This document shows positions 1 to 43,673 of a DNA stretch of 43,673 nucleotides, in pieces. Within the stretch, counting starts at the first letter, position 1, and each line of letters opens with the position of its first letter. The notes beneath the pieces were generated by a model. The model worked only from the letters and a program-made list of their open reading frames with translations. It did no database searches and was not told where the DNA came from. The translations under genes and the position numbers were made by a program. The DNA is from a virus (Duplodnaviria > Caudoviricetes), in the IMG/VR virus record IMGVR_UViG_3300020042_005083, positions 1-43,673 of that record; one strand, 5' to 3'.

Positions 1-5
1 ACACG

Positions 6-191
6 ATGGACGGCAAGCCAATGACTCCAGCCGATTACGGTCTGATTCCCAAGATGCACCGCAAAGAGGGTTGGGTTCCGCTTGCTGGCGTTTCTATTGG
101 CGACACTGGCCCAGTCAAGACGGACGGCATCGAGATGCGCGGAGCAGGATGCGCCACCAAGGGCAAGATGTCCCGTGGGCCAATGGCTTAA
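6..191 (+). CDS. Small conserved phage late-region protein (may start upstream of the window)
   Basis: C-terminal GIEMRGAGCATKGKMSRGPMA is typical of small late-region proteins of this phage type; same strand as the structural operon, 12 nt before the next gene. Confidence 0.6.
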   Translation: MDGKPMTPADYGLIPKMHRKEGWVPLAGVSIGDTGPVKTDGIEMRGAGCATKGKMSRGPMA

Positions 192-203
192 ACGGATAAA
201 GCC

Positions 204-860
204 ATGACGTACACAGAATTGGTAGCGGCCATCTCCTCTTACACGGAGAACCAATTCCCTACGGCGGACATGAATACGTTCATCGTTCAAGCAGAAACTC
301 GGATATTCAACACCATCCAGTTTCCTTCGCTGCGGAAGAACGTGACGGGCTTGACGACAGCCAACACTCCATATCTGGCTTGCCCAACGGATTTCTTGTC
401 GGCGTACTCAATGGCTGTTTTTCCTACGGGTGGAGCATACACATACCTGCTAAACAAGGATGTGAACTTTATCCGTGAGGCGTATCCAGTGCCATCAAGC
501 ACTGGGATGCCAAAGTATTACGCGCTGTTTGGCCCTGACTCGACCAACACCCAAGAACTGTCGTTTATCCTTGGCCCTTCTCCAGATGTTATTTACAACT
601 TAGAACTGCACTACTTTTTTTACCCCGAGTCGATTACCACGGTATCGGGTGGGCATACATGGCTTGGGGACAACTTTGACACCGTGTTGCTTTATGGCGC
701 ATTGGTCGAAGCCTACACCTACATGAAAGGTGAGCAGGACATGATGGCCCTGTACGATGGCAAGTACAAAGAAGCCCTTATTTTGGCTAAACGGTTGGGT
801 GATGGTCTTGAGCGTCAAGATGCATTCCGCTCTGGTCAGTATCGTCAGCCCGTAAACTGA
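204..860 (+). CDS. Head-tail adaptor / tail tubular protein A-like
   Basis: 218 aa; TGMPKYYA and LLYGALVEAY motifs; position at the start of the tail cluster. Confidence 0.6.
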   Translation: MTYTELVAAISSYTENQFPTADMNTFIVQAETRIFNTIQFPSLRKNVTGLTTANTPYLACPTDFLSAYSMAVFPTGGAYTYLLNKDVNFIREAYPVPSSTGMPKYYALFGPDSTNTQELSFILGPSPDVIYNLELHYFFYPESITTVSGGHTWLGDNFDTVLLYGALVEAYTYMKGEQDMMALYDGKYKEALILAKRLGDGLERQDAFRSGQYRQPVN

Positions 861-861
861 T

Positions 862-1275
862 ATGGCAATTTCACAAACGATGACGACCAGTTTCAAGGCT
901 GAACTGCCTCAAGCAGTTCATAACCTTTTGACGAATACCATTCAGATGGCTTTGTACACCTCTGCCGCCACACTGGATGCAAACACCACTGTTTACACCA
1001 CTAGCGATGAGGTTGTAGCGTCAGGCTATACAGCCGGGGGCGTTGTGCTGACTGGGGTAACGATCAGTTCAGCCAACAATGTTGCGTACATCAGTTTCGA
1101 CAACCCAGTGTTTAACGCTGCATTGACTGCGCGTGGCGCGTTGATCTACAACGTGACAGCAGGAAGCAAGTCCATAGCGGTGCTGGACTTCGGTGCGGAT
1201 AAAATATCTAACGCCACGTTTACCGTTACTTTCCCCGCCAATACTTCAAGTTCCGCAGTCCTGAGAATTGTGTAA
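862..1275 (+). CDS. Virion structural (tail-associated) protein
   Basis: 137 aa, Thr/Ala-rich beta protein with GYTAGG, ARGALIYN and VLDFG motifs common in phage tail clusters. Confidence 0.6.
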   Translation: MAISQTMTTSFKAELPQAVHNLLTNTIQMALYTSAATLDANTTVYTTSDEVVASGYTAGGVVLTGVTISSANNVAYISFDNPVFNAALTARGALIYNVTAGSKSIAVLDFGADKISNATFTVTFPANTSSSAVLRIV

Positions 1276-1283
1276 AGATTAGT

Positions 1284-1583
1284 ATGCCCACTGCGTGGAC
1301 GCTCATTAACCAAGCACAAATTGTGCAATGGTCAAATACGAGCGGCGCCATTGTTGTGTGGGATGATGCATCCGGTGACAGCGTTACTTGGACTGCGGGA
1401 AGCGCAGCGAACTGGACTTCAATTGTCAATGGCGGAACAACGTGGAATGTTATTGACCAAGCGCAACTGATCCAGTGGTCAAACTCAAGCAGTAGTATCG
1501 TGGTGTGGAGTAATGCATCTAGCGTAAATGTTGAGTGGGGGATTGGCATCAATGCACAGTGGACTCCTATTCAAACCATATAA
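1284..1583 (+). CDS. Trp-rich protein made of two ~45-aa tandem repeats, likely virion-associated
   Basis: WTLINQAQIVQWSN...NWTSI and WNVIDQAQLIQWSN...QWTPI; fits between neighbouring genes without overlap. Confidence 0.6.
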   Translation: MPTAWTLINQAQIVQWSNTSGAIVVWDDASGDSVTWTAGSAANWTSIVNGGTTWNVIDQAQLIQWSNSSSSIVVWSNASSVNVEWGIGINAQWTPIQTI

Positions 1584-1602
1584 ATAACACAGGCAGACTA
1601 CT

Positions 1603-3105
1603 ATGGCCGTCCCAAATATCTTTGCGACCCAATCAGGGATCATCCCCCTCGCGCAGTTGGATGTTAACTTTGCCACGCCAGTGACGCTGGGCATCACCTC
1701 ACTGCAACTGGGCAACACGGTTCTAAGCATCACGGGGTTGACCAATGTCGGTTCAAGTACCTTCACGGGAGCGTTGGTGGGCAATGCTGATACCGTCACC
1801 AACGGCGTGTACACAATCGGCAATCAGAACATTGATGGCATCAAGACGTTTACCTCCACTATCAACGGCAATGCTTTGTCCGCCACAACCGCCGCGTCAG
1901 TAGTTGATGGCGTTTACGTTGTTGGTAATCAGACCATCGGCGGCAATAAGACATTCAGCAACACCATCCTTGGCTCTATCAGCGGAGTGACGGGAACCTT
2001 TAGCGGAGCGGTATCGGGAACCACTGGAGCCTTTACAGGTAATGTCTCTGGAGTCAACGGCACGTTTACGGGGCCAGTCTCAGGGACAACAGGTACGTTT
2101 ACAGGGAACATACAGTCCACATCCCAAAATGGCGGTCAGTTGGCGGGGCTGCGGAATCGGGTTATCAATGGGAATATATCTGTCAATCAAAGGGGCGTTT
2201 CTGCTGGAGCAATAACAGGAACCGTGGCTTATACGGCAGACCGATGGGCATCGTTTGCTACTGGAACACCGTCTGGAACGCTCACGATGGGCCAAACCAC
2301 TTACGCTTTGGGTGGAGGGTCATCAAATACACTGTTGAGAATTGCTAGAACCTCTGGAACGTATGTTGGTTCATTGGTTGCCGCCCAAGCATTTGAAACC
2401 CTAAATTCTTATGGGTTGGCTGGTCAGACCGTTTGCATTAGTTTTAAGGCAAGAGCGGGAACAGCATATCTGGGCGCGTCATTACCAAAAGTATTTATCA
2501 AAACAGGGACGGGCACAGATCAGTCACCGACGCTGATGATAAGCAACAGTTGGACGACTGCTGCATCAACTGATGTCACCCTGACAGGAACGCTAGGCAC
2601 TTCGTTTTCTACTTTTTACGGGACAGCCACCATTCCTGCACTAACTACTCAAGTGGGTGTGCAAATTGTTTCTGTTTACACAAGTGGAACAGGAACGGCA
2701 AACGATTACTTGGATATCACAGACGTCCAACTCGAAGTCGGCCCCGTAGCCACGCCATTCGAGCAACGGCCGATTGGGATGGAGTTGGCGTTGTGTCAGA
2801 GGTACTATATTCAATTCCAAGCATCAAATTTCTTTGGAAACGGACAACTTCGTACTGGCGGTTTGACGTCCTATGCTTTTATTTCCACACCCGTACAAAT
2901 GAGAATTGCTCCAGCGGCAACACCTAATACTGGTAGTGTATATGTCGGTGATACGCAAACAGCATATACATCTCTTGGAATAAACTCCGCGCAGCCAAAT
3001 GGCATTTATTGCGCCCCAACTTTTGCCACGTCTGCTGGTACTGTGAAAGATTTCTTTATGATAGTCAACGGCGTGTCTGCTGTTGGATTAAGTGCGGAGT
3101 TGTAA
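1603..3105 (+). CDS. Tail fibre / receptor-binding protein 1
   Basis: G/T/S-rich shaft repeats (GNQTIGGNKTF, TGTFTG); RNRVINGN...DRW carbohydrate-binding-like module; VQLEVGPVATPFEQRPIGMELALCQRY motif. Confidence 0.85.
   Translation: MAVPNIFATQSGIIPLAQLDVNFATPVTLGITSLQLGNTVLSITGLTNVGSSTFTGALVGNADTVTNGVYTIGNQNIDGIKTFTSTINGNALSATTAASVVDGVYVVGNQTIGGNKTFSNTILGSISGVTGTFSGAVSGTTGAFTGNVSGVNGTFTGPVSGTTGTFTGNIQSTSQNGGQLAGLRNRVINGNISVNQRGVSAGAITGTVAYTADRWASFATGTPSGTLTMGQTTYALGGGSSNTLLRIARTSGTYVGSLVAAQAFETLNSYGLAGQTVCISFKARAGTAYLGASLPKVFIKTGTGTDQSPTLMISNSWTTAASTDVTLTGTLGTSFSTFYGTATIPALTTQVGVQIVSVYTSGTGTANDYLDITDVQLEVGPVATPFEQRPIGMELALCQRYYIQFQASNFFGNGQLRTGGLTSYAFISTPVQMRIAPAATPNTGSVYVGDTQTAYTSLGINSAQPNGIYCAPTFATSAGTVKDFFMIVNGVSAVGLSAEL
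2725..2804 (+). repeat. 80-bp direct repeat shared by the two fibre genes (copy 2 at 4673-4752)
   Basis: 76/80 identical, all 4 differences synonymous. Further shared blocks: 2089-2177 vs 4028-4116 (30 nt identical core at 2128-2157 / 4067-4096) and ~3230-3492 vs ~5152-5414. Confidence 0.95.
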
Positions 3106-3106
3106 A

Positions 3107-3493
3107 ATGTACAGACTACTTCTGAACTCAGTTTTGCTTGTTGAGCGGGAAATGGAAATTCCATTTGTCTCTGGCAACACCGACTACCAGCAATATCTCG
3201 CATGGCTTGCTGAAGGCAACACGCCTGACCCCTACATTGCACCACCGCCACCCATCCCCGCAACGGTGACGAGGTTTCAAGCGTTGGCCGTCCTTGCGGC
3301 TGGTGGCTACTTGCCCACGATCCGCACCTATATTGCCACCTTGGGCGAAGACGACATCACCCGGTTGGCGTGGGAAAATGCGACGGATTGGGAGAGGTCA
3401 AGCCCGACGCTGAACGCGCTTGCTACCATGTTGGGCTTAACCGATACTCAAGTGGACGATCTGTTTATCGCTGCTTCCAACATCAGCGCATAA
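3107..3493 (+). CDS. Tail fibre assembly chaperone 1
   Basis: ATG 1 nt after the fibre stop; NTDYQQYLAWLAEGNTP (XkdW-like) and WENATDWERSSP...QVDDLF motifs. Confidence 0.75.
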   Translation: MYRLLLNSVLLVEREMEIPFVSGNTDYQQYLAWLAEGNTPDPYIAPPPPIPATVTRFQALAVLAAGGYLPTIRTYIATLGEDDITRLAWENATDWERSSPTLNALATMLGLTDTQVDDLFIAASNISA

Positions 3494-3523
3494 TCACTTA
3501 AACGAACAATTCTTAGGATTCAC

Positions 3524-5044
3524 ATGGCAGCAACCCCCCTTCTTGGCTTGACGCTGCCCACTACTGGAACTCTTTCTGGTACTTGGGGCGAAACGGTCAA
3601 CAACGAAATTACTTCCTTGTTGGATTCTGCGGTTGCGGGGACTACCACGCTATCTACTGATGCAGATGTCACGCTGACAGCCACGGTAAGTTCAGCCAAT
3701 CAAGCCAGAGCAGCAATCCTTTCGTTTACGGGGGCTCGCACAGCCCTGCGGACTATCATTGCTCCAGCGCAGTCCAAGACGTATGTTGTCTATAACCAAA
3801 CGAGTGGTGGCTTCTCGGTCAAGTTGGCTGCTCCCGGCCCAACAACGGGTGTAACGATCCTCAACGGTGAAACTGCTGTTGTCGCGTGGAACGGCGCAGA
3901 CTTTGTTCGCATCGCTACATTGGGTGGCCCCATTACAGGCTCTACAGGTGTGTTTACGGGTGCAGTCTCAGGAACCACGTTTACAGGCAACGTCACTGGC
4001 AATGTCACTGGGAATATCTCAGGCGCGACAGGTACGTTTACAGGCAACGTGCAAATGACCTCTGCCAATGGCGGTCAGTTGGCGGGGCTGCGGAATAAGA
4101 TTATCAATGGGAATATGGGGATATTCCAGCGTGGGACGACTGCGGTTACTACTAATGGAACCTATGGCCCTGCTGATCGCTGGGAAAGTGGGTTTGTTGG
4201 CGGTTCGTTTTCAACTACTCAAGGTTCATTTGTTTCTGGTGATACGTTATACGATACAGGTGGCGCACAATTCTATACACAGATTGTCGTAACATCGCCG
4301 GGAACAGGGGCTGGCAATTATGTGTTTATTTCGCAAAAAATTGAAGACGTTCGTTTGCTTGCAGGACAAACAGTAACTGTTTCTTTTTGGGCAAAAGTAG
4401 CAAGTGGAACATCATCTATTGGTGTGAATTTGCAGCAAAATTTCGGGACTGGTGGATCGGCCACAGTTACTGGAACAGGTCAAGCGCAAGCACTTACGAC
4501 CACTTGGACTCAGTACAGCAAGACATTTACGTTGCCATCCATCAACGGAAAAACAGTCGGTACTGCAACCACACACTTTACCCAGTTGGTATTGTGGCTT
4601 GATGCGGGGTCTACATACAACACAGAGTCAGGCTCCATCGGACAAGTTTCCAAAACTGTCAGTATTGCTCAAGTCCAACTCGAAGTCGGCCCAGTAGCCA
4701 CGCCATTTGAGCAACGTCCGATTGGTATGGAGTTGGCGTTGTGTCAGAGGTATCTGCCAAGGGCTGGAATGGCTTCTGGCTGGGCCTATGGATTGAATGC
4801 AGGTCAATACGCATTTTCTTATTTGGTACAGCCAAGAGTAGCCTCAACTGGGGTAACTGTATTAACTAATGCTGTGTTAAATAGCAATGGCACCCCTCAA
4901 ACATCAAATAGTGCAACATGGGCGGGGTCTGGCACAAATTCCGCCGTTCTAAACCTTACATCAGCCGCAAACTTTTGCACATCTGCAGGTTCTGGGAGTA
5001 CCGCAATTAACGGGGACTACTTGTTTACAGGATGCGAACTATGA
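3524..5044 (+). CDS. Tail fibre / receptor-binding protein 2
   Basis: N-terminal anchor (LGLTLPTTGTLSGTWG); shares the RNKIINGN and VQLEVGPVATPFEQRPIGMELALCQRY blocks with fibre 1. Confidence 0.85.
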   Translation: MAATPLLGLTLPTTGTLSGTWGETVNNEITSLLDSAVAGTTTLSTDADVTLTATVSSANQARAAILSFTGARTALRTIIAPAQSKTYVVYNQTSGGFSVKLAAPGPTTGVTILNGETAVVAWNGADFVRIATLGGPITGSTGVFTGAVSGTTFTGNVTGNVTGNISGATGTFTGNVQMTSANGGQLAGLRNKIINGNMGIFQRGTTAVTTNGTYGPADRWESGFVGGSFSTTQGSFVSGDTLYDTGGAQFYTQIVVTSPGTGAGNYVFISQKIEDVRLLAGQTVTVSFWAKVASGTSSIGVNLQQNFGTGGSATVTGTGQAQALTTTWTQYSKTFTLPSINGKTVGTATTHFTQLVLWLDAGSTYNTESGSIGQVSKTVSIAQVQLEVGPVATPFEQRPIGMELALCQRYLPRAGMASGWAYGLNAGQYAFSYLVQPRVASTGVTVLTNAVLNSNGTPQTSNSATWAGSGTNSAVLNLTSAANFCTSAGSGSTAINGDYLFTGCEL

Positions 5045-5415
5045 ACTGGCAATACGCAACCGCTGACCTGACGGTCGCCAATCGGATCAACGAACAAGGT
5101 CAGCAGGAATCCTGCCTTGTGTCGGTTTTGCCAGAAGGCACAGTCATTGAGCCCTACGTTGCCCCACCGACACCCATCCCCAGCACGGTGACGAGGTTTC
5201 AAGCGTTGGCTGTACTCGCGGCTGGCGGCTATCTGCCCACGATCAAAACCTACATCGCCACCTTGGGCGAGGACAACATCACTCGGCTGGCTTGGGAAAA
5301 TGCGACGGATTGGGAGAGGTCAAGCCCGACGCTGAACGCGCTGGCCGCAATGCTCAACCTCACCGATACTCAAGTTGACGACTTGTTTGTCGCGGCTTCT
5401 AATATCAGCGCATAG
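5041..5415 (+). CDS. Tail fibre assembly chaperone 2
   Basis: ATGA overlap with the fibre 2 stop; C-terminal ~85 aa nearly identical to chaperone 1. Confidence 0.75.
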   Translation: MNWQYATADLTVANRINEQGQQESCLVSVLPEGTVIEPYVAPPTPIPSTVTRFQALAVLAAGGYLPTIKTYIATLGEDNITRLAWENATDWERSSPTLNALAAMLNLTDTQVDDLFVAASNISA

Positions 5416-5423
5416 GAGGCTCA

Positions 5424-5909
5424 ATGAATGATCTTCTCAACATTCTTAGAGGTATTGCACCTGCTGTTGCAACTGCTGTGGCTGGCCCTGCTGGTGGCCT
5501 TATTGTGTCTGCTCTCGCCAATAAATTCGGGGTTAAAGACGCAGTCGAAGATGTTGCCAAAGCCATTGCTAGCGATCCAGAAGCGGCTCGCAAACTGGCT
5601 GAACTTGATCTGGAAAAACTGAAGGCAGAATACGCCAACACTGCCGACGCTAGAGATATGCAGAAGATTGCGCTACAGCAGTCTGACCTCTTCTCCAAAC
5701 GCTTCACTATGTACTTGACCGTGTTCTGGTCTGTGGCGGCGGTAGCCTACGTTGGCTTTATTACGTTTGGCGTAATCCCAGAGAATAACGTCAGGTTCGC
5801 GGACACGATTCTCGGCTTCATATTGGGTACGGTTGTTTCTACGGTTTTGAATTTTTGGTTTGGCTCCAGCATTGGCAGTAAGGAAAAAGGCGAGGCACTT
5901 AGAAAATGA
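5424..5909 (+). CDS. Holin-like membrane protein (3TM holin type)
   Basis: Two C-terminal hydrophobic helices ending NFWFGSS; GGAGG RBS; ATGA-coupled to the endolysin. Confidence 0.7.
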   Translation: MNDLLNILRGIAPAVATAVAGPAGGLIVSALANKFGVKDAVEDVAKAIASDPEAARKLAELDLEKLKAEYANTADARDMQKIALQQSDLFSKRFTMYLTVFWSVAAVAYVGFITFGVIPENNVRFADTILGFILGTVVSTVLNFWFGSSIGSKEKGEALRK

Positions 5910-6412
5910 ACACCAACTTCGATGCTTGCTTCAACCACCTCATCAAGCACGAAGGAGGTTACGTTAACCACCCCAGCGATCCGGGAGGGAGGACAAACCT
6001 TGGAGTTACCCAAGAAGTGTGGGAAGATTGGACTGATCGCGCAGTAAACGAAGCCGAAATGAAGGCACTTACCCCAGAAAAGGTCAAGCCATTGTACAAA
6101 GAGTTGTACTGGGATAGGGTCAAGGGAGATAAACTGCCCGCTGGTGTTGATTACTGTGTATTCGATGCAGCGGTAAATTCAGGGGTGCGTAGAGCATCGC
6201 AGTGGCTTCAAATCGCACTGGGTGTTGAAGCAGATGGCTCCATTGGCCCAAAAACTCTTGCTATGACATTAGCCACATCCCCAGACACCGTCATCAGAAA
6301 CTACAGTGCCCAGCGTCTGAAGTTCCTGCAAGGGTTGTCCACTTGGAGCACTTTTGGTAGGGGCTGGGAACGTAGAGTTTCTGAAGTTAAGCAAACCGCT
6401 CTAGCAATGTGA
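5906..6412 (+). CDS. Endolysin, glycoside hydrolase family 108 with peptidoglycan-binding C-terminus
   Basis: HEGGYVNHPSDPGGRTNLGVT catalytic motif; FDAAVNSG; FGRGWERR. Confidence 0.92.
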   Translation: MNTNFDACFNHLIKHEGGYVNHPSDPGGRTNLGVTQEVWEDWTDRAVNEAEMKALTPEKVKPLYKELYWDRVKGDKLPAGVDYCVFDAAVNSGVRRASQWLQIALGVEADGSIGPKTLAMTLATSPDTVIRNYSAQRLKFLQGLSTWSTFGRGWERRVSEVKQTALAM

Positions 6413-6418
6413 GCCACC

Positions 6419-8686
6419 ATGCCACTTAAAAAACTTGTCTTCAAGCCGGGGGTAAACAGAGAAGCAACCTCTTATGCGAATGAGGGTGGCTGGTTCGCTG
6501 CGGACAAGATTCGATTCCGTTCGGGGCAAGCCGAGAAGATCGGCGGATGGGTGCGAGACACTGGCACTGTCGCCACCATTATTGCGGGAGTTCCGACGAC
6601 AGTTTCAACTCCACCCACAGGTGTTTTGTGGGGAATTGCCCGTGGTATGTGGAACTGGGTTACTCTGTCGGGGTACAACCTGCTCGGCATTGGGACAAAC
6701 CTTAAATACTACATTCAGAACGGTAATGGCGGTGAGTTCTATGATGTCACGCCCATCCGCGATACAAATACAGCAGTCGCAAATGCGTTTACTACCACAG
6801 TTGCATCGTCCCTCGTTCGTGTAAACGACCCCGCGCATGGTGCTGTAAGTGGCGACTTCGTCACGATCTCAAGCATCTCCCCGGTTGCTCCTGCAACGGT
6901 CAACGGCATCCCTGTCGCCACCCTAACAGGTGAATTTCAAATCACCTACCTAGACAACAATAGTTACTACATAACTGTAACTTCCCTCGCCGCATCTAGC
7001 GGGACATCTGCGGCCACTGCAACCTTGACGTATCAATTCAATACGGGTGGCAGCACGTTTACGGCAGGGGTGGGTTGGGGCGCAGGATTGTGGGGCGGCG
7101 TTGTGACTGGTGCGGTGTCGTCTACGCTAAGTGCAGCCGTTAGTAGTTCTGACACCGTAATTCCTTTGTTAAGTTCCGCATCGTTTAGCGCACCTACAGG
7201 GGCAGTGACTATTGATGGCGAAAACATTACCTATCTAGGCAATTCAGCAAATCAGTTGACTAGTTGCACTCGTGGGGCAAGCGGGTCAACCGCCGCCACT
7301 CACAGTTTAGGAGCGGTTGTACAACAGTCATCTACGTTTACGGGCTGGGGAATTGCCGCAGCAAGTTCAGCGGGGGCAGGATTACAGTTGAGACTTTGGA
7401 GTCAGTCTAACTTTGGCGAGAATTTAATCTTTAACCCCCGTGGTGGGCCGATGTGCTATTGGGATACCAATCCAACCCCCACTGTATTTGATCGCGGTGT
7501 AGAGATTAAAGCCAGCACCACAGTCGGCGGCGCACCAGTCGATGCATCGTGCCCATCGCTGGTTAACTTTATTATGGTGTCAGATGCATCACGATTTGTG
7601 ATTGCGTTTGGATGCAACGATCCTTCTGGCGTTTACGCCACCATAACGATTGACCCGATGCAGATTCGCTGGTCAGATCAAGAGAGTTACGCCACTTGGA
7701 TTCCAGCCATCACCAATCAGGCGGGTGACTATCGCTTGAGCCGGGGCTCTTTTATCATTACAGCGATCCAGACTCGTCAAGAAATCTTGATTTTTACTGA
7801 CTCAGCCATCTATTCCATGCAGTACCTTGGGGCTCCATATGTTTGGGGCTTTCAGATCATGGGAGACAACATTTCTATTTCTAGCCCCAATGCTGTTGTT
7901 ACTGTTAACAACGTAACTTATTGGATGGGTAAAGACAAATTTTATATGTACTCTGGTCGAGTGCAAACTTTAGCGTCCACCCTGAGAGAGTATGTGTTTA
8001 GTGATATTAACCTAGAACAAGGATTTCAAATTACTTCGGGCACGAACGAAGGCTATAACGAAATATGGTGGCATTACTGCTCGGCGGGCTCTAATGTCAT
8101 TGACCGCTATGTCATCTACAACCATCTAGATGAGGTCTGGTACTACGGTACATGGGATAATATCAATGGGCTGCCGCAGGGTAGAACCGCATGGCTAGAC
8201 AGCCCGCTTCGCGCATCTCCAATGGCGATGACTTATGGAATCGCAGGTAGTAATGCAAATGCCCTGCTGGTTTACCATGAGAACGGTACGGACGACAATG
8301 TGGTCACCCCTCCACTTGCCATCAGTTCGTATGTAACTTCTTCGGACTTTGACATTGATGATGGACACAACTATGGTTTTGTGTGGCGAGCCATCCCTGA
8401 CTTGACCTTTGACGGCTCATTTGTTAATGCGCCTATGTGTACTCTGAGCATTTATCCGCGCAACTTCCCCGGCTCTGCGTACAAGACGGCTGCAAGCCCC
8501 GACATTACCAGCGCACAGAACTATCAGACTGTCCGCACATATGAAGTACAGCAGTTCACCCCAGAGGTTTACACCCGAGTGCGTGGGCGGCAGTTGGCGT
8601 TTCAGATCAGTTCCGATACGCTCGGCGTACAGTGGCAGATGGGTAATATGCGTATTGATTTACGTGCAGATGGCAGGAAAGCATAA
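6419..8686 (+). CDS. Tail tube / nozzle (tail tubular protein B / stabilisation protein-like)
   Basis: 755 aa beta-rich; MPLKKLVFKPGVNRE start, IRWSDQE, C-terminal RVRGRQ...MRIDLRADG. Confidence 0.7.
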   Translation: MPLKKLVFKPGVNREATSYANEGGWFAADKIRFRSGQAEKIGGWVRDTGTVATIIAGVPTTVSTPPTGVLWGIARGMWNWVTLSGYNLLGIGTNLKYYIQNGNGGEFYDVTPIRDTNTAVANAFTTTVASSLVRVNDPAHGAVSGDFVTISSISPVAPATVNGIPVATLTGEFQITYLDNNSYYITVTSLAASSGTSAATATLTYQFNTGGSTFTAGVGWGAGLWGGVVTGAVSSTLSAAVSSSDTVIPLLSSASFSAPTGAVTIDGENITYLGNSANQLTSCTRGASGSTAATHSLGAVVQQSSTFTGWGIAAASSAGAGLQLRLWSQSNFGENLIFNPRGGPMCYWDTNPTPTVFDRGVEIKASTTVGGAPVDASCPSLVNFIMVSDASRFVIAFGCNDPSGVYATITIDPMQIRWSDQESYATWIPAITNQAGDYRLSRGSFIITAIQTRQEILIFTDSAIYSMQYLGAPYVWGFQIMGDNISISSPNAVVTVNNVTYWMGKDKFYMYSGRVQTLASTLREYVFSDINLEQGFQITSGTNEGYNEIWWHYCSAGSNVIDRYVIYNHLDEVWYYGTWDNINGLPQGRTAWLDSPLRASPMAMTYGIAGSNANALLVYHENGTDDNVVTPPLAISSYVTSSDFDIDDGHNYGFVWRAIPDLTFDGSFVNAPMCTLSIYPRNFPGSAYKTAASPDITSAQNYQTVRTYEVQQFTPEVYTRVRGRQLAFQISSDTLGVQWQMGNMRIDLRADGRKA

Positions 8687-9339
8687 TGGCAACCAGCCCA
8701 CTGATAAATCGGCTTATTCCGACTGTAGCCCCAAGGCTACCGTCTAGCCCACAGCCACCGGATAAACTGTATCTAGAGCAGTTAAACAATGTTCTTCGGT
8801 TGTACTTCAACCAGATCGATGGGAATGTAGCGGCTCTGATTGGTGGAGAGGGTGGCGCGTACATCAACAATCCGTATGGAGCGTTTTCAAGTTTTGTAGA
8901 TCAAACAGCCGTTGTCAATACGGCAACTCAACTACTGTTTGAGGTGGAAGACTTTTCAAACGGGGTGACTGCTCCGTCTTCTCAAATCACAGTTGATCGC
9001 TCCGGTATCTACAACTTGCAGTTCAGTGTGCAAGCGCAAAACCTGCAAAACAGTCCGCAAGATATGTTTATATGGCTGAAGCAAAACGGAACCGATATTG
9101 TGGGCTCTACAGGTCTGATTGGTTTACCAGCCCGTAAAGGCCCTAGCGACCCAGCGCATGACATCAAGGGTTGGAACTACTTCATGTCCATGAACGCCAA
9201 TGACTTCATAGAAATCTATTGGTCAATCGAAGACGTTCTAGTTACGATCCAGACCTACGCTGCTTCTGGTTCACCAACCAAGCCCTCCACCGCTTCTGTG
9301 GTGGCAACGATGTCATTTGTCTCCGCGCTACCTGCGTGA
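8686..9339 (+). CDS. Virion structural protein
   Basis: LNNVLRLYFNQID N-terminus followed by a beta-sandwich (GIYNLQFSVQ); coupled to the preceding gene. Confidence 0.6.
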   Translation: MATSPLINRLIPTVAPRLPSSPQPPDKLYLEQLNNVLRLYFNQIDGNVAALIGGEGGAYINNPYGAFSSFVDQTAVVNTATQLLFEVEDFSNGVTAPSSQITVDRSGIYNLQFSVQAQNLQNSPQDMFIWLKQNGTDIVGSTGLIGLPARKGPSDPAHDIKGWNYFMSMNANDFIEIYWSIEDVLVTIQTYAASGSPTKPSTASVVATMSFVSALPA

Positions 9340-9345
9340 TAACAT
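9317..9345 (+). promoter_or_regulatory. Possible sigma70-type promoter for the ejection-protein genes
   Basis: TTGTCT-17 nt-TAACAT with TG just upstream of the -10. Confidence 0.3.
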
Positions 9346-9375
9346 GATGTTTAACCATACGCTAAGAGCGGGGCA

Positions 9376-10572
9376 ATGATGGCTGTCACACAAGCAAATG
9401 ATTTTCTTGCCAGAGCGGTAGCAAATAATCCCTCACTCCAAGCCGCTATTGCAGCGGGGCAAGCCAAGAACAAGGCCAAGCAAGAACGCACCGCTGGCCT
9501 TGCTTTGTTGTCTCAGCAACTTGGTGGGCAAGCCTCTAGTTATGGGTTTAGTTGGAAAGGCAACAGATCAGCCGACTTCCACCAAGGTAAGATGGCAAAA
9601 ATCTTGTATGACAAGGGTGTTCGTAGCCTGTCAGACCTTGGGTTTTCTAAAGACGGCAAGCAACTGATCAACAAAAATACTGGTCAGGTCATTCCCCATT
9701 ACAAAAACAGGAAGATGGGCAAGGATGGCCGCGCCCAGATTGGATGGGAGTCTGGTGGCAAAGGCTTAACCAACTATTACGTACAAGCGGATGCCCAAGG
9801 CAATCCGGTGTTTACTCCCAAGTGGAAGAGCAATGCTCCCGGTGGGATTGGTGGAGCAATCCTTAAATATGCCGCCCCTGTCATTGGGGCAGTTAATCCA
9901 CTTGCTGGCGCAGCAGTAGGTGCGGCATTGGGGTTGGCGCAAGGTCAGAAGTTTGGGGATATTGCCAAGGGCGCAGCGTTAAACTATGGGTTGAGTAGTC
10001 TTGGGAGACTGGGTAGCAACTTTGCCACCGCAAACTTGCCAATGATCGGGAATGCTGGCATTACAAACGCCATAGCGGATTCGTTGGGTGGGGCCGCAGC
10101 GGGTGGCATTAGGGGTCTGGCAACTGGGCAAAACCCATTTCAATCCGCTTTGACTGGTGCAGCCACCTCCGCTGTTGGTTCTGGTATTGGTCAGTTAGTC
10201 GGTCAGATTCCTAGTACAGGTAACGCCACTCTCGATAAGTTTCTTCAAGCCGGGGCGCAGCGCGGTTTGGGCAGCGCAATTGGCCCTGCGTTTGCTGGAC
10301 TCTTTGGCGGTTCTGGCGGCATCAATACTGGCATGGCAAACCAGACTGGTTTCCCACAAAATAGTCCCCAGAATCAAGGCGGCAATCAGGGATTTGGCTC
10401 CATCCCGACAATGGGCTCTGGCAATATGGCGAATTTCTTGCAGTTGGTTAACTCCATACCGCAACCCACTGCCCCTGCTTTTGCTGGCCCCCAGTTTAAT
10501 GTTGCACAGGCATTTGAGCCAACCGCACAGAAGTCGCAAAACTTCATGCCGTCAACCAACAATTTTGCATAA
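9376..10572 (+). CDS. Putative internal virion / DNA ejection protein
   Basis: 398 aa, long Gly/Ala-rich hydrophobic stretch, position after the tail genes. Confidence 0.55.
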   Translation: MMAVTQANDFLARAVANNPSLQAAIAAGQAKNKAKQERTAGLALLSQQLGGQASSYGFSWKGNRSADFHQGKMAKILYDKGVRSLSDLGFSKDGKQLINKNTGQVIPHYKNRKMGKDGRAQIGWESGGKGLTNYYVQADAQGNPVFTPKWKSNAPGGIGGAILKYAAPVIGAVNPLAGAAVGAALGLAQGQKFGDIAKGAALNYGLSSLGRLGSNFATANLPMIGNAGITNAIADSLGGAAAGGIRGLATGQNPFQSALTGAATSAVGSGIGQLVGQIPSTGNATLDKFLQAGAQRGLGSAIGPAFAGLFGGSGGINTGMANQTGFPQNSPQNQGGNQGFGSIPTMGSGNMANFLQLVNSIPQPTAPAFAGPQFNVAQAFEPTAQKSQNFMPSTNNFA

Positions 10573-10582
10573 GAGGTAAATC

Positions 10583-12172
10583 ATGAGTTATCTTGACGAC
10601 CTTATGGGCAGTGGTGCTCCATCATTTGATTTCAACTTGGATTTAAGTAATATTGGAAGTGGGACGCCGAAGTACAGTTTCAGCGACCCTAAGAATTTGA
10701 TTCCCTATGCTACGGATGAACAACTGTATGATCCTGCCAATCAGGGGTTCTATGGCATACCTTATGCAACAGATGAGGAATTGTCTGATAAAGCCAATCA
10801 GGGCTTTTACGGTCGCGCCTCGCAGCCAGCACCCCCTCCCGAAGAGGAGTGGTATACCAAACTCTTGAAGTCTCTGAAGGGTGGTCTTGCAAAGAAAGCA
10901 TCCTCTCCTGAAGGCATTGCGGAACTGGCGCAGATTTTTATGGCGGCTAGAGGGATGTTTGACAAAGACTTCATTACTCCCAAGAAGGATGGATTGCAAA
11001 CTCCAATTAGCACGACGATGACGGCAAGTCGGGGGAAGCCAAAACAACAACCATATATTCCATATTCCAGTCAGCCGACGATGGGGCAAGATTACGGCGT
11101 TTCTGATGTCACTTATGCAGCCAAAGGCGGGATCATGGGCCTACAGCAAAAAGATGGGCGGTACTTGCGAGGCCCAACTGACGGGATGGCTGATGAGATT
11201 GAAACGGACATTGATGGCAAGCATCCAGCCAGACTGAGCCACGGTGAATTTGTGTGGCCCGCAGATGTGGTTGCACACTTTGGGAATGGCAACTCTGAAG
11301 CAGGGGCAGAGGTGCTCAAAAAAATGATGGAGCGTGTTCGTAGGGCGCGGACAGGTAACCCCAAGCAAGGCAAACAAATCGACCCAGAGAAGTTTATGCC
11401 GAAGGTCATGAAGGCCTCAAGCGGTGGCATTGCAGCCTACGCAGGTGGTGGCCCAGTGGCGTTTGCAGAAGGCGGTAATGTTGTTCAAGAACAAACTTTA
11501 AGCAATTGGGCTGCTCCCGCGCTCAGTGACATTGCTTCGAGAAGCCTTGCATTGTCTAAACAAGTCACCCCTGTTTATCAAGGCCCATTGACCGCAGGCA
11601 CTTCTCCGTTGCAGGGACAAGCGTTTAGCAATCTCGGCAAGTTGACTGGTTCAATGAACGACTTTGGCACCGTTCAAAGTTACATGAACCCGTACATCAA
11701 CGATGTGATGAAGCAGCAGTCGGATGAGGCGAGGCGTCAGGCTGCCATTACTCAGACAGGGATCAACTCACAAGCCACCCAGCAAAACGCTTTTGGTGGC
11801 AGTCGGTCAGCCATCATGGGGGCAGAGAATAATCGTAACCTTGGAACCACGCTGGCAAACATCCAGTCTTCTGGTTTAAACAGGGCATACGACAACGCCA
11901 TGAATCAGCAAGTGCAAGCAGGCCGGTACGGTCTTGATGTTTACGGCGCTCAGTTGGGTGCGGGCGGTACTCAGCGAGCCAATGAACAACAGGGCATTGA
12001 TGCTCGAAGGGCTCAGTTTGAAGCGCAAGTGGCTGATCCAATGAAGCGTTTGCAGTTTGCCAAAGACATCTTCTCGGGCCTTCCAATTCAGACCAACAAC
12101 ACCAACGTCAACTATTCAAGTCAGGATAACCTGATCAATCAGTTGAATCAGATGCTTCCATATCTTAGGTAA
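10583..12172 (+). CDS. Putative internal virion / DNA pilot protein
   Basis: GAGG RBS; LRGPTDGMAD...RLSHGEFV domain; Q/A-rich C-terminus with YMNPY and AFGGSR motifs. Confidence 0.6.
   Translation: MSYLDDLMGSGAPSFDFNLDLSNIGSGTPKYSFSDPKNLIPYATDEQLYDPANQGFYGIPYATDEELSDKANQGFYGRASQPAPPPEEEWYTKLLKSLKGGLAKKASSPEGIAELAQIFMAARGMFDKDFITPKKDGLQTPISTTMTASRGKPKQQPYIPYSSQPTMGQDYGVSDVTYAAKGGIMGLQQKDGRYLRGPTDGMADEIETDIDGKHPARLSHGEFVWPADVVAHFGNGNSEAGAEVLKKMMERVRRARTGNPKQGKQIDPEKFMPKVMKASSGGIAAYAGGGPVAFAEGGNVVQEQTLSNWAAPALSDIASRSLALSKQVTPVYQGPLTAGTSPLQGQAFSNLGKLTGSMNDFGTVQSYMNPYINDVMKQQSDEARRQAAITQTGINSQATQQNAFGGSRSAIMGAENNRNLGTTLANIQSSGLNRAYDNAMNQQVQAGRYGLDVYGAQLGAGGTQRANEQQGIDARRAQFEAQVADPMKRLQFAKDIFSGLPIQTNNTNVNYSSQDNLINQLNQMLPYLR
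10700..10813 (+). repeat. Two tandem 57-bp coding repeats
   Basis: IPYATDEQLYDPANQGFYG / IPYATDEELSDKANQGFYG. Confidence 0.9.
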
Positions 12173-12174
12173 CC

Positions 12175-13827
12175 ATGAGAACGGAAATGAATAACTCCTA
12201 TCCTTCCGCACTCCCCGCTGCAACTAAGTTGTTTTTGGATGCTCTGCAAGCCGGGGGCAAACTCACTTCCCCCACGGGGCCGACAGTCCTTGGTCAAGCA
12301 GGCGCTCAGATGGGGGTGAATCCCCAACAAGGGGCTCCAGCAGAGCCAGAACAACAAGGCATCGCTGCCATTCTGGATCAGGCGCAACAGGCTGGCCCCT
12401 CGGTTGCCAATAATCAGGCAATGATGCAGCAGCAGCAGTTAGTGGATCAAGCAGCCAATCAAGCCGCTCCAGCGGCTGCTCAGATGTTGCAACAACAACC
12501 TCAACAGCCACAAGGCATGGCTCATGGTGGTCTTGCTGCCATTCCTTCTCACATTCAAGAGTTTAAGGAAGGTGGGGTGATTGGGTATGCTGGCCCTGAG
12601 GGAAGTTATGTTGATCCATATTCTTTATATCTATCGTCTTTGAGGCCGAGTCAGGACTCCTCGACAAATATGGCAGAGCGTCCAGCCCCCGAAGAAGCAA
12701 CTTCAGAAATCGGTGATTTTTTTAGGGGGATTACGGAACTTGCTGGTCGGGCCAATAAGTTGAGGCAGCAACGAGATGAGGCAACCCCCTCTATATTTAC
12801 CTCCCTCACACCAACAGAACGAGCGCAAAAGGCGGCTACTCTGAAAGGTGTTGAAGCGCAAATAGCGTCACTATATGACCCCGCAGAAAGTGCTGCGCGG
12901 GCAATCATGGCTCCTGTCGATAGCAAGCGCCCAGATCAGGCTACCGCGCAAGCGGCCCCGCCCCCTGTGAAACCTGCGCCAAAAACCGCTGCACCGTCCG
13001 CCCCTGCTGCCACTTCATCTAAGACGAGTGTGTCTACACGGGAGAAGATGGGTGACCCGACCGCGCCGGAGCCATCAGGGATCGCAGCGGGCACCCCGTC
13101 CGTTCAAAACTTTGATGATTCGGAAGCGCAAAGGCTGTATAAACTGCGTCAGGCGCAGATTGCCAACAAGCCTGACTTTCAGTCAATGGGGTTGGCTGAT
13201 ATTGCTGCCATGCAGAAGCGCGACGAAGACAGCGCATCGTTCCGTAGATATGCGGCCATCGCTGGCGCTCGCAAACCCGGAATCAACGCTGGTTCATCCA
13301 TGATGGCTGCCGCAGGGCAATTTGCACAGGGTCAGGACGCACTGGCAAATGCAGCAGATGCTGCCAAAACAGCACTTGCTAAGGCCACATACGCAGAGTC
13401 CATTGGTGATACTGATGCGATGTTGAGGTTCCAAAAGGAATTCAACGACAACAAAGTCAAGATGGTCGAGATACGTCAGAGGATGGATTTAGGCATTTAC
13501 GAGCAGCAGCAAGCCAATAAGCGCAACGAAGCAGTCAACGCTATCAGGGCGCAAATGGCTGCAATGGGTAGCGGGGGAGGCAAAAATCTCAAGAACCCAG
13601 TGGATGTTATGAATATTGTTGAAGACAATATGGAAAAATACATGAAGGGTTGGACTGAATCAAGAGAAGGCAGAATGGCGAAAGGCCCAGAACGTGAGGC
13701 CGAGTACAGAAGGCGGAAGTTGGATATGATTTTAGAGATGAAGGCAATGGGCGCAGTTGTTCCTGAAGGCATTGAAAAATTGTTGGGTGGCGGTCAAACG
13801 ACGAGAACTGTTAAACTCAATCCTTAA
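12175..13827 (+). CDS. Putative internal virion / ejection protein
   Basis: 550 aa, Q/A/P-rich with helical regions; immediately precedes the giant protein. Confidence 0.55.
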   Translation: MRTEMNNSYPSALPAATKLFLDALQAGGKLTSPTGPTVLGQAGAQMGVNPQQGAPAEPEQQGIAAILDQAQQAGPSVANNQAMMQQQQLVDQAANQAAPAAAQMLQQQPQQPQGMAHGGLAAIPSHIQEFKEGGVIGYAGPEGSYVDPYSLYLSSLRPSQDSSTNMAERPAPEEATSEIGDFFRGITELAGRANKLRQQRDEATPSIFTSLTPTERAQKAATLKGVEAQIASLYDPAESAARAIMAPVDSKRPDQATAQAAPPPVKPAPKTAAPSAPAATSSKTSVSTREKMGDPTAPEPSGIAAGTPSVQNFDDSEAQRLYKLRQAQIANKPDFQSMGLADIAAMQKRDEDSASFRRYAAIAGARKPGINAGSSMMAAAGQFAQGQDALANAADAAKTALAKATYAESIGDTDAMLRFQKEFNDNKVKMVEIRQRMDLGIYEQQQANKRNEAVNAIRAQMAAMGSGGGKNLKNPVDVMNIVEDNMEKYMKGWTESREGRMAKGPEREAEYRRRKLDMILEMKAMGAVVPEGIEKLLGGGQTTRTVKLNP

Positions 13828-13847
13828 ACCCATACTGAAGAGCCTCT

Positions 13848-16800
13848 ATGTACAATGTCGAACTCCCAGACGGTACGCTAGTACAAGTTCCTGATAATGT
13901 TCCAGAAGATGAGGCTAGGAGAAGGATTCGGAAGCAGTTCCCTCAGTTTGCGGAACCTGCCGACAAGCAAAGCATTCTTCGCCAAGTAGCGGACGTTCCT
14001 CTCGGCATAGCAAGGGGCGCAACGCAAGGTGCCCGAATGATTTCGGACATCTTCGGCGCAGGATCGAAGACCTCACAAAACATTGCCGGGGTCGAAAACT
14101 ACATTGCTGACCTGATGTCGGCTCAGTCCAAGAAGGATCAGCAAGAAATTGCTCGAATCCAGAAAGAGGCTGAAGACAAGGGCATTTGGGATCAAGTCAA
14201 GGCGGGCGCCCGCGCATTTGCCATCGCGCCAATTGATACGCTGTCTTCTGCCGCTGGTACAGCCCTGCCTGTCATCGCGGCAGGTTTGGGTGCTGCCACT
14301 CTGGGTGCTCCTGCTGCTGTGGGCACAGGCATTGCCGCGCTTATGGGCGCTGGTATGGGCGCTGGAACCATTAAGGGTTCTATTTACGAGGCAACTAAAC
14401 AGGCCCTGATAGAAGAGGGTGCCACCCCTCAAGTTGCAGAACAAAAGGCGCTACAAGCGCAAGAATACGGCGGTAAAAACTTAGACCAGATTCTGCTGGG
14501 CACCGTTATCGGCGGCGTGGCGGGTGCTGGCCCTCTGGAGCGAGGCGCCGCCCGCATCTTGTCTGGCCGTATTTTAAACAAGGCAGCCAAAGAATCTGGC
14601 GAGGCAGCAACCAAGAGCACCTTGCGGAACCGTGTTGAGTCCGGTCTGCTAGAAGCCGCCCCGGAAGCCTTGCAAGCAGGTCAGGAGCAGGTTGCTCAAA
14701 ACATTGCCTTGCAACGAGAGGGCATGAATGTCCCCACCTTCCGGGGTGCAGTGGGTGCTGCCACTCTAGAAGGTCTGGCCGGAGCAGGATTGGGCGCAGC
14801 CGTTGGACGTAGGGCTACTCCTCCTGAATTGATGGAAGGGCAGATGGCAGGTGAGACTGCCCGCCAATCCGCAGAGCGTTTACAGCAGGAAATCAATGAT
14901 CTGCAAGGGCTAAAGGCTATTCAAGCCCAGCAAGATGCAGAGGCCCTGCAAACTGGCATCGGCATTGCCACAACGGCCAAGATGCCGCAGCAGGGTGAAA
15001 CTCCGCTGCGTCCACCTCCGCGCCCTTCTGCCATGCAGAGTGATGATTACTCATCGTTACTGGCTCCCAATTTACCTCCTGCCCCAGAGGTAGTAGGCCC
15101 AACAGGCATTGCTTCTGCTGTTTCAACACCTGAGCGTGGTGTTGCTGCTCCATCTTCAATCAGTGGTCGCGCTGCTGTTGATTCAATGATGGTGCCCACG
15201 GACAGGGCTTTGCCAGCCCCAGTTCCTACTGGATATGCTCCCGCTATGGGAGGAATCCAATCTGTCTTGCCACAACGCGCAGATCGTCCCGCCGCAGACA
15301 GGCTGCCTGATTTCAATCAGGTGATGGCTCAGGAGGCTGATCCATTTGTTGCCACGGTGGGCATAGGTGGAGCACTGGGTGGCATCGAGCCAAGTCTGCC
15401 ATCCCGTCCTACAGTGGATGGCACTCCCACGTTTAATCAGTTGATGGCGCAAGACAAAGCCATCGACCGGGGCATTGCTTCTGCTGTTCAAACGGCTATC
15501 CGCAAGAACACGGCGTCTGAGGCTCAAGGCCCAGCAACCCCAATACTTAAACAGCCTGAGCCGACCTTTGTCTCAGGGCTCGACACGATTGTAAAAGGCG
15601 GCAAGGGAAGCCCATCACAGGAAACGGCACAAGGCCCCGCGACCCCAATCATTCCCGTGGTTCCTCCCGCCGCCCCAGAGGCTGGCGTACAAGGCATCAT
15701 CAAGGGTGGCAAAGGACAAGCAGCAGGACAGCAAAACACTGCCCCGGCTACCCCCGTTATGCCCCAAAAGCCCCCGGAATCGGGAGTTTCGGGCGTTATT
15801 AAGGCAGCAGCCGGACAACCATCTACGGTTCAAGGCCCATTGGGCCAGCCCCTGTTGCCTCAGATACAAGAAGCAGGGCTTGCATCTGCCACTAAGGGTG
15901 GTAGGGGAACTCCGACTAAAACTACCAGCCCAAGTAACGTAAACAATCTCAATGTACCGGAGGCGACGGATGAGGCAATTCAGCAGGAACAAGCGCCCGA
16001 AGGAACTGCGACGGATATCGGTACAGCAGGTGGAACAAGCGTTCCTGTGGTTGGTGGACAAGGAGTTGAATCTGCCCCCGCCGGGACTCGAAGACCTAAA
16101 CGGGGAGCAGTGGGAAGTGATCAGCCAGATGCTGGCGGTACTGCTGGCGGAAAGGCAAAGCAATCCCCTGCACTAAAGAAATCACTGGCTGCAACTGAAA
16201 CAGAGCCAGAGCCCGAGATTGAAGATGAGGCAGTCGATAAACAGATCGCCCTAAAGACCAAGCAACTGCAAGCCATCATGCTCAGAATTATGAGCGGCAT
16301 GGGGTTGCGTGATGTTGGTCTGAAGTTGGTCGCCAACATGGATGCGGAAGGCGAGTACGCCAACCAACTGATCACGCTTGCGTTAAACGTCGATAGCCCG
16401 GTTCGTGTGCTGCGGCATGAGTCCATACACGCCATGAAGGCTATGGGGCTCTTCAGCCCCCAGCAGTGGGAGACTCTCAGAAAAGAAGCAAGCACCAAGT
16501 GGATTAAACAGTTCCTTGGTGAAGGTGAGGGCAGCCGCTTTGAGCAGTACCAGAAACTGTTTAAAGATCAAGGCTTGTCTGATGCCGATGCCAATGAGGC
16601 GATGATTGAAGAAGCCATTGCGGATGCCTTTGGTGAATTTGATCTGCGTGGCGCTCCATCTGGCTTGATGTCTGCCATCCTTAAACGGATGCAGAATATG
16701 TTTGCAGCCATCAAGTCTGCATTCGGGGGCACTGAGACTGCGGAGCAAATTCTTCAGCGGGCTGAGAAGGGCAAGTTGCAGGGTAAACAACCTAGCGCAC

Positions 16801-19800
16801 CTAAAGAAGCCGAACAACCCGAAGAACCGGAAGAACCTAAAGCAAGTCTGCGCCGTGCAGCCGTTCCAGACGAAACTGAGATTTCCACTCAGAACCCACA
16901 GGGCGTTAACCGCCGATACGACCCTATTGAGCAGATGCTGTCTATCGACCAGAAAGCGGTCGAAGAGGCAATGGAACTCAATCCCAAACTGTACGATTCA
17001 ATCACAGATGCCATCTTGCGTTATGGCTTTATCCCGCCAGACACCAAGCGCGAAGATGCCATTTCGGTGTTTAAGAAGAACATCGTAAACAATCTGCTCT
17101 TCTTGCATGATGCCATCCCCAAAGACATCGCTAATCGCAGCAAACTTTGGTACGACGGGGCGCACGTCATTGCCAAAGAAATGGGCAAGCAGTACGGCAT
17201 GAAGATGGAGCAGGTGGCTGGCATCTTTGCTGCCATGTCTCCACAGAAGGATTGGTTCCAGAACGTATCAATGGGTGAACGCGCCATTGACATCCTGATT
17301 AACCAAGGAGATGCCACTTGGGACGACAACATGTTGAAGTATGCGGAGAGTTACATCCGCGAACCCAAGGATCGCAAAGAGCGGGAAAAGCGTCAAATCT
17401 TCTTTGACAAAAACATTCGCCAAACCAGCGAAAATCAAACGGCTCTCAAAGACATGGACATCGAAAACGCTGCTGCGTTTATCCGTGCCTTTGACGAAGC
17501 CTACAACTCGCGTCAATATCGCATCGTTACGCCTGAAGGTGGGTTTGCTGGGCTGGTCAACAAGAAAGATGGCGACCCTGCCATCATGACATGGTCAACG
17601 TATGGCCCTATCGAAAAAGCCGTCAGCATTTTCAGAGACCCTAGTCGCAAAAATATCAGCGAACAGTTGGGTGAAGAGCACAAGATTCGCTCCTTCTACA
17701 ACAACATCGCCGCCCCCAACGCCGACATTGACCATGTGACGATTGACACCCATGCGGTAGCCGCTGGTCTGTTTGAGGCTTTGGCTGGTAGCGACACGCC
17801 TGTAGCCGAAAACTTTGGCACAACGGGCGGGACAAATTTGCTGGGGGTTGGCGGCACTTACGGCATCATTGCAGATGCATATCGTGAGGCAGCCAAGGCG
17901 CGAGGTGTTCAAGCCCGTGAGATGCAGTCCATTACTTGGGAGGCCATTCGCGGCTTGTTTACGGAAGAACTCAAGAGCGGCATCAAGCCCAAGGTTCGTG
18001 CCGAGTGGGAAAAGTACAAGGCTGGTGAACAATCGTTTAACGAAGCGCGGGATGCTATTGTTGAGATTGCCAGCAAGAATCGAGATGAAGACTGGCGAGA
18101 CCCAGACTGGATTGACTCAGGCCCCGGCCAGACTGTGGCCGATGGTGGGGCAAGTTACGACAAGGACTTTGTCCCAGAGGGTGGCGTTCGATTGCGTGAA
18201 GAAAGTGTGCTGCGCGAGAAGTTAACGTTTAACTTGTCTTCCGTCACCAACTCAATCCCCGGCCTTAAAGATTTGTACCAAAAGGCCATGTCTGGAGATC
18301 AGGCGGCGTATAGTACCTTGCAAAAGGCAGCAGAAAGTTCACTTAGATATCTGCTTAGTGGAACGTCGGCACGAATCACTGTTGACTACGCCAAAGGCGT
18401 ATATCTGTCTGACCGTGAGCCTTCTATTGCAGCAAAAGTTGCCTTTAGTGAAGAGGATCGCCCAGCAGTTCTGGCGGCTCTTGAACGCTTTGCCAGCAAC
18501 TATAACCAGTATGCCGTTCACGTTAGACAGGGCACAGCGTACCCATTGGGTACTGAGTTTGACGACGGTTCGTATGCAACTGCCGTGTTTACCATTGACC
18601 TTCAAAAGAACTTAACCAATGAGGAAATTGGTCAGGTTTTGACTGAGACCAATCTAGAAGCGTTTACTGTTGTTCCAACCAAAACGCCAAAAGGCATCGT
18701 TAATCAATTGGTTGCCTATTGGTGCAAACTTAATAGCAAACCCCAAGAGGAGCAGGAAGATGATTTCAAACAGTTCAAAGCCAACCTCACGAAAGCCGCC
18801 AAGTTGGTTGGAGTCGCAGGTAAGAAGCCTAGAAAAACAATTGAACGCCTCTTCGTCTACGCAGACGATGACGAACGATCAACCCACACCTACGGGCGAA
18901 TTCGTGGCGACGTTTCACCCAAGCAAGGCGCGGATACAGAAACCCCAAGAATAATTGCTGATTACATTCGGGGTGGCGCGGGCACGGTTGTACCGCCCAA
19001 GAAGTTAAACAAGTTCCAAGTTCTGAGTCAAAAACTGCTTGCTTCTGTGCAAGAGGCCTTGCCTGTCAATGACTTGAAAAAGCCACTTGTCCGAAAGGCT
19101 TACAACGCTGCCAATGTTGAACTAGCAAAACAATTTGCTGCCCTGCCTGTCAAGGTTGAGGTTGTTGACCTTACTGACAAGCCCGGAACCTTTTACTACG
19201 ATGGCACCTACAAATCTGGTACGGCAGCCAAGGGAGAGATTGTTGCCAAGGATGAAGCAGAAGCCCGCGAGCAACTTAAACAGCAAGCCATTGATGTAGA
19301 TAAGATCAGGCAGCGCCCAGAACCTTATGCCAATAGCGCAGAGATGCGTAAGGATGTCAGCAACAACAATGTGCTGAAAATCCTCAAGACCCAAGCAGGT
19401 TCATTTGGCCCTGAAGGTGTTCCGATGTCGGATCATCCTTTGCTGGAGATGTCGGAGTTCAAAGACATCAACAAAGTACCGTTGCTGTACAACGATATGC
19501 TGCGGGCTGTGCATGACTACTACGCACATGGAGTGACCCCAGCAGAGTTTGGCCCTGTCGGTGAAGCCACAGCATGGTTAAACCATATGGCAACCACCAT
19601 GAGTCCTCTGGCCCGATGGGTCATCACGGCAGAGACTCGTTTGCAAAATGCTTGGCAAAACTTCCGTCCGGGCGCGGAAAACATTCCGTTGGCTGACCGT
19701 CCGTATGCCCTGCAAAAGGCGGCATTGCCCCCAGTGCAATTTGCCCTAACGGGCAAGGCAGACATTGATGCTCCTATGCTGGAGTTCATCAACACCCTGA

Positions 19801-22800
19801 CACCTAAACAGCAACTGGGCAGCCTTTCAGAGAAAAGCCCGCTGGTCAAGAAGATTGGCCCTGCTACCACGGCAAAGTTTAGTATCCGTGCTCCAAACAC
19901 CAAAGAGTTTAAACAGTGGTTTGAGGACAGCAAGGTTGTTGATGAAAACGGTGATCCGCTTGTTGTGTATCACGGAACAATGGCGGACATTACGTCCTTT
20001 AAACCTTCTAAAGAAGGTGTTCTTGGGGCTGGCGTTTATTTAACTCCTGATCCAAAGTTTGCAGAAAACTATTCAACAGAGAATGGAAACATTCTTCCTG
20101 TCTTTGCTTCCCTTAAAAACCCTCTGATCATTCGTTTGGAAGGAAGGCACCAGCCAGCATTTGTTGGGTTGATGCAGTTGGGGATGAGTGAGGCGGCAGC
20201 AGAAAAAGCAGTTGATCATGGCTTTGAAGAGTACGGCAATATGCGACAAGAGTTGCGTAGCCGTGCGCTCAAGCAAGGCTATGACGGCATCATGCTGTAT
20301 CAAGAAGGTTCTTTGCGGGAGTTGGTTGTCTTTGATCCGACGGACATCAAGTCCGCTATTGGTAATCAAGGCACATACAATCGATTTAGCCCTGACATCC
20401 GCAAGAGCATCCGCGCTCCGCAGACAGAAGAATTTAAACAGTGGTTTGGTAATAGCAAGATCGTTGGCAAAGATGGTCAGCCTCTGGTTATGTACCACGG
20501 CACAGCCAGAGACATCAATGTCTTCACGCCTAAACAAGCAAACGCAATCTTCCTGACGGGAGATCGGGAGTTTGCTGAAGGCTTTGCTAGCATGAGCCTT
20601 GACTGGGTTGCCACACACTATAAGGAAATGCTGACACCAAACCAACTGGTAGAGGCTCGCGCTTTTGCTGAACGTCTTGGGCGTCAGACATACAGCCGCA
20701 ATCCAAAGTTGGTTGAGCAGATCACAAAAGACTTGCGACAAGGTAAAGATACCGAAGATGCCACTGATTTAATTGCTACGGCAGTTAAACAGATGTTGGA
20801 CAAGACTAAACGAGTGATGGAGGTCTATGTCCGCGCCGAGAAGCCGTTTGATTATGAAAACGCAGATCACATCAAACAAGTAGCAAACTTGTTACCTGCC
20901 ACGATCAGAGCAGAGGTTGCTTTCTCAGATCAACCCGGCATCACTTACACAAAACTAGATGCCATTGAGAAATTAAAGACTGGTGAGTGGGACATTGTCG
21001 AAAGCAAATCTGTCCAAAAGGCTATTCGCGAACTGGGCTTTGATGCGTTCTACACCCAAGAAGGTGGCGAAAAGAACATTGCTGTTTACAACAGCAATCA
21101 AATCAAGTCCGCCACCAACAACGAAGGCACCTATGACATCAACAATCCTGACATCAGGAAGAGTCTTCGTTCGGGCGCATCAAAGTTTAAACAATCTGAA
21201 ATGAACCAATTTAAGGAGCCGGGGTTTAAGTCCAAAACTAAACTTATTGAACTACCAATCAATGAGTTTTTGAACCTTGCAGACAATGAGTTTGATCAAG
21301 CGAAATTGGACAATGCCAGACGTGTGCTTCAAGAGGGTGGGCAATTCAACAACCTGCCTATGCTAGGATTTGAAACAAGGTCTGGGGCGATTGCTCCTAG
21401 AGTTATAGAGCACGAAGGTCGTCACCGTGCTCGGGCTTTGCTGGAACTTGGGTACACAAGTATGCCCGTTATATTTAAGGGCGACATCCGGTGGAGTGAA
21501 CAAGAGACTCGGGGGCGATTTGATTACCGAGAAGAATGGCCGACCAAGTTGCAAGCGCAATCGGAAGCCATTGATCCCAACTACTTGGCCCCCTTCCCTG
21601 TTTCTAGGGGGGAGTCCAATCAACCATACACGGGAGATGTGCCCCCGGCAAAAGCCAGCCTCCGATCCTCGCTCCCCGCTGCCCTTGTTCAGCGTGTTGA
21701 GCAGACCACGGTTGCCCGTGAAGACAAAGGCTTCATCAGCCGAATCCTAAAAGCCATCAGCCCCGGAGATCACACATCCATAAGGGCAGAACTGCTAAAC
21801 AGGTACAACCAACTTAGCGTCATCGACAAGATGCGTATCAAGAAGATGGGTGGTGCTGCGGCTATGGCAGATATCTCTGCTGAGTCGGCTGCCTTGTTAT
21901 CTGACCTTCGTGCAGGTATTGTTGCCTCTGCCCTTGGTGTCCATGACAAGGTGGGCGGCGCTCCTGTTTACGTCCAGAGTTTTTACGTAGTGCGTAACGG
22001 GCAAATCCTCCCGCGCCGATACAAAACTAAGGCGCTGGCACAGGCTGCGGCTGGAACTACTGGTGAGGTACGTTCTGGTGGACACACAGCCGTTGGTAAC
22101 TTCAATGGTTCTGTGAAGGGGCCACTGGCAATCTTTGCTCCATTGGCTGCTGTAAACGATCCGATGATCTATCAACTTTACCAATTCTGGGCGGCAGCCA
22201 AGCGCGGTAAACGGTTGACCAAGGAAGGCAGAGAAGAACTGCTGACCCCAGCAGATCAGGCTCACGCCCAGTTCTTGGAGAAGAAGTACCCCATGTTTGT
22301 ACAAGTCCAAAAGGACTTCATCAAGTACAACAACAAACTCGTTGACTACATGGTGGACACAGGGGTGCTGTCTCCAGAGCGCGGCAAGATTTACACGGAA
22401 CACGCCGACTACCTGCCGTTCTATCGTCAGATCGAAGGCTTGCCCACTGCTGGGCCAAAAATCTTTGCATCTATCTCTGGAGTTAAACCTCCCAAGGCAT
22501 TGAAGGGCAGCGATGCCCGTCTGGATGACTTCCTTGAAACGATAGTGCGTAACACTCAAGCCGCAGTAGAGGCGGGGGTCAAGAACGTGGCAGCCCAACG
22601 ATCAGTAGAGGCTGCTAAAGACGTTGGTCTTGCCGTGAAGATACCGCAAGGCGATGGGATGCCAACGACCGTTGTTGTGCATGAGAACGGCGTACCAACG
22701 TACTACGCCTGTGGCGATGTTCTATTCGTAAACGCCATGAAGAGTCTGGGAATGTCAGACATTCCGTTCCTGAGCCTCTTGTCCATGCCAGCCAATCTGC

Positions 22801-24320
22801 TCCGTGCAGCGGTGACCAAAGAACCAACCTTCATGCTGGCAAATATGCTGCGTGACTCGTTGTCTTCCTACGTTACCTCTGGCGTAAGCATGACCCCGGT
22901 AATCGACACCGCCAAGAACTTTGCCATGTCAATGGCAGGTAAGTCTCCTGAGTATGACGCTCTGCGTAAGGCGGGCATCATAGGTGGCTATGAGTTTGCA
23001 CAAGGCGTTGAAACCAGCGGTCGTAAGTTGGGAGAAAAACTCAAGGCGGCTAACGTCAAGTCCACTGGTCTTAAACGGGTGGGTGAGATTGCTGCCTCCC
23101 CAGTCACCGGGATTTGGCAATTCCTTGAAAAGGGCAGTGAAGCCTCAGATGCGGCCACCCGTATCGAGATTTACAAGCGCACTCTGGCTGAAACCGGAAA
23201 TGAGACCGAAGCACTGTTTAAGTCTCTTGAGGTAATGAACTTCAACCGTAAGGGACGTGCTGCTTCCGTAAGAGTTCTTACGGCGGTCGTACCGTTCTTA
23301 AACGCACGGATGCAGGGTCTGGACATCTTGTATCGTGCAGCGATACAGCCAAGTATGCCGGGGCAGTCACCCACCGATAGGCAGAAGGAACTTCAGCACA
23401 AGTTCCTTGTGCGCGGAGCCACGATGGCTGCCTTGTCTTGTTTGTACTGGGCGCTAACCAGCGATGATGATGAGTACAAGAAGCAGGAGCAGGATACCAA
23501 AGACAACTATTGGTTGTTCCCTTCTATGGGGATCAAGATTCCAATCCCATTTGAAATTGGTGTGCTGTTTAAGGTGATCCCAGAACGCATCATGGCTTTG
23601 TCCTTTGGCGATGATTCGTTTAAGGACTTCCGTCAATCAATGACGAATCAAGTGATCTCCACCCTGCACTTCAACCCGATCCCACAAGCGGTCATTCCTA
23701 TTGTGGAGAACATCACCAATCACTCGTTCTTCACGGGTCGAGACATTGTGAGTGAGGGCGTGGCAGACTTGGAGGCTGGATATCAAACCTCCGCTTCCAC
23801 ATCCAGCCTGATGGCAGACTTCGGCAGGGCTACTGGTCTCTCTCCAATCAAACTGGAGGCCGCGATCCAAGGCTACACGGGTCAGATGGGTATGTACTTG
23901 GTGTCTGCCTTGGATGCCATATATGAAGCCAACAGCACCATCGAGCGCCCAGCCAAACGCTTCGAGCAACTGCCGCTGATTAAACGGTTTGCTATCGATC
24001 CAGAAGCGCGGGGTTCGGTGACTGCCTTCTTTGAACTGAAGGACAAGGTAGATGCAGCGGTCAAGACAATCAATGTGCTGGAGCGTGGTGATCCAGAGAT
24101 TTACGACAAGTACATTGAGACCAATGAAAACCTGCTGGCGTCCAAAGAGTACATCAATGTGCTGGCGTCTGACCTAAAGGACTTGGCAAAGATGAAGGTG
24201 ATGATCCGCGCATCAGATGATTCTGCGGAGGTCAAAAAGGATGCGTTGCTGGAGATTCAGCAACTAGAGAACGAACTGACCGCCAACATCAAAGACCTTC
24301 GGAAAGAGTTCAACCCCTAG
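13848..24320 (+). CDS. Giant polyvalent virion protein (zincin metallopeptidase, uncharacterised enzyme-like domains, 2x ART-PolyVal-like ADP-ribosyltransferase, ParB-like domain, LPD38-like C-terminus)
   Basis: 3490-aa ORF; HESIH at aa 857-861 plus EEAIADAF; FKQWF..SK.V...G.PLV.YHGT twice; EGRHRARA; KDNYWLF...IPIPFEIGVLFKVIPER. Confidence 0.85.
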   Translation: MYNVELPDGTLVQVPDNVPEDEARRRIRKQFPQFAEPADKQSILRQVADVPLGIARGATQGARMISDIFGAGSKTSQNIAGVENYIADLMSAQSKKDQQEIARIQKEAEDKGIWDQVKAGARAFAIAPIDTLSSAAGTALPVIAAGLGAATLGAPAAVGTGIAALMGAGMGAGTIKGSIYEATKQALIEEGATPQVAEQKALQAQEYGGKNLDQILLGTVIGGVAGAGPLERGAARILSGRILNKAAKESGEAATKSTLRNRVESGLLEAAPEALQAGQEQVAQNIALQREGMNVPTFRGAVGAATLEGLAGAGLGAAVGRRATPPELMEGQMAGETARQSAERLQQEINDLQGLKAIQAQQDAEALQTGIGIATTAKMPQQGETPLRPPPRPSAMQSDDYSSLLAPNLPPAPEVVGPTGIASAVSTPERGVAAPSSISGRAAVDSMMVPTDRALPAPVPTGYAPAMGGIQSVLPQRADRPAADRLPDFNQVMAQEADPFVATVGIGGALGGIEPSLPSRPTVDGTPTFNQLMAQDKAIDRGIASAVQTAIRKNTASEAQGPATPILKQPEPTFVSGLDTIVKGGKGSPSQETAQGPATPIIPVVPPAAPEAGVQGIIKGGKGQAAGQQNTAPATPVMPQKPPESGVSGVIKAAAGQPSTVQGPLGQPLLPQIQEAGLASATKGGRGTPTKTTSPSNVNNLNVPEATDEAIQQEQAPEGTATDIGTAGGTSVPVVGGQGVESAPAGTRRPKRGAVGSDQPDAGGTAGGKAKQSPALKKSLAATETEPEPEIEDEAVDKQIALKTKQLQAIMLRIMSGMGLRDVGLKLVANMDAEGEYANQLITLALNVDSPVRVLRHESIHAMKAMGLFSPQQWETLRKEASTKWIKQFLGEGEGSRFEQYQKLFKDQGLSDADANEAMIEEAIADAFGEFDLRGAPSGLMSAILKRMQNMFAAIKSAFGGTETAEQILQRAEKGKLQGKQPSAPKEAEQPEEPEEPKASLRRAAVPDETEISTQNPQGVNRRYDPIEQMLSIDQKAVEEAMELNPKLYDSITDAILRYGFIPPDTKREDAISVFKKNIVNNLLFLHDAIPKDIANRSKLWYDGAHVIAKEMGKQYGMKMEQVAGIFAAMSPQKDWFQNVSMGERAIDILINQGDATWDDNMLKYAESYIREPKDRKEREKRQIFFDKNIRQTSENQTALKDMDIENAAAFIRAFDEAYNSRQYRIVTPEGGFAGLVNKKDGDPAIMTWSTYGPIEKAVSIFRDPSRKNISEQLGEEHKIRSFYNNIAAPNADIDHVTIDTHAVAAGLFEALAGSDTPVAENFGTTGGTNLLGVGGTYGIIADAYREAAKARGVQAREMQSITWEAIRGLFTEELKSGIKPKVRAEWEKYKAGEQSFNEARDAIVEIASKNRDEDWRDPDWIDSGPGQTVADGGASYDKDFVPEGGVRLREESVLREKLTFNLSSVTNSIPGLKDLYQKAMSGDQAAYSTLQKAAESSLRYLLSGTSARITVDYAKGVYLSDREPSIAAKVAFSEEDRPAVLAALERFASNYNQYAVHVRQGTAYPLGTEFDDGSYATAVFTIDLQKNLTNEEIGQVLTETNLEAFTVVPTKTPKGIVNQLVAYWCKLNSKPQEEQEDDFKQFKANLTKAAKLVGVAGKKPRKTIERLFVYADDDERSTHTYGRIRGDVSPKQGADTETPRIIADYIRGGAGTVVPPKKLNKFQVLSQKLLASVQEALPVNDLKKPLVRKAYNAANVELAKQFAALPVKVEVVDLTDKPGTFYYDGTYKSGTAAKGEIVAKDEAEAREQLKQQAIDVDKIRQRPEPYANSAEMRKDVSNNNVLKILKTQAGSFGPEGVPMSDHPLLEMSEFKDINKVPLLYNDMLRAVHDYYAHGVTPAEFGPVGEATAWLNHMATTMSPLARWVITAETRLQNAWQNFRPGAENIPLADRPYALQKAALPPVQFALTGKADIDAPMLEFINTLTPKQQLGSLSEKSPLVKKIGPATTAKFSIRAPNTKEFKQWFEDSKVVDENGDPLVVYHGTMADITSFKPSKEGVLGAGVYLTPDPKFAENYSTENGNILPVFASLKNPLIIRLEGRHQPAFVGLMQLGMSEAAAEKAVDHGFEEYGNMRQELRSRALKQGYDGIMLYQEGSLRELVVFDPTDIKSAIGNQGTYNRFSPDIRKSIRAPQTEEFKQWFGNSKIVGKDGQPLVMYHGTARDINVFTPKQANAIFLTGDREFAEGFASMSLDWVATHYKEMLTPNQLVEARAFAERLGRQTYSRNPKLVEQITKDLRQGKDTEDATDLIATAVKQMLDKTKRVMEVYVRAEKPFDYENADHIKQVANLLPATIRAEVAFSDQPGITYTKLDAIEKLKTGEWDIVESKSVQKAIRELGFDAFYTQEGGEKNIAVYNSNQIKSATNNEGTYDINNPDIRKSLRSGASKFKQSEMNQFKEPGFKSKTKLIELPINEFLNLADNEFDQAKLDNARRVLQEGGQFNNLPMLGFETRSGAIAPRVIEHEGRHRARALLELGYTSMPVIFKGDIRWSEQETRGRFDYREEWPTKLQAQSEAIDPNYLAPFPVSRGESNQPYTGDVPPAKASLRSSLPAALVQRVEQTTVAREDKGFISRILKAISPGDHTSIRAELLNRYNQLSVIDKMRIKKMGGAAAMADISAESAALLSDLRAGIVASALGVHDKVGGAPVYVQSFYVVRNGQILPRRYKTKALAQAAAGTTGEVRSGGHTAVGNFNGSVKGPLAIFAPLAAVNDPMIYQLYQFWAAAKRGKRLTKEGREELLTPADQAHAQFLEKKYPMFVQVQKDFIKYNNKLVDYMVDTGVLSPERGKIYTEHADYLPFYRQIEGLPTAGPKIFASISGVKPPKALKGSDARLDDFLETIVRNTQAAVEAGVKNVAAQRSVEAAKDVGLAVKIPQGDGMPTTVVVHENGVPTYYACGDVLFVNAMKSLGMSDIPFLSLLSMPANLLRAAVTKEPTFMLANMLRDSLSSYVTSGVSMTPVIDTAKNFAMSMAGKSPEYDALRKAGIIGGYEFAQGVETSGRKLGEKLKAANVKSTGLKRVGEIAASPVTGIWQFLEKGSEASDAATRIEIYKRTLAETGNETEALFKSLEVMNFNRKGRAASVRVLTAVVPFLNARMQGLDILYRAAIQPSMPGQSPTDRQKELQHKFLVRGATMAALSCLYWALTSDDDEYKKQEQDTKDNYWLFPSMGIKIPIPFEIGVLFKVIPERIMALSFGDDSFKDFRQSMTNQVISTLHFNPIPQAVIPIVENITNHSFFTGRDIVSEGVADLEAGYQTSASTSSLMADFGRATGLSPIKLEAAIQGYTGQMGMYLVSALDAIYEANSTIERPAKRFEQLPLIKRFAIDPEARGSVTAFFELKDKVDAAVKTINVLERGDPEIYDKYIETNENLLASKEYINVLASDLKDLAKMKVMIRASDDSAEVKKDALLEIQQLENELTANIKDLRKEFNP
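15970..16176 (+). CDS. Candidate nested gene (68 aa) in the +1 frame of the giant gene
   Basis: GGAGG at 15959-15963, 6 nt before the ATG; protein looks ordered and amphipathic (PPPGLEDLNGEQWEVISQMLAVLLAER) while the host frame is a low-complexity linker. Confidence 0.55.
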   Translation: MRQFSRNKRPKELRRISVQQVEQAFLWLVDKELNLPPPGLEDLNGEQWEVISQMLAVLLAERQSNPLH

Positions 24321-24576
24321 CGTACATCAGGCGGTGGATGGTTTGGTTTAAAACATCCAACTCATCCACCTTCTTGATGCGCCATAGGGCTTTAGTCCCA
24401 TGCCACCCGTTCGTGCCTTGGTGGCAGTCCTTGCATAGTGGGATGCAGGTGTAATGTAAACGCTGCTCTATGTGGTGAGCATCGCTTGGGCCTGATGCCC
24501 CGCACACCCCGCAGTTCATTTCTTTAATGGCTGCGAGGTGGAGGCGATCCGTCTTGTTTAAGTTCTTGCTATGCAT
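24310..24576 (-). CDS. Ref / DUF968-like HNH-fold zinc nuclease
   Basis: CGVCG...DAHHI...IPLCKDCHQG. Confidence 0.75.
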   Translation of the reverse strand: MHSKNLNKTDRLHLAAIKEMNCGVCGASGPSDAHHIEQRLHYTCIPLCKDCHQGTNGWHGTKALWRIKKVDELDVLNQTIHRLMYARG

Positions 24577-24886
24577 ACCGTGTTTCTATGACTTCGCCGT
24601 TGTAGCCAAGTATTTCGATGATGAGCGGCTGGGATGGGCACCAATCAGCCAACTCCAAATCTTTGCCAACAATCGGCAAGCCCCACGCTGCATACAAATC
24701 GTCCCACCCTACTTGATCCAACGGGTTTTTTGTTGTTCCCGAATTGGTGGTGGCTCCGGGACAATTGAATCTATAAACGTACCCGTCTACACAAAAGTTA
24801 GCAACCAACTCCCCGTTTGGAAGGGCGCACACCTCTTCTGGCAACTGCTCTGCGCCCACCTCGTGATCACAGTTGTAGTTAAACAT
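24569..24886 (-). CDS. Hypothetical protein
   Basis: TGATG coupling to the upstream gene; packed operon. Confidence 0.55.
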   Translation of the reverse strand: MFNYNCDHEVGAEQLPEEVCALPNGELVANFCVDGYVYRFNCPGATTNSGTTKNPLDQVGWDDLYAAWGLPIVGKDLELADWCPSQPLIIEILGYNGEVIETRYA

Positions 24887-25170
24887 CACTTGCCACACGG
24901 CCCCAATGCGCGTTCATACATGTCGTCGCCCTGCACTTCGCGGAGTTTCTGCATGTAGTGACGGGCCTTGTCCCCATCGTCATGCGATCCCTCCTTGCGT
25001 CCAGAGCGTAGTGAGTACTTGACTATGTTGCCCTTGAGGAACCCAACAAACTCCTCATGCGTCAAGAGCACCTCCATAACATCCCAAGGCTGAATAGGCA
25101 TGTCTTTGTAATGCGATCCGCCAATCTGGATGTCGTCAGCAGAGGTGCCAAACGGGAATTCCTTAATCAT
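24886..25170 (-). CDS. DUF3310 (SaV-like) protein
   Basis: QIGGSHYK...IQPWD...GFLKGNIVKYSLRSGRK. Confidence 0.85.
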   Translation of the reverse strand: MIKEFPFGTSADDIQIGGSHYKDMPIQPWDVMEVLLTHEEFVGFLKGNIVKYSLRSGRKEGSHDDGDKARHYMQKLREVQGDDMYERALGPCGK

Positions 25171-25345
25171 GTTTACTCCAGTCCTCTGTCATTTCTTTGA
25201 TGTGCCGTATCGCACACTCGTAGTGCTGCGGCCCCCACTTCCAACAATCGGGAGCATGAGTCCCGATCCGCTGAAACCTATTGGCCTCGTAATACAAAGC
25301 CTTGCGTAAACGCGCAATCTCAATGTCCTTCTCATCTTCAGTCAC
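25163..25345 (-). CDS. Hypothetical protein
   Basis: Overlap-coupled in the operon; THAPDCWKWGPQHYECA. Confidence 0.6.
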   Translation of the reverse strand: MTEDEKDIEIARLRKALYYEANRFQRIGTHAPDCWKWGPQHYECAIRHIKEMTEDWSKHD

Positions 25346-25697
25346 GGTTCTTTTCCTCCAACTTCAGTCTCCTGTTCTCACAACAAACGCGCTGCCTAAT
25401 ACGCTCTTGAGTAACGCCACCCATACGCTCGCCAATGGCTTTGTACGTTAGACCCTGCTGCCTCAGATTCCATGCGTATGCATTTGCAACCCGCTTCCGC
25501 AAGGAAACAAGTTCCTTATATGTCAGAGATGCAAGTTGTTCTTCTATTGTTGGTTCTGGTGGAGCATCCAATTTTGCCAAAGCCCACTTCAGTAAACCCG
25601 CCCTGTCAATACCGGGATGGAGCCTACGTTGCTCTTCTATCAAACGTGTCACATTCTTTTCGGCGGCTTTTGTTAATTCAGCAAGTTTCTCACTCAT
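25338..25697 (-). CDS. HTH protein (sigma70 region 4-like)
   Basis: LRQQGLTYKAIGERMGGVTQERIRQ. Confidence 0.7.
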   Translation of the reverse strand: MSEKLAELTKAAEKNVTRLIEEQRRLHPGIDRAGLLKWALAKLDAPPEPTIEEQLASLTYKELVSLRKRVANAYAWNLRQQGLTYKAIGERMGGVTQERIRQRVCCENRRLKLEEKNRD

Positions 25698-25851
25698 GTT
25701 TATCCTTCATAAGTTTTGACATTAGGACGTTGTACTCCAGCGCGGCAAGCGGAGTCATCTTCTCCTGCATGAGCAGGTATTGCCTCATGAGATCAAGCCG
25801 CCGATCCATCTCGGTCTGCATGGCTTTCTTGATGATGTCTGGCTTGTCCAT
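25690..25851 (-). CDS. Hypothetical protein (53 aa, below the ORF-track cutoff)
   Basis: Read manually: MDKPDIIKKAMQTEMDRRLDLMRQYLL...KDKHE; fills the gap in the operon. Confidence 0.55.
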   Translation of the reverse strand: MDKPDIIKKAMQTEMDRRLDLMRQYLLMQEKMTPLAALEYNVLMSKLMKDKHE

Positions 25852-25879
25852 TTACAAAAAGACCGCCACACAAGGGCTA

Positions 25880-26251
25880 TCAGGTCTGCTCGGCTTCATC
25901 TTGTTGTTTTTGCGTAGCCAGCATCACCATTAAGTAGGCATCTTGCGGTAAAAGAACTCTGGCATTTCGCATGAAACGCTTTGAAAAATTCTGAGACTGC
26001 GACAGTGCTTTGTTAATGTTTGCTTGTTTGTTTGCTTGGTTAACTTTGTTTAACTCATGGCATAGTTTTAGTATGTAACTACCCTTTGCCCGCAATGCGG
26101 ATTTTGCTCTTGGTAGCCAAGTTGGATCATCTTCGTAAAAACTGTGGCCTGTTTCTGAAAACTCTATCTGTGATTTAATTGCATCGTATTGCTCTTGAAC
26201 AGAGTCTCTTTCTTCCAGAATCTCTTGTGCAGTTCTCATGCTGCGGCTCAT
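25880..26251 (-). CDS. Hypothetical coiled-coil protein
   Basis: ATGA coupling; 123 aa. Confidence 0.6.
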   Translation of the reverse strand: MSRSMRTAQEILEERDSVQEQYDAIKSQIEFSETGHSFYEDDPTWLPRAKSALRAKGSYILKLCHELNKVNQANKQANINKALSQSQNFSKRFMRNARVLLPQDAYLMVMLATQKQQDEAEQT

Positions 26252-26604
26252 GTGCGGCTCCTTTCGGGCCAGTTAGCAGGGCGGTCTGTCCACTCAACAT
26301 CCATGTACATTGACTCTTTCTTAGCCGCCCATTTCGCTGCCTTATCTGCTGGCTCATGTGCAAACGCTGCCCATGACCAGCCCTCACCATCCCACCATCT
26401 GTAAGTGGCGTGGAACTGCTGGTGGTAATGCTTTGTCGGCCACCAGCCAATGCTCGGTGGGACACCCTTCTTCCAATTCATCTTTACTCCTGAACAACCA
26501 GCACACTTCCATACTTTCAATCGAGGATTAAACGTCCCGCCTAACGCGACCTTTTTCTGGTCACAGGTAAAGCAAACGCGAGTGAACCCAATAGTAGTTA
26601 CCAC
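26248..26604 (-). CDS. Hypothetical protein, CxxC...CxxC N-terminus and Trp-rich C-terminus
   Basis: CFTC...CAGC followed by WKKGVPPSIGWWP...RWWDG. Confidence 0.55.
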   Translation of the reverse strand: MVTTIGFTRVCFTCDQKKVALGGTFNPRLKVWKCAGCSGVKMNWKKGVPPSIGWWPTKHYHQQFHATYRWWDGEGWSWAAFAHEPADKAAKWAAKKESMYMDVEWTDRPANWPERSRT

Positions 26605-26605
26605 C

Positions 26606-26899
26606 TTAACTTCCGCTCCGTATTGTGTCTACGATCTCTTGCGCGTTGTTGTCGCTGACGCACAGACCAAAGACGATGCGGCAGCAGCGTTCACGCTCGG
26701 CGGCTACCATCTTCCGGCACATCAACGACCATGCCGTATTAGCGCGAAGATTGGCCTCTTGAATGTCTACATCGCGTTCTTCATACCGTTTCCGGGCTAC
26801 AAACTTTTGCAACTCCTGCCACATTTCCTCGGCGTTGTTTGTGTGAGCAGTCCGGTAGTTAAGAGCGTGCCAAGCCAAAGAATCTTCTTCATCCATCAC
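26606..26899 (-). CDS. Hypothetical protein
   Basis: AAERERC motif common in small phage ORFs; operon packing. Confidence 0.6.
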   Translation of the reverse strand: MMDEEDSLAWHALNYRTAHTNNAEEMWQELQKFVARKRYEERDVDIQEANLRANTAWSLMCRKMVAAERERCCRIVFGLCVSDNNAQEIVDTIRSGS

Positions 26900-27090
26900 T
26901 CAATCCTTTTTGAGTTCAGCCGAATAAACTCGGCCAGTTTGTTTAAGTCATGCAACTGGGAAGAGGGCACAGCCCTTGGTAAGCGATAGCCTTCAGCCTT
27001 GAGCAGCATCATCAGGGACTCGCGGCGGCTGTCTTCCTTAACAACCTCCAGCAACATAGCGATCTCCTTCGCCTTATCCCAGTCAATCAC
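26896..27090 (-). CDS. Hypothetical protein
   Basis: Operon packing with overlaps at both ends. Confidence 0.55.
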   Translation of the reverse strand: MIDWDKAKEIAMLLEVVKEDSRRESLMMLLKAEGYRLPRAVPSSQLHDLNKLAEFIRLNSKRIE

Positions 27091-27250
27091 CTGCCGTCCT
27101 CGTCGGTTTTATCTTTTCAGGGCAAATCAGCAACGAACCATCTTTGTTTAAATAGCAACGGTAGATGTCGTTCTCATCTTTTTCGGGCATCTCAGGCGGT
27201 TGAGTACAGGCGCACAGCAACGACGCCAAGATAACTACTAGGACACGCAT
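27083..27250 (-). CDS. Putative small lipoprotein (55 aa, below the ORF-track cutoff)
   Basis: Read manually: MRVLVVILASLLCAC-TQPPEM...; basic residue, hydrophobic core and lipobox-like LCAC. Confidence 0.55.
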   Translation of the reverse strand: MRVLVVILASLLCACTQPPEMPEKDENDIYRCYLNKDGSLLICPEKIKPTRTAGD

Positions 27251-27429
27251 GGTCGTGCAACCTCACGCAGCCATGTTGCCAACTCCTTGGCGGTAGCATC
27301 TTCGGGCGGTTGCATATTGTTAGGTATCTCCCACCCCGTGCCCGTTGCCTTTAGTATTTCTTCGATGGGAGTTCTATTACGCATGGAATCCTTGGCGGCT
27401 TGACTAGCCACTCTCCATATCAAAGCCAT
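27238..27429 (-). CDS. Hypothetical protein
   Basis: Operon packing; start taken at MALIWRV. Confidence 0.5.
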   Translation of the reverse strand: MALIWRVASQAAKDSMRNRTPIEEILKATGTGWEIPNNMQPPEDATAKELATWLREVARPCVS

Positions 27430-27611
27430 GCAATCACCCCCACGCAAAAAATAACTAGTCCAATCATTGCCAACATAAACACAATAGAATTTAAAAACCC
27501 AATCTCTTCTAGTTCTGGGTTAGATAACCCACACACCATAGGGTGAGGGCAATTTACCAATTTGCCTTGGCATGACCCGCTACACAAATCACTTGGCACT
27601 TTCATCATCAC
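27420..27611 (-). CDS. Small Cys-rich membrane protein
   Basis: CSGSCQGKLVNCPHPMVC followed by a C-terminal transmembrane helix; AGGAG RBS. Confidence 0.55.
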   Translation of the reverse strand: MMMKVPSDLCSGSCQGKLVNCPHPMVCGLSNPELEEIGFLNSIVFMLAMIGLVIFCVGVIAWL

Positions 27612-27768
27612 TCCTTTTTGGTTGTCTCGGAGGCTTCTGGAAAACGATTTCCTTGGTGTAAAACCTGTGTCCGTTTCCGCACTCTCTGGTGCGAACCTCT
27701 CGCCGTGTTGCTTTAACCTCTGTCCATGCTCCGCATTCAGGGCATGGGAACCCCGTAGTTCTTGTCAT
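27589..27768 (-). CDS. NrdR / Ogr-like zinc-ribbon protein (59 aa, below the ORF-track cutoff)
   Basis: Read manually: MTRTTGFPCPECGAWTEVKATRREVRTRECGNGHRFYTKE. Confidence 0.65.
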   Translation of the reverse strand: MTRTTGFPCPECGAWTEVKATRREVRTRECGNGHRFYTKEIVFQKPPRQPKRSDDESAK

Positions 27769-27925
27769 TTACAGCCTTCTTGGAAACCATTTGGGCCAGC
27801 AGCCACTTATCCCCAAGTTGCTGGACTGCCCGCGCCCATTTTAATTGGTTCAGCCTGTTAAGGCCGGGGCTTGCCAAGTCACTGTTCCACAGAATCCTCG
27901 ACCTCTTCAGAAGTATCGTCTTCAT
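27737..27925 (-). CDS. Conserved phage hypothetical protein
   Basis: NQLKWARAVQQLGDKWLLA motif; GGAGG RBS. Confidence 0.6.
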   Translation of the reverse strand: MKTILLKRSRILWNSDLASPGLNRLNQLKWARAVQQLGDKWLLAQMVSKKAVNDKNYGVPMP

Positions 27926-28130
27926 GTTTCCACCCCTCCATTGATGAGCCGATCCAATAGCCAGCCTCGTTTACGCTCATGCCTTTTGCAATCATCTCTT
28001 CGGCTGTCATGCAACGGCGGTCTACACCGTAGTCTCCAGTCCTGTGCTTGTCAAAGGCAGTTACGCTGTTAAAGAACACCCTGCACCCACCGCATTGGTT
28101 GCGGCGTTTACCTACCTTGAGTGTGGTCAT
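27879..28130 (-). CDS. FDxHR-type zinc-binding phage protein
   Basis: NQCGGCRVFFNSVTAFDKHRTG...RRC. Confidence 0.75.
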   Translation of the reverse strand: MTTLKVGKRRNQCGGCRVFFNSVTAFDKHRTGDYGVDRRCMTAEEMIAKGMSVNEAGYWIGSSMEGWKHEDDTSEEVEDSVEQ

Positions 28131-28291
28131 CGCTTGATGTTCTTTCGTGGGCTTTTCAGGGGCGCTCTGCTAATCTCAGCAAAGGTCGAAGGCTGAGTGC
28201 CAACACCCCGGTCAGAGGCCCATGCTCTGGTCGCCTTGTCCTTCAAGGTCTGATGATCCCTCATCTGCTCCGGTGACATTGGTTTTTTCAT
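28127..28291 (-). CDS. Hypothetical protein (54 aa, below the ORF-track cutoff)
   Basis: Read manually: MKKPMSPEQMRDHQ...KNIKR; ATGA coupling to the next gene. Confidence 0.45.
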   Translation of the reverse strand: MKKPMSPEQMRDHQTLKDKATRAWASDRGVGTQPSTFAEISRAPLKSPRKNIKR

Positions 28292-28580
28292 GTCCATCCT
28301 TTTGATAAAGTTTGTTTAAATCTTCAACAACCAGTTCAGCAAATGACTTTCCTGATGGAAACCTCATCTTGGCTGCCTTGCTTGCATTAACCACGTTAAT
28401 AGATGAGTTAACCCCATCATTAAACCCAGCACAGTATCTATCGCCGCCGCTCATCCTAGAGGTGATACCCTCGCGGATTATCTGAGACATAGATATCTTA
28501 TGCTTGTGGCTGAATTTCTTTAGATCAGCATATGCTGGGTAATCCAGATATGCCATAAACGGTTTAAGAGAATGGGTCAT
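28212..28580 (-). CDS. Ribbon-helix-helix-like DNA-binding protein
   Basis: KPFMAYLD...YADLKKFSHKHKISMSQIIREGI; GAGG RBS. Confidence 0.6.
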   Translation of the reverse strand: MTHSLKPFMAYLDYPAYADLKKFSHKHKISMSQIIREGITSRMSGGDRYCAGFNDGVNSSINVVNASKAAKMRFPSGKSFAELVVEDLNKLYQKDGHEKTNVTGADEGSSDLEGQGDQSMGL

Positions 28581-28950
28581 ACTGTTCCTCGAAATCTCTA
28601 ACAAGTTTGTCAAACAGACTCCATGCTGCTTTGTTGCCGTTCAATTCAGACCTAGAAGAAATCTGGCAATATGCACATATGGTTTTTGCCGCCTCCTCTT
28701 CTGAGGACGCGCCCATAAAACTTTGGAACGATTCAGACTTAGAAAGAATGGCAGAATGTTTAACTCTGTTGTCGTATTGGGTTGGTTCTTCGTTGTCTTG
28801 AATCCGTACCAACGCAACGGCGTACCGCGACCCGACAAAATCCCGTAACAACTCCTCGGGAATTTCATCGGGGTGCAAGGACAAAGTCAGGACGTATCCC
28901 GTCCTGTCCTGCTTCAAGGCAACCTTACGGGCCTCAAACTGGAGGGCCAT
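28564..28950 (-). CDS. Conserved phage hypothetical protein
   Basis: MALQFEARKVALKQDRTGYVLTLSLHPDEIP...SRSEL. Confidence 0.65.
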   Translation of the reverse strand: MALQFEARKVALKQDRTGYVLTLSLHPDEIPEELLRDFVGSRYAVALVRIQDNEEPTQYDNRVKHSAILSKSESFQSFMGASSEEEAAKTICAYCQISSRSELNGNKAAWSLFDKLVRDFEEQYDPFS

Positions 28951-29251
28951 CTTTGAAGCACACCGTTTCAAGGTAAGCCACGATGGTGGTCAACTGCTCA
29001 ATCCGATTCTGCTGAACGATCAGCAAAGTCTTCATGTTCTCAATCAACTCAGCATCCTTGTTCAGCACAGCCCGCACCACGGTCTGCCCCTTGGTTGCCT
29101 GACTCTTCTTGGATTTGGCTTTCCGCACCTTTTGGGCAACGGAGTAAACATAGGCCAAAGTTGCGCCAGTATTAGCCACAACTTCCGGTGCTTTAGCAGC
29201 AGGATGTTCAGCCATATAGGCCCGAATTTTTCCGGCGAGGTTGTCTTTCAT
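28934..29251 (-). CDS. HTH-like protein with coiled-coil C-terminus
   Basis: KIRAYMAEHPAAKAPEVVANTGATLAYVYSV; GGAGGA RBS. Confidence 0.6.
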   Translation of the reverse strand: MKDNLAGKIRAYMAEHPAAKAPEVVANTGATLAYVYSVAQKVRKAKSKKSQATKGQTVVRAVLNKDAELIENMKTLLIVQQNRIEQLTTIVAYLETVCFKDGPPV

Positions 29252-29264
29252 AATTTCCTCCATG

Positions 29265-29567
29265 TTAGAAAGGCACGTCTTCATCGTCAGTAGATGCTGC
29301 GCGAGGCTTCTCGGCATCAGGCAACCAGCGATTTACCATGATCGACAGATACGTCTGTCCAGCATTGGCCCCGGTCTTGTACTGCTTCTTCCAGCCAGAC
29401 AATTTATAGATCAACAGGCTGCCATCATTCTTGAGGGCAGTCAAATCCTTGGGGTCGATGGCAATCTCGCCCCAGTAGTCAGGCATACCCTGACCCTTAG
29501 ATGGATTAGCCTTCAGCGTTCCGTAGTCCGCCTTGAATTCAAACTTCTTTTCGTAATCAGCCATCAC
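29265..29567 (-). CDS. Single-stranded DNA-binding protein-like
   Basis: PDYWG...LSGWKK...YLSI OB-like core with acidic DDEDVPF tail; adjacent to the annealase. Confidence 0.7.
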   Translation of the reverse strand: MMADYEKKFEFKADYGTLKANPSKGQGMPDYWGEIAIDPKDLTALKNDGSLLIYKLSGWKKQYKTGANAGQTYLSIMVNRWLPDAEKPRAASTDDEDVPF

Positions 29568-30235
29568 AGTTCTCCCTTAGTAAACTTGACTTTCATTTCT
29601 GTAAAGACCTTCTTTACACTTTCAAACAGATCAGGATGATTTGACTTCAGTCCATCAACCTGCGTCTGATTTGCCTTCCAATACGCCTTCAGCCCCGATT
29701 CGTCCTTGCAGACTTGCGTGACGTAGTGCAGCATGGCATCAACAAACAACTCAGCCTCTTCCCTCGACTTGCCAACTAACTTCGCCTCGGGTTTCGCCTC
29801 TGGCTTGGGGTCTGCCTTGATCTCTTGAGGCACAGGAGTCTCCCCCTCCTCTGGCAGGTCTTCACCCGCATAGATATACAGGCCAAGCCCGTGTAGTGCG
29901 ATGCACTTCACAAGGCACCGCATGATCGCGGTGTTTACCTGACAAGCGTCGGGTGCGGGGATCGGCTTGTTCCGGTGATCCATGACGGGCAGGAAACAGG
30001 TGCGCTGTTTGCCAAAAATGGTCACGCTGACCCACACCATAGCGGTGCCATTCACATCCATAAATGGACGCGAGATTTCCTCTCGGTCATGAAACGTGTT
30101 TACGCAGAACGTAGCCTCGGGGTCGGCCTTCAGAGCCTCTGCCCATGCCCATGCCCATGACAGGTAAGACAAGCCATTTTTCTTCTCAACGTGATCGTTC
30201 ACGTTGATTTTCAAAAGATCAATCGAAGTGGTCAT
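29564..30235 (-). CDS. Sak-like single-strand annealing protein (DUF1071, Rad52 superfamily)
   Basis: NVNDHVEKKNGLSYLSWAWAW...LPVMD...RCLVKCIALHGLGLYIYAGEDLP; AGGAG RBS. Confidence 0.85.
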   Translation of the reverse strand: MTTSIDLLKINVNDHVEKKNGLSYLSWAWAWAEALKADPEATFCVNTFHDREEISRPFMDVNGTAMVWVSVTIFGKQRTCFLPVMDHRNKPIPAPDACQVNTAIMRCLVKCIALHGLGLYIYAGEDLPEEGETPVPQEIKADPKPEAKPEAKLVGKSREEAELFVDAMLHYVTQVCKDESGLKAYWKANQTQVDGLKSNHPDLFESVKKVFTEMKVKFTKGEL

Positions 30236-31088
30236 TCTTCTCTCCTTGGAATTGTTGGCACCAATCGGCAACTGAACAATAGTTGCCCGTGCATCGCTTG
30301 GGTTCACCGGGACGTGTTTCGACGTATCCTTTCTCCTTTTCAGCCAACTCATTGGCTTCCTCTATGGTTTTGAACAACTTAATAGCAGTCTTCCTGCCTT
30401 CTCTCTTGACTGCGTAAACGGTCTCTGAAGTCCATCGCTCTTCAGCGGTACATGGTTGGAGTTCATCGCCCAGATCAGCCGCCACCTTGGCATTTCTGTG
30501 CATTTCAAGGCGCTGCTTGATGTACGCCTCCGTTTCCTCGTTTGACCAGACCGGAAGGTCAACCATGTGAATCGGGGCCTTGGGGTACTCGTCACGCGCG
30601 TCATGGCGGGAGAAGTCGCGGATGAAGGCACAGACCTTCAGCGAGACAACGCGCTCTCCCTTGACCTTCTCCACAAGGTACTTGTAGATGTTTAACTGCT
30701 GAACCCATTCAGCCTTTTCGCGCATCACCGACCACGCGCTGGTCATCTTGTAGTCGATGATCTCGGTGCCGAATGCGGTGTTGTGTTGCAGGTCAATCGC
30801 GCCGCTGATGGTCACGCCATCAATCTCAAGGAAGAGCCGCTCTTCGCTGACCCAGCCCTCAGTCACGCCGCGCTCCATCACAACGTGCAAGGCGCTGCCA
30901 AGCATAGACCAAAGCATATCTGAGACATCGGTCTCGATATTGTGGTCGTACTGTTCGCGCAGCCGCCTAATCTTAGGGGGCGACATCAGTTCGGTGACGC
31001 TGTATTGGCTGTGCCCCTTGCTGTAGTATTCGGCATTCGCCAGAGTGAGCAGCGGGGCTGGCACTCCGTGCTTGTTGGTGACCTTCAA
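30219..31088 (-). CDS. PD-(D/E)XK exonuclease (Cas4/RecB-like recombination nuclease)
   Basis: LGSALH...E.RL...ISGAIDL...IIDYKMT...QLNIY; C-terminal cysteines; TTG start with AGGAG RBS. Confidence 0.85.
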   Translation of the reverse strand: MKVTNKHGVPAPLLTLANAEYYSKGHSQYSVTELMSPPKIRRLREQYDHNIETDVSDMLWSMLGSALHVVMERGVTEGWVSEERLFLEIDGVTISGAIDLQHNTAFGTEIIDYKMTSAWSVMREKAEWVQQLNIYKYLVEKVKGERVVSLKVCAFIRDFSRHDARDEYPKAPIHMVDLPVWSNEETEAYIKQRLEMHRNAKVAADLGDELQPCTAEERWTSETVYAVKREGRKTAIKLFKTIEEANELAEKEKGYVETRPGEPKRCTGNYCSVADWCQQFQGEKNDHFD

Positions 31089-31100
31089 TCGGTGCTCCTA

Positions 31101-31529
31101 ATGACTCAGAGCCTAGATCATAGTGCTATTGCGAACAGAGCGCAAGCGGTATCGATGATTTTTTTTGGGGAGCCCGCATCAAAGGCCAACTCACGGCGGG
31201 TTGTGCGCTTCGGAGGAATGTCCCGTTTAATCAAAAGCGCCAAGGCTTTGACCTACTCAGAGTTGTTTAAACAACAGGCTGTGCCCATCAGCCCCCTGCT
31301 GGATGGCGATCTATGCGTCACCATGCATATCTACTACGCCTCACGGCGTCCCGACCTTGATGAGTCCTTAATCCTTGACTTGCTTCAGGATGTTGTTTAC
31401 GTCAATGACCGGCAGGTCAAGGAGAAGCACATCTATTGGCACTTGGACAAAGAGTCCCCTCGGACGGTGATCACGGTGACAAAAAAAGACCCTGCACTCG
31501 GCAGGGTCAAGAAGGAGAGAGAGAAATGA
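31101..31529 (+). CDS. rusA: RusA-family Holliday junction resolvase (start may be 31155)
   Basis: GEPASKANSRR...RRPDLD...ILDLLQ..VYVNDRQV...PRTVITV. Confidence 0.8.
   Translation: MTQSLDHSAIANRAQAVSMIFFGEPASKANSRRVVRFGGMSRLIKSAKALTYSELFKQQAVPISPLLDGDLCVTMHIYYASRRPDLDESLILDLLQDVVYVNDRQVKEKHIYWHLDKESPRTVITVTKKDPALGRVKKEREK
31117..31145 (-). promoter_or_regulatory. Sigma70-type promoter of the recombination operon
   Basis: Minus strand TTGCGC-17 nt-TATGAT; spacer contains TGTTCGCA. Confidence 0.65.
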
Positions 31530-31565
31530 CACCTTGCGGTGCCCCTCAAGTGTACAACAAAGTGC

Positions 31566-31594
31566 TTGACAGGGCCGTGGCATCGGCCCAGAAT
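31566..31594 (+). promoter_or_regulatory. Sigma70-type promoter with a palindrome in its spacer
   Basis: TTGACA-17 nt-CAGAAT; GGGCCG-N6-CGGCCC inverted repeat at 31572-31589. Confidence 0.7.
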
Positions 31595-31600
31595 GCAACC

Positions 31601-31975
31601 ATGTCGCCGTGGAAAGCGCCTAGTTGACCGTTGACTCATGCCCCTGCCCTCAAGCGACGTATGTGCGTAAAGGGTTTCCACCGGGGGCAGCAGTCAACGG
31701 TCACTAGTAACCTCCACGGTGCATCGGACTCCATCCGATAGCAAGAGCGTACCCCCGCTGCGTGGAAGAAAAGGGTTACACGGTACGTCTTAGTACTAGG
31801 GGGCAGTTCCCGAATAATCCGTGCGGCTGGTCGAATCTTGAAGCCGAGGGGTCAAGTCAACGCTTGACATCAAGATACCCTTACGGGTGATGGCATACCC
31901 TCCTATACCCTAATATCATGGGGTAGGGGGGTCTTTGGATGGCGGATAATGAATGGCCCCCCAAGGGGCCTATAA
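31601..31975 (+). ncRNA. Highly structured leader / candidate ncRNA (CI/c4-like antisense element in its 5' half)
   Basis: No convincing ORF; 12-bp perfect stem 31625-31636 / 31692-31703 and at least six further hairpins. Confidence 0.6.
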
Positions 31976-31988
31976 ATAGGAGAGAGAG

Positions 31989-32477
31989 ATGGATATAGGC
32001 TTAGAGGTGGGTGTCCTGCGGGATGAATGGCATGGGCATATCAAGACTACCGGGGCTCATTGCCCCGTCTGTGATCGGTGGGGCAAGATATATGGCATCA
32101 GCCTAAACCGGACAATGGCGAAATCCTTGATCTGGTTGTTGGGTGCCAAGAAGGATGAAGATGGGTGGGCGGATGTTCCCCAGAATGCCCCGCGCTGGAT
32201 TGTTCGCAGCAATCAGTTGACCACCCTCAAACGGTGGAACTTGGTCGAACGCAGACCCAATGACCCTGAGTCCAAAACAAAATTCTCTGGTATGTGGCGA
32301 CCGACGGAGTTAGGATGCTCCTTCGCCAACCGCCAGACTTCCGTCCCCAAGAAGGTGTTTACATACCACGACGTTGTGCAGGGGTTCAGCGATGATCTGG
32401 TCACCATTGACCAATGTTTCGATGAGGTCTTCGACTACGAAGCCATGATGTCGGAATCCTTCACGGGGGAGCCATGA
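31989..32477 (+). CDS. Hypothetical protein (CxxC plus winged-helix-like region)
   Basis: AGGAG RBS; HCPVCDR...LKRWNLVE...GMWRPTELG. Confidence 0.7.
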   Translation: MDIGLEVGVLRDEWHGHIKTTGAHCPVCDRWGKIYGISLNRTMAKSLIWLLGAKKDEDGWADVPQNAPRWIVRSNQLTTLKRWNLVERRPNDPESKTKFSGMWRPTELGCSFANRQTSVPKKVFTYHDVVQGFSDDLVTIDQCFDEVFDYEAMMSESFTGEP

Positions 32478-32710
32478 GAGATTACAAGCAGGAATACGCC
32501 ACACAGAAAGCCAGAGCAGAACACCCAGACCGAATGGAAAGGCAGCGAGCCAGAAGGAAACTGGACGCTAAGGGTGTGAACAGGGCAGGTAAAGACGTTG
32601 CTCATGTGAAGGCCCTGTCCAAAGGCGGTTTAAACAAAGACGGGGTGAAGTTGGAGGCCCCGTCCAAGAACCGCAGTTTCCCGCGCAAGTCGGATGGCTC
32701 GATGAAATGA
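32474..32710 (+). CDS. Small HNH-like endonuclease
   Basis: RDYKQEY...GKDVAHVKALSKGG...SKNRS; ATGA-coupled on both sides. Confidence 0.7.
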   Translation: MRDYKQEYATQKARAEHPDRMERQRARRKLDAKGVNRAGKDVAHVKALSKGGLNKDGVKLEAPSKNRSFPRKSDGSMK

Positions 32711-34389
32711 ACGCAGAGTTTGTCGAGCAGTTTCATTTCGGGGACAGCACCAGAGTTGCCTGTCCCGAATGTTCATTCGATAGGAAGAAACCCAACGCCA
32801 AGGACATGACCCTGACCCGCAAATCAGATGGGGCAGTTGTTTATTGCTGCCATCATTGCGGGGCCACGGGTTCAGTTCAAGCCAAGAAAGCACATTACAA
32901 AGTGGCAGCACTCCCAAAGATGACACTTGTCAAAAGCAGTTTACAAATCCATCACTATCAATGGTTGAAAGCACGGGGGATATCAGCAGCCACAGCAGAT
33001 AAAGCAGGGTTATTCGCCGCAGAGAAGTTCTTTGGGCGGTTGGATAAGGTTCACGATTCCATTGGGTTCCCTTATTTCCGCGCCGGGGAGTTTGTCGGAG
33101 CCAAGTATCGCGCTATTCCAGAGAAAGATTTCACTCAAGATCAAGGTGGAGGGCAGGACTTCTTTGGCATCGACAATGTCATAGCGGGGCATCCCATCAT
33201 CATCGTTGAAGGTGAGGTGGACTGTTTAACTCTGATGGAGGCGGGGATCGTCAATGCGCTGTCAGTTCCCACCGGGGCGCCCCTCAAGGTGTCAGATGGA
33301 AAGATTGCCCCGTCAGAGGACAAGCGTTTTGGCTATGTATGGGCAGCGCGGGAAGCCCTTGAGGCTGCCCCTTACATTGTGTTGGCGACGGATCAGGATG
33401 TTCCCGGCCAAGCCTTGGCAGAGGAGTTGGCGCGGCGGATCGGCAAAGAGAAATGTCGGCTTGCCAAGTTCTCAGGCAAGGACTTAAACGATGTCTTCAA
33501 CGATCCCACCAACACCACCACGTTGCAGGAGATCATCGACTCAGCGCAACCTTACCCCATCTCAGGCTTATCTGATGCCGCCACCTACGCGGATCGTTTA
33601 AACGACCTGTATCAGAAGGGGACTGGGGCAGGGTTCTCGACGGGTTACCAATCCATCGACACCATTTACACAGTAGCCCCCGGCCAACTGACGGTGGTCA
33701 CCGGATACCCATCAAGCGGCAAGTCCAACTTTGTTGATCAGATCATGGTCAACTTGGCAAAGGGCAGCGATTGGAAATTCGGCGTTTGTTCCTTTGAGAA
33801 CCAACCCGAGATTCACATCACCCGCCTCATGGAGATTTACACAGGCAAACGGTTCTTCGACGGCAAGCAGAGAATGTCGAAGGAAGAGGCAGATGAAGCA
33901 TTGAAGTGGGTGAACGATCACTTCCTCTTCATTGACTCGCAGGGGGAAGAACCCAACACATTGGATTCAATCCTTGACCGTGCCCGTATAGCAGTTAAAC
34001 GCATGGGCATCAGAGGGTTGGTCATTGACCCATACAACTACATAGACCTGCCGAGGGAAAACTCCACCGAGACTGACGCCATCAGCCAGATGTTGACAAG
34101 GGTTCAGAAGTTCTGCAAGGCCCATGAAGTTCACACGTTCTTCGTGGCTCACCCTTCCAAAGTGCAGAGGGCAGGTGTTGAACAACCAAGGCCAGACGGA
34201 ATGTCCATCAGCGGGTCAATGGCATGGTGGGCTAAGACTGACTGCGGTATCACAGTCCATAGGCAGAAAGACCATGTGGAAATAGCAGTCTGGAAATGCA
34301 GGTACAGGTGGGTCGGCACCCAAGGCGAGACCACTTTGCTTTACAACAAGGTGGCAGGAACCTACGCAGAGAATCTTGACAAGTTCTGA
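32707..34389 (+). CDS. Primase-helicase, T7 gp4 / Twinkle type
   Basis: Zinc finger CPEC...CHHC; TOPRIM IVEGEVD and DQD; Walker A GYPSSGKS; VIDPYN; VAHP. Confidence 0.92.
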   Translation: MNAEFVEQFHFGDSTRVACPECSFDRKKPNAKDMTLTRKSDGAVVYCCHHCGATGSVQAKKAHYKVAALPKMTLVKSSLQIHHYQWLKARGISAATADKAGLFAAEKFFGRLDKVHDSIGFPYFRAGEFVGAKYRAIPEKDFTQDQGGGQDFFGIDNVIAGHPIIIVEGEVDCLTLMEAGIVNALSVPTGAPLKVSDGKIAPSEDKRFGYVWAAREALEAAPYIVLATDQDVPGQALAEELARRIGKEKCRLAKFSGKDLNDVFNDPTNTTTLQEIIDSAQPYPISGLSDAATYADRLNDLYQKGTGAGFSTGYQSIDTIYTVAPGQLTVVTGYPSSGKSNFVDQIMVNLAKGSDWKFGVCSFENQPEIHITRLMEIYTGKRFFDGKQRMSKEEADEALKWVNDHFLFIDSQGEEPNTLDSILDRARIAVKRMGIRGLVIDPYNYIDLPRENSTETDAISQMLTRVQKFCKAHEVHTFFVAHPSKVQRAGVEQPRPDGMSISGSMAWWAKTDCGITVHRQKDHVEIAVWKCRYRWVGTQGETTLLYNKVAGTYAENLDKF

Positions 34390-34403
34390 AATGTAGATAC
34401 AAT
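34376..34403 (+). promoter_or_regulatory. Strong sigma70-type promoter at the end of the primase gene
   Basis: TTGACA-16 nt-TACAAT. Confidence 0.65.
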
Positions 34404-34408
34404 TTGTT

Positions 34409-34480
34409 CTGTTCCCGCAAGAACAGTTGGCCCCGGCTGACATAAAAGGCGCAAAGAGTCCTACCTCTTTGCGCCTTTTT
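34409..34480 (+). ncRNA. Candidate ~70-nt small RNA
   Basis: Lies between the promoter and an intrinsic terminator; hairpin CTGTTC/GAACAG; no ORF. Confidence 0.5.
34444..34480. terminator. Bidirectional intrinsic terminator
   Basis: AAAAGGCGCAAAGAG-TCCTAC-CTCTTTGCGCCTTTTT. Confidence 0.85.
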
Positions 34481-34488
34481 CATTGAAG

Positions 34489-34818
34489 CGCCCGCCACGG
34501 ATCGCCCGCCACGGATCGGGCTACTGGCATCGGCCCCCGCTCGGGGGCCTTTTTTTCGCCCGCGATTCGTAAAAGCCGGGAAATGCGAATCCGGTGTGGT
34601 GGCGTTTACATCCTGATTTCGCTGATTTCGCTGATTTCGCTGATTTCGCTGATTTCGCCGTAAGAATTCTTACCCCCGCCATAAGATTTTTTATACATTT
34701 CAATCCGCCCCATGTTTAAACGCATTGACGCCGGGTGAGCCACCGGGTGAGCCACCCGTTTAAACAATGAAACGTAAACACCGATACGGGCGGATTCCGA
34801 TACGGACGGATACGGACG
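34489..34818. repeat. Cluster of short tandem repeats (iteron-like)
   Basis: CGCCCGCCACGGAT x2 (34489-34516); CTGATTTCG x5 (34613-34657); CCGGGTGAGCCA x2 (34731-34754); GATACGGACG x2 (34799-34818). Confidence 0.9.
34532..34556 (+). terminator. Intrinsic terminator
   Basis: GGCCCCC-GCTC-GGGGGCC followed by T7. Confidence 0.85.
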
Positions 34819-34844
34819 AAAAAAAAGGAACCCGAAGGTTCCTT
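34819..34844 (-). terminator. Intrinsic terminator of the early (minus-strand) region
   Basis: Minus strand GGAACC-TTCG-GGTTCC followed by T8 (C-UUCG-G tetraloop). Confidence 0.88.
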
Positions 34845-34942
34845 GTGTAGGGGGTGAGGCGGCTGGCCTCATGAAGCAGAGTTCGTATCAGAGAAAGGAC
34901 TAGAAATGTGGCCGCGCTAACCGACCACCCAGCCGCCCCACC

Positions 34943-35173
34943 TTACATTTGCGCTGCGCCCAGCGCGGAGTGAATGTTGTTCGTTGTGACTATGCGAACG
35001 GTGGCGCGGGACTCGGTCATCAGCAGCACCTGCCACCCGTCCTGCAATTTCACAACGAACCTCTCACCCTTGTCAACAAAACCTTGATGGTCGATCAGCG
35101 CCACGTTGGGGATGGCATACGCCGCCTTCAAGAATGCAGGGTCGCGGCTTGTGATTACCTTCACCTGCCTCAT
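34943..35173 (-). CDS. Hypothetical protein
   Basis: ATGA coupling; last gene before the terminator. Confidence 0.6.
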   Translation of the reverse strand: MRQVKVITSRDPAFLKAAYAIPNVALIDHQGFVDKGERFVVKLQDGWQVLLMTESRATVRIVTTNNIHSALGAAQM

Positions 35174-35382
35174 CGATCACCCCCGACGTGATACTCGTAA
35201 ACAGCAGCGTAACCTGCCTTCGCCATCTCGGACTCGACCTCGCGCTGGACACCTGCCCCGCCACCCGTGAAGGACGGGGACAGGACACAGATCGCCCAGC
35301 CAGCGGCGCGGAGGCTTTGGATCGCCCTGCGTTGAGTCTCGGTGAGGTTGACGACCAAGTCGTCTTGGTGTTGTGTGTGCAT
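35170..35382 (-). CDS. Hypothetical protein
   Basis: GGAG RBS before MHTQHQ; AIQSLRAAGWAICVLSP. Confidence 0.6.
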   Translation of the reverse strand: MHTQHQDDLVVNLTETQRRAIQSLRAAGWAICVLSPSFTGGGAGVQREVESEMAKAGYAAVYEYHVGGDR

Positions 35383-35469
35383 TAGGGTCTCCAATAAAGA
35401 ATGTCGAGCGCCACTACATAAGCGGCAAGGACGTAAACAAAAGCCAACAGCCATTCTGATCGGTTCATA

Positions 35470-35682
35470 TTAAATCTCTTTCTCTTGAATCAGGGCCGTT
35501 AGTTCAGCGGCGGCTTTTTCATACCGCTCCACCTGCCGCTCATAGGTGGCATAGCGACGGTTTCCGCTGAGGCTGCCCGTTCCGTATTTGTGAGCGTCAT
35601 AGTGGGCATGAACTTGTCTGCGCCGCGCATCGTTCATAACGCCAATCAATTTGAGGCAGCGGTCTGCCTTCTTATTGGTCAT
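35470..35682 (-). CDS. Hypothetical protein
   Basis: ATGA coupling; 70 aa. Confidence 0.6.
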   Translation of the reverse strand: MTNKKADRCLKLIGVMNDARRRQVHAHYDAHKYGTGSLSGNRRYATYERQVERYEKAAAELTALIQEKEI

Positions 35683-35936
35683 GCGTCCACCTGCACAATC
35701 GGGTGGACGTAAAAAGAATGGTGACCCAGTTCGGTCAGCACCGACTCGAGCAGTTCGATGGCGGGGGCATACTTCTCTTCGTGCTGGGTTCGCAGCAGGA
35801 AGATGACCTGCTCTGCGTACAAGGCGTTGCGCTGTTCATCGCTCAGGCGCTCGAAGCCACGCCCATATGCGTAGTCCAGATAGCGTTTAATCGAGGCGGC
35901 TTGCATCCCCTCCCATGTGACTTGTTTCTTGCTCAT
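35679..35936 (-). CDS. Hypothetical protein
   Basis: GAGGAG RBS before MSKKQV. Confidence 0.6.
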   Translation of the reverse strand: MSKKQVTWEGMQAASIKRYLDYAYGRGFERLSDEQRNALYAEQVIFLLRTQHEEKYAPAIELLESVLTELGHHSFYVHPIVQVDA

Positions 35937-35937
35937 C

Positions 35938-36123
35938 TCAGTTCTCCTCTGTAAACGTGTCGTAGGGGAGGCCGCAAGCCTCAATGATTTCCTCGTTCTG
36001 CGACTTCATCAGGTCTGCCAGCCTAGAGGACAGACCTGCCAAGAGTTCCCTCTCGGTCACAAACTCGGCTGCGTTATCTGACACGACGCTGAAAGCAATC
36101 GTGTATGCGTAGTTCTTGCTCAT
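35938..36123 (-). CDS. Small acidic hypothetical protein
   Basis: AGGAG RBS; 61 aa. Confidence 0.6.
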   Translation of the reverse strand: MSKNYAYTIAFSVVSDNAAEFVTERELLAGLSSRLADLMKSQNEEIIEACGLPYDTFTEEN

Positions 36124-36386
36124 TTCCGTTGATCTCCTGTTCGTGCATCACTACAAAACCATACTGTGGTGCCATTTTGCTCGGCCCAGAATTGATCTGG
36201 GTGCGGCTTCCATTCGCCACCGACATCGTCGTGCTTGGGGCGGCGCTTACTGACTGCGAAGTAAAGGTCGCCAATTGTGTAAACAATCGGCAGGGTGTAG
36301 CGTTGATACCTGCATTCCGATACCTCGGCAACATCCCAACCAATGGTCGAGGCGAGAATGGTGACCGACTTCATGTCAGACCCCAC
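36120..36386 (-). CDS. Hypothetical protein
   Basis: Operon packing; ECRYQRY...YTIGDLYFAVSKRRPK. Confidence 0.6.
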   Translation of the reverse strand: MGSDMKSVTILASTIGWDVAEVSECRYQRYTLPIVYTIGDLYFAVSKRRPKHDDVGGEWKPHPDQFWAEQNGTTVWFCSDARTGDQRK

Positions 36387-36568
36387 TCGGCCAGCAGTTC
36401 ATCATCAGGCTCGGCCTGAGCAGCAGGGACTGGATCAGCCCAGAGCCACGCACCGTCATAGGCGCTGCCCTCAGAGTTCTCGACCGCCAAATCAGCGGCG
36501 TCGGCAGCCGACTCGGCCTCGACCGATACCGTGATGACCTTGGTCAATTCGATAATGTAAGACTCCAC
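36371..36568 (-). CDS. Very acidic small protein (VEAESxxxA, DpnD/PcfM-like)
   Basis: 15 D/E versus 1 K in 65 aa. Confidence 0.6.
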   Translation of the reverse strand: MESYIIELTKVITVSVEAESAADAADLAVENSEGSAYDGAWLWADPVPAAQAEPDDELLAEWGLT

Positions 36569-36569
36569 C

Positions 36570-37328
36570 TCATTCTCCTTTGTTTAAACGTGGAACCAGA
36601 TAGCCAGCATAGTCAAGGGCAGCCTTGGCGTGTTCTAGGGGGGTCGAGTAATCCCGAAAGAAATCATTGCAGGGGTCTTTGAGATTCTGAATGCACCAGA
36701 GGTGATACTCGGCCCAACTCCAGAAGTGGGTGCCGCTGGCATCGTTGTCGATGCAGTCTCGATAGAACCTATCCCAATCCTCGACAGAATCCCCATCAGC
36801 CTGAGACCATCCGCCATCGCAATCCCAATTGCCGTCCTCATCACCCGTGAAATATAAAACCTCGACAAACCCCGCCTTGCGGCTAATCTCGATTCTGGAA
36901 TAGGTTACGTGCCATGTATCGCAGTCGCTGCAATAGTATGGGGTTCCATCGCCCGCCTCCGCATCATCCCAGCAAAAATCACCCTCGGGTTCGCCAGAGT
37001 CTGCGAGAAACTCCTCGACGGTGCGCGGTGTATGCGGCGGGCGCCGATAGGTGCGGAGCAGGTCAAGCGTCTTCTCTTGAATCCCCCGAATCTCATTGAA
37101 GTAATCCTGCGCCACCTTCTTGGCAGCGAGAACATCTTCACCTTCGTAAACGCCAAGGTCGCACTCGCTGCCGTTGGTCAGGATGGCGAAGACCTTGCCA
37201 CCCTCATTCCAATAGACTGCCTCGACCCAATCGAAGCCAAAGGTGCCCTCGAATTTGTAGGGTTCCCCATCCTCCTCACCGGGGAGGGTGCCGCATCCCG
37301 GCGGCAATGACCATCCGAACATTCCCAT
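36570..37328 (-). CDS. Acidic, aromatic-rich hypothetical protein
   Basis: GGAGG RBS before MGMFGWSLPPGC; D/E/W/Y-rich; CSDC. Confidence 0.65.
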   Translation of the reverse strand: MGMFGWSLPPGCGTLPGEEDGEPYKFEGTFGFDWVEAVYWNEGGKVFAILTNGSECDLGVYEGEDVLAAKKVAQDYFNEIRGIQEKTLDLLRTYRRPPHTPRTVEEFLADSGEPEGDFCWDDAEAGDGTPYYCSDCDTWHVTYSRIEISRKAGFVEVLYFTGDEDGNWDCDGGWSQADGDSVEDWDRFYRDCIDNDASGTHFWSWAEYHLWCIQNLKDPCNDFFRDYSTPLEHAKAALDYAGYLVPRLNKGE

Positions 37329-37329
37329 C

Positions 37330-37545
37330 TCAAGCCTCCAGTTCGTAAACGATGCGGACGTGTACCGATTCCTCTTCGAGGCAGGTCGCGGTGATACGCA
37401 TGACTTTCGCAATGTCTTGCGCCCTCTGCATCCGCGCAGCATCGGTGTCGCCGTGATACTCAGGCACCTCCAAGCGATGAGTCCATTCACCCTTGCGAAA
37501 ATCATGCTCTCGGGTCAATTCAACGTGTAGGTTTTTCATTCTCAT
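37330..37545 (-). CDS. Hypothetical protein
   Basis: GGGAG RBS; operon packing. Confidence 0.6.
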   Translation of the reverse strand: MRMKNLHVELTREHDFRKGEWTHRLEVPEYHGDTDAARMQRAQDIAKVMRITATCLEEESVHVRIVYELEA

Positions 37546-37553
37546 TCTCCCGT

Positions 37554-37793
37554 TTAAACGAATGAATCAGGGTTCTTGACCCATGCCCAAGGGTTGCTGC
37601 GAATCGGGCCATGCGGGGTGCCGCAGACAAGGCAGACCCCATCCTCGATGGGCGACTCGGTCTCGCAGGGTTCGCATTCGGCCCAGTAGTCCACCTTGAG
37701 GGTGCCCTTGAGGACGGCATCGAACACCGCCGACTGCCCCTTGGCTTCGTAGATTGCGACTGCCTTGTCGTAGTTGGTTTTTTTCTTGCTCAT
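37554..37793 (-). CDS. Small zinc-ribbon protein
   Basis: CEPC...CLVCG; AGGAG RBS. Confidence 0.65.
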   Translation of the reverse strand: MSKKKTNYDKAVAIYEAKGQSAVFDAVLKGTLKVDYWAECEPCETESPIEDGVCLVCGTPHGPIRSNPWAWVKNPDSFV

Positions 37794-37838
37794 GGTTCTC
37801 TCTCCTTTTGAATTGCCCCCCCACGGGGGGCGGGTTAA

Positions 37839-39611
37839 TTAAGCGGCTAATTTGATTTTGTTGAAGGCCACGGTGCCCAGCGATGCGATGCTGTTGACCG
37901 TCACGTTGTTGGGGTACACGCTGGACACGTCCATGTGAATGCCCAACCCAATGGTCGTCACCCCCATGCGCTCGCCCATATCGACCTGATGGCGAGTCGC
38001 TGGTGCGCCCATCCCGTCGGTGAGCATGAACAGCACCTTGCGCTCTGCCTTGTGGCGAATCAGCATCTCATGCGCGTAGCGCACGGCAAAGTAATCGTTG
38101 GTGCCGCCACCGTGAAGGACTCGGCGCAGGTCTGCTTCCTTGCGTTTAAACGGCTGGCCGAACGGCGACAAGACGCAGGTGCGATCCCCGAACAGCGCGA
38201 CACAGACATCGACCCCGGCAGCGGTCAGCGCCTCGGACAATGCGACGGTCGCGGCCACGGCAGTCGTGATCAGCCCGTCGCTGAACATCGACTCCGACAC
38301 GTCCAGCATCAGGACAACAGCGGAATCGATCCCGGCGGTCTCGACTCGGCGCTTGAAAACACGGGTGTTGCCCGTCGCCACAGAGTGCAAGGCAGCGACG
38401 TTGACCGAACCCGCACGGCGATGATGCTGGTGTTCCTCGAAGCCGGAATTTTCAAATAAACGGCGCACCTCGAAGCGCAACTTGCCCGACACGGCAGCGA
38501 CAGAGCGATGCTGCGCCGAGTTACGGAGGCGGGGGCGCAGGGCCACGCCAGACTCTTCGCTATACGTCCCGCCGAACATGCCCTCGGGAATGGTCGAGGT
38601 GCCCTGCATGGTCGGCTCGACCTCAAGGACGCGACCATTGAACCCTGCGGGACTCTTGCCGTTCTCTGGCAGGGCCTCAACAGCCTTGCCGGGAGCCTTG
38701 CCGGGAGCCTTGGCATCGCCCTGAGCATCGCCCTGAGCCTCGCCAACGCCCTTGCCAGTACCTTGCCCTTCACCCTCGCCTTGCGAGGCGTCCTGCGCCT
38801 CGCTAGACCCCTCTGCGGTGCCTTCGCCCTGACCTTCGCCCTGACCTTCGCCCTGACCTTCGCCTTCGCCCTGACCTTCGCCTTCTGATGGGCCTTCGCC
38901 GTCCGACTTGCCTTCAGCGTCAGGGTTGTCGCATGGGCGACCGTCTTCAGGCTGGTCAGGCTGGTCGCGCTGATCCTGCGGGATGCTGATCTGGTCGTAG
39001 ACCCAGCGGGCAATGACAATCGTGTCGGTTGTCGAGGTTGCCGTGTCAAGGCGGCGCTCGGCCTCCTCCCAGATGGACAAGAAATCGGCGGGGACGGGCA
39101 CCCGCTTGCAGAAACCGCGCGTGAAAACGGCGAGGCTGAACGGGTAAGCGCCGGGGGTGTTCCAGTTGGCGTGCGGGCTGGCAAGTGCCTCGGTGACCAT
39201 GCCGTCGAGCAGGGTGCCCAGCAGGTTGGTGACGTTGCCCAGCAGGTTGGTGGCAATTGCCTTGCGTTCGATGCGGGCGTCTTCCAGCGCATTCAGCAGG
39301 GTGCGAATGTAGGGGTTGTAGATCGAATAGATGGGCGTGAAGTCCGTCCATTTCCGGTGAAGCAGTTCATGGACAACGAACCCGACCCAACGTTGGAACA
39401 TCGCACGGGTTACGACAGAGTCGTCATCGATGTTGGCGAGGCACAGTTCGCCGCCGCCAGACATCGATGCGGTCTGGGTTTTGTCGCAGAAGCGCACGTT
39501 GATTGCGGGCAGTTCCAAGGCGGCGCAGATAGTGTGCGCGGCCAGCGTGAGGCCCCTGCGGGCCTCGAAGCCCTTCATTTTGGGCAGTCGCAGGGCGTGA
39601 TCAAGGTTCAT
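37839..39611 (-). CDS. CobT-like VWA protein (N-terminal HExxH domain, acidic linker, VWA domain)
   Basis: HELLH, NALEDARIE, (GEGQ)n linker, MIDAS-like DVSES...T...LTDG; GGAG RBS before MNLDHAL. Confidence 0.85.
   Translation of the reverse strand: MNLDHALRLPKMKGFEARRGLTLAAHTICAALELPAINVRFCDKTQTASMSGGGELCLANIDDDSVVTRAMFQRWVGFVVHELLHRKWTDFTPIYSIYNPYIRTLLNALEDARIERKAIATNLLGNVTNLLGTLLDGMVTEALASPHANWNTPGAYPFSLAVFTRGFCKRVPVPADFLSIWEEAERRLDTATSTTDTIVIARWVYDQISIPQDQRDQPDQPEDGRPCDNPDAEGKSDGEGPSEGEGQGEGEGQGEGQGEGQGEGTAEGSSEAQDASQGEGEGQGTGKGVGEAQGDAQGDAKAPGKAPGKAVEALPENGKSPAGFNGRVLEVEPTMQGTSTIPEGMFGGTYSEESGVALRPRLRNSAQHRSVAAVSGKLRFEVRRLFENSGFEEHQHHRRAGSVNVAALHSVATGNTRVFKRRVETAGIDSAVVLMLDVSESMFSDGLITTAVAATVALSEALTAAGVDVCVALFGDRTCVLSPFGQPFKRKEADLRRVLHGGGTNDYFAVRYAHEMLIRHKAERKVLFMLTDGMGAPATRHQVDMGERMGVTTIGLGIHMDVSSVYPNNVTVNSIASLGTVAFNKIKLAA
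38760..38885 (-). repeat. Low-complexity coding repeat (GEGQ)n
   Basis: CCTTCGCCCTGA tandem units on the + strand. Confidence 0.85.
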
Positions 39612-39651
39612 GATTTTCTCCGGTGATGTTGCGAACAAGGACTCGATGATA

Positions 39652-41163
39652 TCACAGATTGTCGAGCAGGTAGTCGGGATTGATGGTGGCAGCGTAAACG
39701 GCAGCCAGACCAGCAGCAGACTCGGACGGCTGGCGGGCAGCCACGGCGGCTTGCCAAGCCTCCGCTACTGGCATCCGGTCGAGAGCGCGGATGAAGGCGC
39801 AGACCGAACGGATGGACGGGGCATCGATAACGTCCCCGGTCTCGACCTTGCCTCGAGCCACGTTGATAGCCTCGACAACGTGCGTGGCGACCGCCAGCGT
39901 AGTGCCCGTGTGACGCATCACCGCAGCGATCTCTTGCGCGGGTTCCATGAACTTGAACGTGATCAGGCGGGCGAAGCGGTCGCAGAGCGCAGAGTTCATG
40001 GTGCGGGTGCCAGCGTACCTGCCGCTCTGGTCGCCGTTGCCCAACGTGTTATCGGCAGCGAACACCAACACGCCGGGAGCGCGGCGCCAGACTGACCCGC
40101 CAATGGTTACCGCCGCATTAGGCTCCAGCAGACCATTCAGCACGGCCAATTCCCCGCTATCGGTGTTACTGACCTCATCGAGCAGAATGACGCTCGAAGG
40201 GCAGGTGTATGCCATCAGGAAACCCTTAGGCTCGAAGACGGTCGCGCCGTTCACCAGACCCGTCGCGCCGATAAAGTCTTCCTGACCCGAGTGCTTTGTG
40301 AAGTTGATGCGTGTAAACGCACGACCCGTGCGGGCGGCGAACTGGCGGGCGGTCTCGGACTTCCCGGTGCCCTTCTCGCCACCGAACCAAGCATTCTCTC
40401 CGGTGTCCTGCGACAACAGCAGGTGCCTCAGGATGTCGGCGCTCCAGATGAAATTGTCGTCAACAGCAGGGGCGGCAGGGTGATCCCAGATATCGACCAT
40501 CACCTCGACACCCTTGCGGTCGGTCACCGAGATGTCGAAGACATCCACGCACGGCGCACGGCGCACCACAGTCGCGGCGACCATCGACCCGACAACGGCC
40601 TCGGCACCCGCATCAGCGACGGCAGCGGCAAATGGTTTAAACGCAGCGGCGACGGCCTCGGACACCTGCACCGCCACGGCGGCGTCATCGATGCGGATGT
40701 CGGCAACCTGAGCGCGAAGCGCAGCGGCTTGCGCGTCTGCCTTTTTGTCCAGCGCGGTCAGCGAGTCGCTCACCTTCAGGATGCCCTCGGCCAATGCGCC
40801 CCGGCTCTTGTCGAGTTCGATGGCGACTGCCTTCACCCCATCATCGAGACCCATCAGGCGGGACTGATGCGCCTGACCCAATGCCTTGACCTGATCCATC
40901 GCGCTCTTGAGCGCATCGACATCCTGCAACATCGCAGCACCGACAGAGGTAGCAGGGGCGGCAGGAACAGCCTTGCTGGCCCCGTAAACGTGGGCCTGAC
41001 CCGTCACCGACGCCAGCGTGATCGAGCAGTCTTCGATAGCGTCGGCCAATGCGTCACATGCGCTGCCCTTGTCCTTGAAGGGGATGCCGTGTTCGATGGC
41101 GGCAGCCTTGATGACATCAAGGCGCTGGCTCATCAGAATTTTGCGATTGTCTGCGCGGCTCAT
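39652..41163 (-). CDS. MoxR / CobS / CbbQ-type AAA+ ATPase with N-terminal coiled coil
   Basis: Walker A GEKGTGKS, Walker B ILLDE, sensor ADN, Arg finger LCDRF; start MSRADN is ATGA-coupled to the upstream gene. Confidence 0.88.
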   Translation of the reverse strand: MSRADNRKILMSQRLDVIKAAAIEHGIPFKDKGSACDALADAIEDCSITLASVTGQAHVYGASKAVPAAPATSVGAAMLQDVDALKSAMDQVKALGQAHQSRLMGLDDGVKAVAIELDKSRGALAEGILKVSDSLTALDKKADAQAAALRAQVADIRIDDAAVAVQVSEAVAAAFKPFAAAVADAGAEAVVGSMVAATVVRRAPCVDVFDISVTDRKGVEVMVDIWDHPAAPAVDDNFIWSADILRHLLLSQDTGENAWFGGEKGTGKSETARQFAARTGRAFTRINFTKHSGQEDFIGATGLVNGATVFEPKGFLMAYTCPSSVILLDEVSNTDSGELAVLNGLLEPNAAVTIGGSVWRRAPGVLVFAADNTLGNGDQSGRYAGTRTMNSALCDRFARLITFKFMEPAQEIAAVMRHTGTTLAVATHVVEAINVARGKVETGDVIDAPSIRSVCAFIRALDRMPVAEAWQAAVAARQPSESAAGLAAVYAATINPDYLLDNL

Positions 41164-41744
41164 TGTGCTGCCTCCTCTTCGATGTTGAACGTGTCGCCGT
41201 CGATGCCACAGACGGGCAGACCCTTGGCGGCCCACTTGTTGGACACCCGCACGATGTACCCGCAGGTCGGGCAGACTGCTTTGAGCATGCGGGTTGACTG
41301 CGTCTTAGGACGCTCTGCCGACAGAGCGGCGTGAGGGTAGTCACCCAGACCCGCGATGATGTTGCCGAAAGCCTCATCGAACAAGGCGGTCGGACGGGTC
41401 ACACGCCAGTTCACGCCCACAGGCTCGAGGCCCATTGCCTCGGCGGCCTTCTGGTAGGCGACCGTGGCGTGGCTAAGTGCGCCATTGGTTGCGTGGCACA
41501 ACTGGGCAACCAGCACGGCGACAACGTCACGGGGCTGATCCAGACTCGGGGCAACCATCACCTCGAGAGCGCGGTCGGCGCTGGCACCGTCAGGGAAAGC
41601 CTGACCCAACGCACCGGAGCGCGTAAACGTAGTTGGAAACGCGCAACTGACGCGAATCTTCGAGCAGAGCGGGAAACCCGCATCTGCGAACATGGGGCGG
41701 AACTCTTCCACCGCCGCGACAAGCCACTCTTCTCTGGTACTCAT
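41160..41744 (-). CDS. SprT-like protein with degenerate metal-binding motif and C-terminal zinc ribbon
   Basis: REEWL...IRVSCAFP...AQLCH (in place of HExxH)...STRMLKAVCPTCGYIVR...GLPVC; AGGAG RBS. Confidence 0.75.
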   Translation of the reverse strand: MSTREEWLVAAVEEFRPMFADAGFPLCSKIRVSCAFPTTFTRSGALGQAFPDGASADRALEVMVAPSLDQPRDVVAVLVAQLCHATNGALSHATVAYQKAAEAMGLEPVGVNWRVTRPTALFDEAFGNIIAGLGDYPHAALSAERPKTQSTRMLKAVCPTCGYIVRVSNKWAAKGLPVCGIDGDTFNIEEEAAQ

Positions 41745-41801
41745 GGTTTCCACTCCTTGAGGTGGGGCGGTGCCGACTGACACCTCGAACCCCTGACTGT
41801 G

Positions 41802-41830
41802 ATGATAGTGCGAACATCGTTTAGATGCAA
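41802..41830 (-). promoter_or_regulatory. Sigma70-type promoter of the SprT-like / MoxR / VWA operon
   Basis: Minus strand TTGCAT-17 nt-TATCAT; spacer contains TGTTCGCA; AT-rich sequence upstream. Confidence 0.7.
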
Positions 41831-41854
41831 GCGTTTAATTGAGCGATGTACTGG

Positions 41855-41895
41855 TCTCAATCGCAAGCCCTGACTCGCAGGGCAAGCGGCTGAAA
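41855..41895 (-). repeat. Conserved intergenic hairpin, copy 1 (copy 2 at 42816-42855)
   Basis: Plus-strand TCGCAAGCCCT-N6/7-AGGGCAAGCGG.TGAAATC occurs twice, each just downstream of a minus-strand stop codon. Confidence 0.85.
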
Positions 41896-42081
41896 TCAGC
41901 CAGCAAGGGTGCGAAACCATGCGACCGCCTCACGCATCAGGCGGAACTCGCGCACGGGTTTGCCGTCCACCTCGACCAGCCACTCGACCGTGTCGCGGGT
42001 GTTGCCGTAGGACATGGCCCTGCGATACAGCGCCACGCCCCCCTTGAGCAGGTAAGGCTTTCCCCATGTCAGGCCGCTCAT
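41896..42081 (-). CDS. Hypothetical protein
   Basis: ATGA coupling at MSGLTWGKP. Confidence 0.6.
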   Translation of the reverse strand: MSGLTWGKPYLLKGGVALYRRAMSYGNTRDTVEWLVEVDGKPVREFRLMREAVAWFRTLAG

Positions 42082-42314
42082 GCTGCGCCCCCATTGAATG
42101 AGGTGCTGACGATGGCGCAATAAACGGCATCGTTGTACCCGCATGTTCCAACGGCCAGCAGCGCCTTCAAGTGACTGCGAGCCACGCGCTTGCGGGTGAC
42201 GCAATCGATGGGATGCCGCGCGTTAAACGCACGGCGCTCGGCGGCGCTGCGAAACGCAAGCAGGACTGTTTCGGAGAACCCGCCCAAGTGAATGGTTTGA
42301 TATGCGTACTTCAT
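42078..42314 (-). CDS. Hypothetical protein
   Basis: ATGA coupling; LLAFRSAAERRAF. Confidence 0.6.
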   Translation of the reverse strand: MKYAYQTIHLGGFSETVLLAFRSAAERRAFNARHPIDCVTRKRVARSHLKALLAVGTCGYNDAVYCAIVSTSFNGGAA

Positions 42315-42532
42315 GCCAGCGACTCCATCTCAGCCAGCGCGTCCGTTGCCGACAACGTCTGAGTGGTGTGAGCCTCCCAGATGATGCCGCTGATGTCGGG
42401 GTTCTCATGGGCCTTGGCAAGGCTGATGAAATCGTTTGCCTCCTTCAGCAGGTTAAACGTCTGCATCCACGCCAGTTCCTCCTCGCCTGAGCGGCGACCG
42501 AGACAGACCCAAACCAAACGCGAGGCGCTCAT
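42311..42532 (-). CDS. Hypothetical protein
   Basis: ATGA coupling; GAGG RBS. Confidence 0.6.
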   Translation of the reverse strand: MSASRLVWVCLGRRSGEEELAWMQTFNLLKEANDFISLAKAHENPDISGIIWEAHTTQTLSATDALAEMESLA

Positions 42533-42789
42533 GCTGACACCTCATCGAGCAGGGCGCGGGCATCAGCCAAAGCGCGGGCAGCGGAGCGAATGCGCCAGAC
42601 GGGGGTCGGGCTATCGACTTCGAGGGCAAGGCCAACGACCCAGCCAGCGCGGCTCAGGGCGCCAGCGGCTTGCGTGTCTGACGTAAACGCCAGACCATCA
42701 GCATCGATGAGGCGACCCAGCACCGCGAGGACGCGAGCCGACAATTCGGGGGTCAGGACTTGGGTTTTCTTGGTTTCGGTGTTGAGCAT
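42529..42789 (-). CDS. Hypothetical protein
   Basis: GGAG RBS; ARALL...EVSA C-terminus. Confidence 0.6.
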   Translation of the reverse strand: MLNTETKKTQVLTPELSARVLAVLGRLIDADGLAFTSDTQAAGALSRAGWVVGLALEVDSPTPVWRIRSAARALADARALLDEVSA

Positions 42790-42857
42790 GAGGCTCTCCG
42801 GTAACGCGCGGAAGGTCGCACTCGCAAGCCCTCAACAGAGGGCAAGCGGGTGAAATC

Positions 42858-43673
42858 TCACCAGCCCATGTTCGCCGCGCAAATGGGGCCAATGCCCATG
42901 TCGATGGACTTGGGATCGGTCAGTTCACGCGAACAGATCGAGCATTGGCCCGTCAGGCGACCGTGCTGGATGGCAGCACCCTTGGGGTCGGCAGCCACCT
43001 CGACAATGGCAGCCGCCTGAGCCTCGGAGCAGTCACGCGAGGCGAACAGTTTCCCGCCCATGACCTTGCCGAGGTAAACGCCGTCCTCCTTGACGTAAAC
43101 GGCACCCGCATTCTTGCCAGCCACGGGGGCCAGCGAAAACCGCAGCCCAGCAACACGCAGCGCGGGGCGCTTGACACCACGGGCAACAGCAGTTGCGATG
43201 GCAGCCTCGATGGCCCCAACGTCCACCGCAGGGGCAGCAGCCTCACGGGCAACCGCAGCCGCAGCGCGGTCGGCGTCACGGGTCTTCTGCCCCTCGACGC
43301 ACTTCTGCGCCGACGCCAACTGGCGGTCGGTCAGGTCACCGTACTTCAGCACGGCCAGCCGCAGACTGACGGCGAACTCGAACGAAGTGTTCGATTCCAA
43401 CCATGCGGCAACCTCGGGGTTGGCTGCCGTAAACGCAGCCCAGTTGGCCTCGGCGTTGCGGTCGGCAGTCCTTGCCCGCGACTCGGCAGCCTTGGCGCGA
43501 ACCTCGGGGGCGGTCTTGTGAACCAGCACGCCAGCACCCTTGCAAGCAAAGCAAGAGCCAGACGCCCTGCCGCTCCATGAGTTCCAGCGGCCAGAGCCGC
43601 CGCACTTGACGCAGCGCGACTCGAAAGTGGGGCGCACCTCATCAGTCGGGCGCACCTCGGCGGCGGCCTTCTG
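42858..43673 (-). CDS. DUF6011-like protein with N-terminal CxxCxGxG zinc finger (5'-truncated by the window)
   Basis: CVKCGGSG...CFACKGAG and GQCSICSRELTDPKSIDMGIGPICA; frame stays open to the window end. Confidence 0.75.
   Translation of the reverse strand, partial: QKAAAEVRPTDEVRPTFESRCVKCGGSGRWNSWSGRASGSCFACKGAGVLVHKTAPEVRAKAAESRARTADRNAEANWAAFTAANPEVAAWLESNTSFEFAVSLRLAVLKYGDLTDRQLASAQKCVEGQKTRDADRAAAAVAREAAAPAVDVGAIEAAIATAVARGVKRPALRVAGLRFSLAPVAGKNAGAVYVKEDGVYLGKVMGGKLFASRDCSEAQAAAIVEVAADPKGAAIQHGRLTGQCSICSRELTDPKSIDMGIGPICAANMGW

Follow-up and report, generated by a model that had tools for sequence, protein, structure and literature searches.

The giant open reading frame and its modules

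The window, i.e. the whole 43,673-nt stretch of DNA analysed here, is a partial phage genome whose virion gene cassette lies on the plus strand and ends with a giant open reading frame (ORF). Located behind adaptor, tail-fibre-like, endolysin, and structural genes on the same strand, this ORF has a late or virion setting, and Pfam places PF18760, PF18857, and PF23802 all within its 3490 aa, i.e. disparate activities that include ADP-ribosyltransferase (ART) and LPD domains. The ORF encodes a phage polyvalent protein, with a domain mix, a gene setting, and a variable architecture matching those described by Iyer et al. in 2017 (PMC5512222); its Pfam domains and virion gene neighbours agree with the original prediction of a polyvalent virion protein. 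By analogy with phi24B gp47, the giant protein is probably carried in the phage head and delivered together with the DNA.

Table 1 Features of the giant ORF and of its surroundings in the window.
Feature	Residues (aa)	Position (nt)	Strand	Basis or remark
Virion gene cassette: SU10-type adaptor, two tail-fibre-like genes, endolysin, structural protein, three unnamed genes		204-13827	+	
Phage polyvalent (likely ejection) protein	3490 in total	13848-24320	+	final gene of virion cassette
N-terminal carrier region, Gly/Ala-rich	hydrophobic stretch at 139-170	13848-14867	+	hydropathy
Low-complexity Pro/Gly-rich linker with short internal repeats	341-790 (450 aa)	14868-16217	+	
HExxH...EE domain, predicted gluzincin-type metallopeptidase		16230-16787	+	sequence pattern
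HESIH	857-861	16416-16430	+	within HExxH...EE domain
EEAIADAF	921-928		+	within HExxH...EE domain
Junction tag 1, KASLR	998	16839-16853	+	model pLDDT about 47-48 there
Payload block 1 (~1010 aa): DUF7178 and at least one unnamed domain	DUF7178 ~1077-1451; unnamed ~1817-1971	16854-19874	+	
Junction tag 2, KFSIR	2010	19875-19889	+	
Payload 2, ART-PolyVal ADP-ribosyltransferase domain		19890-20399	+	PF18760, E 3.7e-29
Junction tag 3, RKSIR	2185	20400-20414	+	
Payload 3, ART-PolyVal domain with insert		20415-21155	+	PF18760, E 4.5e-19
Junction tag 4, RKSLR	2437	21156-21170	+	
Payload 4, HEGRH module, likely ParB/Srx-like		21171-21650	+	indirect profile match
Junction tag 5, KASLR	2602	21651-21665	+	
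Conserved C-terminal carrier (~885 aa)		21666-24320	+	
LPD38	3207-3378	23466-23981	+	PF18857, E 1.2e-32
Sak single-strand annealing protein		29564-30352	-	PF06378, E 1.9e-46

The N-terminal carrier region matched no family; by hydropathy, it holds the sole strongly hydrophobic stretch of the protein, a possible membrane contact. The division of the chain into domains that had been proposed held for the ART-PolyVal and LPD38 domains, which Pfam recognizes, and failed for the ~1010-aa block, which had been taken as a single unit. Block 1 contains two or more domains that other proteins carry individually, DUF7178 included (the atlas clusters give DUF7178 only for block 1a and, for block 1b, unnamed clusters under 0.9). 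No tag separates these domains, which means that not every domain border is tagged. Payload 4, previously labeled as ParB-like, matches neither a Pfam family nor a PDB entry, and that label is retained in a weaker form through an indirect hhalign match (93%) to a type of module whose source proteins match PF02195 (ParB family). Sequence and profile searches of solved chains returned nothing for payload 4, the C-terminal carrier, or the HExxH domain.

The five [KR]-x-S-[LI]-R copies and the HESIH motif were all present where the original prediction had placed them, and the codons differ among all five copies. In shuffled versions of the protein the exact pattern occurs 0.14 times on average (at most 2 in 3000 shuffles), a figure to be read with the pattern having been picked post hoc, after viewing the data. 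When the best pattern of each sequence was compared instead, the reduced form of the motif (6 copies, p 1e-4) equaled the median best pattern of 200 shuffles. Because of this post-hoc choice and the weak result of the best-pattern test, the motif is unproven from the single protein, and the case for it rests on homologues.

The tag in homologues and at DNA breakpoints

A search with the C-terminal region gave 1196 matches, and the best 120 of these 1196 (query included) were analyzed. They hold 377 strict tags, compared with 15.7 expected, at least one in every protein, these copies being non-independent events in proteins that are kin. The tags bound 257 inner segments of 50 types, arranged in 71 architectures. 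In two tests the motif was not assumed beforehand. At the last junction, [KR]x[SNA][LIV][RK] was found in 74 of the 75 proteins (among the 120) with a separate anchor. Directly after the C-terminal signature of the ART domains, 187 distinct family flanks showed R89/K6, Y63/K16, S86, L85, and R68 percent at the tag positions. The fifth tag residue is looser at the first junction, and the strict tag is absent from 14 of 67 further homologues, 9 of which have RYSLS after an ART, 1 RYSLD, and 4 no flank. Around the tags, order-promoting residues are scarce (21-22% vs 31%).

The tags also coincide with the points where similarity between homologues starts and stops. When random residues were substituted for the tags, alignment starts still fell within 5 aa of a tag site in 33% of 20,902 cases and alignment ends in 25% of 20,475, compared with 3% of random points. 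In 79 giant ORFs (of 80 loci) we counted 191 tags per 221,533 aa, whereas the other plus-strand ORFs of the same loci had 6 per 171,653 aa, i.e. chance level, with 2 of the 6 in a split giant. Likewise, no tag was found in the eight other ORFs checked in the virion cassette of the window; locus searches with single proteins matched only 2, 1, and 0 loci. The motif is thus repeated at module borders and scarce elsewhere, with the untagged border inside block 1 as an exception, so that the enrichment at borders of variable domains anticipated by the original prediction is seen in the homologues. A Glu-ended motif common to several head proteins, as in T4-type processing, was not what we found: the tag has no Glu, it is at chance level in the neighboring ORFs, and the head genes lie outside the window.

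Exchange at the tags is visible in the DNA itself. At one other locus (L110), payload 4 occurs elsewhere in its gene at 98% nucleotide identity, which extends from 6 nt inside tag 4 to the final base of tag 5; the DNA homology of the C-terminal carrier begins 3 nt before tag 5. The window was compared with eight public contig runs, all from outside the two flagged as a possible source, low depth over the payloads not being taken as absence. Contig pieces covering exactly 21165-21665 were listed in five runs (X3, X4, X6, X7, and X9). In X3, X4, and X9, the contig resumes at 21648, with the carrier piece, after 861 other letters. A contig of X6 joins 21166 to 21672 with 10 letters between, a net difference of 495 nt or 165 codons that corresponds to payload 4, and a contig of X7 joins 19889 to 20415, dropping 525 nt in frame (175 codons), i.e. 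the first ART. Together with the 71 architectures and the masked breakpoints, these joints bear out the proposed swapping of payload cassettes between conserved N- and C-terminal carriers. The Sak protein is a candidate agent of the exchange.

Two further observations were made on the joints. The X7 join could be favored by the similar starts of both ARTs, and several other short-sided joints fall off the tags and may stem from other organisms.

The codons of the tag carry two signals. The Ser position uses AGY in 149 of 191 tags, compared with a 32% background, suggesting, in addition, common ancestry of the tag DNA or its use as a crossover patch. The remaining 42 of 191 use TCN, and synonymous codons are varied at the Lys/Arg, Leu/Ile, and Arg positions, indicating that selection acts on the protein. 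The earlier argument from the differing codons, that conservation lies at the protein level, is therefore upheld by the synonymous variety, while the DNA layer that it discounted has to be restored: shared ancestry or crossover use of the tag DNA is likely a second layer.

Relation of the tag to the HExxH domain

The HExxH...EE pattern is intact in 118 of the 120 homologues, and the remaining 2 begin inside or after the domain; we came across no family member whose HExxH was dead. Of 366 tags, 358 lie downstream of the domain. We followed the ART-PolyVal payload into unrelated carriers, covering named phages, 80 viral loci, and 150 cluster representatives, and found that the tags flanking it differ by carrier (SLR, FSR, LxQ, and ESR). 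By carrier, the slot holds [KR]xSLR in the family of the window protein, xESR in a sister pair, LxQ in the STFLHE-type, RYQR in the DTAIHE-type, and R[FY]x in several HExxxH types, and Pag-Yong1 has ESAR four times. Distant LPD38 proteins of cultured phages were considered as carriers without a peptidase and rejected, HExxxH forms being present in them.

The association was quantified on those 136 of 249 proteins, diverse carriers, in which the flank was readable and a single core HExxH domain was present; any HExxH type found alongside others was treated as a payload, by means of a pattern list of our own making. Mapped on the HExxH tree, the five flank classes require 37 changes; the ART tree requires 61 and shuffled assignments 67.6 (minimum 60), both trees being FastTree reconstructions from short domains, of which the ART tree may be poorly resolved. 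For the xxQ class alone the numbers are 3 (HExxH tree), 19 (ART tree), and 21.4 (shuffles). Close ARTs have a flank similarity of 9.9 in the 28 pairs with like HExxH domains and of 2.4 in the 59 pairs with unlike ones. The flank upstream of the ART agrees, with 15/22 vs 7/101 for patterns that were set after viewing the data. The tag thus tracks the lineage of the HExxH domain and not that of the payload, indicating this cis domain as the reader. The HExxH tree is also the tree of the carrier lineage, and any lineage-specific reader would therefore give the same signal. Many clades have loose or mixed tags (37 changes for 5 classes; e.g. P0190 and P0206), and the strict tag is missing from Ruegeria phage 45A6, whose HExxH domain is of the family type (E 2.9e-23).

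Among named phages, the tag types cross host groups, LxQ being found in phages of Caulobacter, Octadecabacter, and Limnohabitans, and R[FY]x/FSR in phages of Pseudomonas, Bacillus, Pseudoalteromonas, and Bacteroides, which speaks against a host protease.

On the basis of its HExxH helix and a downstream Glu helix, the domain is a predicted gluzincin-type metallopeptidase. An AlphaFold model of the region (69 sequences, pLDDT 81) gave both the HExxH and the EE helices with confidence, but was all-helical where the zincin sheet is expected and left the tag unstructured; alignments before the HExxH helix show an alternating hydrophobic pattern and a conserved Gly, at odds with the helical model there. 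A single-sequence fold of the region (pLDDT 48) was unusable. The original label of zincin is thus backed by the conserved pattern and not by the predicted fold. Structure searches with the HExxH model found no protease among the Foldseek matches in the PDB (best E 0.46) or in a VIA fold search (best Z 5.8, unrelated chains), and only phage proteins of like kind in a viral structure library, results that exclude nothing. The domain of the window protein matched no Pfam MPTase model, Pfam named 0 of 13 HExxH domains from other carriers, and NCBIfam gave nothing above its cut-off. Of three other carrier clades, two match the family HExxH profile with their motifs in register (93% and 96%), the third scoring 1%. 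Since no solved protease was matched, the peptidase label rests on the sequence pattern and on the description in PMC5512222.

Proteins that lack HExxH hint at what the slot is for. Of these proteins, which are assumed to rely on prohead proteases and some of which may be fragments, 22 of 66 have [IL]xE or I[TSNL]K[AS] in the slot, compared with 9 of 169 with HExxH. The T4 prohead-protease sites ITE and LTE have been mapped in Alt (ITE-6 and LTE-619; PMC5694885, in its available part), and we take the Lys form of the slot as a putative maturation site. In named large phages the [IL]xE picture is not clean, with one N-terminal site in pT24 and none after the ARTs of Tunturi_5 and Dfl-JY45.

The position of a cut may be suggested by stand-alone ARTs, two of which end two residues past the Ile of the slot, while seven other terminal ARTs run further; this mildly favors a cut between x and S, which is our somewhat preferred bond. 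A cut between S and L/I is a less probable alternative; thermolysin-like enzymes prefer a hydrophobic P1' residue, which would favor it.

Proposed processing, rival readings, and known systems

We propose that the giant ORF encodes a polyvalent ejection protein with swappable modules, in which the embedded zinc-protease-like domain probably cuts the chain at the tags, a reading to which we give a probability of roughly 0.7. A conserved N-terminal HExxH carrier and a conserved LPD38 C-terminal carrier would enclose swappable payloads with a [KR]-x-S-[LI]-R tag at each border, the probable site of recognition and cutting by the HExxH domain. The chain would be packaged whole, then ejected, and held by its N-terminal part (the hydrophobic stretch followed by the Pro/Gly linker) while the tags are cut. 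Cutting would free two ADP-ribosyltransferases, a ParB-like module, and the DUF7178 block, most likely after host entry, a timing that we infer from the N4 vRNAP being packaged whole. The predicted pieces are, in order, 103, 112, 19.5, 28.5, 19, and 97 kDa, the 103- and 97-kDa pieces being the carriers. A payload moving to another lineage would gain the tag of that lineage, and surviving exchanges would end at tags because each payload needs the tag of its carrier. Extending this proposal, we lean towards the view that podophage ejection proteins are self-cleaving polyproteins with a lineage-specific protease-and-tag code (SLR, FSR/RFR, LxQ, YQR, and ESR), in which the tag doubles as a crossover point and cassettes swap anti-host enzymes within one phage population.

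The chain could instead stay whole, the tag being an uncut signal for a lineage-specific virion reader (the LPD38 carrier, the portal/tail channel, or the HExxH domain itself, binding as a clamp) that paces packaging, unfolding, or ejection. The co-variation with the carrier lineage fits any cis reader, the zincin fold was not reproduced, and the N4 vRNAP, which has an HExxH domain, is packaged whole according to the available text of PMC5512222. We consider this unlikely, as 118/120 homologues retain both His residues, the Glu at the catalytic position, and the EE further downstream, and some proteins without HExxH hold a T4-type protease motif in the same slot. It appears still less likely that a separate phage maturation protease or a host protease cuts the tag, with the HExxH domain directed instead, as has been suggested for phi24B gp47, at peptidoglycan or host proteins. 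Such a division of labor would agree with the proposed degradation of peptidoglycan by the phi24B metallopeptidase (10.64898/2026.04.10.717836, in its accessible part), and the head genes, being outside the window, leave room for a maturation protease. Prohead-protease sites, however, are common to many head proteins, whereas the tag is at chance level in the ORFs flanking the 79 giants and absent from eight window ORFs; it also crosses host phyla together with the HExxH clade and lies almost always downstream of the HExxH domain.

The breakpoints on the tags, the AGY bias at Ser, and the Sak gene in the genome would all suit a motif that is the mere translated footprint of a short DNA crossover patch (e.g. 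via Sak) with no role in the protein. We regard this as very improbable in view of the TCN codons and the synonymous codons at the other positions, of the differing DNA of the five window copies, and of the little homology that 15 nt of degenerate sequence provide, although a secondary role of this kind may exist. Least credible of all is a tag that caps the fold of each payload: its place directly after the conserved C-terminal signature of the ART domains would fit, but it bounds 50 segment types, the same ART bears other tags when it sits in other carriers, the slot marks the end of two stand-alone ARTs, and its flanks are depleted in order-promoting residues.

If the preferred reading of cutting at the tags is correct, it supplies what has been lacking since self-cutting by the metallopeptidase was predicted in 2017 without a named site, i.e. 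five exact sites and predicted fragment sizes. With the tags, around 50 payload types can be delimited precisely. Most of these types belong to no known family, and they are candidates for enzymes that act early against the host or its defences. The tags also account for the contrast between the shared ends of the gene and its hypervariable middle. Should the tag code be true, thousands of uncharacterized injected effectors could be delimited directly from sequence.

Polyvalent proteins were defined, and their processing into functional units by MPTases predicted, by Iyer et al. (PMC5512222). The phage-type proteins described there share with the present one the giant late-gene protein, ART-PolyVal, LPD38, a ParB-like module, and the HExxH domain; the accessible text names no cleavage motif or junction tag, whereas here a tag is defined, is tied to breakpoints, and follows the HExxH lineage. 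The phi24B protein gp47, a 2811-aa virion protein and proposed ejection protein, similarly combines LPD38 with a metallopeptidase domain in a giant protein detected in virions, but its peptidase was proposed to act on peptidoglycan and no processing or tag appears in the available part of the report (10.64898/2026.04.10.717836), the likeness being drawn from its description. N4 vRNAP (gp50) and crAss-like cargo proteins are also giant ejected proteins with an HExxH or zincin-like domain (PMC13434306; 10.1101/2020.03.07.982082). They differ in having an RNA polymerase payload; the N4 protein is packaged unprocessed (PMC5512222), its structure paper reports no cleavage in the part available (PMC13434306), cleavage of fused forms was hypothesized for crAss-like phages (10.1101/2020.03.07.982082), and the accessible sections describe no repeated tag. 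The proteases T4 gp21 and SPN3US gp245 cut ejected head proteins at short motifs, with a specificity that drifts between lineages (PMC5694885, in its available part). Each is a separate protease that acts on many head proteins during maturation, unlike a tag confined to one protein with a candidate protease in cis. The accessible text of PMC9503650, PMC9024508, and the phi14:2 preprint contains delivery and hypotheses and no such site.

Full-text literature searches, which covered few subscription papers, returned no paper naming such a tag. The polyvalent class and the prediction of processing are already known, and what is new is a candidate site motif for the predicted autoprocessing, with its exact sites and a protease-matched code. 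RNA-virus polyproteins are built on a comparable plan, with one chain, an embedded cis protease, and a repeated junction motif. If the cutting is real, the giant phage protein would be alike in this respect, with no homology implied, and would differ in belonging to a DNA phage, in having a metallopeptidase as the candidate protease, and in carrying payloads that are exchanged between genomes.

Payload domains and tandem ART-PolyVal proteins

Block 1, the payload between junction tags 1 and 2 of the giant ORF, contains an unnamed domain with an HDxxxH motif, which is common to other payload types and is possibly a second metal-binding enzyme. The precomputed annotations of the homologues include, among the C-terminal-region matches listed, the payload families PF01028, PF00145, PF02195, PF18763, and PF17338 (P0003, P0005, P0037, P0038, and many other proteins), and the range of payloads is therefore wide. 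ART-PolyVal also occurs in tandem, with up to 10-12 copies per protein, and a clade-typical tag follows each copy (proteins P0188-P0208 and others). Where such tandem proteins have no HExxH motif, the tag position after the ART-PolyVal domain often reads [IL]xE or ITK[AS].

Features located in the window
Feature	Window position	aa of giant ORF	Strand	Annotation
Tail-fibre-like genes (two), each followed by a small same-family gene	1603-5415		+	phrog_4492 with phrog_6034
Short repeats in Pro/Gly linker	15300-15780	486-640	+	
Unnamed HDxxxH domain, inside block 1	19296-19760	1817-1971	+	
AAA+ ATPase and VWA gene pair	37839-41783		-	CobS/CobT-like by PHROGs

Linker repeats, the giant gene of L149, and neighboring genes

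The Pro/Gly linker of the giant ORF carries two copies of FNQ[VL]M (three in the viral locus L007) and three QGPATP-like units. In another locus, L149, from ~10400 onward, the giant gene ends shortly past the HExxH domain, and two tags lie in a distinct 436-aa ORF that comes next; either the gene is split there or the assembly has introduced a frameshift. In the window itself, GC content climbs from ~0.50 to 0.62-0.64 in the stretch holding the AAA+ ATPase/VWA pair, which suggests a different origin for this stretch, and the tail-fibre-like genes with their small partners are an apparent tandem duplication.

Junction tags in cultured phages

Planktothrix phage Pag-Yong1 (L003) and Bacteroides phage BF1-TP2 (L016) are both cultured and could serve as test systems for junction tags; each has its own four-fold tag, ESAR and RFR, respectively.

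Follow-up and report, generated by a model that had tools for sequence, protein, structure and literature searches.

The CI RNA of phage P4 is processed by RNase P and ends in a 3' CCA. It pairs with an upstream site, and has been tied to termination and to the control of replication (PMC4825925). In the C4 RNA of phages P1 and P7, specificity is set by a short exposed element that differs between phages (PMC5320573). Among plasmids, ColE1 RNA II is a long structured RNA, and incompatibility is determined by the binding of a small inhibitor, RNA I, to its 5' end (PMC5043065); the MRB plasmid RNAs (pB1067) are the other RNA replicon with which we compare our locus (PMC3035462). A role in plasmid replication has also been proposed for three motifs of 223 to 349 nt, ARRPOF, GEBRO and PAGEV, in a source that includes the c4-2 motif as well (PMC5737381), and a motif table is given in PMC2864571.

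The window analyzed here is the whole of a 43.7-kb virus record (43,673 nucleotides). A 460-nt gap in it separates a RusA-like resolvase gene (31152-31529, + strand) from an operon closed by a T7-gp4/Twinkle-like primase-helicase gene (32707-34389, +); exonuclease and Sak genes are divergent. A preliminary description had seen in this gap an antisense RNA switch of the P4 CI or P1 C4 kind, controlling replication through the operon. Our main finding is that the gap holds two strongly supported candidate RNA families absent from Rfam 15: a hairpin, element A (31620-31707, +), and, directly downstream and missed in that description, a triple-pseudoknot RNA of about 220 nt, element B (31724-31945). 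Elsewhere in the window, an ORF of 3490 aa (13848-24320, +) closes the block of virion genes, and a CobS/CobT-like gene pair (AAA plus vWA-type; 37839-41235, - strand) is also found in one complete relative.

Two neighbouring proteins used as queries gave 160 viral loci. The gap sequence was matched in 52 of the 66 that bear rusA, and its best-conserved stretch, 31725-31990, lies downstream of the hairpin first flagged. Pattern scans added about 250 viral and 320 metagenome stretches. One cassette contig was found in a betaproteobacterial MAG, from which we infer that the phage host is a betaproteobacterium. The intergenic region had no blastn match among 50,697 phage records, and cassettes of relatives, including A plus B of one of them, gave chance matches only in PLSDB. 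Rfam 15 gave nothing in the window at gathering score, and only chance miRNA and RyhB matches in 31200-32200 at E up to 10. Literature searches did not find the cassette described. PMC10690425 lists 8495 anonymous IMG/VR motifs of 29 to 151 nt, and pieces of A or B may be among them, so that 'uncatalogued' means absent from Rfam 15 and from the literature covered.

The leader hairpin and its co-varying contact

A sigma-70-type promoter, TTGACA-17-CAGAAT (31566-31594, +; TTGACA at 31566, CAGAAT at 31589), matches the consensus at 10 of 12 positions and would start transcription near 31600. A TTGnnn..YAnnnT pattern lies at most 60 nt 5' of the key (see below) in 82 of 90 homologues, and no minus-strand promoter-like site was found in 30900-32200. 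All the motifs originally named were recovered in place: the 12-bp arms at 31625 and 31692, TGCCCCT at 31639 with GGGGGCA at 31683, and GTCGC-C-GTGGAAA at 31603-31615; CGCTGCGTGGAA at 31756-31767, and CCGTGGA (31607) with TCCACGG (31713), are likewise present as letters. The long interrupted hairpin is borne out by folding (z -6.2 for 31618-31712 and -7.3 for 31600-31725, with none of 200 shuffles as good). From 142 profile matches, 90 distinct A sequences with enough flank were aligned. In 86 of these 90 the stem gives way to a terminator-like U-run, the window and a near-twin being among the exceptions; CCA occurs 16 to 45 nt past the bulge in only 32 of them.

In relatives, the 5' leader (31600-31619, +) folds into a hairpin of 5 bp, with 96.7% pairing over 36 sequences; this hairpin, weak in the window, presents in its loop a hypervariable 7-nt key (31609-31615, +). 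The key is complementary to the bulge TTTCCAC (31675-31681, +), which we call the anti-key. The contact between the bulge and an upstream sequence in the same leader, as first suggested, is supported by covariation: 88 of 90 homologues share a duplex of at least 6 nt, and the longest Watson-Crick duplexes total 662 against 394.6 for permuted pairs (maximum 450 in 10000; n = 90), a count that is not a probability since the A sequences are related. A further 58 A sequences gave 428 against 265 (maximum 297), with at least 7 nt in 51. Within a simple-subtype alignment of 36 sequences, the seven key pairs are 98% paired and six show compensatory changes, and the bulge is predicted to be unpaired in 70 of 77 sequences. 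Folding and covariation together mark hairpin A as a genuine RNA switch that evolution has conserved.

Keys are diverse (32 distinct ones among 59 loci), and differ in 14 of 15 pairs of loci whose B sequences are at least 95% identical. The stem arm beside the bulge also diverges fast between close relatives (0.23 per site), so that swapping of whole modules may account for part of the key variety. It is this diversity that suggests that A may act in trans and, with the U-tails in 86 of 90 homologues, that it may cause termination there. Near-identical copies in DNA-type runs have the key unchanged. Metatranscriptome contigs from two RNA runs cover only 32083-32289, in the first downstream ORF, and none lies over the element.

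Other proposed contacts fared differently. The competing pairing of the leader is conserved: the second leader partner (31713-31724, +), directly 5' of B, pairs with 31601-31613, at -13.0 kcal/mol for cognate against -9.1 for non-cognate combinations (81 loci; best of 5000 permutations, -10.6). The downstream bulge target showed no covariation, with 359 against 357.8 permuted over the first 120 nt (n = 84, six off-register sequences dropped) and none out to 800 nt. Whatever the key, 68 of 76 loci have GCGYGGAA at this position, which pairs with 31730-31733 inside B; the complement is a coincidence between the window's key and an invariant part of B. The apical AGCGAC (31653-31658, +), once taken for a second element, can pair with 31603-31607 in the window's lineage only, and apical pairing is not above permutation. 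A far-upstream bulge target showed no covariation either (279 against 265 in the 5' flank, reached by 99 of 5000 permutations, and not upheld on energies).

The pseudoknotted RNA downstream of the switch

The fold of B, a set of connected helices that includes three pseudoknots, was derived from mutual information on 82 sequences. Domain I (31724-31776, +), which contains the supposed downstream target, consists of two small hairpins whose loops form pseudoknots (31730-31733 with 31763-31766, and 31753-31755 with 31773-31775), plus a lone pair, 31734:31741. Domain II (31779-31888, +) is built on a three-way junction (31779-31783 with 31819-31823) bearing a GNRA/UUCG hairpin and a T-loop-like hairpin, and continues with a helix (31824-31828 with 31842-31846), a 7-bp pseudoknot (31835-31841 with 31870-31876) and two variable hairpins. 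The 3' domain (31887-31945, +) comprises a pyrimidine strand, a G4-W-A-G6 tract and a co-varying same-sense repeat; a GC hairpin, the ribosome-binding site and the start of the first downstream ORF follow at 31955-31991 (+), as read from the sequence. When 63 sequences are scored, the 37 named pairs form in 99.1% of cases, against 30 to 42% for slid controls, and 27 show compensatory changes, the structure having been derived from largely the same sequences as were scored. Single-sequence folding is not significant (z -1.5), pseudoknots being outside the folding model. B had no match in Rfam.

Two other natures for B were considered and dropped: a minus-strand structure is ruled out by 173 G-U against 0 A-C combinations on the + strand, and a protein-coding one by spacing that falls in all three frames. 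The same ratio, with loops of the GNRA, UUCG and UNAC types, favours B acting as an RNA and not as a DNA structure. An insert of about 150 nt stands between the 5' double-pseudoknot domain and the remainder in four loci (L053, L121, L124, L132), and its being tolerated indicates that the domains are modular.

Two sets of B loci chosen without regard to the invariant G4-W-A-G6 tract (31920-31931) retain it in 65 of 67 and in 65 of 71 cases; none of the tract's eight predicted pairs is changed on both sides. The copies of the repeat that flanks the tract (31889-31894 and 31938-31943 in the window) covary, with at least seven variants (1306 against 1060.9 permuted, maximum 1108; 186 sequences). 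Part of the repeat word is left unexplained by a shared pairing partner and, we infer, would fit pairing of the RNA with template DNA. ColE1 is the precedent for a primer RNA that pairs with template DNA in this way: there the hybrid persists, RNase H cuts the RNA and Pol I extends it. In B, the G-tract and the repeat would be indirect signs of such a hybrid.

Genomic settings and the proposed role in replication

B resides beside replication genes of unrelated kinds. It is not tied to the T7-like primase, which is present in 9 of 50 B records and, among near-complete ones, in 2 of 12. Ten other records represent two more settings: a Toprim-type primase with an SF2 helicase upstream, or a small lambdoid genome in which an ORF of about 118 aa matches only the C-terminal part of replication initiators. 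In metagenomes, 28 of 30 loci with flanks of at least 1.5 kb on each side, some of them the same contigs as earlier loci, have a replication marker beside B (12 primase/SF2, 11 T7, 5 short initiator), the primase being upstream in 10. When loci were selected by primase, 57 bore rusA, and A or a cargo RNA was present in 54 of these. A tyrosine integrase, the only type looked for, was found neither in the window, as had been noted, nor in 16 near-complete genomes; PolA was absent from 5 complete relatives and DnaB from 5 small genomes.

Each of the 16 near-complete B genomes has a single B and neither cargo C nor cargo D; conversely, B was absent from the near-complete genomes with those two cargos. 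B swaps with other cargo RNAs in the same slot, and the cargo families are mutually exclusive. Cargo C, about 250 nt after the terminator (L038, L084, L093, L149, L160, L309, L364), is conserved and apparently structured, occurs in 63-kb and small lambdoid phages, and had no Rfam match in the loci scanned. Cargo D (L321, L366:1215-1490, L374, L375, L378) had one match, to the uncultured GenBank phage MW202484.1; its supposed likeness to a plasmid region was not found in a PLSDB search. The Rfam Betaproteobacteria-1 RNA occupies the slot in two primase-helicase phages (L103:2629-2758, behind an A switch, and L134:3504-3625), the only matches of its model (RF02932), which had none on the window; this position hints at a replication role for the orphan motif. 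One-off cargos stand in L007, L108, L137 and L146. On inspection, cargos C, D and Betaproteobacteria-1 have no B-like G-tract.

The switch varies as well. Two other types, each with a promoter, a 5' hairpin, a long terminator and apparently two kissing contacts, one of them variable, precede cargos in L169, L174, L183, L184, L232 and L146 and in L189, L200, L201, L364 and L375, respectively; B is also combined with other switch types, seemingly with two kissing contacts as judged by eye. Between terminator and cargo, L043, L083, L038 and L007 carry an optional extra hairpin of about 100 nt, which has conserved motifs inside it and had no Rfam match. Two type II hammerhead ribozyme matches were seen in the related phage L134 (8676-8735 and 8982-9041, - strand).

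The form of the initiator goes with the presence of the cassette. The short protein of the lambdoid setting (L290:4346-4699 and relatives; about 118 aa, at least 453 protein clusters) corresponds only to the C-terminal domain of phage initiators, its longer relatives being DUF1376 or HTH initiators of 250 to 340 aa; a PDB fold search with it gave nothing clear (best Z 5.1). Among short-initiator loci with enough flank (62 of 80), a switch or cargo RNA was present in 62 of 62 (25 B, 20 D, 16 C and 1 switch only), a count in which two of the models, D and A3, had themselves been made from loci of this kind (56 of 62 score without them) and the A and B models also contained a few such contigs. 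Full-length-initiator loci with enough flank (65 of 78) had a cassette in 0 of 65; the two sets are separate clades, and the short query was taken from a B-bearing genome. Two partial matches left out of the counts are full-length types without cassette. A 9-mer repeated at least three times is present in 34 of 65 full-length genes against 0 of 62 short loci. In one complete genome, no initiator was found among the 56 of 62 ORFs scanned, within the sensitivity of the profiles.

From these patterns we lean, with moderate confidence, towards a two-part cassette in which switch A would control the amount or folding of B, and B would be a pre-primer that opens the origin as ColE1 RNA II does. B would then be likely to start phage DNA replication in place of an initiator protein. 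In a first step, the nascent key would pair with the bulge before the lower stem closes, which would favour read-through; the leader would then switch to the sequence immediately upstream of B as its partner, and B would fold. The pre-B strand lies 3' of the U-run, so this second pairing cannot itself be an antiterminator, and since the U-tail is missing in the window's lineage, control there would go through processing or through the leader/pre-B pairing and not through intrinsic termination. In a second step, the G-tract and the co-varying repeat would keep the RNA on the template DNA as a persistent hybrid, yielding a primer and displacing one strand, onto which the phage helicase-primase could load, or else a host helicase by way of the cut-down initiator. 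In a third step, terminated or processed A would accumulate, and its free bulge would bind new keys in trans and shut B off; this negative feedback would make of the variable key a determinant of incompatibility or superinfection groups. Two further arguments were set aside: T7-type primase motifs within B as an explanation, as B occurs with other primases too, and GC skew as origin evidence, which is confounded by gene direction.

The strongest competing reading, which we hold unlikely, extends the preliminary description by adding B to it: A would be an attenuator of the CI kind, and B would serve the downstream genes as a cis-acting leader or as a processive antiterminator. Promoter, kissing switch and U-tail stand directly upstream of an operon, the primase-helicase is downstream in the 63-kb type (11 of 30 loci), and downstream mRNA is present in two RNA runs; moreover, read-through of A must govern downstream genes too, so that this account may be partly true. 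It meets difficulties in the variety of downstream genes, in the primase or initiator lying upstream in other phages, in a downstream operon of less than 3 kb in the window, and in the split of 62 of 62 against 0 of 65 initiator loci, which gene control leaves unexplained. The first suggestion, a switch that controls replication, stands as regards the RNA switch and the link to replication, while expression of the primase operon as its output is doubtful, since other phages have the primase or initiator upstream of the same cassette.

A less probable possibility is that B marks the origin without being a primer, as a helicase-loading RNA scaffold or as a displaced + strand DNA structure bound by primase or short initiator. 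It draws on the same distribution evidence as the origin-opening pre-primer; the compactness of the pseudoknots and the invariance of their unpaired bases point to a binding surface, and such plasmid motifs are considered in Weinberg 2017 as possibly acting as ssDNA (PMC5737381). RNA-type tetraloops and three pseudoknots favour RNA, three unrelated protein sets beside B argue against one protein partner, and the repeat and the invariance of the G-tract are in keeping with a hybrid. Finally, a trans-acting RNA or ribozyme outside replication, in the early region and with A only limiting its dose, might be suggested by dense tertiary covariation, which ribozymes and large RNAs of phages typically show, and by the sRNA type given in Rfam to Betaproteobacteria-1 in the same slot, and is made very improbable by strict single copy, mutual exclusion of cargos and absence beside full-length initiators.

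Taken more broadly, and at slightly less than an even chance in our estimate, a widespread group of freshwater tailed phages would have replaced the origin-binding half of the initiator and its iterons by at least four unrelated and interchangeable families of origin-opening RNAs, one of them Betaproteobacteria-1; the terminated leader of the primer transcript would act in trans as the inhibitor of that transcript, and a 7-nt key would define dozens of incompatibility groups. If true, RNA-primed, antisense-controlled replication, known from small plasmids, would prove to be frequent among lake phages without a DNA polymerase, an integrase or a full initiator, as a replicon type of theirs. An orphan Rfam motif would gain a function, the 'headless' initiator family an explanation, and a fragment of about 450 bp would provide a compact origin whose specificity could be programmed through a code of 7 nt. 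Should B prove not to act at an origin, A and B would still be two strongly supported RNA families new to Rfam 15.

Comparison with known systems

Membership of A in the C4 or CI families, as initially proposed, is not upheld: there is no Rfam match, the C4 covariance model matched neither the window nor 14 relatives, and most homologues have a U-tail, with no conserved CCA end. P4 CI is nevertheless a reasonable analogue. P4 CI with seqA and seqC, and IsrK/STnc1160 of Gifsy-1, are also same-strand antisense modules within their own leader; the bulge of A pairs with an upstream leader site, as with seqA, and some relatives of A form a cloverleaf with minor hairpin, major hairpin and bulge. Unlike P4 CI, A has no downstream seqC-type target and, in the simple subtype, a single 7-nt contact; the hairpin itself ends in a U-tail in relatives, the third site is the second leader partner, the output of the cassette appears to be a structured RNA, and no integrase was found.

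As in C4 (RF01695), the exposed short element varies between phages. C4 RNAs have two elements, a' and b', with upstream and downstream targets, whereas A has one co-varying element, and lacks an Rfam match, an a2/b2 target, an occluded ribosome-binding site and a conserved CCA end. B, for its part, matches none of Betaproteobacteria-1 (RF02932), ARRPOF, GEBRO and PAGEV.

With ColE1 and MRB, the cassette would share a replicon region of about 400 to 500 nt that is initiator-free or initiator-reduced, and a long structured RNA with a small inhibitor that acts at the 5' end and determines incompatibility; as in those replicons, no origin-binding initiator protein was found, within the sensitivity of the profiles. 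It differs from them in having no Rfam or PLSDB sequence match, and in residing in tailed phages with their own primase-helicase or a cut-down initiator. Moreover, the putative inhibitor is on the same strand, being the terminated leader itself and not a counter-transcript, and a kissing leader in this self-inhibiting form would, if true, be a new kind of copy control.
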